Source: Mobula hypostoma (Eukaryota). From it: DNA of 64,000 bases. Shown one piece after another: positions 1 through 64,000 of the stretch (position 1 is its first letter; every line of letters begins with the position of its first letter). The stretch is from assembly GCF_963921235.1 (NCBI RefSeq), contig NC_086097.1:39248001-39312000 (forward strand). The letters are read 5' to 3'. Both the position numbers and the translations under genes were made by a program. A model generated the notes under the pieces. The model was not told where the DNA came from. It saw nothing but the letters and a program-made list of their open reading frames with translations, and searched no databases.

Positions 1-510
1 ATGGCAGCAGTGAGAAGAGAGCATGGCCTGGATAGTGGGTTTCCCTGAGGATGGATGCTGCTTTCCTGTGACAGATGTCTATGTAGATGTGCTCAGTGGT
101 GGGGAGGGCTTTAGCTGTGATGGACTGGGCTGTATTCATTACTTTGTCTAAGCTTTTCTATTTAAGGGAATTGGTATTTCCATACCAGGCTATGATGCAA
201 CCAGTCAATATACTCTCCACCACTGGTATGGGTTCTAAGGTCTCTTCTTGGCAGCAGCGAGAAGAGACCATGGCCTTGGGTGGTGATGATGCATACTGCT
301 TTACTGTGTCAACACTCTGTGTAGATGTGCTCAGTGGTGGAGAGGACTGTACATGATGGACTGGGCTGTATCCACTACTTTATGTAGGATTTTCCGTTCA
401 AGGGCATTGGTGTTTCCATACACTATGATGCATCCAGTCAATGTATGCTCCACTACCCATCTATTGAAGTTTGTCCAAGTTTTAGATGTCATGTCAAATA
501 TTTGCAAGGT
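1..510 (-). mobile_element. Degenerate Rex1/Babar-like LINE 3' fragments, tandemly duplicated
   Basis: Minus-strand peptide LTGCIIVYGNTNALERKILHKVVDTAQSI. The unit agatgtgctcagtggtgg...atggactgggctgta occurs twice (about 85 and 323). Confidence 0.6.
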
Positions 511-518
511 TTTAAGGA

Positions 519-613
519 ACACACACAAAATGCTGGAGAAACTCAGAGGGCCAGGCAGCATCCATGGAAAAAAGTAGAGTCGACGTTTTGGGCCGAGACC
601 CTTCAGCAGAATT
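519..613 (-). mobile_element. Short Penelope-tail copy with a degenerate hammerhead
   Basis: Matches the terminus at 21091-21230; reverse complement reads CTGCTGA-AGGGTCTCGGCCC-AAAAC-GTC-GACT. Confidence 0.65.
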
Positions 614-614
614 T

Positions 615-1050
615 CCGGCATCTTCCAGCCCATGATCTTTGCCGGCCTTTTAACATACCCCAAGATCAATCTAACCTTTCCCTCCCACATAGCCCTTTTT
701 CTTTTCTTTCATCCGTGTCCCAAAGAGTCTCTTAAATGTCCCTAATGTATGCATCTCTACCACCACCCTGGGCAGTGCTTTCCATGCACTTTCCACTCTG
801 TGTGACGGGGGAGAAAAACTACCTCTGACATGTTCCCTATAGATTCGTCTAATCACCTTAAAAGGTTGTCCTCTTCTATAAGCCATTGCCACCCTGGAAG
901 AAAGGTGCTGGCCATTCTATGTATGCCTCTTATCAGCTTATAAACCTCTATCAAGTCTCTTCTCATGCTGCTTCATGCTGAAGTTAGAACCCCTAACTTA
1001 CTCAACTTCTCCTCAGGACATGCTCTCTAATCTAGGCACCATCCCCCAAC
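615..1050 (-). mobile_element. CR1-like LINE 3' fragment
   Basis: Minus peptide RVESAWKALPRVVVEMHTLGTFKRL, typical of the CR1 ORF2 C-terminus. Confidence 0.65.
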
Positions 1051-2165
1051 TGTAGCTATAATCTTTCTGGCTATTAATAAGCTCTCCCTCCGATTGTTGA
1101 TACTGAGGGTGACTGCGAACATAATACCATTGAACGTTAATTGTGTTGGTTAGACTCTGGCTTTCTGGTCATCGCTCAGCACTTTGTTGTGAATATTAAT
1201 TGCCATTTACCAGCTTATTTGCTGAACATTGTCATGCTGCATGAAATTGAAAATTGAGCATTCACTGGTGAACACCCCATTGTTTACTTTCTGAAAGGCA
1301 GCTGTTTGTGTCTTGGAAACTGTTGTTAGGAATTCTTGCATTAATAATAACAGCCACCTTATTTTTGTGTGAGGTGTGACTCCAGCCATTTGCGTAGTTT
1401 TTGTCCTTGATGCATATTGATTGCAGTTTAATAAGGGGTTCATAATACCATACTACTTAGTGTCATGTCTCACTATTTACCTCTGGAGTTTAGCTTTTTG
1501 GTCCACGCTTGGACCAAGACTGTGATCAGGTTTGTAGTCTGCGTGCTTGATCTTTTCAACACAAGTTCGATTTTGTTTGTTTTTCTTCAGTAAATATGCA
1601 TCACTGACACTTTCAAGTCAAGAATTATCTACATTTTTTGCTGTTTTTTCCTTTATCAGTATTATCTTGCAGCTCAGCTCTTTATATTCCTTTTCACATG
1701 AGCAGCAAATGTGATTTTGTAAGTGAGAATTCAAATGAAATATCCCTAATCGTTTAACTTAACCATAAATAAGGTTCATTAGAAACTATGTCATTGCTTT
1801 GTATATATTCTAGTTAAAGACAAAGTAAATGATTGCTAGAATATCCCAGTGATTTGAAAGCTTCATTGTCTCTTCCAAGATACTGTACCTTTGGAGAGTG
1901 TTTTGAAGATGTGATACAATACCTAGTTCTCTGCCGGTGCTGCCTGGCCTTCTTTGTTCCAGTGTGAATAAAGTTAAACTGTAACCTAACTTTAAGTGAG
2001 ATAAAAAAAAACATGAAAGCTTCACACGTTTTTTTTTACAGTGTATAATTAAGAGTGAAATCCATTTGCAGACACATAATTAATTTGCAGTCAATAATAT
2101 TAAAGAGAAATAATAAGTTTCTTCAGATACATAAAGTGAAAAAGAGGCAAAAGTGGATTTAAAAA

Positions 2166-2252
2166 CGCAAACAACAGGAATTCTGCAGATGCTGGAAATT
2201 CAAGCAACACACATCAAAGTTGCTGGTGAACGCAGCAGGTCAGGCAGCATCT
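2166..2252 (-). mobile_element. Penelope tail fragment (hammerhead part absent)
   Basis: gcaaacaacaggaattctgcagatgctggaaattcaagcaacacacatc... nearly identical to 32259-32345. Confidence 0.75.
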
Positions 2253-2291
2253 GGACTGCTGGAAAACAATGCTGGAGAGGTAGCATGCTCT

Positions 2292-2830
2292 TTACTTTAT
2301 ACTTTATTGTCGCCAAACAATTGATACTAGACTGTACAATCATCATAGCGATATTTGATTCTGTGCTTCCCGCTCCCTGGATTCCAAATCGATAGCAGAT
2401 ATTAAAAATTTAAATTATAAATCATAAACAGAAAAATTAGAAAAATGGAAAGTAAGATAGTACAAAAAAACCGAGAGGCAGGTCCGGATATTTGGAGGGT
2501 ACGGCCCAGATCCGAGTCAGGATCCGTTCAGCAGTCTTATCACAGTTGGAAAGAAGCTGTTCCCAGATCTGGCCATACGAGTCTTCAAGCTCCTGAGCCT
2601 TCTCCTGGAGGGAAGAGGGATGAAAAGTGTCTTGGCTGGGTGGGTTGTGTCCTTGATTATCCTGGCAGCACTGCTCCGACAGCGTGCGGTGTAAAGTGAG
2701 TCCAAGAACGGAAGATTGGTTTGTGTGATGTGCTGGGCTGTATTCACGATCTTCTGCAGCTTCATCCGGCCTTGGACAGGACAACTTCCATACCAGGTTG
2801 TGATGCACCCTAGAAGAATGCTTTCTTCTA
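2292..2830 (-). mobile_element. Rex1/Babar-like LINE 3' end
   Basis: ESILLGCITTWYGSC...LQKIVNTAQHI...PLPSRRRLRSLKTR...NSFFPTVIRLLN. Confidence 0.75.
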
Positions 2831-3287
2831 ATCTTTCTTCTAATGGGGGACAACGAAATGGCAGGTGAACTGAGTAAGTATTTTGCATCAGTCTTGACTG
2901 TGGAAGATGCTAGCAGTATGGTGGAAGTTCCAGATATCGGGTCATGAATGTGTGAAGTTACCATAACTAGAGAGAAGGTTCTTGGGAAACTGAAAGTAGA
3001 GAAGTTACCTGAGCCAGACGGTGTGCACCCCAGGGTTCTGAGAGAGGTGGCGGAAGAGATCATGGAAGCATTAGTAATGATTTTTCAAGAATCATTAGAT
3101 TCTGGAATGGTTCTGAAAGACTGGAAAATTGCAAATGAAGGGAGGGAGGCAATTATAGGCCATTTATTCTGACGTCAATGGTTGGGAAAATGTTGGAGTC
3201 AATTATTAAGAATGAGGTCTCAGGATACTTGAAGGCACATGATAAAATAGGCCGTGGTCAGCATGGTTTCCACAAGGAAAAATCTGT

Positions 3288-3792
3288 GTCTCTGTGTGGT
3301 TTCTCAGTTGTACAGCAGCTGATAGGAAAGCACTTCAGCAGGTCGTCTCTAGCGCACAGAAGATCATCGGGACACAGCTCCCTGCCCTGGAGGACACCTA
3401 CAGCTCTCGCTGCCTAAGGAAAGCTACAAGCATCTGTAAGGACAATACACACCCATGCAATCATCTGTTTGAACTTCTTCCATCTGGCAGATGTTATGGA
3501 TTTTCTATGCCTGCACTTCCAGACTGAAAAATAGCTTTTCCCCCAGAGCTATAATTGCTCTGAACCAATCGATCAAGCATCATCCATAAATTTGTTACAT
3601 TTTAATACTGGTTTTATGGCTGTCATGCATCTGAATTGCGCTTTTGTACTGTTGGACATTGCTTGTACTGGCTGGTTACTTGATTTTATTTATTGTTTAT
3701 TTTATTTGTTGTTTTGTAGCATTGAGTAAGAGTTGCAAACTCATTTTCGCTGTATTGCTGCGCGACAAATTGTACTATGCAATGACAATAAA
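3288..3792 (+). mobile_element. Rex1/Babar-like LINE 3' fragment inserted in CR1
   Basis: DRKALQQVVSSAQKIIG...HPCNHLFELLPSGR, then aataaa and an atttcatttc tail. Confidence 0.7.
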
Positions 3793-4435
3793 GATATTTC
3801 ATTTCATCTGTTGGAATTCTTTGAAATAGTAACAAGCAGCCTAGACAAAGAAGAATCGGTTGATGTTCTGCACTTGGATTTTCAGAAGGCCTCTGACAAG
3901 GTGCCACACATGAAGCTGCTTAACAAGCTACGAGCCCATGGTATTACAGGAAATATTCTAGCATGGATAAAGCAGTGGCTGATTGGCAGGAGGCAAAGAG
4001 TGGGAATAAAGGTAGTTTTTCTGGCTGGCTGCTGGTGACTAGTGGTGTTCCACAGACCAATTCTCTGTTATATCTCAGTGATTTGGATGATGGAATTGAT
4101 GGCTTTGTTGCAAAATTTGCAGACAGTATGAAGATGAGTGGAGGGGCAGGTAGTTTTGAGGAAGCAGAGAGGCTACAGGAGGACCTTGACGGATTAGGAG
4201 AATGGGCAACGAAATGACAGATGGAATACAGTGTTGGGAAGTATATGGTCATGCACTTTGGTAGAAGAAATGAAAGGGTTGACTATTTTCTAAATGCAAA
4301 GAAAATATGAAAAACTGAAGCACAAAGGGACTTGGGAGTCCTTCTGCAGGATTCCCAAAAGGTTAATTTGCAGGCTGAGTCTGTGGTGAGGAAAGCAAAT
4401 GCAATGTTAACAGCCATTTCAAGAGGACTAGAATA

Positions 4436-5689
4436 CAGGTTTCCCCCGCTATCCGAAGGTAGAGCGTCCCTATGAAACGGTTCGTAAACCGGAATGTCGT
4501 AAAGTGAATAAGCAATTACCATTTATTAATATGGGAAAAATTTTTGAGTGTTCCCACTCCAAAAAATAACCTACAAAATCATGCCAAATAACACATAAAA
4601 CCTAAAATAACAGTAACATATAGTAAAAGCAGGAATGATATGATAAATACACAGCCTATATAAAGTAGAAATACTTTTCTGCAGCACTGTCTAGCGCAGC
4701 AAAAATCTCACGGCAGCACTCTAGGCGGAAGCGCTCTCGGCAGAAACACTCTCTCCAGTAACCTTTAAGCTATGAAGCTGCCAAATCATACCAAATAACA
4801 CATAAAAATGCACAGCCTATATAAAGTAGAAATAATGTATGTACAATATAGTTTCAGTTACCGGAATCGGGAAGACTCCAATAAGTTGCAGTTTCGTCAT
4901 AGTTAAACACTTGCTTATACGAATAACCACCTTCTGTAATTATTTTCTTCAGTTCTGCTGGGAACCTTTTGGCAGCTTCAGTATCAGCCGAAGCACTGTC
5001 TCCAGTAAACGTTAAACTATGAAGCTGCCCTTGCCTTAGAAACCGATCAAACCACCCATGACTACCTTTAAATTCCACTTTCGCAACACTTTCATCACCA
5101 TTGTCCAGTGCTTTCTGTTTCAGCTTATTAAAAAGACTGACTGATTTCTCCTTAAGTATAAGAACACTTAACAGAAACCACGCTTTGTACACCCATCAAT
5201 CCACTCAAGCAATAGACTTTCCATTTTGTCCATTATTGGATGCTGACTAAGAGCACTTTGCTACGAGCAGAACCAACAGTAACATGGGCAGCTTTCAAAA
5301 TTCTTTCTGTCTGCGTATAAATAGTGCGAATAGTGGACGCAGGCAAGTTCAACATGCAGACAATGTCCTTACTTCGTTCACCACGATTGAAACGCTTAAT
5401 TATGTCTAGTTTTACGCTAAGTGTAACACCCTTATGAGCTGTTTTAGGCTTTTCCGATACCTTAGAACTCATCTTGCTAACGGATGCACAAAATAAATTG
5501 AGATAAAGCACGTGTTTAAGCAATGGCGGCTAGAATACAGTTCCGGGGGAGGAGCTTGGCTGTTCGGGCGCACGCTGCCTTTTTTCATAAGTGAAAACAC
5601 CTTCTGTTAGCGAAAACAGGTAACCTATGTAGGTCTTTCATAACAGTGAGGTGTCGTAATGTGATCCTTCGGAAAATGGGGGCCACCTG
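4436..5689 (-). mobile_element. Tigger/pogo DNA transposon, internally deleted
   Basis: TA TSDs (4434-35, 5690-91), TIRs CAGGTTTCCCCCG / GGGGGCCACCTG. Minus ORFs carry a CENP-B-type HTH (KLDIIKRFNRGE...STIRTI), FKGSHGWFDRF and QVFNYDET. Confidence 0.88.
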
Positions 5690-7027
5690 TATAAAAGTAA
5701 GGATGTAATGTTGAAACTTTATAAAGCACTGGTGAGGCCTCACTTGGAGTGTTGTGAGCAGTTTTGGACCTCTTATCGTAGAAAGGATATGCTGAGATTG
5801 GAGAGGGTTCAAAGGATGTTCATGAAAATGGTTCCAAGATTGAATGGGTTATCATATGAAGAGCATTTGATGGCTCTGGGCCTATATTCACTAAAATTCA
5901 GAAGAATGAGGGGTGACCTCATTGAAACCTATCAAACGATAAACAGCCTTGATAGAGTGGATCTGGAGACAATGTTTCCTATGGTGGGAGTGTCTTAAGG
6001 CCAGAGGACACAGCCTCAGAATAGAGGGGTGTCCTTTTAGAATGGAGATGATCTCTTTAGCTAGAAAGTGTTGAATCTGTGGAATTCATTGCCACTAAGA
6101 ACTGTGGAGGCTAAGTCTTTATGTACATTTAAGGCAGAGGTTGACAGATTCTTGATTGTTCAGGGCATGAAGGAATATGGGGGGAAGGCAAGAAACTGGG
6201 GCTCAGAGGAAAAGTGGATCGGCCATGATGAAATGACGGAGCTATTTGATTTGATTGGCCGAATGGCCTGATTATGCTCCTATATCTTATGGTCTTGTAA
6301 TTCACAGAAGCAGCCAATAAATTAATTGATCTGTTTTTAGAAAACAGGAAGATTTTGGGTGTAACTGGAAAATACAATTGGGACATTAGCCCTTATCTTA
6401 ACCAAGTTGTGTTTGTAGAACTTTAACCTTTAATATGATGCTGAAGTCTCAGGCAAAATCAGGCTTTAGAAACCAGACATGAATTCACTTCTCTCTGATT
6501 CAGGAAGACATTTGTGTCAAATAACCATTCTAGGTTCTTTTGATGATTGTTTATCTTAGTTTCATAGAATTTCAGTGGTTGATCCAATTATCAAACAAAA
6601 AAATGTTCGTGTTCAGTAAAGGAGGATCATCTGTGGAATGGAAAACTGAGTTAAAGTTTAATGTCTACCCTTGTTCTGAAATTGTATAATATTAGCCTGA
6701 ATTCTTAATGCATAATATTAAAACATAAAATAGATGAAAAAGGTCCACCTGGCAATTTTTTTCCTATCCCTTTCTCTGTTGCTATCTTCCTAGAACTTTT
6801 TTAGCAATAGAAAAACCATCTGCTCAATGATCTATCATGTCTTGACCCTGATTACCTATGTTTTAAAATAGACAAGTCATCTTTAGGTAGCAAATGGGAT
6901 CCAATTTTGCAGATGTTCTTAAGCCAATTTTGTTAATCTGTCAAAAAATACACAAACAATTGATATAGTAACCATACTGCCACAGTATTCTAATGTTGTC
7001 AAAAGCACTTAAGACTAAAATGAAATT

Positions 7028-7141
7028 GGCCCGAAATGTCGACTGTACCTCTTCCTATAGATGCTGCCTGGCCTGCTGCGTTCACCAGCATTTTTTTGTG
7101 TGGTTGTTTGAATTTCCAACATCTGCAGATCTCCTCGTGTT
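7028..7141 (+). mobile_element. Penelope tail copy with the 3' half of the hammerhead
   Basis: ggcccGAAATGTCgactgtacctcttcctatagatgctgcctggcctgctgcgttcaccagca... Confidence 0.75.
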
Positions 7142-7436
7142 AGCAATTATTAAAAGTGAGGGAGGAGAGAGGAAATTATTTCTGCTATTCTTAATAACAA
7201 AAGTAGGAACATGTTTTGAACTTTTGAATGCAATAATTTTATAGGGGCTCGTCATATGTATGGGTGTCCATAATTTGGGCATTTGTAATTTGAGGATGGC
7301 CTGTGTTTTTGTGTTTTATTTCCTAAGGGAAATGCACTGGAAATAAGTATTTGAAATCATTTCTAAAGATTTTTTTTAACTGTTCAAAATCATCTGTTTC
7401 TGATCATGTTTTTTTAATATATTTTATTCCCTGCAG

Positions 7437-7588
7437 TGAATAAGCAAACAAAGATAAAGGAGGATGGTTTATTAACCTCTGAAGAATTTGAAATTTGGGA
7501 CAGAAAATTCCGATTGAAAAATGATTTAAGAGAACCAAGATTAATATTGTTTCCATTTGAATTTGTGAAAGATGGATCAAAAGATATG
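7437..7588 (+). CDS. FANCM: FANCM exon (human exon 12 equivalent), MHF1/2-binding region
   Basis: ccctgcag acceptor, ATG|gtaatg donor. Encodes NKQTKIKEDGLLTSEEFEIWDRKFRLK, resembling human LKKDWFLSEEEFKLWNRLYRL. Confidence 0.88.
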
Positions 7589-10500
7589 GTAATGTGAAAC
7601 CAAAGCTTTTCTTTTTTTTCACTCTTAGTGCACAACAAGGAATGTGATGGGGTGGGGGAGGGGGAGAAAAATTTTATTCACATCATCTCTTTCCTGAACA
7701 AATGATCTCAATCCATGGTAAATATGGATTCTTTCTGAAAGACATGCTTGATTCTTCCTTTGAACTATCAATGTTTCTTTGTTCACCAGTATTTTCTTTA
7801 TAATTAAGCATCATTTACTGTCGACAATTCTAGTAGCATCACCATAATCTATTAATACAAAGAAAAAATCATTTTCAATTAATTCTCAATGCAGTGGTCT
7901 TGAGCATTTTTCTCCTCTTCTAGTTTTCATGGAGGTTGTCTAAGAGCCAGTTGGTTGTCTGAGCAACATGTAATTGGAGCTCAGTTAGAGACTCTTGGAT
8001 CTATAATTGGGATCTTGTTGATTGCTGTCACTCAAGCTTATGTACAAGAACGGATTTTTATTGTTATGCTCACATAATGCCCCTGATTTTCTGGATTCTT
8101 GAGAGCTCATAATGGCAGCTTGGTTGTCCTAAAATGGAAGGTGGCTGTCACTGACATGAGGGAAGATGTTTTAATGGAAAACTGGTTGAAAACAATGTTC
8201 TTTACACTTCTGAGTGATATTACTACATCTGAAGTCGTGTGTGTGTGTGTGTAATAATAAATAAAATAGTTTTTGTATGAGGATTATGTTTCATGCATTT
8301 TGAGAAATTTTGCATTAAAGAAATTTCTCTTTACAATATTCTTCTGCACTTCAGTACTACTTATTTACCAGCACATGTTCTTCTTGAGCTGTCCCCTCAT
8401 CCAAAACTCTCTGCCTTTTTCTACACTGTGATTTTGAAGTGTGGGTGAGAATTAAAGTTATTGCGGGGATGCCTTTCCATATCTCCATTACGTGTGATTA
8501 CCCTGCAGCTTGTGAACTCTGCTTTTCTAGCTGTTTTGTGCACTGCTTACTTGTGAATTGCTGGTGACCATGCTGTGAAATTTATTCGCTAAAACCTGCC
8601 TAACCAATTACATTATTAAAACTTTCTATTTTGATTACGTTTATGTTGGTGTATTCATAATCTTGTGCAGTTATTTTAAGTTTTAATGTATTTGGTTTAT
8701 ATAGGAACAGGAAAGTGGTAAAATTCGTGAGCTTTCTCTGACAGAGTGGAGTCTTTGGCAAAATCATCCACTTTCTACCCATCTGGTTGACCATTCTGAT
8801 CGCTGCCAGCACTTCATAAGTATTATGGACATGATTGATTTGATGAGACAAGAAGAGGTCAGTGAAATCTACGGAGTGGAGATTGCAGTTATTTTCTGAA
8901 CATAAATTGCTACTTAATTTGTAATAAAATATAATACTAAATACAGAATTAACATTCACTTAAATTCTATGTTTGTTAAAATAAATAGTCTTCTATCCTG
9001 TCCTCCTGAGTTCCTTCCAGATTACATTTTATGACTGATTTACTGAGAAAGCGCCAAAGCATTCTTGACTAGTTAGATAAAAGAACCCATGCTTTCAAAT
9101 TATATTGCATGAAGCAGAAATCAAGTAATGAAACCAAATATAAAACCTGCTCTTTGCATTTCCAAATAACATACATCATAGATCAGTCAAAACAAAAACT
9201 AGGTTTCCACACTTGAGTGGGTTGTGTTGCATTGGTCATGACATAATATGAACATCTTCCTAAATTACTGGTGTATGCTGTTTTTTTTTAAGATGGGCAC
9301 ATCAATTTCATCCTGCATTCATTCTAGCCACTTTGTGTCACCAGTCCATTCCCTAATTACAGTTGGTATCATGAGCAAAACAGACAGGAAGAGACGCAGT
9401 TCTGGGATTGAGGCTTGGGATGCACTATAGCAAAAGTGATTGGGATAATCAGTGGATGAAAATTATTTGAGCCACATTCCCTTCCTCTTTGCCCTCATCT
9501 GAGAACAACTATATCATAACATGAAAATAGTACAAGCTTTTGTGAATTAAATTTATTTTCTTAAATTCTTCATTTGATAGAAAAATGTTACTTTTGCATC
9601 GAACAAATGTTAACAATGAAATTTTTTCAAGCAATTTAATGGTTGTATAATTAAACAGAAAATTTAGGGTTTGATTTTAAAGTTTAAAAAATATTTTTTG
9701 TAAAGAACAATATCTTGAAATTAGTTTTAAATAGTTAATAGATAACCTCAAAAGGTTTTAAATTGAATGTAGCTTATGATGCAGGATTTTTTTTTCCAGC
9801 TTTTAATATCTGCTTTCCAAAATTAAAACACAACTGATTGAACTGAATGTTTTTCAGGTACGATGCGATGCCATGATTTAATGAATGTATATAAGTCCGT
9901 TTTTAGTTCCTCTAGAACTTTGGTATTCGTTTAGTTACTGTAGTAACTTGAAAAAGCATATACAAGGGGGTTACATTTGCAAATTATTGTATTCCATTTG
10001 GTCTTTTTATGATTTTATAATTATTTATGCCACTTGTTTCAAAAAGAGGTTAATGTGCTTTTAAATCTCTGTTGGCAAGGAAACCATTGCATGAGACATT
10101 GTTAGCTCTATAGTAAGTTAGTGATGAGGCCCGCTTGTGTATACAACTCAAAAGCAAGAAATAGAGACAGCTTTTCATCTTTGGTACTCAACAGATTCTG
10201 AGATGGCCAAGATATGAACTTGAATTGCAATGTGTGGTGAGCGTGCCTCTCCCACAAATTGCCATTTTAGTAAAGTTGAATCATATGCTAGGAATGGTCA
10301 CTCTCAACATGGTTAAGAATCTTACTAATTTAAAATAATTTTTCTAACATTAAGGAGGTGGTGTGCCATTTTTGCTGGCCAGGCCGGTAATAAGTAACCT
10401 TCAAGATAAAGATGCAAAAAAAATTAAGGACTGATTCGCTACCAAAAGTCTTGCTAGTAGAATCATCTGTTAGAAGTAGACTTTTGATACAAGCAAGGGA

Positions 10501-13500
10501 ACATCCCCAAAGACTTCAAATGTTTGTTCTAGAAATTCAATTGAGAACTTTGCACAAATAGTATTGTGATGCCAGATTTAGAAATTTTACTGGAATCAAC
10601 AAGAGATGAGAGTGGTTTGTCGTGGGATTCTTCTAAGAGCAATAAGAAGAGGAATTAAATCCAAACAAACTGCTCCACCAACTGTTGGATATAGGGTGGG
10701 GGTTGGGGACTGCAGTGTGTATGGTAGGGAGCTAGGAATGATGAGAAAGCCTCTGATTGATGTTCACGACCATTTGTCATTATCATCAACATTTGTGTCA
10801 AACTGAGACCATAAGAAGAGCTAAAGGAGCGGAGATCAAAAGGGACACTTGTGATGAAAACTTGCTGGCATTTATTTGAGACCACTTTTGGTGCTCGGTA
10901 TCAATTAGAGCACCATTGCCATATTCTGAGCCTCCTATGAACTCCCAGGACCTCCAAAATAAAAATACTTAATCCTTTATGCCATTTCTCCTTTTTACGT
11001 ATTAAAAAAAATAAGGTTAGCTGCCATCAGTAACATTCAATTGTCATTGTGCCTGTGTGTGGTTGGTTGTGTGTCTTGGATACATTTGCTAATCCATGAA
11101 AATTAAACTTGTGTCATATGGTGTCCATTTAAAACAGAGGTACGGAGAAATTTCTTTAGCTAGAGGGGGGTGAATTTGTGATATTTATTACCACAGGCAG
11201 CTATGGAGGCCAGGTTGTTGGGTGGCTGCCATTGACTAGCAGTGTTCCACAGGAGTCTGTGTTGGAACTGATTCTTTTTACATTATATGTCAATGATTTG
11301 GTTGATGGAATTGATGGATTTGTTGCAAAGCTTGCAGACGTTATGAAGATAGGTGGAGGGGCAGGTAGGTTTGAGGAACTAGAGGGGCTACAGAAGGACA
11401 GACAGATAAGGAGAATGGGCAAAGAAATGGCAGATGGAATACAGTGTTGGGAAGTACATGGTCATGCACTTTGGTAGAAGAAATAAAAGGCTTGACTATT
11501 TTCTAAATGGAGAGAAATTACAAAAAACTGAGACACAAAGGGACTTGAGAGTTCTTGTGTAGGATTCCATAAGGGTTAATTTGCAGGTTGAGTCTGTAGT
11601 GAGGAAGGCAAATGCAATGTTAGCATTCATTTCAAGTGTACTAGAATATAAAAGCACTGGTGAAGCCTCACTTGGAGTATCGTGAGCAGTTTTGGTCCCC
11701 TTCTCTCAGAAAGAATGTGCTGAAACTGGAGAGGGTTCAAAGGAGGTTCACGAAAATTGCTCCAGGATTGAGTGGCTGTCAAATGAAGACCGTTTGATGG
11801 CTCTGGGGGCATATTCACTAGAATTCAGAAGAATGAGGGGAAGCCTATTGAATGGTGAAAGGCCTTGATAGAGTGGATGTGAGGAGGATGTTTCCTTTGG
11901 AGGGGAGTCCAAGATCAGAGGACCCAGCCTCACAATGGAGGGGCATCTTTTTAGAATGGAGATTAGAAGGGGTTTTTTAGCTAGAGAGTGATGAATCTGT
12001 GGAATTCATTGCCACAGGTGTCTGTGGAGGCTGAGTCTTCAGGTATATTTAAGGCAGAGGTTGATAGATTCTTAGTTGGTCGGGGCATGAAGGGATACAA
12101 AGGGAAGGCAGGAGATTGGGGCTGAGAGGAAAATTGGATCAGCCGTGATGGAGCAGACTTGATGGCCAAATGGCCTAACTCTGCTCCTATATCTTATGGT
12201 CTTGAAAAGCTATAGGCCATGTGTTGATAATTATGTTAGTAAAGATGGATACTTGGTCAGCATGGACATTGGTGAATCCATGACTTGAAATGAGGGTGAG
12301 TGAGGCAGGCTCCGAGCAACATTGCTGCTTTATTTTTCATTTGGTCTCTTGCAGTTTTCCAGTATCCTTAATATATTGGCATAACTGTTATCTCTAATCA
12401 ACAAGCTAGAAAGCAGACAGACTGCACCGTATTATTTAAATAAGAAGTTTCAAGCAATCACAGGTTCGAACAAAATTACAAAGATTTGATCTAGGCCAGA
12501 AGGTTCACAGAATAAAAAAAATGGTTGCAGAACAAGGGAGATCATTCAAGTCTATTTCCGCCCTATGCAAGCTCAGTGCAACTAGTACCCTGACCTGACC
12601 CCTATCAGTTGCTCTTTCAGTCTATGTATGTCTATGTGATCACTACAAATAAATCCTCCTCCAGTCTAACCACTGGCAGTGATTTCCAGCCTCTAAACAG
12701 TCATGATGTAAAACTGTTTTCCTCACGTCACTTTTGCTCTTTTGTTGCCATTCATGATCATTCTACATGAACTTCATTCAATGTCACTTGCCCCAGCACT
12801 GAACTACTCCCACAATGTATGGACTCACTTTCAAGGACTCTTCATCTCACGTTCTCAATATTTATTGCATGTTTATTTACTGTTACAATTATTATTTTGT
12901 TTCTTTCTTTTTGTATTTGCAGTTTGTTGTCTTTTGCACATTGGTTGTCTGTCCTGTTGATATGGTCTTTCATTAGTTCTATTATGGTTATTGGATTTAT
13001 TGAGTATGCCCACAAGAAAATAAATCTCAGGGTTGTATTTGGTGACATATATGTACTTTGATAATAAATTTACTTTGAACCTTGAACATCCTTTAGCTCT
13101 GGATCATTCCATGAATAGCAAGTTTTTTTCCTATCTACCTTGCCTACATACTTCACAGTTTTAACCTAGTCCTTATCACTCGTTCAGTTCCAAAAACTAC
13201 CCCGGTTTGTCTAGTCTATCACCATATCTAAAGTCCTTCCTGCAGCCTCTTTAGAGCTTTTACATCTTTCCTAAACTCTGGCGTAAAATTTAGAGCATAG
13301 AGCTGTACAGCACAGGAACAGGCCCTTTGGCTCACCATGTTGTACTTAACCAATTAAATTAGTAATCAAATGACCAACTAAATTAATCTCTTCTGCCTAT
13401 GCAACGTTCATATCCTTCTATTTTTCTCACATTTGTGTGCCAATCTAAATGTCTCTTAAAAATCCCGATGTATCGGCCTCTATCACCACCTCACACAGTG

Positions 13501-16500
13501 CATACCAGGCACCCAGTACTCTCTTTTTAAAAACAACTTGCCACGCACATCTCCTTTGAACTTAACCCTCTCTCACCTGAAATGCATTCCCTCTGGTATT
13601 AGACATTTCAACTTGGGGAGTGGGGGGGAGGGGAGATACTGTTTGTCTATTTATGCCTCTTATAATCTTATAAACCTCTATCAGATCTTCCTTCCACCAA
13701 TGCCAATCCAGCGAAAACAACACGTTTGTCCAACCTTTCATTAAAGCACATGCCCTTTAATTCAGGGAGCACCAGGTAAACCTCTTCTGCACCCTCTTCA
13801 AAGCCTTGACCTCTTTCCTATAATGCGACGATCAGAACTGTATGAAATAGTCCAGGTGTGGCCTGACTGGAGTCTTATAAAGCTGCAAAGTAACTTCCTG
13901 ACTTTTGAACTAAGTGCCTCGACTAATAAAGTCGAGCATGCTATATGCCTTCTTAACCATCCTATCAACCTGTGTAGCCACTTTCAAGGAACTACAAACT
14001 CGGACCCCTAGATCCTTCTGCTCATCAGCACTGTTAAGGGCTCTTAATTTTATCTGTTCATAGCCCACATACGTAGAAATGCTGTGATTTATGTAGCCAA
14101 TTTGTATGTTGTTTTAGAGCTTGATTACATTAAATGTTTAATCTTTTAATAATTTGCATTTTTATTTGCAGAGTGACTGTGGCTATTCATTGGAAATTAT
14201 GCCTTATTTAAATAGAAATGATATTTTCGAAACAGCCATCACACCACAATCTAAATTTACACCTACATCCATTGCAAGTAATCAAGAAAAATGTAAACTG
14301 GATCAGTTAACGAAGCCTATGCAAGAGAGGAAGAAATGTAAAAATAATCGTGTAAACCAAAATATGCATATGTTAATGGATGAAGATCAGGAAAGCTCTC
14401 TTGTTAACACAAGTAAAATAAAAAGATCTAGGGGTTTTTGTTCCTCCTCTAGTCTTGAAGTTGTAAATTCCAAAGAAGCAAAGGAGTCTGCACTGTGTGT
14501 TGCAGGGAATTGTAGAGGTGAAGACGTTCCCTCTGAAGATGCTATAACAAAACCTGATGAACAGATCTGCCTGTCAGAGGGAGAAACTGAAGTAGAGATA
14601 AGTAACAATGTGCAGAGTATATCTTGTTTTGATTTGTTAGGATCAAGGGAAATACTGGAAGATCACATAAAAATCAATTTGAAAGATGTTTCTTCTGAAA
14701 ACAGATCAACTAACACCAAACCTAAAACTGATTACACAAGGAAGAAAGAAAGTGGAGGGTGCGATGAATTGAACAATGTTGACTCTGGCCATGATAGTCA
14801 ATTAAAGAAATCAGCAATGTGTGAAAGAAATCTATCCAAATTGTTTTATCTCCCAGAGTCTGTCCAATTTCAGAACCACAATATACATCGAAGTTCTTCA
14901 AATTCAAGCCGAGCAAGAAATGGATATTATTCACTCGATGTTGAACATTCCAGTTATGAATCAGAATATTCCAATGACAATTTAATAAAGCAGGTTCCTG
15001 CTGGCATTGAAATAGTTCTGGAAAATGTAACAAATTTTCTTAATACATCTCCTCCTGTAGACGGGTTTCCCTTTTTAGAAGAAGGGAATTATTGGCAATC
15101 AACTGCTTTAGAAACAGCAGCAGTTAATGTTTTAAATCCCCAGAAAGGTGGTTCACCAGCAGTCAATATTAAATCACCAGCTTTAATGACTTGCAAAGAG
15201 AGTGTGACCTTTGAACCCTTGACCAATCATGGTAATGCAGGATCCAGCCCCTCCTGGGATGATTTATTTGATAACAGTATTGAATATTTGGAACAAGATC
15301 ATAAAGCTCAGTCAAATATAATTGAAGAAGAAATATTTAATTCCTCACACCAGTGTCATAACAAGATTGAAGAAAATAAAAGCAAAAACATAACATTGAA
15401 GGACTCTATAAAGGATGAGCTATTTGTATACGAAAACAGTTTGTCTTTGTTTGAAGATAACCTGTCACGTACTGATCTTTCAACTCTCTGCATTCTGAAC
15501 AATAAAACCTGTGCAATCACAGAGGATATCTCTGGACCCCAGCAGCAGTCCACTGTGTTGAATGAGCCTGTCCAAAATGTGCAGGCATCCACCAACAAAA
15601 CTTTGGAAAATGAAGAACCTAAACGAGGTGTAACAGGAGAGTCAATTCTGCATGAAAATATATGTGTTGATCAGCATAGACCTGATACTAATGATAGTAG
15701 CAGTAATATGTACAACTGTTCAGATGAATTATTTTCTGTTAACTTTGATCTAGGCTTTTCATTTGAAGATATTGCTAGAGGTGGCGAGGCTTCTATGACT
15801 AATACTATGTACAGCAAAAGCACTGAATGCTCAAAACATTTTGCAGAAAAACCTTCAGAAAATGTGGAGATTCAAGATGAATGCAGCAATGTGGCTGATT
15901 CAGAATTATTTGTTGAAGCAGCAAAAATAAAAAGGAAGTACTCTACACCAATTTCTTTGAAACATACATCTTTACAACCTGGCAAAATGGATACTTGTAA
16001 TGAAATACGACCTTCGACAACACAGGATTTATTTTCTCCAATTTCCCAGCATGATCGCCAGGTTTTCTGTACCTCATCTCCAGCCTTTGCATCCATTACA
16101 CCAGAAAGAAGATCTCCCAACTTCTGCAATACTACTTTTAGCAAAGTGCTGTTTAAAAACAGTCCAGTGATTTCTCAAAATGCTGTAATGAGGAATGTTA
16201 CAGAAAACATTGAGGTTGTTAAAAATGGTTTCTTTTCTGAATTGGAAGATTGTCCTGACAATTCTGAGGCTGCCATGAAATACAATGCAAGTGGAAAGCA
16301 TGGAGAGAAATCACTTAAAAATAACAATCCGAATATTTTCTGCAAAAATCTTTTAACATCTATCAATGGTAAGATACTTAACTTTAAATTTTGATTATTA
16401 ATATATTCTTAATTTTAAAAATTATTATTAGTTATAGCTTAAATGTGTAAAATAGGTAACCTGACTGGAAACACAATCTTATTGTATTTCTTAATGTTTT

Positions 16501-19500
16501 ATGTTGTTTATAGACAAGGACAGACAAGAGCAAGGTAATCTACAGATGGGATGGGAGGGTTGAAATGTTTTTATTTTAATGGAAGGAGTATTAAGGGTAA
16601 AAGGAGTTAACAATACATGAAACTACAATATTGTGGGCTTTACAGAGGCTTGGTTGAGAGATGGCTGGGGCCTGCTGTTCAATGTGCTATTTGGTTTATT
16701 TAAAGCGGGGATTGGTAGGTTCTTGATTAGCAAGAGCATCAAAGGTTACTGGGAGAAGATGGGAGAATGCAGTTGAGAGGGATAATAAATCAACTATGAT
16801 TGAATGGTGGAGCAGACTCGATTGGCTAAGAGGTCTAATTCTGTACCTTTGTCTTATGGGATCTCTGCTGTTTGTGATATGTATAAATGACTTGGATGAA
16901 AATGTAGATGGGCAAGTTGGTAAGTTTGCAGATGATACAAAGATTGATGATGTTGGTTGTACAGAGTGTTTCCAAAGGATAGAGCGAGATATTGTTCAAC
17001 TGCAGCTATGACTGGCGAATTGGAGAAAGGAGTTTGATCTGGGCAAGTGTGAGGTGTTGCATTTTGGGAGATCAAATGTGAAGGGAAAGGACACAGTTAA
17101 TGGCAGGGTCTCTAACAATATTAATGTACAGAGAACATTGGGATCCAACCCACATCTCCCTGAAATGGTTTTCCCTGGAGAGGCTGTGGTGCAACATGGT
17201 GGAAATACAGGTTAACCACTGATTTTCTGGAAACTGATGGTTCGGCACTTCTTTTAATTCAGATGAAATTACGAGATGTATTTTACTGAGTGGCTACCAG
17301 ATGGCATTGTGTGCAGCGCATACGGCGCCATCTGTGGCAAGACTCATCTTGGCAAAAGCACACTATTTTTATTACAGGTTTCCCCCGCCATCCGAAGGTA
17401 GAGCATTCCTATGAAACGGTTCTTAAGCCGGAACATTGTAAAGTGAAAAAGCAATTATCATTTATTTATATGGGAAAAATTTGTGAGTGTTCGCAGAGCC
17501 AAAAAATAACCTACCAAATCATACCAAATAACACACAAAACCTAAAATAACAGTAATATACAGTAAAAGCAAGAATGATATGATAAATACACAGTCTATA
17601 TAAAGTAGAAATACTTTTCTACAATAATTGCCGCACTGTTCTCCGTAGTGAAAATCTCACGGCAGCACTCTCAGCAGAAGCGCTCTCGGCAGAAACACTC
17701 TCTCCAGTAACCTTTAAGCTATGAAGCTGCCAAATCATACCAAATAACACATAAAAATACACAGCCTATATAAAGTAGAAATAACATATGTACAGTGTAG
17801 TATCACTTACCAGAATTGGGAAGACAGCGCCAAGCACACTGATGATGGTGTGTTAAGCTGAGTTGTCGGAGGTTGGGGTGGTGCAGTGGTCCCCAACCTC
17901 CAGGCTGCAGACTGATACCGATCTGCGAAGCATGCAGGGGTACAGCAGTGGCCGGAATGCACCCAGCACATCTTTAAGAAAAATGCAGAAATAAACAAGC
18001 TAATTGATTAGGTGCCACCGGGCACGTAAATGTCGGCCCAGATCAGAGATGACAATCTCATCGTCGTCTGTTTCCATCAGGGCAGGCGGGTCATCATCTT
18101 CTATGTCTGTCTGCCTCGATGTCGAAGGTTGAGGTTCGTCGTCTGCTGTGGCTGATGTGGAAGGCTTGAAAAACGACAGTATGCTTGACTGCTTAGCCTC
18201 GTGCATTTTTCTATCATCTCATGCATTTGCTTCACGTTCAGTTCCTGGACGACTTCACTTTTGGTCCATTTGCTACTGCATTCTGTTTCGATTGTTATCC
18301 TTTCCTCTTCCAATTGCATCAGTTCTTCATCTATCAGTTCTTGGTCATGGGATGCCAAAACCTCTTCAACATCATCTTCGCCAACTTCCACAAGCCAAAC
18401 TCATTTTGTCCTTGCTTCGTTCACCACGATCAAAATGCTTAATTATGTCTAGTTTTACGCTAAGTGTAATACCCTTACGAGCCCTTTTCGCCTTTTCCGA
18501 TACCATAGAACTCATCTTGCTAACGGCTGCTCACAAGCACGTGTTTAAGTGATGCCGGCTAGAATGCCGTTCTGGGGGAGGAGTTTGGCTGCTCGGGACG
18601 TGTGCTGCCTTTTTTGTAACAGTTAAAACACCTTCTGTTAGTGAAAACAGGTAACTAATGTAGGTCTTTGGTAACAGTGAGGTTTCGTAAAGCGAATGTT
18701 CGAAAAGCGGGGACACCTGTATTTACATTGCACTTGTTGGTCAGAGTCCCAATATTTTGTGCTTATTTTTGCTTATTTTATGTAAATTTAACCCTACCTA
18801 TGGCTTCTAAGATAAGTGCAAGTAACAGTGGTGGTGTCAAACATAAACATCAGTCCATATCGATCCAAGAGAAGGTTGAAATGTTGAAAAGACTGAGCTA
18901 AGTTGCTTCCATGCATAAACCGTGTGACTTGCATGGCATTGGTACATCAACTATGTATGATATAAAACACCAAAGAGGAAAAATTTGCAATTCTATGCAA
19001 ACAGTGATTTGCTAAAGCAAATGAGTATTAGAAAAGCTATGAAAATTGGTAAGAGCACTCAGCATGATTGATTAATGATTAAACCGTTTCATCAGCATTG
19101 GTGTGTTGGATTCGACTTGTTGGGCGGTATGATAATTGCCAAGCTAAGTTGTTTCATAAAGAATGTAAATTAGAACATGCATGCGACGATAGTGAAGGTT
19201 TAAGAAGCGCCGTGGAATTTCCATGCGTAAAGTGTGTGGAGAGAAACGGTCTATAAACCACCATAGCTGACAAAAACCTCAGTCCTGAGCAGGTGTATAA
19301 AGCAGCTGAAACTGCATTATACTGGCAATGCATACCTAGGAAAACATCAGCAACAGAAGATGAAGAAGATCCCACAAGATTCAAACAATCTAAGGACAGA
19401 TTTACCATTTTAGGGTACTTCAGTGCAGCAGCTACTCAGATGTAAACTACTGGTGATTGGAAAAAGTAAATGTCCTAGGGCCTTGAAAGGAGTTTAAAAT

Positions 19501-22500
19501 TTACCAAGTAACACGAAGATTGCAAAATTCTTATTTTGGATAACTGTTCAGCTCACCCCAAAGCTGAACTCCTGTGTACCAATGATGTTTTTACAGTGTA
19601 TTTACCACCAAACTGTACATCGCTTATCCAACCTCAAGACCGAGGAATACTGCGCTCTCTAAAAGCCAAGTATTGCTCACTTTTCCTGAAACATTGGTTA
19701 GATCAGGTGAATGCTGGCCATTCTGTTCAAGCATTTATTAAAGAATTTAACATGAAGGACGTTCTTTGGTTCATTGTTCGAGGGTGAGAGAAGGTAGAAG
19801 CTTCAACACTAAAGAATGGCTAGCATAAGTTGTGGCCTGCCTTGAGGTTTGGTAATGCGCCTGAGGAAAAGCTTGACGATGATTTTTCAGGATTTTGTGT
19901 ACCAAAGGAGACAGAAGTTGTTCATGATTTGCTTATGTATGCAAAACGTGTTACAGGACCTGCTTTTGAAGATACAGCAAGTAGTCTTAATGAAGAAAAT
20001 CCATGTGAGTGGATGATCGTCAATGACAAAACACCTGTTGTGCATCACCTTATGGACTCAGAAATCATAGACAGTGTTCTGAATGCTGATAAAACATTGC
20101 AAATGATGAAGATGGCAGCAGTGATAAAACTGAAAGATTTACTATTGAATTAACAAGTTAATTGAGTTGTTGGGTGATTTAGTCAAAGAGTTGAAGAAAC
20201 GTACCTTTGTGACAGAAAGCTAATGAATTTTTATTTGATGCAAGAATAATTACACAGAGAGAGAGATCAAATCACATGAAACAACATCAGCTGGAGTAAA
20301 TGTTTAACAAGATAACTAAGAAGCAACATTCTTTGTAAGCACAGTAATTAATAAATATACATTTACTTTTTGTTTAATTAATAATCCTTTTTAAGCTTCT
20401 CCAGTCCATTTTTGCCATTATTATTATATGACCTCTTTAAATCTGGCAAAAATGTTAATCTGGCAAGGCTCAGGAACTGAGGGTGCCAGAAAATCAGTGG
20501 TCAACCTGTATATAAAATTATGAGAAGCATAGACCAGGGTGGAAATGTCACATACTAGAGGAAATGGATTTAAGGTGGGAAGGTGAAAGTGTAAAGTAGG
20601 TTTATGAGACTTTTTTTTTCCACACAGAGTAATAGGTGCCTGGATTGTACTGTCAGGTGTAGTTGTCAAGGTAGATGAAATAGAGGTGTTGAAGAGGCTC
20701 TTATGCTATGAATATGCAGGGATTGGATTGGATCGGGTCAATGTGGATCATGTGCAAGCAAAAGAAAATTGATGTCATTAGCATAATTAGTTTGGTACAA
20801 CATTGTGGGAGGAAAGACTTGTTCCTGTGCTGTAATGTCCTGTGCACTGTATCTTCCATGGTCCTAATAAAGATAAGATAGCTGGCTGAAGCTAATGGGT
20901 TGTGACCCTGTGTATAAAAGGGGCAGAACTTCTCACAGACTGCTATTTTACATTTTAGTATTTAGTTAATTACAAAACTTTTCATTCTTGCTTGCTATAA
21001 TACTTGCATCCCTTAAATGGTTAGGAATCAATTATTGATGATGTCTTTAATTTTGAATAAGATTTTATGAACAGTTATAGTAAATTTTGTGCAAACACGA
21101 GGAAATCTGCAGATGCTGGAAATCAAGCAACACACATCAAAGTTGCTGGTGAACGCAGCAGGCCAGGCAGCATCTCTAGGAAGAGGTACAGTCGACGTTT
21201 TGGGCCGAGACTCTTCGTCAGGACTAACTGAAAGAAGAGCTAGTAAGAGATTTGAAAGTGGGAGGGGGAGGGGGAGATCCGAAATGATAGGAGAAGACTG
21301 GAGGGGGAGGGATGGAGCCAAGAGCTGGTCAGTTGATTGGCAAAAGGGATATGAGAGGATCATAGGACAGGAGGCCTAGAGAGAAAGAAAAGGGGGAGGG
21401 GGAGAAATAAGCCCAGAGGATGGGCAAGGGGTATAGTGAGAGGGACAGAGGGAGAAAAAGGAGAGAGAGAGAAAGAATGTGTGTGTATATAAATAAATAA
21501 CGGATGGGATACGAGGGGGAGGTGGGCATTAGCGGAAGTTTGAGAAGTCAATGTTCATGCCATCCGGTTGGAGGCTACCCAGACGGAATATAAGGTGTTG
21601 TTCCTCCAACCTGAGTGTGGCTTCATCTTGACAGTAGAGGAGGCCATGGATAGACATATCAGAATGGGAATGGGACGTGGAATTAAAATGTGTGGCCACT
21701 GGGAGATCCTGCTTTCTCTGGCTGACAGAGCGTAGGTGTTCAGCGAAACAATCTCCCAGTCTGTGTCGGGTCTCGCCAATATATAGAAGGCCACATCGGG
21801 AGCACCGGACGCAGTATATCACCCCAGCTGACTCAGGTGAAGTGTCGCCTCACCTGGAAGGACTGTCTGGGGCCCTGAATGGTGGTAAGGGAGGAAGTGT
21901 CAGGGCACGTGTAGCACTTGTTCCGCTTAGCAGCATCAACCAGGTAGCGGAACCAAAATTTCTCTACGCCTTGCAGCCAGCCAGCCACCTGACACGCGCC
22001 CGCCCGATCTACCCACCACAGGTCAGTGCGGGATGGCTCAGGAGTCGTGGTGACGGGTTCAGACGCGAGCAACGGCCTTTCGTTTGCAGTATTTACGTTC
22101 GGCAAGGCAGGATGTGGGTTTTCTCTTTCCTTCAATGCCTCCCGCTATCAGCATAGCCGCCGCCGGTCATACTCACCGCGTGCCGCAGCTGCGAATTCTC
22201 ACCACTGCGCCGCTGCCCCCGAAATGGCGACTGCTGCTGCTGCCATGGAGCTAACTCGAGAGAGGACGGTCGTGTGGTCCACACATTTTAATTCCACATC
22301 CCGTTCCCATTCTGATATGTCAGTCCACGGCCTCCTCTACTGTCAAGATGAAGCCACACTCAGGTTGGAGGAACAACACCTTATATTCCGTCTGGGTAGC
22401 CTCCAACCTGTTGGCATGAACATCGACTTATCAAACTTCCGCTAATGCCCCACTTCCCCTTCGTACTCCATCCGTTATTTATTTTTATACACACATTCTT

Positions 22501-25500
22501 TTTCTCTCTCTCTCCTTTTTCTCCCTCTGTCCCGCTCACTATACCCCTTGCCCATCCTCTGGGTTTTTCCCCCCTCTCCCCCTTTTCTTTCTCCCTGGGC
22601 CTCCTGGCCCACGACCCTCTCATATCCCCTTTGCCAATCACCTGACCAGCTCTTGGCTCCATCCCTCCCCCTCCTGTCTTCTCCTATCATTTTGGATCTC
22701 CCCTTCCCCCTCCCACTTTCAAATCTCTTACTAGCTCTTCTTTCAGTTAGTCCTGATGAAGGGTCTCAGCCCCAAATGTTGACTGTATCTCTTCCTAGTA
22801 AATTTTGTCTTATTTTCTCCTAATGATAACTGATATCAAAAGGCCTTTCTCCTGCTCTCTTGGAATTGCATTCAAATGTGATTACCTTGTTCTCAATTAC
22901 ACGTGGTCAGAAATGTTGCAATGGATAATGTGTAAGGAGTAATTTTTATATGAGAATTCAACAATGTAGAAAGCAATGTTGAAGCATTGACAGAGCATAG
23001 GAAGGCATTACGTAGAACTTAAGTAGAAAGTAAATGAGTGCACAGAGAATTAGGCACATACGGATAAGTAGCAAAGGAGTGTTGAGTTAGAATTCACCAG
23101 GAATAACTGTTGTATAAGAGTGGTTTCATGATTTGGTCAATGCTGGTAGTTTATTGGAAAAATTATATCTTCCAGGCATAAAACACAGCTGTAAAGTTAA
23201 AATTGACCATTAAGTAACAGTGGTTTTGAACTTTTAAATAGTTTAATAATTTTTAAAGAAAAATAATTTTTTTTTAATGTCTGGTAAAATGCATTTTTTC
23301 CCCCAGGTGAATGCGACAGTGAGAGTGATGAAGATGTTATCAGAAGACCTAATAAAAGAATAAAATTCTCTTCTCTTGAGTCTCCTGAGGTGGGTCACCA
23401 AAATACAGCTTGTTGCAGCATTTTTCTTCACCAGAAGGAACAGTTTTTCACTTAACTAAGAATGAGTGGTTAAAAAAAGTTGTAGTTTTATGCTATTGGC
23501 ATTCAATCACTTGAATCTGTTCCACCATTGATATAACTTATGGTTATCTGTACTTTGCCTCCATTAACCTAGTTTTTGTCCCATGATCCTCCTAATATGC
23601 TGGATGATCTCCTGCTAGGGTGCTGTCTGATATCGTACTAAATTAAATGTTGACCGATTTTAGTTTGGTTAGTACTCGGTGTTTTTCTAGAATTCTTTGA
23701 AGAGTTGAGGGAAACATAGATACGAGGGGTGATTGATAAGTTCGTGGCCTAAGGTAGAGGAATCAATTTTAGAAAACCTAGCACATTTATTTTTCAACAT
23801 AGTCCCCTCCTACATGTACACACTCAGTCCAGCGGTCGTGGAGCATACAGATCCCTTCTTTGTAGAAGTGGTCCACAGCAGGGGTGATTGATAAGTTCGT
23901 GGCCTAAGGTAAAAGGACGTGAGTTATTAACTTCAAACTTTCCGCATTATCACTCAGAGAGTTGAACTGCACGTGCATGTGATGAGAGTGTCTTGGACCT
24001 CCAGGTGGTCCACAGCTGGGGTGATTGATAAATTTGTGGCCTAAGGTGGAAGGTGATGAGTTATACAGCTCTTGTTACATGCACGTGCAGTTCAACTCTG
24101 TGAGTGAAAATGCAGAAAGTTTGAAGTTAATAATTCATCTCTTTTTATGTTAGGCCACGAGCATTCCCTGCTCTCATGCCTGGGCCCTGCTGCCTTGATT
24201 CGACTACCTTCCTGCACCTTCGAGACTTTGTTGGGTCAGGTCACACAGGCTGTTCAAAAGCTGAACTCTGAAAGGGAAGTTACGGGCTATTGATTGCAGT
24301 GAATGTTTACCAGAAAGAGTGTGATAGTTTTCTTTGTAGTAGTTTTCTTTGTTTTGTTTGCTACAGGAAAGTGGCTGTCTTAAACTGATGTAAATACTGA
24401 AGTATTGCAGGGATTGATTCTTTACCCTCAATTGGTTACTATTGATATGAGTGATCTAGAGAAGGGAATGAAATGCATGCTTTCCAACTTTGTCAATACA
24501 AAAATATGATGAGGACTTTGGATTCTGCAAAAGAATATTGATAGATTGAGTGACCAGGTGAAAATTTGACAAATGGGGGGAAAGTATCAGGTTATGAACC
24601 TGACAGATTATTAGACTGCAAATAGGTGTGGTTAAAAGGATCTAGGTTTTCTAGTACATGAATCACAAAAAGTTGGCAGGTCCAACACAAAAAAAGCAAC
24701 ATTTTTCAAAAAGCTTGGAGTTTAAGAATAGGGAGGTTTTGTTGCAGTTATACAGGGCATTGGTAAGGCCTCACCTGGAATACTATGCAGCTTTGGCCCT
24801 CTTTCTTTCAGTAAAAAAGGGATGGAGGTTGTTCAAAGGAGATTCACCAGGCTATTTCCTGAGATATAGAGGATTGTTCTATCAAGGGATGCTAGATAAT
24901 TTAGATCTGTATTCTGAGTTTAGAAGAATGAAGGGTGACCTTATTCAAACACGCAAGATCCTGAGGGGGATTGAAATGTTATGATGTTTTCACTTGTGGG
25001 AAAGTGAAGGGATGTAACTGCAAAATAAAACTGAAGTGTGCAGAAATTTCTTTTTATTGAAGGTGTTAAATGCCTGGAATTCTTTGTTCCCATGAATGGT
25101 GGAGGTCAGTTAATTGCACATAATTGTTGGTGATATATTTGCAAAAAGTTGAGGGTTATGGGGTTCTGGCATAGAGGTGGGTGGGAAACCACTGTTCAGT
25201 GCTTTAACATTCCTATTAAATACTCCTGTCTGGATTTAGTCAATAAAAAAAATTGGTTTTAAACCAACTTAGTTTTATTTTAAAGGCTTTTATACCCTTG
25301 TAATTTCATATTCACGCAACTTAGTCTTGCAACAAAATCCTTTTACATTCCAATATTCATCTGATGAATCAGTATTCTAGCCTTTCAAAAGACCACTGTA
25401 TCATAGAACATAGAGTACTACAGCACAGTACAGGTCCTTTGACCCATGATGTTGTGCAGATCTTTTAACTTACTCTTTGTATCCTTGGTGAAATCTGCTT

Positions 25501-28500
25501 AAAATGTACCATATTACTCCTAAAGGCATGTGACAATGCGAATGACGATCCATCAAGTGATTGTTGACCATTGACTGAGAGCATATTTAGATTTGTAGTG
25601 TTCATGGAGGCACAGTTCAGTGGGGCTGTACTACATTGAAGTACGTTCTAAGGACTCCAATATTCACTCTGCAGCTGTTGATCATAGAAGAAGCTTAAAT
25701 CATCCCAGTGTGGAATTATTTCTGTAATATTTGGAACAATTGGCATAAAATGTTTTTCTGTTCAGTTCTGGGTATTGAAGAGAGCCTTAAGAAACAAGAT
25801 AAAAGACATGGATATAAAAATATACCTACATGAAAATGAACCTGTGCTGCACCCACAAATGAGAACAATGGAAGACGTTCTTTTTGTCCTGATGAAGGAT
25901 CGCGGCCTGAAACATTGACTATTTATTAATTTTCATAGGTGCTGCCTGACCTGCTGAGTTCCTCTAAAATTTTGTATGTTCGTCTGGATTTCCAACATCT
26001 GTAGAATCTCTTGTGTTCTTGTTTGTATAGTGCTGATGAACTTTTTAAAAAATAGTGAGTGGAAAGTAGTCGTAATTTTCATGCAAGTGTTCAATGTTGT
26101 AGGTGATGGGTGCCAGTGACATGGATTCGCCTATTTTGGCTGTACGAAAACAAAGAAAAGTGCCTAATGTATGTAAATTAACATTTTCAGTGGAACATAA
26201 TTTTATTAATGGTTCTAGAAGCTGAGGGTTTACAAGCTAGCCTACATTGTTATTTATTTATAATAAGTAGGAGAAATAATTTTAACTGCACCTTTTTTAG
26301 AAGCTAAAATGGAAAATTGAGCACAATTCAAGATCTTTTTGTCATATTAAAACAAGCTAAGGTTTTGGAAATTTAGCTTTTATTGTAAAACGTTATATTG
26401 TTAAAAGGAAAAAAATGAAATTTATGAAAACACACTATGATAAATTGCTTTTGAGAATTTACAAATCTGACTTTGCCTAAGGACCAGAAATAAGTAATAC
26501 TAATGCTGCAAGCGCTAAATGTTTATTTTTTTCTGTATAGTTTTTGTTAGATTTCTAATATATGAAACTGTATTAATCTTTTAATTAGGTGTACGCTTTG
26601 TGGCCGCTTTATTAGGTACAGGAGTGGACCCTGGTGTGGTCTGCAGCCCATCCACTTCAAGGATTGATGTGTTCTGTGTTCGGAGCTGCTCTTCTGCACA
26701 CCACTAATGTAACACATGGTTATTTGATTTACTGACTCTTTTCTGTCAGCTTGAAGCAGCCTGGTCATTCTCCTCTAACCTCTCTCATTAACAAGGTGTT
26801 TTTGCCCGCAGAACTACCACTCATTGGATGTTTTTTATTTATCAAGCCATTCTCTGTAAACTCTAGAGACCGTTGTGCGTGAAAATCCCAGGAGATGAAC
26901 AGTTTTTGACATAACTCAAACCATCCTGTATGGAGCCAACAATCATTCCATGGTCAAAATCACTTAGCTCAAACTTTTTCCCCATTCTGATGTTTGGTCT
27001 AAACAGCAACTGAACCTCTTGATCATGCCTGTGTGGTTTTGAGCACTGAGTTGCTGACACGTGATTAGATATTTGCATTAACGAGCAAGTGTATATGTGT
27101 ACCTAATAAAGTGGCCACTGAGTATACAGCTAGGTTCTTCTATACACCAATATGACACTGATATACTGGGTAAATGGAATGGAACTAAAGCTTGATCTAT
27201 GGGTGATTTACCTTCTCAGTTAGGCTTCACGGATAGTGAAGATGATGATTTTAGAGCAACTTCAAGCAAGAATAATAAAGATACCAAGTTATCCAGAAAT
27301 ATTCATCATCCCTGGAGCAAGGTTGGTTAAACCCCAGTCACAGATTTAATTATTACATGAGATTGTATACAGGCTCTTTTTTGTTGGAATATGCTGCAGG
27401 TAAGTGATTTGTTACAGATAAGTATTATATATATGACAAACAGTCACAAATAGTACTTCCTATATAGTCTTAAAATGAAATTGCTAACCTAAAAAATCCA
27501 TAGCGATTCTGATCTTGGCCACAGTTTGGATTGGATTTGTTCTCCAAGTGATTTGCTACCATGGAAACATAACCTTGAGCAGATGTCATTCCAGTTTAGT
27601 TCCAGTTGTTTAAAAATGGCTGTTTGTGCAAATAATGAATTCACTGTTGATGTGGACTAATCACAAGATCTGAGTTTGAGAATAGTCTTTTTTTAAATTG
27701 TAGGCATAGGTTTTGCCTTTGAGCAAAACCTCTGAATCTAGTGAACAGCAAGCTATACAAACATGACGTGTTTCTGAGCTTCCTGCATGCAAAATTAGTA
27801 AGGCAAACTGTTAATCCCTCTGATTATGAAAACAAGTTTTACATCATTCTTAAATTTTAACATTGCAGTGCTTAGGGAAAAAAAGTTGTATAAAAATGAA
27901 GTTTGACAATATTGCAGTAAAGTCAGTAACAATCAAATGTTGTCTCACCATAGCTAATTGTGTAAAATGGGACAGCTCCAATTATGTTATCAATGTTACC
28001 AGTGAATTCAGATTATTTTAGGGAATTTATATTTCGAACTCAATAAACTTGATGTATTGTTCTCCTCAACACAAGTACTTCTTAATATTTAAATTTAATT
28101 TATGGAACTATTAGCATTTAATTCTTATATTACCATTGCAATATTGATGTTAAGGATACTATCAGAACGAGCTATTCAAGTGCAAAAAGATTTGTTTGTT
28201 TGTTTTATTGACTACACAAGTATTTGATAAAGTGAAGCACAATAAGTTATTTGAAATATTACAGAAAACTCTAGATCTAGATAGATGGAGAAGTGAGTCA
28301 GTTTATGAAAATCAAGAGAGGCATTAGACAAGGGTGTGTTTTCTCCCCTGATTTATTTAATTTGTACAGTGAAACAATATTACAAAAGCTTCGTTTTCAA
28401 AATTATCCGGCGTAGTGTGGACGTAGCCTAAGACACAGCTGCAGTGTACCTTTCTCCAAAGTGCATTATTGTTATTTCTATGAATTGCTCTGAGTAACAC

Positions 28501-31500
28501 TAAGGCTACGTCCACACTACGCCGGATAATTTTGAAAATGAAGCTTTTTCTCTTTGTTTTGACTCTCTGTCCACACTAAAACGGCGGTTTCATCCCCCGA
28601 AAACGGAGATTTTCAGAAATGGTCTCCTGAGTGAATAAATCTCAAAACGCCTAATATCCGTTGCAGTATGGACATGGGAAACGGAGCTTTTTAAAACCGC
28701 TGTCATGATGTGCCGCAACAGATGGCAGCAGTGCAGCATTTCATTGTTTTCTTCTTCTTATTATTATTATTATCACTTTATTGTCACCAAACAATTGATA
28801 CTAGAGCGTACAATCATCACAGTGATATTTGATTTTGTGCTTCGCAGAACCTAACAATTTTAGAACAAACGGCAACAAGACTGAAGCCAGAAGAGTTAGA
28901 AATGTACTTACCAAATACTTTGACCCATAGCTTACTGAATAAATAAGTATACTCACTTTGCCCTGTTTTCTGTCCTTACTTGTATGAAGGTGGTTTACCT
29001 ATTTATGCAAGTACTTCTCTGACAATAGATGTGTAACAGCCTAATGTAACATTGTATGGAAATACAAGATAACACTGATGCAGACATGTTTTATACATTG
29101 AACAAGGTGCTTTATTAATGCAACAGAGTTAGTTAGTTCTTCAATGTTCATCGTCAGCCGGGTCATATTGTCTGTGAACTCCCTGTTGGTTGCCTCCATA
29201 CACTCCAGTATTTGTTGTTTTTTAGTTTTAAGTCCTCCTGCGTGAGAGCCAAGAGCAATTCCTTTTAAGTTTTTCTACTCTGTAACTGGACAAACACGCA
29301 CCAAGTATACCGTTTCCTCTTCGCTTGTTTTCTGTGTGTCCTGCGCATGCCCAGTAGTAAGAAATTTGCCCAAATATCCGCGATATTTTGAAAAATGCTT
29401 AGTGTGGACGCCTGTCGTTCTTACTCGAAACTGACGTTTTCAAAATTATCCGGCGTAGTGTGGACGTAGCCTAATTCTGTGGCCTCTGCTATTAAGGCAA
29501 GGGATAATCACCTACAAGTTCCCATGAATTCACACCTCATTCTTACTTGGAAAATAATTACTGTTCCTCTATTTCCTGAACTCCCTAGCCTAGGGCAATG
29601 TGGGAGCACAGTCATCCAATGAACAGGAGCTGTTAAGATGATTTATTGCTACATCCTCGAGATCTAAGGGTGGGGGTGGGGTCACTGAATGCTGGTTTTG
29701 TCAGCTATACATAGGTCCCATAAAATGAGTAAGATATTCACTTAAGAGAGCTGTTAGAAAGCATGTTTCAGAATCGCCGGTTCTATGTTGAATGAGGTGG
29801 GAAGCACAGCAGGTGACGTATTCAGAAGAATGGTTTTCCTTGGGGAAGTGTGCTTTCACCACTGCTGAACAACATCTACACGAATGACCAGCCTATAGAT
29901 GATGTCACACGCCGTTTTATATATGCTGATGACTTATGCATCACTGCCCAAAGCACTGATTTTAACACCATGGAGAAAACGCTTTCTGAGGCCTTGGAGG
30001 GACTAACATCCTACTATGAAGAAAACCATCTCCGCGCAAACCCATCAAAGATGCAAGTTTGTGCATTCCATCTCAGGAACCATGAAGCCAAACGACAGCT
30101 TAAAGTAACCTGGTGTGGAGCAACGCTGACGCATTGCGAGCACCCTATCTACTTAGGAGTCACCCTTGACAGATGCCTCATCTTCAAGAACCTCATCAAT
30201 AAGACAAAGTCAAAAGTGAGCGCACGAAACAACATCCTGAATAAGCTCACTAACATAAAATGGGGAGCAAGCTTGAAAACATTGCGAACCAGTGCACTTG
30301 CTCTTCACTGCCGAAGATGCCTGCCCTGCATGGGAAAGATCTACTCATGCGAAGAAGATGGATGCCGTTCTGAAAGTAAGCTGCCAACTTATCACAGGTT
30401 GTTTAAAACCAACAAACACCAACAGCCTATATATCCTGGCTGGTATCGCTCCCCCGATATAAGAAGAATGGTAGCCAGCAAGAAAGAACGACTCCATCAA
30501 ACATCAGATGAGAAGCACCCTCTACATGGTCATACACCTACACCCAACCACCTAAAGTCAAGGAGGAGCTTCATGAACAGTGTTGTTCCATTACAATCAA
30601 CCCCATCTGAAGCCCGCATCGCCTTGTGGAAAGACCGGTTCCCAGTCTCAAACAACACCCAATGATGGAAATTCCACCAGATGAAAGCCTGTCCCCAGGA
30701 GCTAATTGCAACTGGGCAACCTGGAAGTGCCTTAACAGACCTAGGACTGGTGTAGGTCGTTCAAAGATGTCACTAAGCAAATGGGGATATACAACCAGCC
30801 CAACAACTTGTGAACGTGGAACTGGGCCAAAAACTATGCAACATCTCCAGCAATGCCCATCGCTAGAGGAACCCTGTACTGTTACAGATCTTGCCGAATT
30901 CAACAACAAGGTGCAACAATGTGTCCAGTTCTAGCTGGGCCATGTATAGACTGTCCGTGGACACGATACGAAGAAGTAAGGCATTGAAGAAGAAAATGGC
31001 TATCAGGCCACTCTTTAACCCTCAGGAAAGCCCCTCTTTAAAGCACCATTCCCTTATTAGCAATTTACATTGTATGCCTTTAAGATAAAAAGATATATAT
31101 TTTATAATGAATGTACTTTTAAAGTTGTGGTTCTGATATGTAGAAGTGTAAAACCTCAAATTTATAAGCATTTCTAATTTTGTAAGAGCACAATTTGTTG
31201 CCAACATACCCTTCTTATTACAATGCAGATACATGAAATTTTGAAAAGACAAATTTGTGTTTATTGAATACACTAATTATGCTTTCTCTGATAGCATTCT
31301 GCTCGACACTTTCTTGATGAAGAGGCTGAACTTTCCTCAGAAGGAGCAGAAGATGTGTCTTCTGATGAAGATGAATCCAATAACATTGCTGATACTTCTT
31401 TGAAAAATTTTATCAATGATGAGTCCCAATTTTCACAAGTTTCAAAAGGTAACTTTTTGGAACCATTTAAAATATGAAACCTATATTTATGTATTATTGT

Positions 31501-34500
31501 TCACAAGAAGCTGTTCTGTTCATATGATTTGCAGTTGTATTTTTCACAAAATATGTAATTAATTAGTTATTGATAGTGCAATGAATCGAGGCTCTGCTAA
31601 ATCCCCCTGTTTATGTTTGTATGTTTCAGGACAAAATCTGGTTTGTTAACATTGCAGATATATAGCCTCCTGTTATGCTGTCAAGATTCACTGGATTTGA
31701 AAATAACATTGTGGAGGGGAGAGGCATTATGGAATAAAACCAACATTCATATTTAGAAAAGGAGTGAACAGAAAAATCAATATGAACACAAATTAGAAAT
31801 ATAGTTACATTTTTTTGTTCTTTATAGAGAAATTAGATCACTAGGCAGTGACTAGGTCTTTTGTGGATTTACATGGAAAACCTAAACTATTAGCAAGAAT
31901 GGGATCTAAACTCTTCTTTGCAAGATATATGCAGAATCAAGTTAGATAATTGTGTAAAAGTATTTCCTTACAAATGCCAATTTTTCAATAATTAGTTCAC
32001 AAACAGAATCAGAGGAACATGATTCCTTATCCTTGCATCTGTAGTCAGGAAAGTGTTATTTCTGAAAAATTTGTTAATATAAAAGTAGTAGTATTATAAA
32101 GAAAACTATTTGTATTTAAATTCCATAAAGAAAGCTATGTTACTTAAATATTTTTACATTAAATTATTATTTGTTGGATAATTCTGCAGTCAAGACTGAT
32201 TTAGATTAAAAGGAATATGGGCCATTCTGGTTCCAAGAAAATGATCTGCTTTTGAAAGGCAAACAACAGGAATTCTGCAGATGCTGGAAATTCAAGCAAC
32301 ACACATCAAAGTTGCTGGTGAACGCAGCAGGCCAGGCAGCATCTCCAGGAAGAGGTACAGTTGACGTTTCAGGCCGAGACCCTTCGTCAGGACTAACTGA
32401 AGGAAGAGTTAGTAAAAGATTTGAAAGTTGGGGGGGAGGGGGAGATCCAAAATGATAGGAGAAGACAGGAGGAGGAGGGATGGAGCCAAGAGCTGGACAG
32501 GTGATTGGCAAAGGGGATATGAGAGGATCATGGGACATGAGGTCTGGGGAGAAAGACAAGGGGGGGGAGAACCCAGAGGATGGGCAAGGGGTATAGTCAG
32601 AGGGACAGAGGGAGAAAAAGGAGAGTGAGAGAAAGAATGTGTGTATAAAAATAAATAACGGATGGGGTACGAGGGGGAGGTGGGGCTTTAGCGGAAGTTA
32701 GAGAAGTCGATGTTCATGCCATCAGGTTGGAGGCTACCCAGACGGAATATAAGGTGTTGTTCCTCCAACCTGAGTGTGGCTTCATCTTTACAGTAGAGGA
32801 GGCCGTGGATAGACATGTCAGAATGGGAATGGGATGTGGAATTAAAATGTGTGGTCACCGGGAGATCCTGCTTTCTCTGGCGGACAGAGCGTAGGTGTTC
32901 AGCAAAGCGGTCTCCCAGTCTGTGTCGGGTCTTGCCAATATGTAGAAGGCCACATCGGGAGCACCGGAAGCAGTATATCACCCCAGCCGACTCACAGGTG
33001 AAGTGTCGCCTCACCTGGAAGGACTGTCTGGGGCCCTGACATTCCAGGATGAGGGAGATGTCCTCCTTTTTTAAAGAAAGGGGCTTCCCTTCCTCCACCA
33101 TCAACTCTGCTCTCAAACGCATCTCCCCCATTTCACGCACATCTGCTCTCACTCCATCCTCCTGCCACCCCACGAGGAATAGGGTTCCCCTGGTCCCCAC
33201 CTACCACCCCACCAGCCTCCGGGTCCAATATATTATTCTCCGTAACTTCCGCCACTTCCAACGGGATCCCACCACTAAGCTCATGTTTCCCTCCCCCCCC
33301 ACTTTCCGCAGGGATCGCTCCCTACGCGACTCCCTTGTCCATTTGTTCCCCCCATCCCTCCCCACTGATCTCTCTCCTGGCACTTATCCTTGTAAGTGCT
33401 ACACATGCCCTTACACTTCCTCCCTTACCACCATTCAGGGCCCCAGACAGTCCTTCCAGGTGAGGCGACACTTCACCTGTGAGTCGGCTGGGGTGATACA
33501 CTGTGTCCGGTGCTCCCGATGTGGCCTTCTACATATTGGCGAGACCTGACACAGACTGGGAGACCGCTTTGCTGAACACCTATGCTCTGTCCGCCAGAGA
33601 AAGCAGGATCTCCCAGTGACCACACATTTTAATTCCACATCCCATTCCCATTCTGACATATCTATCCACGGCCTCCTCTACTGTAAAGATGAAGCCACAT
33701 TCAGGTTGGAGGAACAACACCTTATATTCCGTCTGGGTAGCCTCCAACCTGATGACATGAACATTGACTTCTCTAACTTCCGCTAATGCCCCAGCTCCTT
33801 TTTCTCCCTCTGTCCCTCTGACTATACCCCTTGCCCATTCTCTGGGCTCCACCCCCCCCGCCCCCGTCTTTCTCCCTGGACCTCCTGTCCCTTGATCCTC
33901 TCATATCCCCTTTGCCAATCACCTGTCCAGCTCTTGGCTCCATCCCTCCTCCTCCTGTCTTCTCCTATCATTTTGGATCTCCCCCTCCCCCTCCCACTTT
34001 CAAATCTCTTACTAACTCTTCCTTCAGTTAGTCCTGACGAAGGGTCTCAGCCTGAAACGTCGACTGTACCTCTCCCTAGAGATGCTGCCTGGCCTGCTGC
34101 GTTCACCAGCAACTTTGATGTGTGTTGCCTGCTTTTGAAAGACAAGCTGAAACTAAATTATCCCCCCACATTGAGTTGGTTTGACTAAGTTTGGGTTACA
34201 CCTTTGTCATGGTGCTAGTGTTTTTAATACATATATATTTAAATTTTAAACTGTTTGAGCTTCTCTGGAGAAACGCAATGTTGTTATCATATTGAATGAA
34301 TTATTTGTTGTTTTCCTTAGACATTGATATGCAAGAAATTTACCTGAAATCTGTACGCAGTCCAAGTGTCTATAAGAAGAAAATGGTCTATACCAGAAAT
34401 GACATGGCCATATTTTCACAGGTAGGTGTGCCTTGTGTTACCAGCAGAACAGATCCTACAAAATCACAGCACAGTGGCTGAGTAGGTGGGAATGTAATAT

Positions 34501-37500
34501 AATGATTGTTTGCATCAGTCTTGTATGTCAATAAAACTGATTTTCGTGTTGTATAAGGACAGGATAATTTGATCTAGTCTCTAGTCTGAGGGAGCCAGAG
34601 GCCATGGTGTGCTTCAAATGCTGAGGTAAAGACAGTTTTCAAGGTAGGTGGAGAAAAATTGCATTAATTGTGATTTTTTTCCTAGAAAATATCTAGAGGT
34701 AGGGCCGCATTAATTTGAGTGAGGTATATATTAAAGTAAACTTGTGTTAAAACAACAATGACTTTAGTCCTCTAGTTTCTTAAGTGTTTCACCACTGGGA
34801 ATTTTTACCTGTCTCCATTTTGGGGTATTGATTGAGGTGCATTTCATGGATGAATTAAATATCTTTGTCTTTTTCTATACCCTACAAGTGCCTATATGGT
34901 AATAAGCTGGATGGGATTTATTTTTCCCCCTATCAATTCACTTGTTAACATTTCATGTTCAGATCAAGTTTAATGAAGGGTTTATACAAACATTTCTTCT
35001 TTAATAAGGTGTGGCTGGTGAGATTTCTTCTTCAGCAGTTCCTCAGTGTTTCTGTGTGATTGAATCCAATGTGGGAACAGCAGGTTCTTCCAGAGATCGA
35101 GCTGGAAGTGCTTAATAGGGTGGGTTAAAGTTTGAAGTGATGTGTATTTTTTAATATTTATGTGGGACTTGTCAAAGTCAGTCAAATACAGACACATGTC
35201 CTTTGCTTTACCATGTACATCCTGGCCATCAAATAGACATCGATTCTCAGCTCATTTTTCTGTACATTGTCCATAGTCTTCTATGCCTTACTATTTCAAT
35301 ATTTGTGTAATAGACCATAGAATAGTACAGCACATGAGCAGGGACTTTGGCTCACGATGTCTGCACTGAGTGTGATACCAGTCTAAATGAATCCCACTGG
35401 CCTACGTATGGTTGTATCCCTCCATTCTCTACCTGCTCATGTGGCTGTCTAAATGACTCTTAAATGTTGCTGTTGTATTGCTTTCATGACCTCCTTTGGC
35501 ATGTTCCAGTTACCTACATACCACTCTCTGTTTAGAAAAAATTGCTTCATAAATCTGCTTTAAAAGTTTCCCCTTCTCACCTTAAAGCTATGTCTTCTAG
35601 TGTTTGATATTTCCACTTTAAGGAAAACACTGACTGGTTCCTCTGTCTATGTCTCCAATAATTTTACATCTATCTGGTTGCCCCTCAGCCTCTGATGCCT
35701 CCCCTTATAGGAAATACTGTCTAGCCTAGGCAACATCCTGGTGAACCTCTTCTGCACCCTATCCAAATCCTCCACATCATTTCTGTAATGCACTGATTAG
35801 AACTGTATACAGTAATCTAAATATATCTTAACCAGTTTTATACAACTGCAACATGACTTTGTGACTTCTATACTCATCACCCTGACTGATGAAGGGAGGA
35901 GTGCTGTACACCCTCTTTAGCACCCTATAAACGTGTTGCCACTATCAAGGAGCTATGGACTAGTGTCTCATGATCCTTCTATACACGTGTTTTTAAGAGT
36001 CCTGCTATTTACTGCATACTTTCCCTTTTCACTTAATCTCCCAAACTGCATCTGCTACCTCTCTGCCCACATTTCCATTTGGTTTTTATCCCACTGAACC
36101 TTTTGGCAACATTCCTTTCTATCCTTAGCTCAAATTGCTGTGTTACATGTAAACTTACTGATCAATTCATCTCAATACACTCAAAAGGCTGGAGGAACTC
36201 AGCAGGTCAGGTAGCATCTATGGAACAAATATACGGTCAATATTTTGGGTTGAGATGGATTGATCTACATACATCTACATTTTTATCAAAATGATTTGTA
36301 TGTATCACAAAAGACAGAGGTCCCAGCACTGACTCTTGTGGAATACCACAGGTCACAGACCTCCAGTCAGAATAACACTCCTTCCACCACTACCCACTGT
36401 CTTCAAGTGTATGGTCATTCAACTATGCACGTGTATACAGCTAAATGAAACAACGTTCCTCAGGGACCAAGCTGCAAAACACAGTACATATATCACATAC
36501 AGCACATAAAATAATATTAACAGTTAAAATATTCTGTAAAAGTACAAGTTGGCATAAAGTGTATATATGACATGGTTAAATGTACATCAGTATCACTGCT
36601 ACTGGTGCTGTCATATATAATGTGTACTGGGTGATAGCAGGGTGTTCAGAGGTTTCACAGCTCGGGGGAGGAAACCGTTATCCAGCCCAACAGTCCTTGT
36701 TCTTATACTGCAGTACCTTGTGCCTAATGGTACGAGGTCAAAGAGATTGTGGGACAGATGGGAGTGGTTCTTGACAAAATGAGGGATCTGTGAACACAGC
36801 ATTTCTGGTGTATGTCCTGGATGGGGTGGGAGGGGGTATAAGGAGACCTCAGTGATTCTCTCAGCAGTCCTCACAATCTGTTGCAGGGTCTCGCAGTCTG
36901 ATGCATTGCAATTCCCATACCAGATCTGGTCAGGACAGTCTCGATGGAGTTCTGTTAGGATTTGGTTAGAATGGAAATGGGGAGCCTCAGTCACCCCAAT
37001 TTCCTCAGGAAGTGGAGATTGCCAGGCCAATTTTGAATCCATTTTACCAAGTCTCCTTGGACCCTAATCCTCTGTATCAGCATACAATGAGGGAACTAGT
37101 TGAAAGCCTTACTAAAGTCCGATAATGAACCTTGGCAGCAGCTTTACTAAGGATGTGAAAATATAACTGTCTTCCCCATTCAAGTGTCAGTGCATTAGAT
37201 TTCAACCACTCTTTGGGTGGAAAAACTCAGATCCCCACTAAACGTCCTATGCTTTAGACGCCTCTCTGTGGGGAAATTTTCTTGCTTCTCCCCTATCTAC
37301 ACCCTTCATTATTTTGTATACACCTCTTAGTCTGCCCTTCAACTTCCTCTGTTCTAAGAAAAGCAAGGCCATTTTTTCCAGTTTCTCCTCATAATTGAAT
37401 CACACTATCCCAGGCATCAGCTTGGTGAACCTGCAGTGTAATCACATCCTTCCTTTAGTACAGCGATCAGAACTTTACATAGTGCTCGTTGAGGCCATAT

Positions 37501-40500
37501 CATGTTTTATAAAGTTGTACCATAACCACCTCTTGTGTGCTCTCCGCTTCTGGGGTTGGTTAATGAAGGCATGTGTCCCATATGCCCTGATAACTTCCTC
37601 ATTAATAGTGCTGCCTCCTTCAGGAATCCATGGATTTGCATGCCAAAGGCCCTTCTTAATACACACTCTGGCTCAAACATGCATTAAGTTTTCCCTTACT
37701 TTATTAATCTTCCCAGGTTGCACTGCCATGTGCTAAAGTGTACAGTTTTTGATGATATCTTGAATACTCCTTCTTCACTTTACGTGGCTATAGACTGGAG
37801 ATTCCCAAGAGACAGTGGGATATTGCATTTTGTCTTGAAAGACTTCAGAACATTCTTGAATCTTTTCCCCGTCTCATGACAGAACTTGTGTCTTTATTGG
37901 GAGTGTGATTTTTGGCATCCAATCGATGGCCTTGCAGGGAATTTGGAGGACTTTTACAGAGTTTGTGTTGGTGGTACATTTTCTGTCCTTGAGTTGCCTG
38001 GCAGTCCAGGAATCAAAAGTATGTAGAATATAAACACGAGATTCTGCAGATGCTGGAAATCCAGTGCAACAAACACAAAATGATAGAGAAACTCAGCAGG
38101 TCAGGCAGCATTTATGGAGAGGAATAAACAATAGGTGTTTTGACCTAAGACTTCATCAGGACTGTTGAGGAGGGGAGAAAATAAGAAAAATCTGATTGCT
38201 TTTGGCGTTTGTATTCATACTTGATTTCCAGTGTTTGCTTTTTTCCCCTTAAATTAAATTTGTTAATAGTGATGGGGTATTACATTCTAAGCCAATAATT
38301 ACAAGTTTACTTTCTGACCTGTTATAATAATGTTCTTCTCATGACCTCAGATCCCTGAACAGGATGAAACCTACTTGGAAGATAGTTTTTGTGTTCGGGA
38401 AGATGATGAAAATCAAACTGAATTAAGTGATGATGATATTGTTAATTTTGATCTCATTGGAGAAGACAATCAGTATTTAACTCGGCACAGAATGAGATCA
38501 AAAAAGGCAGAAAATCAAAATGGCAAAGATGAGTTATCCAAAAAAAAGAAAAGCAGACGCATCATTTTATTGGATGATTCCAGTGAAGAGGAATTAGATA
38601 CGAATATGAAACGTCAATTGGCAGAAAGTGTTCCGATACAAGACAGCAAGAGTAAACAGACTCCTGAAGATAAAAATGTTACCTTATGTTCTTCTGGACA
38701 AAGATTGGATAGCTCTTTTAAAAAGTCCATTTCAAAAAATACTTTACGAGTAGCAGAAAGTGATAAAAGGAAACCTTCAGCTCTTTGCTCCTTGGACAGA
38801 AGCTGCATGTTCAGGTTGAATCTCCAGTCTTGTGTGTCTGAAACCTTGGACTTCCAAGTGGAGCAAAAATGTTCAAGAAGGTGCAATTCAACTCTTACTC
38901 CAGAAAGTTCAAAGATTAAATGCAACACAACGCAAGACAAAACAGAAGTAAAATCCCAAACCAATGAGCTTCACTTTATTGATCCTGTTGTAAGTATTGT
39001 TGAATGAGTGTGCTTTTGTACAATATACAAAATTAACTTTAAAATCTGACTGGCTTCTATTAATTTAATTGACTACACTGCATCCTGATTAACGTTTCTT
39101 TAACTTTCTCTATCATTATGCTTAAATTGATTGGTTTGTAGTTGCTGCGATGATTCTTGCTCATTTTTTAAAAATGTGTGTAACAGTTACATTTCACGCA
39201 GCCCTCTAGCGTCAAAGCTGTATTGAAGGATGATTGAAAGATTAGGATCATTACCTCAGCAATATCTAAACTCTCCTCCACCTTTTTTGGTTCAGCATTT
39301 CCTTGCTTCATCTTATTCCCTCTCTTATCACCCTAGATATCTTATTATTTGTTTCTTCTTAATTTTGCTACTAGTAGGAATCGTATCTGCTCTATACACT
39401 GGGCATTGTTCAATTACAGTTTTGTCTACAAATTGTTTATTAATTTATTACACCAGGTCTGTTACCAATGCGTTGAAATTTCCCGCCTATATTTGTGTTT
39501 TTACTGTAACTTTCTGCTTGCTCCTTTTCATACCCTAATCCTTGTGAACCTAAGATTGAAGATGAAGGAATTAATTTTAGACTTCAGGAAGGGGGATGTT
39601 GAGGGAACGAACACCAGTTCTTATTGAGGGATCAGAAGTGGAAAGGGTGAGCAGTTTCAAGTTCCTGTGTGTCAACGCCTCTGAGGATCTGTCCAGGGCC
39701 CAACATATTGATGCAGTTACAAAGAAGGCGTGACAGTGGTTTTGTATCATTAGGGGTTTGAGGAGAATTGGTAATGCACCAGGGACACTTGTAAATTTCT
39801 GCAGATGTACCATGGAGAGCATTCTAACTGGTTGCATCACTGTCTGGTATGAAGGGGCCCATTGCACAGGTCAGAAAAAGCTGCAGAAAGTTGTAAACTC
39901 AGTCAGCTCCATCATGGGCACTAAACGCCCCAGCATCCAAGACACCTTCAAAAGGTGATGTCTCAAAAAGGAAGCATCCATCATTAAGGTCCCTCAACAC
40001 CCTGCCATCAAGGAGGAGGTACAGGAGTCTGAAGACACACACTCAGTATTTCAGGAACAGTTTCTTCCCTTTGCCATCAGATTTCTGAATGGACAATGAA
40101 CCCATGAACACTATCTCAGTATTTTTCCACTCTCTTTCTGCACTACTTATTTATTTAAATAATGTCAGTCAGATGAAGCAAGTGTATCTGAAAGAACATT
40201 CAGAATCAGAATCAGGTTTAATATCATTGGTATATGTTGTGAAATTTGTTGTTTTGCAACAGCAGTACAATAGTTTTTATTATTCTGCATTGCAATTTAC
40301 TGCTGCTGCAAAACAACATATTTCACAACATATGCCTGTGATATTAAGTCTGATTCTGAGTGTTCTTTCAGGTACACTTACTTCACTTGACTGACTTTAT
40401 TCTCCAGCACGGTTTCTTACCTTCCTATGTTGCTAGGGTAGGAACATACTGATCACAAAGTCTTCATCGCACTTCAGAATTTCTTCCCCGTTTTGTTGAT

Positions 40501-43500
40501 TATTGTATTATCAAAGTCCATTAGGCAACTGAATCCCTCCAATGTTACTCGTTTATTCTTGCATCTCCCTGCACATTTCAGTAATCCTTTCCATTTGCTT
40601 GAGGCCAATAGAATACGACCAGCAATATAATGAATCTCTACTGAACACTCCTGGAAATATTTCCATTAATCAATACAGCCACCACCCTGCTCTTCTTCTC
40701 CTTAGAAACCATAGAAAAACTACAGCACAGAAACAGGCCTTTTGGCCCTTCTTGGCTGTGCCGAACAATTTTCTGCCTAGTCCCACCGACCTGCACACGG
40801 ACCATATCCCTCCATACACCTCCCATCCATGTATCTGTCCAATTTATTCTTAAATGTTAAAAAAAGAACCCGCATTTACCACCTCGTCTGTCAGCTCATT
40901 CCATACTCCCACCACTCTCTGTGTGAAGAAGCGCCCCTCCCCCATGTTCCCTTTAAACTTTTCCCCCTTCACCCTTAACGCATGTCCTCTGGTTTTTTTC
41001 TCCCCTTGCATCAGTGGAAAAAGCCTGCTTGCATTCACTCTATCTATACCCATCATAATTTTATATACCTCTATCAAATCTCCCTTCATTCTTCTACGCT
41101 CCAGGGAACAAAGTCCTAACCTATTCAACCTTTCTCTGTAACTGAGTTTCTCAAGTCCCGGCAACATCCTTGTAAACCTTCTCTGCACTCTTTCAACTTT
41201 ATTAATATCCTTCCTGTAATTTGGTGACCAAAACTGAACACAATACTCCTGATTCGGCCTCACCAATGCCTTATACAACCTCATCATAACATTCCAGCTC
41301 TTATACTCAATACTTTGATTAATAAAGGAATACTTTGATTAATAAAGGTCAATGTACCAAAAGCTCTCTTTACAACCCTATCTACCTGTGACACCACTTT
41401 TAGTGAATTTTGTATCCATATTCCCAGATCCCTCTGTTCTACTGCACTCCTCAGTGCCTTACCATTTACCCTGTATGTTCTACCTTGGTTTGTCCTTCCA
41501 AAGTGCAATACCTCACACTTGTCTGTATTAAACTCCATCTGCCATTTTTCAGCCCATTTTTCCAGCTGGTCCAAGTCCCTTTGCAGGCTCTGAAAACCTT
41601 CCTCACTGTCCACTACACCTCCAATCTTTGTATCATCAGCAAATTTGCTGATCCAATTTACCACATTATCATCCAGATCATTGATATAGATAACAAATAA
41701 CAATGGACCCAGCACTGATTCCTGTAGCACCCCACTAGTCACAGGCCTCCACTCTGAGAAGCAATCCTTTACTACCACTCTTTGGCTTCTTCCATTGAGC
41801 CAATGTCTAATCCAATTTACCACCTGTCCATGTACACCTAGCGACTGAATTTTCCTAACTAACCTCCCATGCGGGACCTTGTCAAAGGCCTTACTGAAGT
41901 CCATGTAGACAACATCCACTGCCTTCCCTTCATCCACTTTCCTGGTAACCTCCTCGAAAAACTCCAATAGATTGGTCAAACATGACCTACCACGCACAAA
42001 GCCATGTTGACTCTCCCTAATAAGCCCCTGTCTATCCAAATGCTTGTAGATTCTGTCTCTTAGTACTCCCTCCAATAACTTACCCACTACCAACGTCAAA
42101 CTTACTGGCCTATAATTTTCCAGATTACTTTTCGATCCTTTTTTAAACAACGGAACAACATGAGCCACTCTCCAATCCTCCGGCACCTCACCTGTAGACA
42201 CCGACATTTTAAATATATCTGCCAGGGCCCCTGCAATTTCAACACTAGTCTCCTTCAAGGTCCGAGAGAATACCCTGTCCGGTCCTGGGGATTTATCCAC
42301 TTTAATTTGCCTCAAGATAGCAAGCACCTCCTCCTTTTCAATCTGTACAGTTTCCATGATCTCACTACCTGTTTCCCTTAATTCCATAGACTTCATGCCA
42401 GTTTCCTTAGTAAATATAGACGCAAAAAAACCATTTAAGATCTCCCCCATTTCTTTTGGTTCCGCACAAAGCCGACCACTCTGATCTTCAAGAGGACCAA
42501 TTTTATCCCTACAATCCTTTTACTCTTAATATACCTGTAAAAGCTCCTTGGATTATCCTTCACTTTGACTGCCAAGGCAACCTTGTGTCTTCTTTTAGCC
42601 CTCCTGATTTCTTTCTTAAGTATTTTCTTGCACTTTTTATACTCCTCAAGCACCTTATTTACTCCCTGTTTACTATACATGTCATACAACTCTCTCTTCT
42701 TCTTTATCAGAGTTGCAATATCCCTTGAGAACCAAGGTTCCTTATTCCTATTCACTTTGCCTTTAATCCTGACAGGAACATACAAGCTCTGCACTCTCAA
42801 AATTTCTCCTTTGAAGGCTTCCCACTTACCAATCACATCCCCATCTTACTTCCCCATCTCTGTGGAACATATATTCAGGGATATTTAAGCAACCAAACCT
42901 GCTAGGATTGTATCAGATCTATCACCATGCTTTTAAAATTTCATGTTTTGTTTTTGTATCTTTAGCTCATTAGCCTTTTATCCCAAGCTTTGTGTTTACA
43001 AACACAATACTTTCCTGGAAACTGCTATATTCCCTCTTCACATGGAATCATGTCATGCTACTTTTATTTGCTCTTGTATCTGCCTCTCTCAATCTGACGT
43101 TCACATTTTTTCTTAATCAATATTCCAGTTCCCTTTTCCAACCAAATTAGTTTAAACACTTCCTAAAACAATACCAGCGTTAACTATAGATGTGCCTTTG
43201 GATCGTGAGTGATCTGATGTTTCTAAGTATGTTGGTAAGCAATAGTACAATAAAATCCATTTCTTATTACAGATGGACAAATCACTGGGGAAGAACGATG
43301 CCTCCACAATTTCAACATCAGGTGAAGCTCTGTACAAAGATCATCTTACTGCTATTACACACCCAGTGTCTTCTGGAACAGCTCCACTGCAAATTCTTGT
43401 AGACAGTCGAGAAATTTCCTCTGGGCCAAATCTGGTTTCTTCTCTACGTATTCAACATGGCATTAAAGCTGAAATTTGTCCTCTCAATGGATGTGATTAT

Positions 43501-46500
43501 ATAGTGAGCAACAGAATGGTTGTGGAAAGAATATTCTTATTGGAGTTTGCAAGCAGTGCAAACCGAAGTAAGTTTATCAACCGTATTCAGCACCTTCAGG
43601 CCATGTTTGAACGTATATGTGTCATTGTGGAAAAGGACAGATCAAAACCAGGTGAGAATGTTTTTTTTTCCCATAATTCTTTGAATCAGATAGTATTTCA
43701 CAAAATCTTTTCAGGTTTCCAAGACACAAAAGATGTATACTTCAGCTATGATGTTGAGAACATCACAAAAATTACTTGTTTAGGTGTAAACATTTGTAGA
43801 TATCACTATAGTAAGGTTCTCATAATATTTTATTCTAATACACTATAGGTGCACAAAGCAAAATACAAAACTGGACACTGGAGAAATGTGCACATATATT
43901 AAGACTACTTTTATAAACCTACTCCTTAAGATGTTGAGAATAGAGCTTTCCTGTTCATAGGGGAGAGAGGTCAATGAATATTAGAATATAGAAGTATATT
44001 TACCTAGTAAATTGCATTATTAATTCTTCAGAATTTAGGTGGAGTTTAGCGGAGGTGGAAGAAGGATGGGACCTACTGGCCTTTCAGTGACTTCATACTG
44101 TCATCATCCTTTTATTGTGCAGAAACTATATAGTCCTAGCATTATTATATCACATACTTGTTTGTGACATTTTTCTTTCAAAGTGGTTGATGGCTTCTGC
44201 GTGTCTTCAAAAATACTTGATTACTGTGTGGGAATATGTGTAGGATAGTCTTTTTCCCAGGGTGGAAATGTCAAGTGCTAGAGGGCATAGCTATAAGACG
44301 AGAGGAGGTGGTGATGTAGATAGTTTAGAAGTCTGGCAAAGGATACAGCAGAATGTAGATCAGTTGTAGAGAAGGTTGGAAAAGTGGTAAATTGGGGGTA
44401 ATCAGGCCAAATTTGAAGTGTTGGACTTTCGGAGATCAAACGTGAAGAGAGGTTGCACTGTTAATGGAAAGACCCTTAAAGTATTGATGTGCAGAGTGAT
44501 TTTAAGGTCCTAGTCCATCGCTTACTGCAAGTGGCTACATAGGTTGATAGAGTCATAAAGAAGGCATATGGCATGCTTGCCTTTATTAGTTCAGGAATTG
44601 AGTTTAGAGTCAGGAAATTATTGCAGCTTTATAAAACTCCAGTTAGGCTAAAGTTTTACATACAGTTCTGGTCACCCTCTTATAGGAAGGATGTTGAAGC
44701 TTTGGAGAGGGTTCAGAAGATGTTCACTGAGATGATTCTTGGATCAGAGTACAAGTGGATTATTTTCTGTGGAGCGTGGAGACTGAGGGGAGATGATATA
44801 GAGGTTTATGAGAGGCATAAGAAAGCCAGTATCTTTTTCCCAGGATTGAAATGTCTAATACCAGAGGGCATGCATTTAAGGTGAGAGGGGCATGTTGAAA
44901 AGGGATTGTGACCCAGAGGGCCTTCTATGGTGCTGTACTGTGCCAAGTTCTAGTTATCGCAGGGATAAACCCGGTAATTATAGGACTGTTATTCTGATGT
45001 CAATGGGGAAACTTCTGAGGGGCAGGCTTAATCTAGAGTTAGAAGGGCTGGGATTGAACTGTATAGTTAACAGATTTATTAGTGGAAGATCTTGTCTGAT
45101 TAGTTGTTTTTTGAAGAGGTAGTACAGTTGATGTGTTTTATATGAACTTCAGTAAAGCCTTTGACAAAATCCAAATGGAAAGCTGGTCCAAAAAGTTAGA
45201 GCCCATTGGGATCCAAGGCAAAATGGCAAATTGGATCCAAAATTGGGTTAGTAATAATAGGCAGTGTGTACTAGCTATTCTTGTGATTGTAACTTATTAA
45301 TTCTGCATTTAAGTCATTAATGTAAATAAACATTAATGATTTGGATCCATAATTAGTAAGTTTGCAGATGATATGAAAATTGGCGGTGTTGATGATCATG
45401 AGAAGAATAGTTATTGCCTACAGGATGATATTGATCAGTTGCTAAATTGGGCTGATCAAAGGCAGATGGAATTTAATCCTGATACATGAGAAGGTGATAT
45501 ACTTCAGTAAGTCGTGGATAGGGAAGGTTTAGAGGAACATGGTCAACAAGGACAAGTTGGGCTGAAGGATCTCTTTCTCTGCTGTATTAATCAATGTCTA
45601 ATAGAGTATTGAGGAACGGGGGCACTGGTGTACAAGTCTAAAGATCCTTCAAAGTGGCAACATGGGTAGATAGGATGGTGAAGAGATGTTTGCTTCATTA
45701 GCCTAGACAGGGAATATAAGAGCAAGGAGGATTTGGTAAAGTTTTATAAAACATTAGTTAGGCCACAGCTGCAATAATGCACTTTGATCTAGTTGCCATA
45801 CTGTAGGAAGGATGTGACCACATAGAAGATAGTGCAGAGGGGATTCACCAGAATGTTATCTAGTATGGATTGATTCAGTTATGAGGAAAGACTATGCTTT
45901 AGCTTCTTTGGTGCAGAAAAGGCCAAAGAGGATCCTGAGAAATGAAAAACAAAAAGCCTAGGTATGGCAGCGATGTTCAAGACTAAAAGACATAAGGTGA
46001 GGAGTAAGAGGTTAGAGGGGAGATGAGGAAGAATTTTTTTCCCCACCAGAGGGCATTTACACTCTGGAACACACTGTCAGAGTAGGTAGCTGGTGATGGT
46101 GGTGGCGAGGTACTTCCACTGTTGTTGGTAAGGAGTTTCTACATTCTCCCTGTGAATGGGTGGATTTCCTCTGGGTGCTTCAGTTTTTTCACACAGTTCA
46201 AAGAGGTACCAGTTGGTAGGTTAATTGGTCATTGTAATTTGTCCTGTGATTAGGCTGAGGTTATATCGGGGGATGGCGGGCAGTACAGTTCAAATGGCCG
46301 GAAGGGCCTCTTCTGCACTGCATCTCAATAAACAAACAGAAACATAGAACATAGAAATCTACAGCACATTACCAGCCCTTTGCCTGTACTGTTGTGCTGA
46401 CCATGTAACCTGTTCTAGAAATTGCCTAGAATTTCCCTGTCGCATAGCGCTGTTATTTTTCTAAGCTCCATGTACCTATCTAAGAGTCTCTTAGAAGACC

Positions 46501-49500
46501 CTATTGGATCCGCCCCCTACTACCTTCGTTGGCAGTGTATTCCACACACCCACAGCTCTCTCTGTAAAAAAAAACCTCTGACATCTCCCTTGTACCTTCT
46601 ACCAAGCTGTGCCCCCTCATGTTAGCCATTTCAGCCCTGGGAAAAAGCTTTCAGCTATCCACATGATCAATGCCTTTTGTCATCTTATACACCTCTATCA
46701 GGTCACCTCTTATCCTCTCTCGCTCCAAGGAGAAAAGGTCAAGTTCACTCAACCTATTCTCATAAGGCATGCTCTCCAATCCAGGCAACATCCTTGTAAA
46801 TCTCCTCTGCACTCTCACTATAGTAACCACATCCTTCCTGTAGTTAGGTGACCAGAGCTGAACACAGTACTCCAAGTGGGGTCTAACTAAGGTCTTATAT
46901 AGCTGTTACATTACCTCATGGCTCTTGAACTCAGTCCCACAACTGATGAATGCCAACTCACCATATGCCTTCTTAACAACATTGTCAACCTCCGTAGCAG
47001 CTTTGAGTGTCCTACGGACACGGATCCCAAGATCTCACTGATCCTCCACACTGCCAAGGGTCTTACCATTAATATTATATTCTGTCTTCAAACTTGACCG
47101 ATTGAAATGAACCACTTCACATTTATCTGGGTTGAACTCCATCTGCCACTTCTTAGCCCAGTTCTGCATCCTGTCATTGTCCCAGTGTAACCTCTGACAA
47201 CCTCCAGACTATCCACAACACCCCCAACTTTTGTGTCATCAGCAAACTTCGTAACCCACCCTTCTACTTCCTTATCCAGGTCATTTATAAAAATCACTAA
47301 GAGGAGGGGTCCCAGAACAGATCTCTGTGGAACACCACTAGTCACCATCCTCCATGCAGAATGCAAACTATCTGCAACCACCCTTTGCCTTCTGTGGGCA
47401 AGCCAGTTCCTGATCTATAAAGCAAGGTCTCCTTGGATCCCATCCCTCATTATTTTCTGAATGAGCCTTGCATGGGGAACCTTATCAAATGCCTTACCGA
47501 AATCCACATACACTACATCGACTGCTCCACCTTCACCAATGATTTTGTTACATCCTCAAAGAATTCAATTAGGCTCGTAAGGCACAACCTGCCCTTGACA
47601 AAGCCATGCTGACTATCCCTAATCAGATTATGTTTCTCCAAATGCTCATAAATCCTGCCTCACATGATCTTCTCCAACAACTTGCCCACCACTGAAGTCA
47701 GACTCACTGGTCTATAATTTCCTGGGTTATCTCCACTCCCTTTCTTGAACAAGGGAGCAACATTTGCAACCCTCCAGTCCTCTGGTACTACTTCCATCCC
47801 TATTGATGATGCAAAGATCATCGCCAGAGGCTCAGCAATCTCCTCCCTCGTTTCCCACAGTAGCCTGGGGTACATCTCGTCCGGTCCCAGCAACTTATCT
47901 AACTTAATATCTTTCAAAAGCTCCAGCACACCCTGTTTCTTAAAGTTTATACACTCAAGCATTTCATTCTGCTGTAAGCCATTCCCACAATTGCCAAGGT
48001 CCTTTTCACTGGTAAGCAAGCTTTTAAACAGCAGTTGGATGATCACTTGATGTTTAACCGACTATGCCTTGGTAAATGCAATTGGTTTGGGTAAGTATAT
48101 GAGGGTTTGGAAAAGAACATGGTGTGTGGAAGGGCTCTAACTCCAACACTAGATTGGGTATAACCATAGATCTTTGAGTGTACTACTACGAAATATGTCA
48201 ATTTAGTGTAAAGCATAAAAGAATGTGAGGTCTCTTAGACATGACATGAAATATGCATAAGTAATTTCCTACCTCATAACAAGAAAAAAATAAGATTAGT
48301 GGTTTTGTTTTTGATTTGAAGCAAAACAAGTTGTGCTGATCTCTATAATATCGATGAATTACAGGAGATACATCTAGAATCTTTCAGAGAACCAAGTCCT
48401 ATGATGGCTTGTTGTCAGCTCTGACCACAGCTGGAATTAGAATTTTATTTAGCTCTGGTCAGGAGGAAACTGCTGGTTTGCTTGCTGAACTTGTCCACGT
48501 TGAAGAGAGAAAGAATGCTGCCATTACTGTACCATTGGAGGTTAGCGGTCTCCGACAACAGATTTTACAGTTCTACCTCAGCATCCCTGATGTCAGTTAT
48601 ATAACAGCTTTAAATCTCTGTCACCTCTTCAGCTCTGTGAAAGAAGCTGCAAACAGGTAAAATGTTTTGAGTTCCATCAGTTTTATTTACATCTTAAATG
48701 AAAGTTAGTGGTATAACATTATCTTCCTCCATCCATATTCAAATTATTTGCTGCGATAACTTCCCTCACACATTAAACCAGTAGTAGAGGATAAAAGTTA
48801 TTTTGTTAGCATATATAGTTTGTTATTTGTGATCTCAAGATTTGTTGTTCTTTCAAGTTGTGTAAGTGATTTAGAGGTATTATGGTAAATTGCTTGACAT
48901 CAATGCAGTTAAGTACCTCGTTTTCCTTAAACTGTTGTCTAGAATACAAATTCTAATACAGGTCGACCTTCACTAATCCAACTACCTGTTCGATAATCTG
49001 GCACTGATTATGCTTAATATGATCCTTCTGTAATTCGGCATTTTCACTAATCCGGCACTCCTCAGGTCCCAGTGGTGCCGGATTAGTAAAGGTCGACCTG
49101 TACTTAGTGGAACATTCATGAAGTTTATCCTCACTTGCAAAGAAATTTAGTGTTCCAAGGCCCACAGTTGCTCAAATGGTTTAAATTCTATTGCAGGTGC
49201 AGTGTTTTTAATACGTAAAGAAGACTGGAAATCTAATGCAAAGATGTCACAAGAATTTATTGATTAAAATAAAATATTTACTTGAAATATGTCTTGCATG
49301 TATTAAAGATGGTTATTAACATCTGGGGGCATGGTGGTCATCAAAAGTTATATTACAATTTATTAATGATAAAGGTCTTAAACTAATGGTAATTTTTTTG
49401 TTAATTTTCAGTTCAGTGGTTGAAATCGCAACTCAAGCAAAGGTCAGCCACCTGCGAGCTGAAAAGATTTACCGTTACCTGCATTATCTGTTTGATCCAC

Positions 49501-49556
49501 AGATGGTACCTGATCAAACAGGCCAGACTAATGAGAAACGAAGCTCATCATCATAA
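7437..49556 (+). CDS. FANCM: FANCM, 3' part: 12 coding exons, about 1486 aa; the 5' helicase exons lie upstream of the window
   Basis: join(7437..7588,8705..8857,14172..16368,23307..23389,26103..26168,27220..27321,31295..31448,34321..34421,38351..38989,43273..43651,48365..48656,49412..49556). All introns are GT-AG with consistent phases. FANCM motifs: LSLTEWSLWQNHPLSTHLVDHSDRC, DELFSVNFDLGF, FLDEEAELS, IPEQDETYLEDSFCV, CPLNGCDYIVSNRMVVER, YRYLHYLFD. Confidence 0.96.
8705..8857 (+). CDS. FANCM: FANCM exon 13 equivalent
   Basis: tatag acceptor (a second in-frame AG ends at 8710), GAG|gtcagt donor. Encodes EQESGKIRELSLTEWSLWQNHPLSTHLVDHSDRCQHFISIMDMIDLMRQEE. Confidence 0.93.
11128..12205 (+). 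mobile_element. CR1 LINE fragment
   Basis: WLPLTSSVPQESVLELILFTLYVNDL...KLADVMK; tail tcttatggtctt. Confidence 0.8.
12821..13088 (+). mobile_element. LINE (Rex1-like) 3' UTR with (TTGAAC)n tail
   Basis: Ends aataaatttactttgaaccttgaac. Confidence 0.5.
13290..14040 (-). mobile_element. CR1 LINE 3' fragment
   Basis: Tail tagagcatagagctgtacagcacaggaacaggccc; similar to 40703-41450. Confidence 0.7.
14172..16368 (+). CDS. FANCM: FANCM large exon 14 equivalent (2197 nt), including the MM2 RMI1/BTR-binding motif at about 15708-15761
   Basis: 746-aa ORF; ttgcag acceptor, AATG|gtaaga donor. Starts SDCGYSLEIMPYL and contains MYNCSDELFSVNFDLGFS (MM2-like). Confidence 0.94.
17208..20508 (+). mobile_element. 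Tigger/Jerky-like pogo transposon with a decayed transposase (about 18800-20300)
   Basis: TA TSDs; TIRs CAGGTTAACCACTGATTTTCTGG / CCAGAAAATCAGTGGTCAACCTG. Peptides HQSISIQEKVEMLKRL and DNCSAHP...YLPPNCTSLIQPQDRGI (DDE_1). Confidence 0.88.
17375..18719 (-). mobile_element. Tigger element (same family as 4436-5689) nested in the 17208-20508 element
   Basis: TA TSDs; TIRs CAGGTTTCCCCCGC / GCGGGGACACCTG. C-terminal transposase peptides DDVEEVLASHDQELIDEELMQLEE and KQSSILSFFK. Confidence 0.88.
21091..22795. mobile_element. Penelope-like element, inverted composite: minus copy 21091-21928, foreign CpG-rich insert, plus copy about 22273-22795
   Basis: GIY-YIG endonuclease VIYCVRCSRCGLLYIGET...RLEEQHLIFRLGSLQPDGMN; 13-bp TSD TAGTAAATTTTGT at 21078-21090 and 22796-22808. 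Confidence 0.9.
23307..23389 (+). CDS. FANCM: FANCM exon 15 equivalent
   Basis: ttccccccag-type acceptor, GAG|gtgggt donor. Encodes ECDSESDEDVIRRPNKRIKFSSLESPE; phases fit. Confidence 0.88.
23723..24160. mobile_element. Mariner-derived non-autonomous element with repeated TIR units and an internal palindrome
   Basis: TA|CGAGGGGTGATTGATAAGTTCGTGGCCTAAGG unit three times (about 23723, 23880, 24018); ends in the inverted ttaggccacga; inverted arms at about 23921-23988 and 24069-24137. Confidence 0.7.
24420..25190 (+). mobile_element. Old CR1 fragment
   Basis: EFKNREVLLQLYRALVRPHLEY...FRRMKGDLIQT. Confidence 0.7.
25886..26017 (+). mobile_element. Older Penelope-tail copy with hammerhead core boxes
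   Basis: gtcCTGATGAaggatcgcggcctGAAACattgac followed by gctgcctgacctgctgagttcc...ttccaacatctgtag. Confidence 0.7.
26103..26168 (+). CDS. FANCM: FANCM exon 16 equivalent
   Basis: ttgtag acceptor, AAT|gtatgt donor. Encodes VMGASDMDSPILAVRKQRKVPN (cf. human DSPLHAVKKRR). Confidence 0.82.
26594..27124 (-). mobile_element. Tc1-like non-autonomous DNA transposon
   Basis: TIRs gtggccgctttattaggtaca / tgtacctaataaagtggccactgag, flanked by TA; minus peptide RMGKKFELSDFDHGMIVG (Tc1 N-terminus). Confidence 0.75.
27220..27321 (+). CDS. FANCM: FANCM exon 17 equivalent
   Basis: ccttctcag acceptor, AAG|gttggt donor. Encodes LGFTDSEDDDFRATSSKNNKDTKLSRNIHHPWSK; phase 0/0 fits, protein similarity is weak. 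Confidence 0.72.
28150..28386 (+). mobile_element. RTE-clade LINE RT fragment
   Basis: LSERAIQVQKDLFVCFIDY...FDKVKHNKLFEI and [27 protein letters not shown]. Confidence 0.7.
28504..29471. mobile_element. PIF/Harbinger non-autonomous element; an extra orphan right end lies at about 28387-28428
   Basis: TAA TSDs; perfect TIR of about 35 bp, GGCTACGTCCACACTACGCCGGATAATTTTGAAAA. Confidence 0.82.
29780..30977 (+). mobile_element. Vingi/Ingi-like LINE, 5'-truncated
   Basis: RT peptide LSPLLNNIYTNDQP...FIYADDLCI...LRANPSKMQVCAFHLRN...YLGVTLDR; C-terminal CCHC-like motif (TCERG...HLQQCP); gaagaag tail. Confidence 0.75.
31295..31448 (+). CDS. FANCM: FANCM exon 18 equivalent (acidic MM3 region)
   Basis: gatag acceptor, G|gtaact donor. 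Encodes HSARHFLDEEAELSSEGAEDVSSDEDES...NFINDESQFSQ. Confidence 0.93.
32358..32399 (-). ncRNA. Minimal type I hammerhead, intact core with one helix I mismatch
   Basis: Reverse complement: cagttagtc-CTGACGA-agggtctcggcct-GAAAC-GTC-aactg. Confidence 0.7.
34030..34065 (+). ncRNA. Minimal type I hammerhead ribozyme with intact core
   Basis: AGTC-CTGACGA-AGG(gtctcag)CCT-GAAAC-GTC^GACT: helix I AGTC/GACT, CUGANGA and GAAA boxes, GUC cleavage triplet (after 34061), loop-less helix III. Confidence 0.8.
34321..34421 (+). CDS. FANCM: FANCM exon 19 equivalent
   Basis: ttccttag acceptor, CAG|gtaggt donor. Encodes DIDMQEIYLKSVRSP...MAIFSQ. Confidence 0.93.
35311..36400 (-). mobile_element. Old CR1 fragment with a Penelope tail insertion (about 36176-36255)
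   Basis: Tail tagaccatagaatagtacagcac; similar to other minus-strand CR1 copies. Confidence 0.6.
36405..37010 (-). mobile_element. Rex1/Babar-like LINE 3' fragment
   Basis: WYGNCNASDCETLQQIVRTAERIT...HNLFDLVPLGTRYCSIRTRT. Confidence 0.65.
38032..38164 (-). mobile_element. Penelope-tail copy with a degenerate hammerhead
   Basis: aaacacgagattctgcagatgctggaaatcc...cttcatcaggactg (reverse complement cagtcCTGATGA). Confidence 0.7.
38351..38989 (+). CDS. FANCM: FANCM exon 20 equivalent
   Basis: cctcag acceptor, GTT|gtaagt donor. Begins IPEQDETYLEDSFCV and contains KKKSRRIILLDDSSEEE. Confidence 0.93.
39550..40160 (+). mobile_element. Rex1/Babar-like LINE fragment
   Basis: KMKELILDFRK...TLVNFCRCTMESILTGCITVWY...KKLQKVVNS. 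Confidence 0.75.
40703..42838 (-). mobile_element. Young 5'-truncated CR1 LINE with a near-intact RT
   Basis: ORFs 42435-42836, 41284-42450 (388 aa: KSPGPD, NYRPVSLT, YMDFSKAFDKVPH, KFADDTK) and 40850-41287; TTCTA-type tail. Confidence 0.92.
43273..43651 (+). CDS. FANCM: FANCM exon 21 equivalent, ERCC4 pseudo-nuclease domain
   Basis: ttacag acceptor, CAG|gtgaga donor. Encodes ILVDSREISSG...CPLNGCDYIVSNRMVVER...FERICVIVEKDR. Confidence 0.95.
44230..46085 (+). mobile_element. Cluster of old CR1 fragments
   Basis: QFWSPSYRKDVEALERVQK, PGNYRTVIL and aagtttgcagatgat (KFADD). Confidence 0.7.
46110..46335 (+). mobile_element. V-SINE/HE1-like SINE body with a CR1-type tail
   Basis: ggagtttctacattctccctgtg...gggtgcttcagttt...ggttaattggtcattgtaa...ggccggaagggcct. 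Confidence 0.55.
46340..48012 (-). mobile_element. CR1 LINE, 5'-truncated
   Basis: GPDEMYPRLL...PGNYRPVSLTSVVGKLLE, SGVPQRSVLGP...KFADDTK, YCVQLWSP. Confidence 0.88.
48365..48656 (+). CDS. FANCM: FANCM exon 22 equivalent (end of ERCC4, start of HhH)
   Basis: ttacag acceptor, AG|gtaaaa donor. Encodes GDTSRIFQRTKSYD...AGIRILFSS...QFYLSIPDVSYITALNLCH. Confidence 0.95.
48959..49100. mobile_element. 142-bp Tigger-type MITE
   Basis: TA TSDs; TIRs CAGGTCGACCTTCACTAATCC / GGATTAGTAAAGGTCGACCTG. Confidence 0.8.
49412..49556 (+). CDS. FANCM: FANCM last coding exon
   Basis: ttttcag acceptor. Encodes SVVEIATQAKVSHLRAEKIYRYLHYLFDPQMVPD...SSSS*, with TAA at 49554-49556. Confidence 0.93.
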
Positions 49557-49620
49557 TTTTTTTACAATTTGAAGATTCTTCATATGCACTTTGTGTACAG
49601 CTTAATGTAAAAATCATGTA

Positions 49621-49626
49621 AATAAA
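49621..49626 (+). terminator. Putative FANCM polyadenylation signal (AATAAA)
   Basis: First AATAAA after the stop codon, about 65 nt downstream. Confidence 0.55.
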
Positions 49627-49902
49627 ATCTTTCAATCATATTTTCAACATATTCAAATACTTATTTTAAAATGTCATTATCAAAAGATTGCAACTGTAAT
49701 CTTTAACTTGAGCAATTCAACATTTGCAAATTTAAATCTAGACAGAATGTCTAGTTAAAATGTAATCAAACTCCATTGTGCAACTTGGATTCAGTGGGTT
49801 TATAATATTTGCCACTGTACCTGGTTTGATTAACTATAAGCCAATATTATAATATGAACTTCAGTTAGTTAAAGAACTATTGATCAGTGAAATACTGTAC
49901 TT

Positions 49903-50065
49903 TAGTGGTTAGCACTTGTCTCACAGCTACAAAGACCGGAGGTTCGTTCTTGACCTCTGGTGCTTTGTGGTGTTTGCATGTTGTCCCTGTGAGTGCAAAA
50001 ACTACCCTCTCCCCCCACACCTTATGCTAAATACATACTGGTCAGTAGGTTAATGAGCAATTGTA
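49903..50065 (+). mobile_element. Degenerate tRNA-derived V-SINE-like element between the two stop codons
   Basis: A-box-like tagtggttagcac, B-box-like ggttcgttct, V-domain-like tgtggtgtttgcatgttgtccctgtg. Confidence 0.5.
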
Positions 50066-50402
50066 TCCTGCCCTTAAGGTGGTGTGGAACAGATGCGGAT
50101 GTGAGCTTGCTGGTTGACATGGGTATAGTAGCCATAATGTACAATTCTGAATATTTAAGATAGGTAGCATCAGTTTAAATTTTAAGCAGCAAAAACATTC
50201 CTTTGAACATCAGTGTCTTATTTTCAATATAATACAATTGAATAATTAGATGCTGTATAAACATTTTCATCAATTAAAATGGAACAGACTAGAGCATCAA
50301 TAACCACACACACACAAAAGGCAAAATTATTAAAGTGGGGTGGGTGAAGAAATTCATCATGTGATTTTCATTCAGATTTCACTCTATCTTGGTTTCTTCA
50401 GG

Positions 50403-50558
50403 TCAGGGATGATGATCTTTCTCCAGAAGTAGTACCTTGAGTAGTTCTGGATAGTTCGGTGTCCCCCATCCTGTCACAGGATCCCAAGATTGAGAAGCAC
50501 AGAATCCTTTACCTTTAGCTTCTTTATCCAAACAACCGTAATGGCACCCAATAGTTAC
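50403..50558 (-). CDS. TPP1: TPP1 last exon (Ca2+-binding region)
   Basis: catttag acceptor. Encodes [51 protein letters not shown]. Confidence 0.94.
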
Positions 50559-53500
50559 CTAAATGTAAAATGGAGTAACATTAACAACAGAACCTAAGAT
50601 ATGAAGAATCTAGTAATTCCAGTGAGCCTGAGCTTACAGTTGGAAGGGGTAGGAAGGAAAAAAGTGAGCTGAGAAACGGCAATAAGGGTAGATTGGAGTA
50701 CATAGAATAAAGCATCTCTTCGAGAGCACCTCAAAGTTCAATGTCATTATGCAGAATGGCCCCATAGGTGCAGTGCAAATTAAATCTCCCTCACTCCCAC
50801 TTAATATTTTCCAACACCAACGTCTATGTCATAATTTAAAAATTGAACAAGATCTGTTAGGGTACAAGTTGCTTAGAATATAATCATGAAAATGTCTAAA
50901 TAGATGAGTCTACTAATCCTGTAACAATAAATTGAAAAGTACAGAACTTGAATGTTTTCTATGTTATAAATTGAGTTGATTTCTACTGATAGTAAGAAGA
51001 TTGCTGGCACACTCTCCCTTTTTTATTCTATGTATCCAAAGTGCTTGTCAACAAAAATATTGAAACTTAACTTCCTGTGTATGCTTCGTTTATTAATGAT
51101 GTATGTTAGGGAGGTGTTTATGAACAATATCTTAAATGTTAATTAGACACAAACAAAATACTTGGATGATACTGTGAGATACTGTTGGCTTGATACTTAA
51201 GGGAGATCTTGTAGAACTAGGAATCAGTTTTTGGAAATACTGTAGTATTCAGCTTATCTTTTTTTTATAATCTTTTTATTAATTTTCAAGTTCATAAACA
51301 TAATAGTACTAATACAAAAAGATTGGGATTACATTACTGGTAATTGACATATGCAAGTAAAACTACAGATAATACAAGTATAATAGATCTCCCAAACTCC
51401 TGATATAGTTTACCACGATAAAAAGAAAAATGAAAAAAAATCACGAGCAAAAAAAACCCCAAAGTAAACTAAGAAAAAAAAACTAAACTAAACCAAACCA
51501 AAAACTGATCTAAACAAAACAAGGCTGACATCGAATACAATCATTAACTCCACTCCTCTATCCATATATTCTAGGTTAATAAAAAGGATTCGGAAAAGGT
51601 CAAGCTACATCATATGAAAGTGTTGAATAAATGGCCTCCAAGTCTTTTTGAATTTAACCAAAGGATTAAATCACTTCTGATTTTTTTCTAAATTTAAACA
51701 TGATATAGTTTGGGAAAACCATTGAAATTGGTCTCTTTCCAATTCAATAAGATGGATCTTCTAGCTATTAATGTAACAAATGCAATCATCCGATGAGTTG
51801 AAGAGGATAAAGAACTATGATCCGTCATTGGTAAACCAAAAATTGCAGTAATAGGATGAGGTTGTAAATCAATATGCAAAACTGTTGAAATAATATCAAA
51901 AATATCTTTCCAAAATTTTTTCAAAAGAGGGCAGTATTCAGCTTATCTTGTCCATTTGTTTCTCCTGGGTATTTTGAAATTTCAAGAATAGTATAGACAA
52001 TTTTGTACTGTTAGATGCTGAAAATAATTTGTTGAAGACTTTACCTTTTACAGTACAATGCACTGATTTTCTTGTGTATTCTGGAAATTAAATTGGGACT
52101 GCTTTATTTTCTCCTTCGATGTTCTAGCTCTTGTGCCTCAGCTCTTCTCTCCCTTTCTCTATTGCATTCTTCCTCCAAGCTTGTCCATTGTCAAGGTTAC
52201 CTGGTTGTATTCCTGGCTTCAGCTCCTGTATTACTCTTGTTCTTGCTATTAACTACAATCTTTTTTTCTTAAAAGGGAACAGAATATGTTGGCCTTGGAA
52301 GAAAGCTGAGTGGGTTTGCCCATATGAAAGCTGGGTTTTAAGATTACATTATACTCACATTGTGTAGGGATTTTGAACTGATTTGTTCACAGGACGTGAA
52401 TACCCTGGCAATGATAGCATTTATTGTCAATCCCAAATACCCCTAAACTGAGGAGGCCATTTAGTTGACTACATTGAGGTCTGAGTCACGAAAAGGCAAG
52501 ATTGTTTTCCTAATGGACATGGGACATGAATGAATGACGTACTTTTACAACGATTGGAAGGTTTCATGGCTAGTGAACCCAGCCTTTTATAAAATAGTTA
52601 TGAATGTTATTACATCAATTTAGAGCATCATGGTGGAATTTAAACTGATTTTCTAAATCAACAGCCCAGAAGTCCAGTGAATTGACCACTATGCTATTGC
52701 ACACAAAGATGTATAATGTGTAGCTTTATCTCAAAATAACAATTCTTACGGTAAGAGGAACTGGGATAAATTTAAATGTAAGATGCTGCTTGCTAGCCTC
52801 TTTCCTGAATATATTATTTCCAGTTTGTACAATTTGAGAAACCTTCTGTAATCTCATTGGTGCACCCGGAGAAGTTAGTTTTTTATCTATATAGGTAATA
52901 CGTGCTATCTGAATTTCAAAGATGTTGTGAGGAAATGCTTCTACCTACAGAGAATGTTTGGACTCTTATGATACCTCATTTGGTTTACAGATTACCTAAG
53001 ATTTCTGTGATAGCTATAATAGCTTCAGAAACTAAATGGTGTATTCCTGTTGCTGTGTTTTCTGCAACTATTGCAACTTCCACCAGATTTCTCTTGAAAC
53101 AATTTACAGCCACAGTGAGAACCAGTTTTACATAGTTAAATGCATTGGGGAAACTCACAATAGGAATTTAAAAGAATCTGCTAGAGGTTACCAGATTCTT
53201 GAGTACTGACCACTCCTTGACATTGATGCAGAGGGGAGTACATGTGACTGACCCTTGTACATACGTGTACCAGCATTAATAAGAATGTCTCCAACTCTTC
53301 TTCAACACTAGTTTTACAACTACATAGACAATATCTGAAATTCTTTAGCCAGAGGTGGAATTCATTGCCACTGCTGGCTGTGGCGCCAGGTGATTGAATA
53401 CATTTAATGCGGAGGTTGATAGGTTTTCGATTAGTAAAGGTGTCAAAAGTTATGGGGAGAAGGCAGGGGGATGGTGTTGAGAGGGATGCTAAATCAGCCT

Positions 53501-56500
53501 TGATGGAATGCTGCAGCAGACTCGACGCGCCAAATGGCCTAATTCTACTCCTATGTCTTATAAGTATTCCATGAACTTTCTCAGCTGGAAAGTGCAGCTT
53601 CCCCACACATCCTTAGTATGCAACTCCCTCTCCTTTCTCTAAGTAAAAACTCCAGAAATGCATTTGACTGTGTGTCCAGGAATTGTGGACATTAATGTAG
53701 ATTCTAACAAATCTACAATGCCTAACTAATTAAGGCTAGGATCTTGTCTTATCCCCATGATGACCTAGTTAGCTTGGCAAACAAGTCATTCCATCAAAGA
53801 AGCACATAATGTTAGTGTGTCATGTGGATAGGATCAAGAATGTAGATAAGAAAAAGGTTATTTTAAAATAGACAGAAAATCATAAGCTTGATTTGCACTT
53901 ATTTTCAATTTTAAGTCAACGTCTAGATCTCTGAGGCGATAGTACAACACCATAACACTGCCACTCGCAGGACTGCTTTACATATACCATTAAAATAAAG
54001 ATTCTAGGAAAGATGCTAGAGTTGTTGCAATGTTGAGGTGTTTAATAGATTTTCCATTTTCTGGATTTCTTCAGGTACTACCATTTCTTCCTAAATGCCA
54101 AACACTTCCTGCTTGGTAGATTAATTGGCCACTGTACCTGGGGTAGATGGATGGGTAGCTGGAGAATTGGTGAAGTTGATGAGCATGTGAGAGAGCAACA
54201 ACAAAAGGTGGAGAATGGGACTGACAGATTGCTCTGAAAGCTAATATGCATCTGAAGGACTAAGTTACCACCTTCTATAACATCAGAAATACAGCACATC
54301 GATAACTACAGTGAATTACCTTCTGACCTGAAGCAACCATCCTCCGATTCTATGTCAAATCTGTCTACTGATCGTTCAAGTCGTGTCTTACTAACTTGAT
54401 TGAGCTTTTTGATGAGGTGACGAGGGTGATGGATGTCAGTGGAACTATGGCTGTTGTGTACATGGATTTTAGTGAGACCCGTTTGACAAGATCCCTCATG
54501 GGAGATTCATCCAGAAGATTAAAGTGCATGGGATCCATGGTGAAGTGGCTGCTGGATTCAGAACTGGGTTGCACATAACAGAAGGTAGTGGTTGAAGGGA
54601 CTTATTCTGTCTGTGATTAGTGGTGTTCTGCTAATGAGACCTATACTGTTTGTGATGTTTATAAATAACCTAGATGAAAATGTGGGTTAGTAAATTTGCA
54701 GATGATACAAAGATTGGTCGTGAAATGGATAGCATGGAAGACTGTCAAAGGATACAACATGATATAGATCAATTGCAGATATGGGCAAAGAAATGGAAGA
54801 TGGAATTTAGCCCAGCCAAATGTGAAGTGATGCACCTTGGTAGGTCAAATGCAAAGAGACAGTGCACTGTTGAAGGTAAGATCTTTAATAGTGTCGATGA
54901 GCAGAGGGATCTAGGGGTAAGTGACTATACATGTTGATAGGGTGGTTAGGAAGGCATTTAACAGGTTTGCCTTTATTAGTCGAGGCACCGAGTTCAAAAG
55001 TCAGGAAGTTATGTTGCAGCTTTATGAAACTCTAGTTAGACTGCATCTGGAGTATTGCATAAAGTACTGGACAAGAAAGGATGTTGAGCCTTTGGAGAGG
55101 GTTCAAGAGAGGTTTACCAGGATTTTGCCTGGATTAGAGGGCATGTGCTATAACGAGAGGTTGGGAAAACTTGGGTTGTTTTTTCTGGAACAGTAGAGGC
55201 TGAGGGGAGATCTGATGCAGATTTTTAAGATTATGAGAGGCACAGATAGAGTAGACAGACGGTATCAGACATTTCCCAGAGTTGAAATGTCTAAGACCAG
55301 AGGGCATGCATTTAAGCTGAGAAGGGGTCATTTCAAAGCAGATGTGTGGAACAAGTTTCTAACACCAAGAGTAGTGAGTGCCTCAAATGTACTGATTGGG
55401 GTGGTGGTAGAGGCAGAAACATTAGAGAATTTTAAGAGATAACATATGTTTCAATAGGCAATGTACGTGAGGAAAATGGAAATATGAACATTGTGTAGGC
55501 AGAGGGGATTAGTTGAGTTGGCCATTTGATTACTAATTGAATAGGTTTGGGCCGAATAGCCTTCTCCTGCGCTGCACTGTTCTATGTTGTATATATTTGT
55601 CTATTTTTTCTCTGCAGTAATGTCTTGTTTTTGCACACACTTCACTGTCCTGTATGATTTACATTCTGTGTCTGTTTATATGCCTGTGATGCTGCTGCAA
55701 GTTATTCATTGTACCTGAACCTCTCAACACTCGTGCATATGACAATAAATGTGACAAATTTATGGGCAGCAAGTCCTAGATCATTACCACTCTATATAAA
55801 GGACTTTCCTCATATCCCACTTGTATCTCTTCCCTGTCTGAATCATTTGCTAAGAAGAGTGGCCTTTCTCTAATTATCCTACCTTGGACACACTCCTGTT
55901 AAGATTTCTTCTCAGCACCTTTGTGCAGGGAGAACCATCCTAGCTTTGCCAGAATAACCTTACATTTGAAACTCCTCATCCCAGGAACCTTTTTAGTAAA
56001 AAAATTCTCTGTGCCCTCGTGGATCTTCACATCTTGCAGCAATCAGAATAAATCATATCAGTTTAGTTGTGACCTCAACAATTTAAAATATCCCTCTGTG
56101 CTTTCCTATATGCTCTCCAAGATCTGAAATCGTATTACTAACTACTCTGTCAGCCATTCTACCACTTCCAGTGATTTACACAGATAGATAAGCAGAACAT
56201 GATATTCCCCACATCAATAAATGTCATTCAAAATACCAGAGGAACTCAGCAAGCCAGGCAGCATCAGTCCTGACAAAGGGTCTTGCCCGAAACGTCGACT
56301 GTTTACTCTTTTCCATAGTTGCTACCTGGCCTGCTGAGTTTCTCCAGCATTTTGTGTGTGCTGCTTTGGATTTCCAGTATCTGCAGATTTTCTTGTGTTT
56401 GTTAATAAATGTCGTTCCTCATTCTTTGTGCAAAAACCACTTATATCACACTTGCAAGACACTAGACCATTTTACTAATCTTTCATGGAGTCATCTGCAA

Positions 56501-59500
56501 ATTTTAAAATGTTATCTCGTTCACCTGTATCAGCAGTGGCAATACTAGAATTATTGAGTCTGTAAAATAATAATTTATCTTGCATTCTGCTATATGCCAA
56601 TTAGTTTAATCCCTGATCTGCTTATTCCATGGCCTCATTTTTGCTCAACTCCCTTTTCTCAAATGCTTTCTAAAAATCTATATGATGGCATCCTTTGTAA
56701 TCCTTTCACTATTAGCTCACTGGTAAATTTGAATCAGCCGGCTGGTGGTGTAGTGGCATCAGCGCCGGACTTCGGAGCGAAGGCTCTTTAGTGCAAATCC
56801 AGCCGGCTCCCTTGCACGCTTTCCATCCATGCTGGGTTGAGCGTCGAGCTAGCAACTTGGCCTTGTAAAAACAAGAAAGCCTGCTTAAAAAATGCCGTCA
56901 TATGACGGCGTCCCGATGACTCCACTCGGAGTTGAAGGGTTTCTTCTTCAAATTTAAATCAGATTAGTCAAACACAAACCCCTCCAAGTTCAGACTTCTC
57001 CAAAAACCTATTCTGATCATGAAAGGAGGCCCATGGGCCCAACTCGATTTCTATACCCATCTACATTAATCCCATTTGCAGCAATAGATTTGTACCTTTT
57101 ATGTCGTGCCTACTTACGCGTCTGTCAAATGCATCCTAAATAATTACACCTCATTCCATTACGTCCTTTGACAGCATCTTCCTTGTATTAACCACTTGTA
57201 GTGTTAAAATTATATATCCTTTACATCCCTTTAAAATCCTCTCAGCTTAAATCTTGTTTTTGATGGGGAAAAGATTTTGATTTTTAGTAATGAATGTTTC
57301 TGATAGTCTTAAGGAAGCAAACTCTAGCAAAAGTATTAGAAGGTTAAGAAAGTCAAGGTAAATGAATGTTTGCTGTAACAGTTGTTAAACTGATCTGCCT
57401 GTACTATTCAAGTGTCTTTAGAACTATTACATTATGTGGCAAGAATGCAAATCTGATTAGAAGATTTCATTCTTGGAGTTGCAAGGAACATGGACACAGA
57501 TTTGAGCACAGTAAAAACAGTAACACTTTTGTTGTACTGCAGATCATGGGGCTTTGCTATTGCTTGGGTGGTAGGTGCTGATGCTTCTTGCTGAGGTAAA
57601 TGGGGAAGCGTGTGGGTTGATGCTTTGCTGCTGTGTGTGAGTAGGAGGGGGAGAAGGGGGCTTTGAGGTTCAAATGTTTTTACTGTCACCCATTGTTTGG
57701 GGTACTGTTTTCATGAATGTCTGCAAAGAGCAAGAATTTCAGGTTGTGTATTGTATACATTCTCTGATATTAATGGAACTATTGAACCTACAATAGATCA
57801 GCACTGTTTTCCTAGGTGATTTAAATGGTTACATATTCCCCCAGCACTATCTGATGAACAATCCATGCAGCAGTGAACACCAGCAGGACTGAAATAGGTT
57901 TTAATGTGGCTATCCATTTCTCTCAATTAACTGCAATGTAGGATATTGGCAACATTCCTCAATGGAATTCCAGTCAGCTGCAGAAAAGGTAAATTGAATT
58001 GAAATTGGTTTATTATTGTCACATGAACCGAGGTACAATGAACCATCTCAGTTTTTTTAATAAAATCCTTACATGCATCCAAATCTGGATCAGTGTGGCC
58101 ATCTGAAAAAAAAATTAAGGACCCATTCATATACATATTGTTTAATTTCTATAAGTCTTAGTTACAAATCCCCTAATGCAAATAAACCTTTGCTCGCTAC
58201 TTCAATCAAACACTAATTAAGGACGATTTATGATAAATGCTGCCACCTCCTGTACAGTAAGCAGCATGAGACTGGGAGGTTGCTAATCCGTCTATGTAGC
58301 ACATTATCCAACACTACCTCCAATAGCTTAAGCTCCAGTCTAACTAAAGGGTATGAACAATTATGTTTTGCTTTGCTGACACTACATTGTGAGCTGGGTA
58401 GTTACAACACAAAACTACACAGAGGCTGGTACAATGACATTGCAGGAAGCACCATTCTACAGGGTCAAGGTGCACAGTTGTTACAATGCAGATGCTGAAC
58501 CTGCCATGTCTTTGGTTCATCTGGAGTTTACTCAGCAACTTTTGTCAGAAAAGGTAAAAAAAAAGAAACCCTTTTCTAGAAATTCTTCCAACATATTAAA
58601 AAAATAGCAAAAAGTATTATAACAAAGGACAATGGCAGTTTTGAGTCAATAGTCACATTTTAACTTACATCAAAGAATGCTCCAGATGTCCCATTCTCCT
58701 GTATTTTGTAAAGCAAGGGGTTTATAAAACCAAGAGCTGGAAGACCTCGTTGAAATCTATTATCATTAATGAGGGCCAGGATACCACCAAATACAGGGGT
58801 TGAAGCCTGAAACAAAAATTTAAAAAAACATTTTAATAAACACAGTAACACAAAATTCAATTATTCGTCTTCTAATACGTTAATGAAAAAAATCAAACTT
58901 CATAGACAGAAAATGCTAATTTCCAAATATTTATTCAATGATGTCGATGGGAACTGGCTGTGTCCTAATAAAAAAAATTGAACTAGACTGGAATTATAAC
59001 TACAATAATGATTTTTATCTAATTATGGTTAGAGGTTTAAATATAAATGTATAAATTATATATGTAAATAACTCCACTCACTGATGTTCCAGAAACCCAA
59101 GGAATGGGGATTAAATTGACCACAGCCCAGTAGTTATCAGAGAGTGCTGCTACATCAGGGTAGGCACGACCACCGGCATTATAGTAGGTCTCTGGAGGAA
59201 GAGATTTTATCCTTTTGAGATAAGACTTCACAGCAGCAGCCTGTAAAACAAAAGTACAAATTGTATAACCATTACCTAAATATACTAAATCTATTTCAAA
59301 TGTCTCAACAGAAAGTTAAAGGAAATTTGACCAAATCTTTTCTTTAGTTTCTTATTTTTTCTGAACTGTTCTTATAATATTTTGATCTATGTTTGCTTCA
59401 TAGACAAAAACACACAAAAAATGTTCAGCGTTATGTTTGTACGCGAGTATAGAATTTTTAAATATGGTCAAATAACAGAAATATGTTGAGAATTAAAATG

Positions 59501-62462
59501 AGCGAAGAAAAAGTATTCTGGAAAGCCAAGGCACAAAATGTCTTGGATTTCTATCTTTTTCACCTAAAATACCACTTTAAAATACATTCTACGCTGAAAC
59601 CCAAGTATATTGTAACAAAGGGAGGAGAGTTAGCTTTTATGTCCCTTTGTGCTAAGTTTTTAAATTTCTTCCTTTCCATTTGTTCAAACGGAAAGTGAAA
59701 AATGATCAGGATTACTCATTCTAAGTATGTTTTGAAGTTAATTTGTCAGCCTGATCCAACTTCCTGATCCAACTTTCCTGTTTAAGTTGTACTACAACAT
59801 TGTTCTTGTTTTCACATACAGTTTTCTCCCAACAAGTTAGTAATTTTAAAAAAATCCAAAACATTTCTGTAAAGCCGTGTCATTTCACTGTCACTAATAG
59901 CTCAAAGTATATCATTTTCAATAAACTCAGTCTATATGGTTCATTTGCAATTCAGAAAATCATCTAATTTTACTGACGCAAACTGAGCAAAGCAGAAATG
60001 GAACAATAGAAAAATAGATGGGTTTAATCTACATCAGTAATCTGCCAAGCTTTATTCTCATATCATCATGCAACAATGTGGTATATAATATTTAACACAA
60101 CTACTTTATTGGAACATGGTAACTAGCTTAGATGAAACCTTTATCCAGATTGTTTTTAAGCCAATCTTATTAAACCAACCAATTCCTTAGGAAGTTTACT
60201 TCAGTGAGACAAAAAACAAATGTTCAACTGGTTTACTTAACTGATAGTTGGGCATTTTAAACACAGTACTGAATCCACCACCACTGATGTAGTCTGTGAC
60301 CTCGTATGTAATTTGAAATGGATTTTTGAAAGAAGTTCCTCCCACAGTGGTAACATAAGGACTAAGAGAGAGAAGTTACATAATCATTTACGTTAGGGAT
60401 CATATTCAGTGATTCCATTCTTTCCAATTTTATTGGATGCTTTTTTTTTTCCAAAATCCACATTTTTGTTAATTTCTTTTGTAACAATGACCATTCAGTA
60501 AACGTTGCCTTCTGGATGTATACAACTTCTGTAAAATAAAATTTGAAACTTGTCAAAAAAAAAGTGAACATCTAAGGGCAAACAACAGGAATTCTGCAGA
60601 TGCTGGAAATTCAAGCAACATACATCAAAGTTGCTGGTGAACGCAGCAGGCCAAGCAGCATCTATAGGAAGAGGTGCAGTCGACGTTTCAGGCCGAGTGA
60701 CTGGGGGCTCACATTATCCCTTTGACAGCAAGACCGTCCAAAATTGACTTTCATACACAGCTTCCTTTAACCTTTGTCTAAAACAGATTAAGATTGAATT
60801 TAACGTGCCATAGGGGTCTTAACCATTATAGCAATGTTAATGTATAAATAGGTGGAGTGTGGGCTGGGGATGTTGTGTAGATTAAATTTCAACCCTTGAA
60901 GTGATTAGTGTGCACACATTAATGCTCTCAGGGATTGGCAGCAAATGCCAATGGGCCCAGCCTACCAATTGATTTTGTGTGGAAGCCAAATGGTTTTCAT
61001 TTAACAACAATAACCGCAGTGGAGAAGCCAGTTTGGTGAGATACAAGCCTGAAAATAATTCAGGGCTCTCACTGACATTGGTGGGAAATTTGGTTTTCCC
61101 ATTCATTTTACAGCTACTTGGAACAAGGGTTGGAGATAATCCCTCGTGCTTTTCTACGTTCCTCAGTACAACAGAGAACATATAAGTTCCTTCTGTTAGC
61201 TGTCTGCCAGTCAGCCTTGCAATCTTCACTTAGACAAATTAAAGAGTACATTAACTTTTTTTAATTTTGTGAGGAAAACCTTAACTGTTTGAGACTATCC
61301 ATTGTCACAGGGAAGCACTATGACTAATGGGCATCAATGTGAAATTCAACTCTTCTGTGTGTTGAAGTGACACGTTGCCACCTCTGATTTATTACAATAG
61401 TAATTCAGCATCTTAAGACCTCAGAAAAGGTTTTCAACAGATATTAGTTTAGCCTCAAAAGCTCTATTTTATGCATATTTTATTGCTAAAATATAAATGA
61501 GCCGTTGAACAATGATGAACTGTAAAATTACATAAATGCAAGCAGTTTTAGCAGAGTCAATTTTCATCAATATATTAGCTAGCATATTTAAATATTTGAT
61601 CATACAAAGTAGATGGTACAATATTACCCAAACACTGATTAAAACAGAATAGTGCATTTCTGTCATTACCTAGATGCAGGAAAACTTGGCCTGAAGATAT
61701 TTTTGCCTTTTCTAATTTCTCTGCAGCCTGCACCATCATCACCTATAGTGAAAGGGAATTAAGTGTTAAAATGATGAATGAAATTAAACTTTGACTTTGA
61801 ATCTCACTCATATATAAATAATATTCTGAGCATTATCCCCATGTAAAATGCTCAGTAGTTTCATGAAAGTGCAGGCTGGATTTAAATCTGGGCATGCTTA
61901 ATCCAACATTATCGTCAAGAAGCAAAGCTTTTATCAAAATGAAGAACCTTGCCCTCAAGGATAAAATAGGGGAACCAATGGCCTTTGTATGCAAAACAAA
62001 AACAGACCAGGTTGTAGAGCAATGAGAGATCACAAATCTATTATTTTTATTTATTCCCAAACAAGGTTTGAAATGTCCTCCTGTGCAGTTGTAATGATAT
62101 GAAATCTAAGAACTGCACCACTTCCTTTAATTTTTAGCTCATGACAACTCATCAACGGCAACCATGGTTTATGGGTGGCCCGCAGATCCAATGCCCAGTA
62201 CGTTGTAATAAAATAAAAACAAAAATCTTGCTTTAAGAGCTATTTGTCATCTGATGCTGGGAAAGATATTTACCAGAAGCAAAGAGTATTGTGAGACCAC
62301 GGACACCAGCCTTCATAAACTCGACGTTGATTCTCTTTAAATACGCCACCGACAGACTGTCCTCATCATCTCCATAACTGATGGTGTGGACCCACGGAAT
62401 GGATGACATATTACTCAGTAAAGTAATCCAGTTCAGAAAGGGTTCCTGCAATTCGTGCCTTC
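50403..62462 (-). CDS. TPP1: Tripeptidyl-peptidase 1 (sedolisin family S53), last 6 exons; 5' exons lie beyond the window end
   Basis: complement(join(50403..50558,58669..58806,59082..59240,60241..60361,61670..61742,62274..62462)). Motifs: [49 protein letters not shown] (catalytic Ser), [11 protein letters not shown]. Confidence 0.95.
51261..51932 (-). mobile_element. L1 LINE 3' end with poly(A) tail and 17-bp TSD
   Basis: [10 protein letters not shown]...[31 protein letters not shown] at 51244-51260 and 51933-51949; T-run and TTTATT at the left end. Confidence 0.85.
53335..53565 (+). mobile_element. CR1 3' end fragment
   Basis: tttaatgcggaggttgataggtt...ggcctaattctactcctatgtcttat. Confidence 0.65.
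54375..55590 (+). mobile_element. CR1 LINE fragment
   Basis: IELFDEVT...[33 protein letters not shown]. Confidence 0.85.
56231..56401 (+). mobile_element. Fold-back Penelope-tail mini-element containing a hammerhead
   Basis: CAGTC-CTGACAA-AGGGTCTTGCCC-GAAAC-GTC-GACTG at 56265-56301, flanked by complementary arms 56231-56264 and 56318-56353. Confidence 0.72.
56737..56949 (+). mobile_element. tRNA-derived SINE with (TTC)n tail and TSD
   Basis: GCCGGCTGG...CCAGCCGGC acceptor-like stem; A-box TGGTGTAGTGG; B-box-like GTGCAAATCC; TSD AAATTT(G/A)AATCA at 56725-56736 and 56950-56961. Confidence 0.78.
58669..58806 (-). CDS. TPP1: TPP1 exon 12 equivalent
   Basis: tttcag acceptor, GAT|gtaagt donor. 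Encodes [33 protein letters not shown]...AFFD. Confidence 0.95.
59082..59240 (-). CDS. TPP1: TPP1 exon 11 equivalent, ending at the catalytic Ser (GTS)
   Basis: ttttacag acceptor, TCA|gtgagt donor. Encodes AAAVKSYL...[30 protein letters not shown]. Confidence 0.95.
60241..60361 (-). CDS. TPP1: TPP1 exon 10 equivalent (the donor reads TTAAGT, see findings)
   Basis: ctcttag acceptor. Encodes [40 protein letters not shown]; 121 nt. Confidence 0.92.
60578..60697 (-). mobile_element. Penelope tail copy truncated inside the hammerhead
   Basis: gcaaacaacaggaattctgcagatgctgg...cagtcgacgtttcaggccgag. Confidence 0.8.
61670..61742 (-). CDS. TPP1: TPP1 exon 9 equivalent
   Basis: ctatag acceptor, AG|gtaatg donor. 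Encodes [25 protein letters not shown]. Confidence 0.93.
62274..62462 (-). CDS. TPP1: TPP1 exon 8 equivalent
   Basis: tttacag acceptor, G|gtaaat donor. Encodes [12 protein letters not shown]...[13 protein letters not shown]...GLTILFASG. Confidence 0.95.
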
Positions 62463-63318
62463 CTGTAAAGGTCAAATTGTAGATCGTCATAGATTCAACA
62501 TTGATTCCAGACAGAAAACAGAGTACGTCCTTTTTGGCACGGAAGGCAGTGAATGTTGAGATACCACAGAGAGCAGTGCTCGAACCCCATCTCTTTCATT
62601 CACAACACCCAACTAACCATTCTCAATACAATTCAATGCTTTGGGTGAGTGAACCAAATGTAGTCTTTCTATGTCTGCAGATGTCACAAGTCTAGTAGGA
62701 TTGTGAATTACAAGGAGGCTTCCGGGCAATTCAGAAAGTTCGAGTAAATGGGCAAATGCACTAAAGATTCAGTAGTAACAGAGATAGCATTAAGCATACC
62801 ACTAAGGTAAGAAAAGGAAGAACGTTGGTTAAATGATGATAGTTTGTGAAATGTTGATATGCAAAAGGGATCTAAGAATCCAGTCACTGAAAGCAAATGC
62901 GCAAGCTAGCAGGCAATCCATCTTACTACAATTATATCATTGGGTGCAGTTTCAGCCTTGTTACACAGGGAGGAGTATATCTGCCACAGAGGGAATGTAA
63001 AGAAAAGTTCAGCTGACTAAGTTTTGGAGATAGCTGGAGTATTGTCTGAGGAGAAGTTGGGCTGACAAGACCTCTATTCACTGGAGTTCAGAAGCCTAGG
63101 AAGCATACCCATCCAACAAAATACTGATGTGCGGAGAATGAGGCAACTAGAATGGGGCATTACAGTCTCAAGGTTAAGATATTTTGGCCTGAGAAGGGGA
63201 GAAATATCCACACTCAGAAGGTAGCGAAGGCCAAGTTACTGAATATTTTTTGAGGAATATGAGACAGAGAATGTCATAATCATATTGAATGGCACAGAGT
63301 TATGAAGGACCAAATCAT

Positions 63319-63470
63319 AAACACGAGGGATTCTACTGACGCTGGAAATCCAGAGTAACACATAATTCTGGATGAACTCAGCAGGTCAGGCAGCATCTAC
63401 GGAGAGGAATAAATAATTGACCCTTTGGGCCAAGACCTGCTGAGTTCCTCCAGAATTTTGAGTGTTTTGC
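63319..63470. mobile_element. Fold-back Penelope-tail mini-element
   Basis: Arm AATTCTGGATGAACTCAGCAGGTC (63364-63387) is nearly complementary to GACCTGCTGAGTTCCTCCAGAATT (63434-63457). Confidence 0.68.
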
Positions 63471-64000
63471 TGCGCGAACTGGCCCACTGCTTCTCCTATC
63501 TAAAAAAAAATCAAAATTTAAATCTTTCTTTGTAATAATTTTGATAATCTGCAAACTTCTTAAGCAAACTAAAAAATTATTGTTTAAATTAGAATGAATT
63601 AAATTAAAATAATGCACAGGCTCCTTATACAGATAGAATGAGCATAATTTCTTATTTCTGCACATTAAATCTTAAAACTGCAAAGGTAAGCAGAGGCCAA
63701 AAGCCAGAGTGACTTAGACCTTCTTGTATGCGACTCAGTCTGCTATCATGTGATTCCAGAGACTGTTAAATTGACTTGGGACTACCAATGGACTGAGTTG
63801 CTATTTTTAAATGCACATGCTGACTGGTGCTTCACATTAAAACTCAGCTGATGTGCAATTGCATAGACTTGCTCTCTGAAAAAGAGGAAGAAAAGCACAG
63901 GACTGACCATGTGAGAAGTTAAATAGTAAGAGTCAGTTGGTCAGCAATTATTTCTTCCTGAAGCTTATCTTTCAGAAATTTACTTTTAACTTAACCTATA

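What the first reader, a model, noticed from the sequence alone, without database searches (positions are those of the whole stretch)
34030..34065. Intact minimal hammerhead ribozyme on the FANCM sense strand, about 255 nt upstream of exon 19
Seen: the terminus of the Penelope-like element reads AGTC CUGACGA AGG-gucucag-CCU GAAAC GUC^GACU. It has both conserved hammerhead boxes, helix I, a short helix II, a GUC cleavage triplet and a palindromic loop-less helix III (ACGU). Established: Penelope-like retroelements carry minimal type I hammerheads, and such loop-less motifs generally cleave as dimers. Inference: this copy is transcribed within FANCM pre-mRNA, with degenerate same-strand relatives at 22744-22785, 25886-25920 and 7028-7045. 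It could therefore nick the intron, alone or by pairing with another copy, and affect splicing of a DNA-repair gene.
Basis: partly seen in the sequence, partly recalled or inferred. Interest (0 to 1): 0.72.

Follow-up and report, generated by a model that had tools for sequence, protein, structure and literature searches.

The report
Penelope hammerhead masked by own antisense
A small hammerhead-ribozyme motif really lies in a FANCM intron, but it is one of tens of thousands of copies carried by a known kind of jumping gene, and here it sits in a mirror-image insertion whose other arm is predicted to base-pair with it, so it likely does not cut the host RNA.

Summary
The motif at 34030-34065 is real, with an intact core, 255 nt before an exon that is spliced at GT..AG in 5 of 6 RNA-like runs laid. 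The motif ends the right arm of a 1,870-bp fold-back insertion (32259-34128, 13-bp target-site duplication) of a Neptune-like Penelope retroelement. The left arm is 96% complementary and is transcribed first, so 35 of 36 ribozyme bases are predicted to pair with it. Folding the hammerhead there costs about 71 kcal/mol. Even alone, inactive hairpins beat the active dimer. The site is empty in a relative's contig. The exact 36-mer occurs 2,148 times in the genome and two 34-mer variants 45,251 times. Copies show no covariation beyond transition bias. Four other sense-strand copies that pass my descriptor lie upstream in FANCM, the nearest 38 kb away. Minimal Penelope hammerheads and inverted insertions with a one-sided tail are published. 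This scan also noted the same arrangement in other genomes. Cleavage was not tested. Verdict: ordinary, likely inert; interest 0.1.

The parts
34030..34065 (+). Minimal type I hammerhead motif: core intact, loop-less ACGU helix III, G.U (or A-U) in place of the usual G10.1-C11.1 pair; putative cut at 34061/34062
   Evidence: the only motif in the window that passes the descriptor
32359..32394 (-). Second hammerhead motif, in the left arm. Its G1.1 is A, which breaks the first pair of helix I. In FANCM pre-mRNA it reads as the antisense of 34030-34065.
32259..33039 (-). Left arm of the fold-back: end of the GIY-YIG coding region, 3' region, hammerhead and complete terminus, including a 37-nt tail (32259-32295) that the right arm lacks
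33040..34128 (+). Right arm: 5'-truncated ORF end (33040-33786, in-frame stop at 33547-33549, zinc-finger linker shortened), pyrimidine-rich 3' region, hammerhead, terminus without tail. 33435-34131 is complementary to 32293-33039 at 663 of 691 aligned bases.
32246..32258 (+). Target-site duplication, left copy (13 bp)
   Evidence: empty site joins 32245 to 34129 in run X19
34129..34141 (+). Target-site duplication, right copy (13 bp)
31295..31448 (+). FANCM exon upstream of the insertion (exon 18 by recalled human numbering)
31449..34320 (+). FANCM intron, 2,872 nt, GT..AG, holding the whole fold-back element
   Evidence: joint 'skips 2872, GT..AG'; adjacent contig pieces
34321..34421 (+). 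FANCM exon downstream (exon 19 by recalled human numbering)
21091..22795 (.). A second fold-back insertion of the same family with its own 13-bp duplication (21078-21090, 22796-22808).

Best explanation
The motif is the hammerhead-bearing end of a Penelope-like retrotransposon (likely of the Neptune clade) that inserted into a FANCM intron as an inverted pair of arms, and in FANCM pre-mRNA it is predicted to be locked in a duplex of about 700 bp with its own antisense arm, so it likely does not cleave and is likely a neutral passenger removed with the intron. Shown: the motif, the two arms, the target-site duplication, the one-sided 37-nt tail, the intron ends, the empty site in a relative's contig, and the copy number. 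Predicted: RNA polymerase makes the left arm first; the right arm then zips onto it from the inner ends, so each hammerhead base pairs as it emerges. Inferred from published work on the class: the motif serves the element's own tandem RNA, where two copies pair through the ACGU palindrome, probably with help from the element's protein. That setting is absent here. Genomic copies then decay neutrally, mostly at CpG sites.
For: Arms are complementary at 663 of 691 aligned bases. In the lowest-energy fold of 32240-34325, 35 of 36 motif bases pair with 32359-32394. Forcing helices I and II costs 71.3 kcal/mol, and opening the motif for a partner costs 76.4. In all 5 nascent lengths folded, the newest 10 bases are paired to the left arm (10 of 10 in four lengths, 9 of 10 in one). 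The active double hammerhead scores -11.5 kcal/mol against -22.0 for two inactive hairpins and -25.2 for an inactive dimer. The site is empty in run X19. Genome counts: 38,644 and 6,607 for two 34-mer variants, 2,148 for the exact 36-mer. Long relatives have 819-979-aa open frames with a Cx4CxxC linker and a GIY-YIG motif in 7 of 7 fetched; RVT_1 and GIY-YIG hit in 2 of 2 scanned, below Pfam cut-offs. No covariation: 0 of 30 helix II changes are compensated, and 19 of 30 helix I double changes are U-A against 19.6 expected from independent changes. Five descriptor-passing sense copies and two antisense copies lie in FANCM, so sense copies are not depleted in this gene. The intron is spliced correctly in 5 of 6 RNA-like runs. 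Papers: monomer inactive, dimer weak (PMC4209133); the Anolis element's hammerhead needs the element's protein, and no RNA-seq reads ended at its site (PMC11167929); inverted copy plus one-sided tail is typical (PMC3846280, PMC8557442).
Against: The core is letter-perfect, and this is the only descriptor-passing motif in the window. Folding is computed at equilibrium without proteins; helicases, hnRNPs or editing could open the duplex. No run shows RNA ends, and it is not shown that the RNA donors carry the insertion. The sense/antisense count is one gene and seven copies. The Rfam hammerhead models do not recognise the motif. An efficient intronic hammerhead can lower expression up to 20-fold in zebrafish (PMC11856399, abstract), so the position would matter if it did cleave.
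Confidence: 0.88

Rival explanations
1. The motif occasionally cleaves FANCM pre-mRNA by pairing in trans with a transcript of another family copy, helped by the element's protein, for instance in germ cells where the element is active; this would slightly lower or delay splicing of this intron.
For: The core is intact. Family sequence is abundant in RNA-like runs. Long open frames exist in the genome. The Anolis hammerhead cleaves once protein is added (PMC11167929).
Against: Opening the motif for a partner costs 76 kcal/mol, far more than the active dimer's -11.5. The G10.1-C11.1 pair that PMC4209133 calls highly conserved is G.U or A-U here. Only 255 nt separate the motif from the 3' splice site, which leaves little time (inference). 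The splice joint is normal in 5 of 6 runs.
Confidence: 0.05
2. The insertion affects FANCM RNA through its long hairpin rather than through cleavage: the duplex ends 192 nt before the 3' splice site and would be a substrate for A-to-I editing, or could pair with the second fold-back at 21091-22795 across the exons between them and favour back-splicing.
For: A duplex of about -1,410 kcal/mol is predicted. Inverted matches between the two elements reach 91-93% over 248-312 nt (I2-I4). Editing and back-splicing by intronic inverted repeats are recalled knowledge, not from a call.
Against: Each element pairs best with its own nearer arm (inference). The exon join is normal. No locus-specific intronic contig was available to show editing. 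This does not exclude the best explanation: editing of core adenosines would only disable the ribozyme further.
Confidence: 0.1
3. The ribozyme has been co-opted as a regulator of FANCM splicing, like the conserved intronic ribozymes of CPEB3 or the amniote intronic hammerheads.
For: Sense orientation, intact core, and nearness to an exon. Conserved intronic ribozymes exist (PMC6765202, passages).
Against: The site is empty in a relative whose intron is about 96% identical. The motif is identical to 2,147 other genomic copies. The copy is young enough that an intact 36-mer is expected: 29 motifs pass the descriptor in 664 kb.
Confidence: 0.01

Closest known systems
Minimal type I hammerheads (min-HHR) of metazoan Penelope-like elements (Cervera and de la Pena 2014, PMC4209133; read parts 1-2 of 4, searched supplement file 2)
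   Same: CUGANGA and GAAA boxes, an extra nucleotide after A9, short helix I of 4-5 bp, loop-less palindromic helix III, location at the element's end, mostly dispersed single copies. Pairs on opposite strands were also reported there.
   Different: Helix II is 3-4 bp, shorter than the 6-8 bp of the Schistosoma and Drosophila examples. The main subfamily has U at 11.1, so G10.1-C11.1 is lost (38,644 against 6,607 copies). Counts exceed the 4,000-9,000 reported for coelacanth and Xenopus. No shark term was found in the supplement searched.
Inverted insertions of endonuclease-bearing Penelope-like elements (Adineta Pen2a, PMC3846280; general scheme, PMC8557442; passages only)
   Same: An inverted 5'-truncated copy flanks the unit, a 30-40-bp tail lies at one end only (37 nt here; the Pen2a inverted repeat is also 37 bp shorter), and a short target-site duplication surrounds the whole.
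   Different: The arms here are 0.8 and 1.1 kb and reach into the endonuclease coding region. There is no RT domain and no direct repeat in this copy. The duplication is 13 bp against 8-10 bp.
Neptune clade of Penelope-like elements (PMC8557442)
   Same: C-terminal GIY-YIG endonuclease preceded by a CX2-5CxxC linker, which Penelope/Poseidon lack; RT upstream in long relatives.
   Different: The clade was not tested on an RT tree, and Nematis (reduced linker) was not excluded by alignment. This copy's linker is shortened by deletion.
Anolis Poseidon PAc hammerhead (Frangieh et al. 2024, PMC11167929; read parts 1-2 of 4)
   Same: A vertebrate Penelope-element hammerhead just upstream of the tail region.
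   Different: A different clade. PAc was tested and cleaves only with its protein; this motif is untested.
Conserved intronic ribozymes (CPEB3 HDV-like ribozyme; amniote intronic hammerheads), from PMC6765202 passages and the PMC10919898 search listing
   Same: A self-cleaving motif in an intron of a protein-coding gene, on the sense strand.
   Different: Those are conserved across species, and CPEB3's shows measured self-scission (listing). This one is a lineage-specific repeat copy, needs a partner, and is predicted to be masked.

Membership tests
PLE minimal type I hammerhead | Core boxes CUGANGA and GAAA with a UH cleavage site | tested here: met
PLE minimal type I hammerhead | Helix I of 4-5 bp closing the motif; helix II present; nucleotide between 9 and 10.1 | tested here: met
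   5 pairs in helix I, 4 in helix II with a bulged A
PLE minimal type I hammerhead | Palindromic, loop-less helix III | tested here: met
   ACGU at 34057-34060
PLE minimal type I hammerhead | G10.1-C11.1 pair | tested here: not met
   G.U or A-U in this copy and in the main subfamily; the G-C form occurs 6,607 times elsewhere
PLE minimal type I hammerhead | Located at the end of a Penelope-like element | tested here: met
   about 245 nt after the endonuclease stop codon; the same motif follows the long ORF in 6 of 7 long relatives by pattern
PLE minimal type I hammerhead | Compensatory changes in helices among copies | tested here: not met
   one young family and its near relatives only, distant families not compared
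PLE minimal type I hammerhead | Self-cleavage as a dimer | not testable with these tools
   needs an in vitro assay; the computed active dimer is less stable than inactive folds
Rfam hammerhead families (including RF00163) | Score at the gathering threshold, or any match at E up to 10 | tested here: not met
   0 matches in the window at gathering; no hammerhead match in 32200-34200 at E up to 10
Endonuclease-bearing Penelope-like element | Single ORF with RT and C-terminal GIY-YIG | tested here: met
   in long relatives: RVT_1 E about 4e-5 and GIY-YIG E 0.0009-0.002, both under the curated cut-offs, 2 of 2 scanned; the window copy holds only the ORF end and gave no Pfam hit
Endonuclease-bearing Penelope-like element | Inverted 5'-truncated copy, one-sided 30-40-bp tail, target-site duplication | tested here: met
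   empty site
Neptune clade | CX2-5CxxC linker before the endonuclease | tested here: met
   7 of 7 long relatives; shortened in the window copy
Neptune clade | Placement on an RT phylogeny | not tested
   no reference set at hand
Conserved intronic regulatory ribozyme | Present at the orthologous site in related species | tested here: not met
   run X19 contig joins 32245 to 34129

The most novel reading that the evidence does not exclude
With about 45,000 near-identical intact hammerheads, one per 77 kb, this genome may hold thousands of latent cut sites in introns that fire when element RNA and protein are present. The fold-back insertion would then act as a built-in antisense safety catch, which would favour survival of fold-back copies inside genes. 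Unpaired sense copies, such as the G10.1-C11.1 copy 3.6 kb upstream of the window in FANCM, would be the ones that cut.
Probability: 0.05. Interest if true: 0.6.

Novelty: new member of a known kind. Interest (0 to 1): 0.1.

Why it matters
As it stands it matters little: one young copy of a very abundant retroelement end, in an arrangement already described, likely silent. It would matter if such motifs did cut host pre-mRNA in vivo, because the function of Penelope hammerheads is still open (PMC8557442, PMC11167929) and this genome carries tens of thousands of intact copies. The genome would be good material for a strand-bias test across all introns, but this copy is a poor candidate for cleavage because it is predicted to be masked.

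Tried and rejected
Rfam: no match at gathering in the window; one chance miRNA match at E 2.6 in 32200-34200. Pfam on the window's element fragments: 0 of 2 hit. Run search: no RNA holder listed on record; 18 of 24 runs are guessed RNA, all kept as contigs. Contigs cannot show RNA ends, strand or level, so the empty table of molecule ends says nothing. No locus-specific contig bridged an insertion junction in the RNA-like runs among the pieces listed (the lists are cut), so editing and the presence of the insertion in those animals are untested. Run X4 covers both exons in separate contigs, so it is the one of six without a listed join. Run X21 has a contig starting at 34129 with 55 further letters not listed, which fits an empty site but does not show it. 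The match at 14554-14587 lies in a large FANCM coding frame and fails the descriptor: rejected as chance. Covariation: none among 36 young copies; by eye 2 of the 100 listed helix II variants are compensated A-U, 0 of the 30 fetched; the U-A excess in helix I equals the independent expectation. Lunse et al. 2016 is not held; I know it only by title and through a review. One supplementary file of PMC4209133 could not be searched, and its figures are not held; they may show shark motifs. Literature searches for hammerhead + Penelope + 'cartilaginous fish' gave 0 papers, and + 'shark' gave 1 review, not read. No earlier scan note lies near this place. I did not identify the organism; 'shark or ray' comes from recall and from earlier scan notes.

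Full report
Observation. They hold both hammerhead boxes, a GUC triplet with the putative cut at 34061/34062, the ACGU palindrome, and helix I of four Watson-Crick pairs plus U.G. Helix II is better drawn with a bulged A and G.U/G-C/G-C/U.G (-6.0 kcal/mol) than as AGG/CCU (-4.6). Either way the G10.1-C11.1 pair, called highly conserved in PMC4209133, is missing. Rfam finds nothing at gathering in the window and no hammerhead at E up to 10 in 32200-34200. A descriptor of my own (boxes, helix I and II of at least 3 pairs, paired helix III) found 29 motifs in 664 kb of this genome and 0 in the reversed control; this motif is the only one in the window. The 600 kb outside the window were my choice, partly regions with listed matches, so that density is not a genome average.

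Host gene. The exon at 43246-43845 matches solved FANCM chains at E 2e-33 and the ERCC4 family. Helicase motifs lie on the same strand from about 104 kb upstream of the window. Contigs from 5 of 6 RNA-like runs laid, from two studies, join 31448 to 34321 across a 2,872-nt GT..AG intron; organism A contigs match both exons with 0 other letters. The motif therefore lies on the sense strand, 255 nt before the exon. 'Exon 19' agrees with human exon sizes as I recall them; I did not count exons. The runs' RNA status is the tool's guess, supported by the spliced joins.

The motif ends the right arm of a fold-back insertion. Positions 32293-33039 and 33435-34131 are complementary at 663 of 691 aligned bases, with 62 gap positions. 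The unit spans 32259-34128 between two copies of a 13-bp duplication. The left arm carries a second hammerhead at 32359-32394 on the minus strand, whose first helix I pair is broken, and a 37-nt tail that the right arm lacks. A contig of run X19, about 96% identical across this intron, joins 32245 directly to 34129. The site is thus empty in that relative, and the insertion is likely younger than the split. A second fold-back of the family lies at 21091-22795.

The element. The right arm encodes the end of an ORF with a GIY-YIG motif, interrupted by a stop. A protein search gave 135,481 first-look candidates, of which 150 were scored; apart from the self-match they are 88-92% identical. Seven long copies were fetched. 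All seven have 819-979-aa open frames with a Cx4CxxC linker and a GIY-YIG motif, and in six the same hammerhead pattern lies at the 3' end of the frame. Two were scanned; both hit RVT_1 and GIY-YIG below Pfam's cut-offs. The linker is absent from Penelope/Poseidon according to PMC8557442 (passages), so the family is likely Neptune; no tree was built. Genome counts: 38,644 for the 34-mer with U11.1, 6,607 with C11.1, 2,148 for the exact 36-mer, with 0 control matches each. Among 57 family ends in the 664 kb, neighbours within 5 kb form 15 outward-facing pairs, 6 inward and 6 same-strand. Fold-backs are common, though some distant pairs may be chance.

Can it cut? Alone, the motif folds best as an inactive hairpin in which GACG pairs with CGUC (-10.0 kcal/mol). 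The active double hammerhead scores -11.5 against -22.0 for two such hairpins and -25.2 for an inactive dimer. In the intron, the lowest-energy fold pairs 35 of 36 motif bases with the left arm. Forcing the hammerhead helices costs 71.3 kcal/mol, and opening it for a partner costs 76.4. In five nascent lengths the newest bases are already paired to the left arm. Without the left arm it still does not take the hammerhead fold. These are equilibrium predictions without proteins. PMC2817708 (abstract) reports that competing complementary structures block ribozyme assembly in vivo and that mRNA structures fold in sequence, which fits.

Partners. Four other sense-strand motifs that pass the descriptor lie inside FANCM at about 3.6, 27.8, 38.3 and 74.7 kb upstream of the window, the last with a U.G helix III and a GUU site; two antisense ones lie at 82.6 and 96.8 kb. 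The nearest is about 38 kb and several introns from this copy. Five sense against two antisense shows no depletion of sense copies, but it is one gene.

Covariation. Among 36 young copies, changes are mostly single transitions, many at CpG, with no compensation. Of 30 fetched copies, out of 1,803, changed at the third G of helix II, 0 are compensated; by eye 2 of the 100 listed are. Of 30 fetched copies, out of 629, changed on both sides of the first helix I pair, 19 are U-A, against 19.6 expected if the two changes are independent. Genomic copies thus look like neutral decay. Distant families were not compared, so this does not speak against selection on the motif in active elements.

Comparison with what is known. 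PMC4209133 (parts 1-2 of 4) defines these minimal motifs, reports thousands per genome in coelacanth and Xenopus, mentions pairs on opposite strands, and found no monomer cleavage and low dimer cleavage; its supplement describes a second motif on the opposite strand at a truncated element's 5' end. PMC11167929 (parts 1-2 of 4) found that the Anolis hammerhead cleaves only with the element's protein, is not needed for insertion in vitro, and leaves no RNA-seq ends. PMC3846280 and PMC8557442 (passages) describe the inverted copy, the one-sided tail and the duplication. A 2026 preprint (passages) saw cleavage in 1 of 9 Xenopus retrozyme dimers. Against my reading, PMC11856399 (abstract) shows that an efficient intronic hammerhead can lower expression up to 20-fold in zebrafish. 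I found no open paper that describes the motif in cartilaginous fish (one review listed, not read), but that is a gap in taxon coverage, not a new kind. Earlier notes of this scan report the same arrangement in other genomes; they are unchecked and are not counted as evidence.

Verdict. Best explanation: a masked, likely inert retroelement end (0.88). Rivals: an effect of the hairpin itself, which can coexist with the best explanation (0.10); rare protein-assisted cleavage in trans (0.05); co-option (0.01). New member of a known kind; interest 0.1.

Noticed in passing
L050:6389-6422 (G000:C1:39244389-39244422, +), about 3.6 kb upstream of the window: Sense-strand motif in a FANCM intron with the canonical G10.1-C11.1 pair and no family end on the opposite strand within 5 kb upstream; a better cleavage candidate than the reported copy.
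   Followed up: partly
window 21091-22795: Second fold-back insertion of the same family with a 13-bp duplication; both hammerheads broken; 91-93% inverted matches to the 32259-34128 element across intervening exons.
   Followed up: partly
genome-wide: The most abundant subfamily has U at position 11.1 (38,644 against 6,607), so the family expanded without the G10.1-C11.1 pair; this hints that strong cleavage is not needed for its spread.
   Followed up: partly
window 518-604, 36173-36219, 38090-38164, 56266-56364, 63368-63438: Older, more diverged ends of related hammerhead-bearing elements, all failing the descriptor; also stubs of the young family at 2204-2252 and 60615-60697.
   Followed up: partly
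window 29817-30662: A 282-aa frame with an RVT_1 hit (E 9e-9), a fragment of another retroelement in a FANCM intron.
   Followed up: no
L119:8169-8908 and L119:3042-4228: A long copy with two same-strand family ends about 5.1 kb apart flanking an 819-aa frame, the direct arrangement in which two hammerheads could meet; one of the two has a broken helix III.
   Followed up: no
window 31450-31535: Run X19's contig skips about 81 bases just after the 5' splice site (pieces 31201-31453 and 31535-31710 are adjacent in the record): an indel between the species.
   Followed up: no
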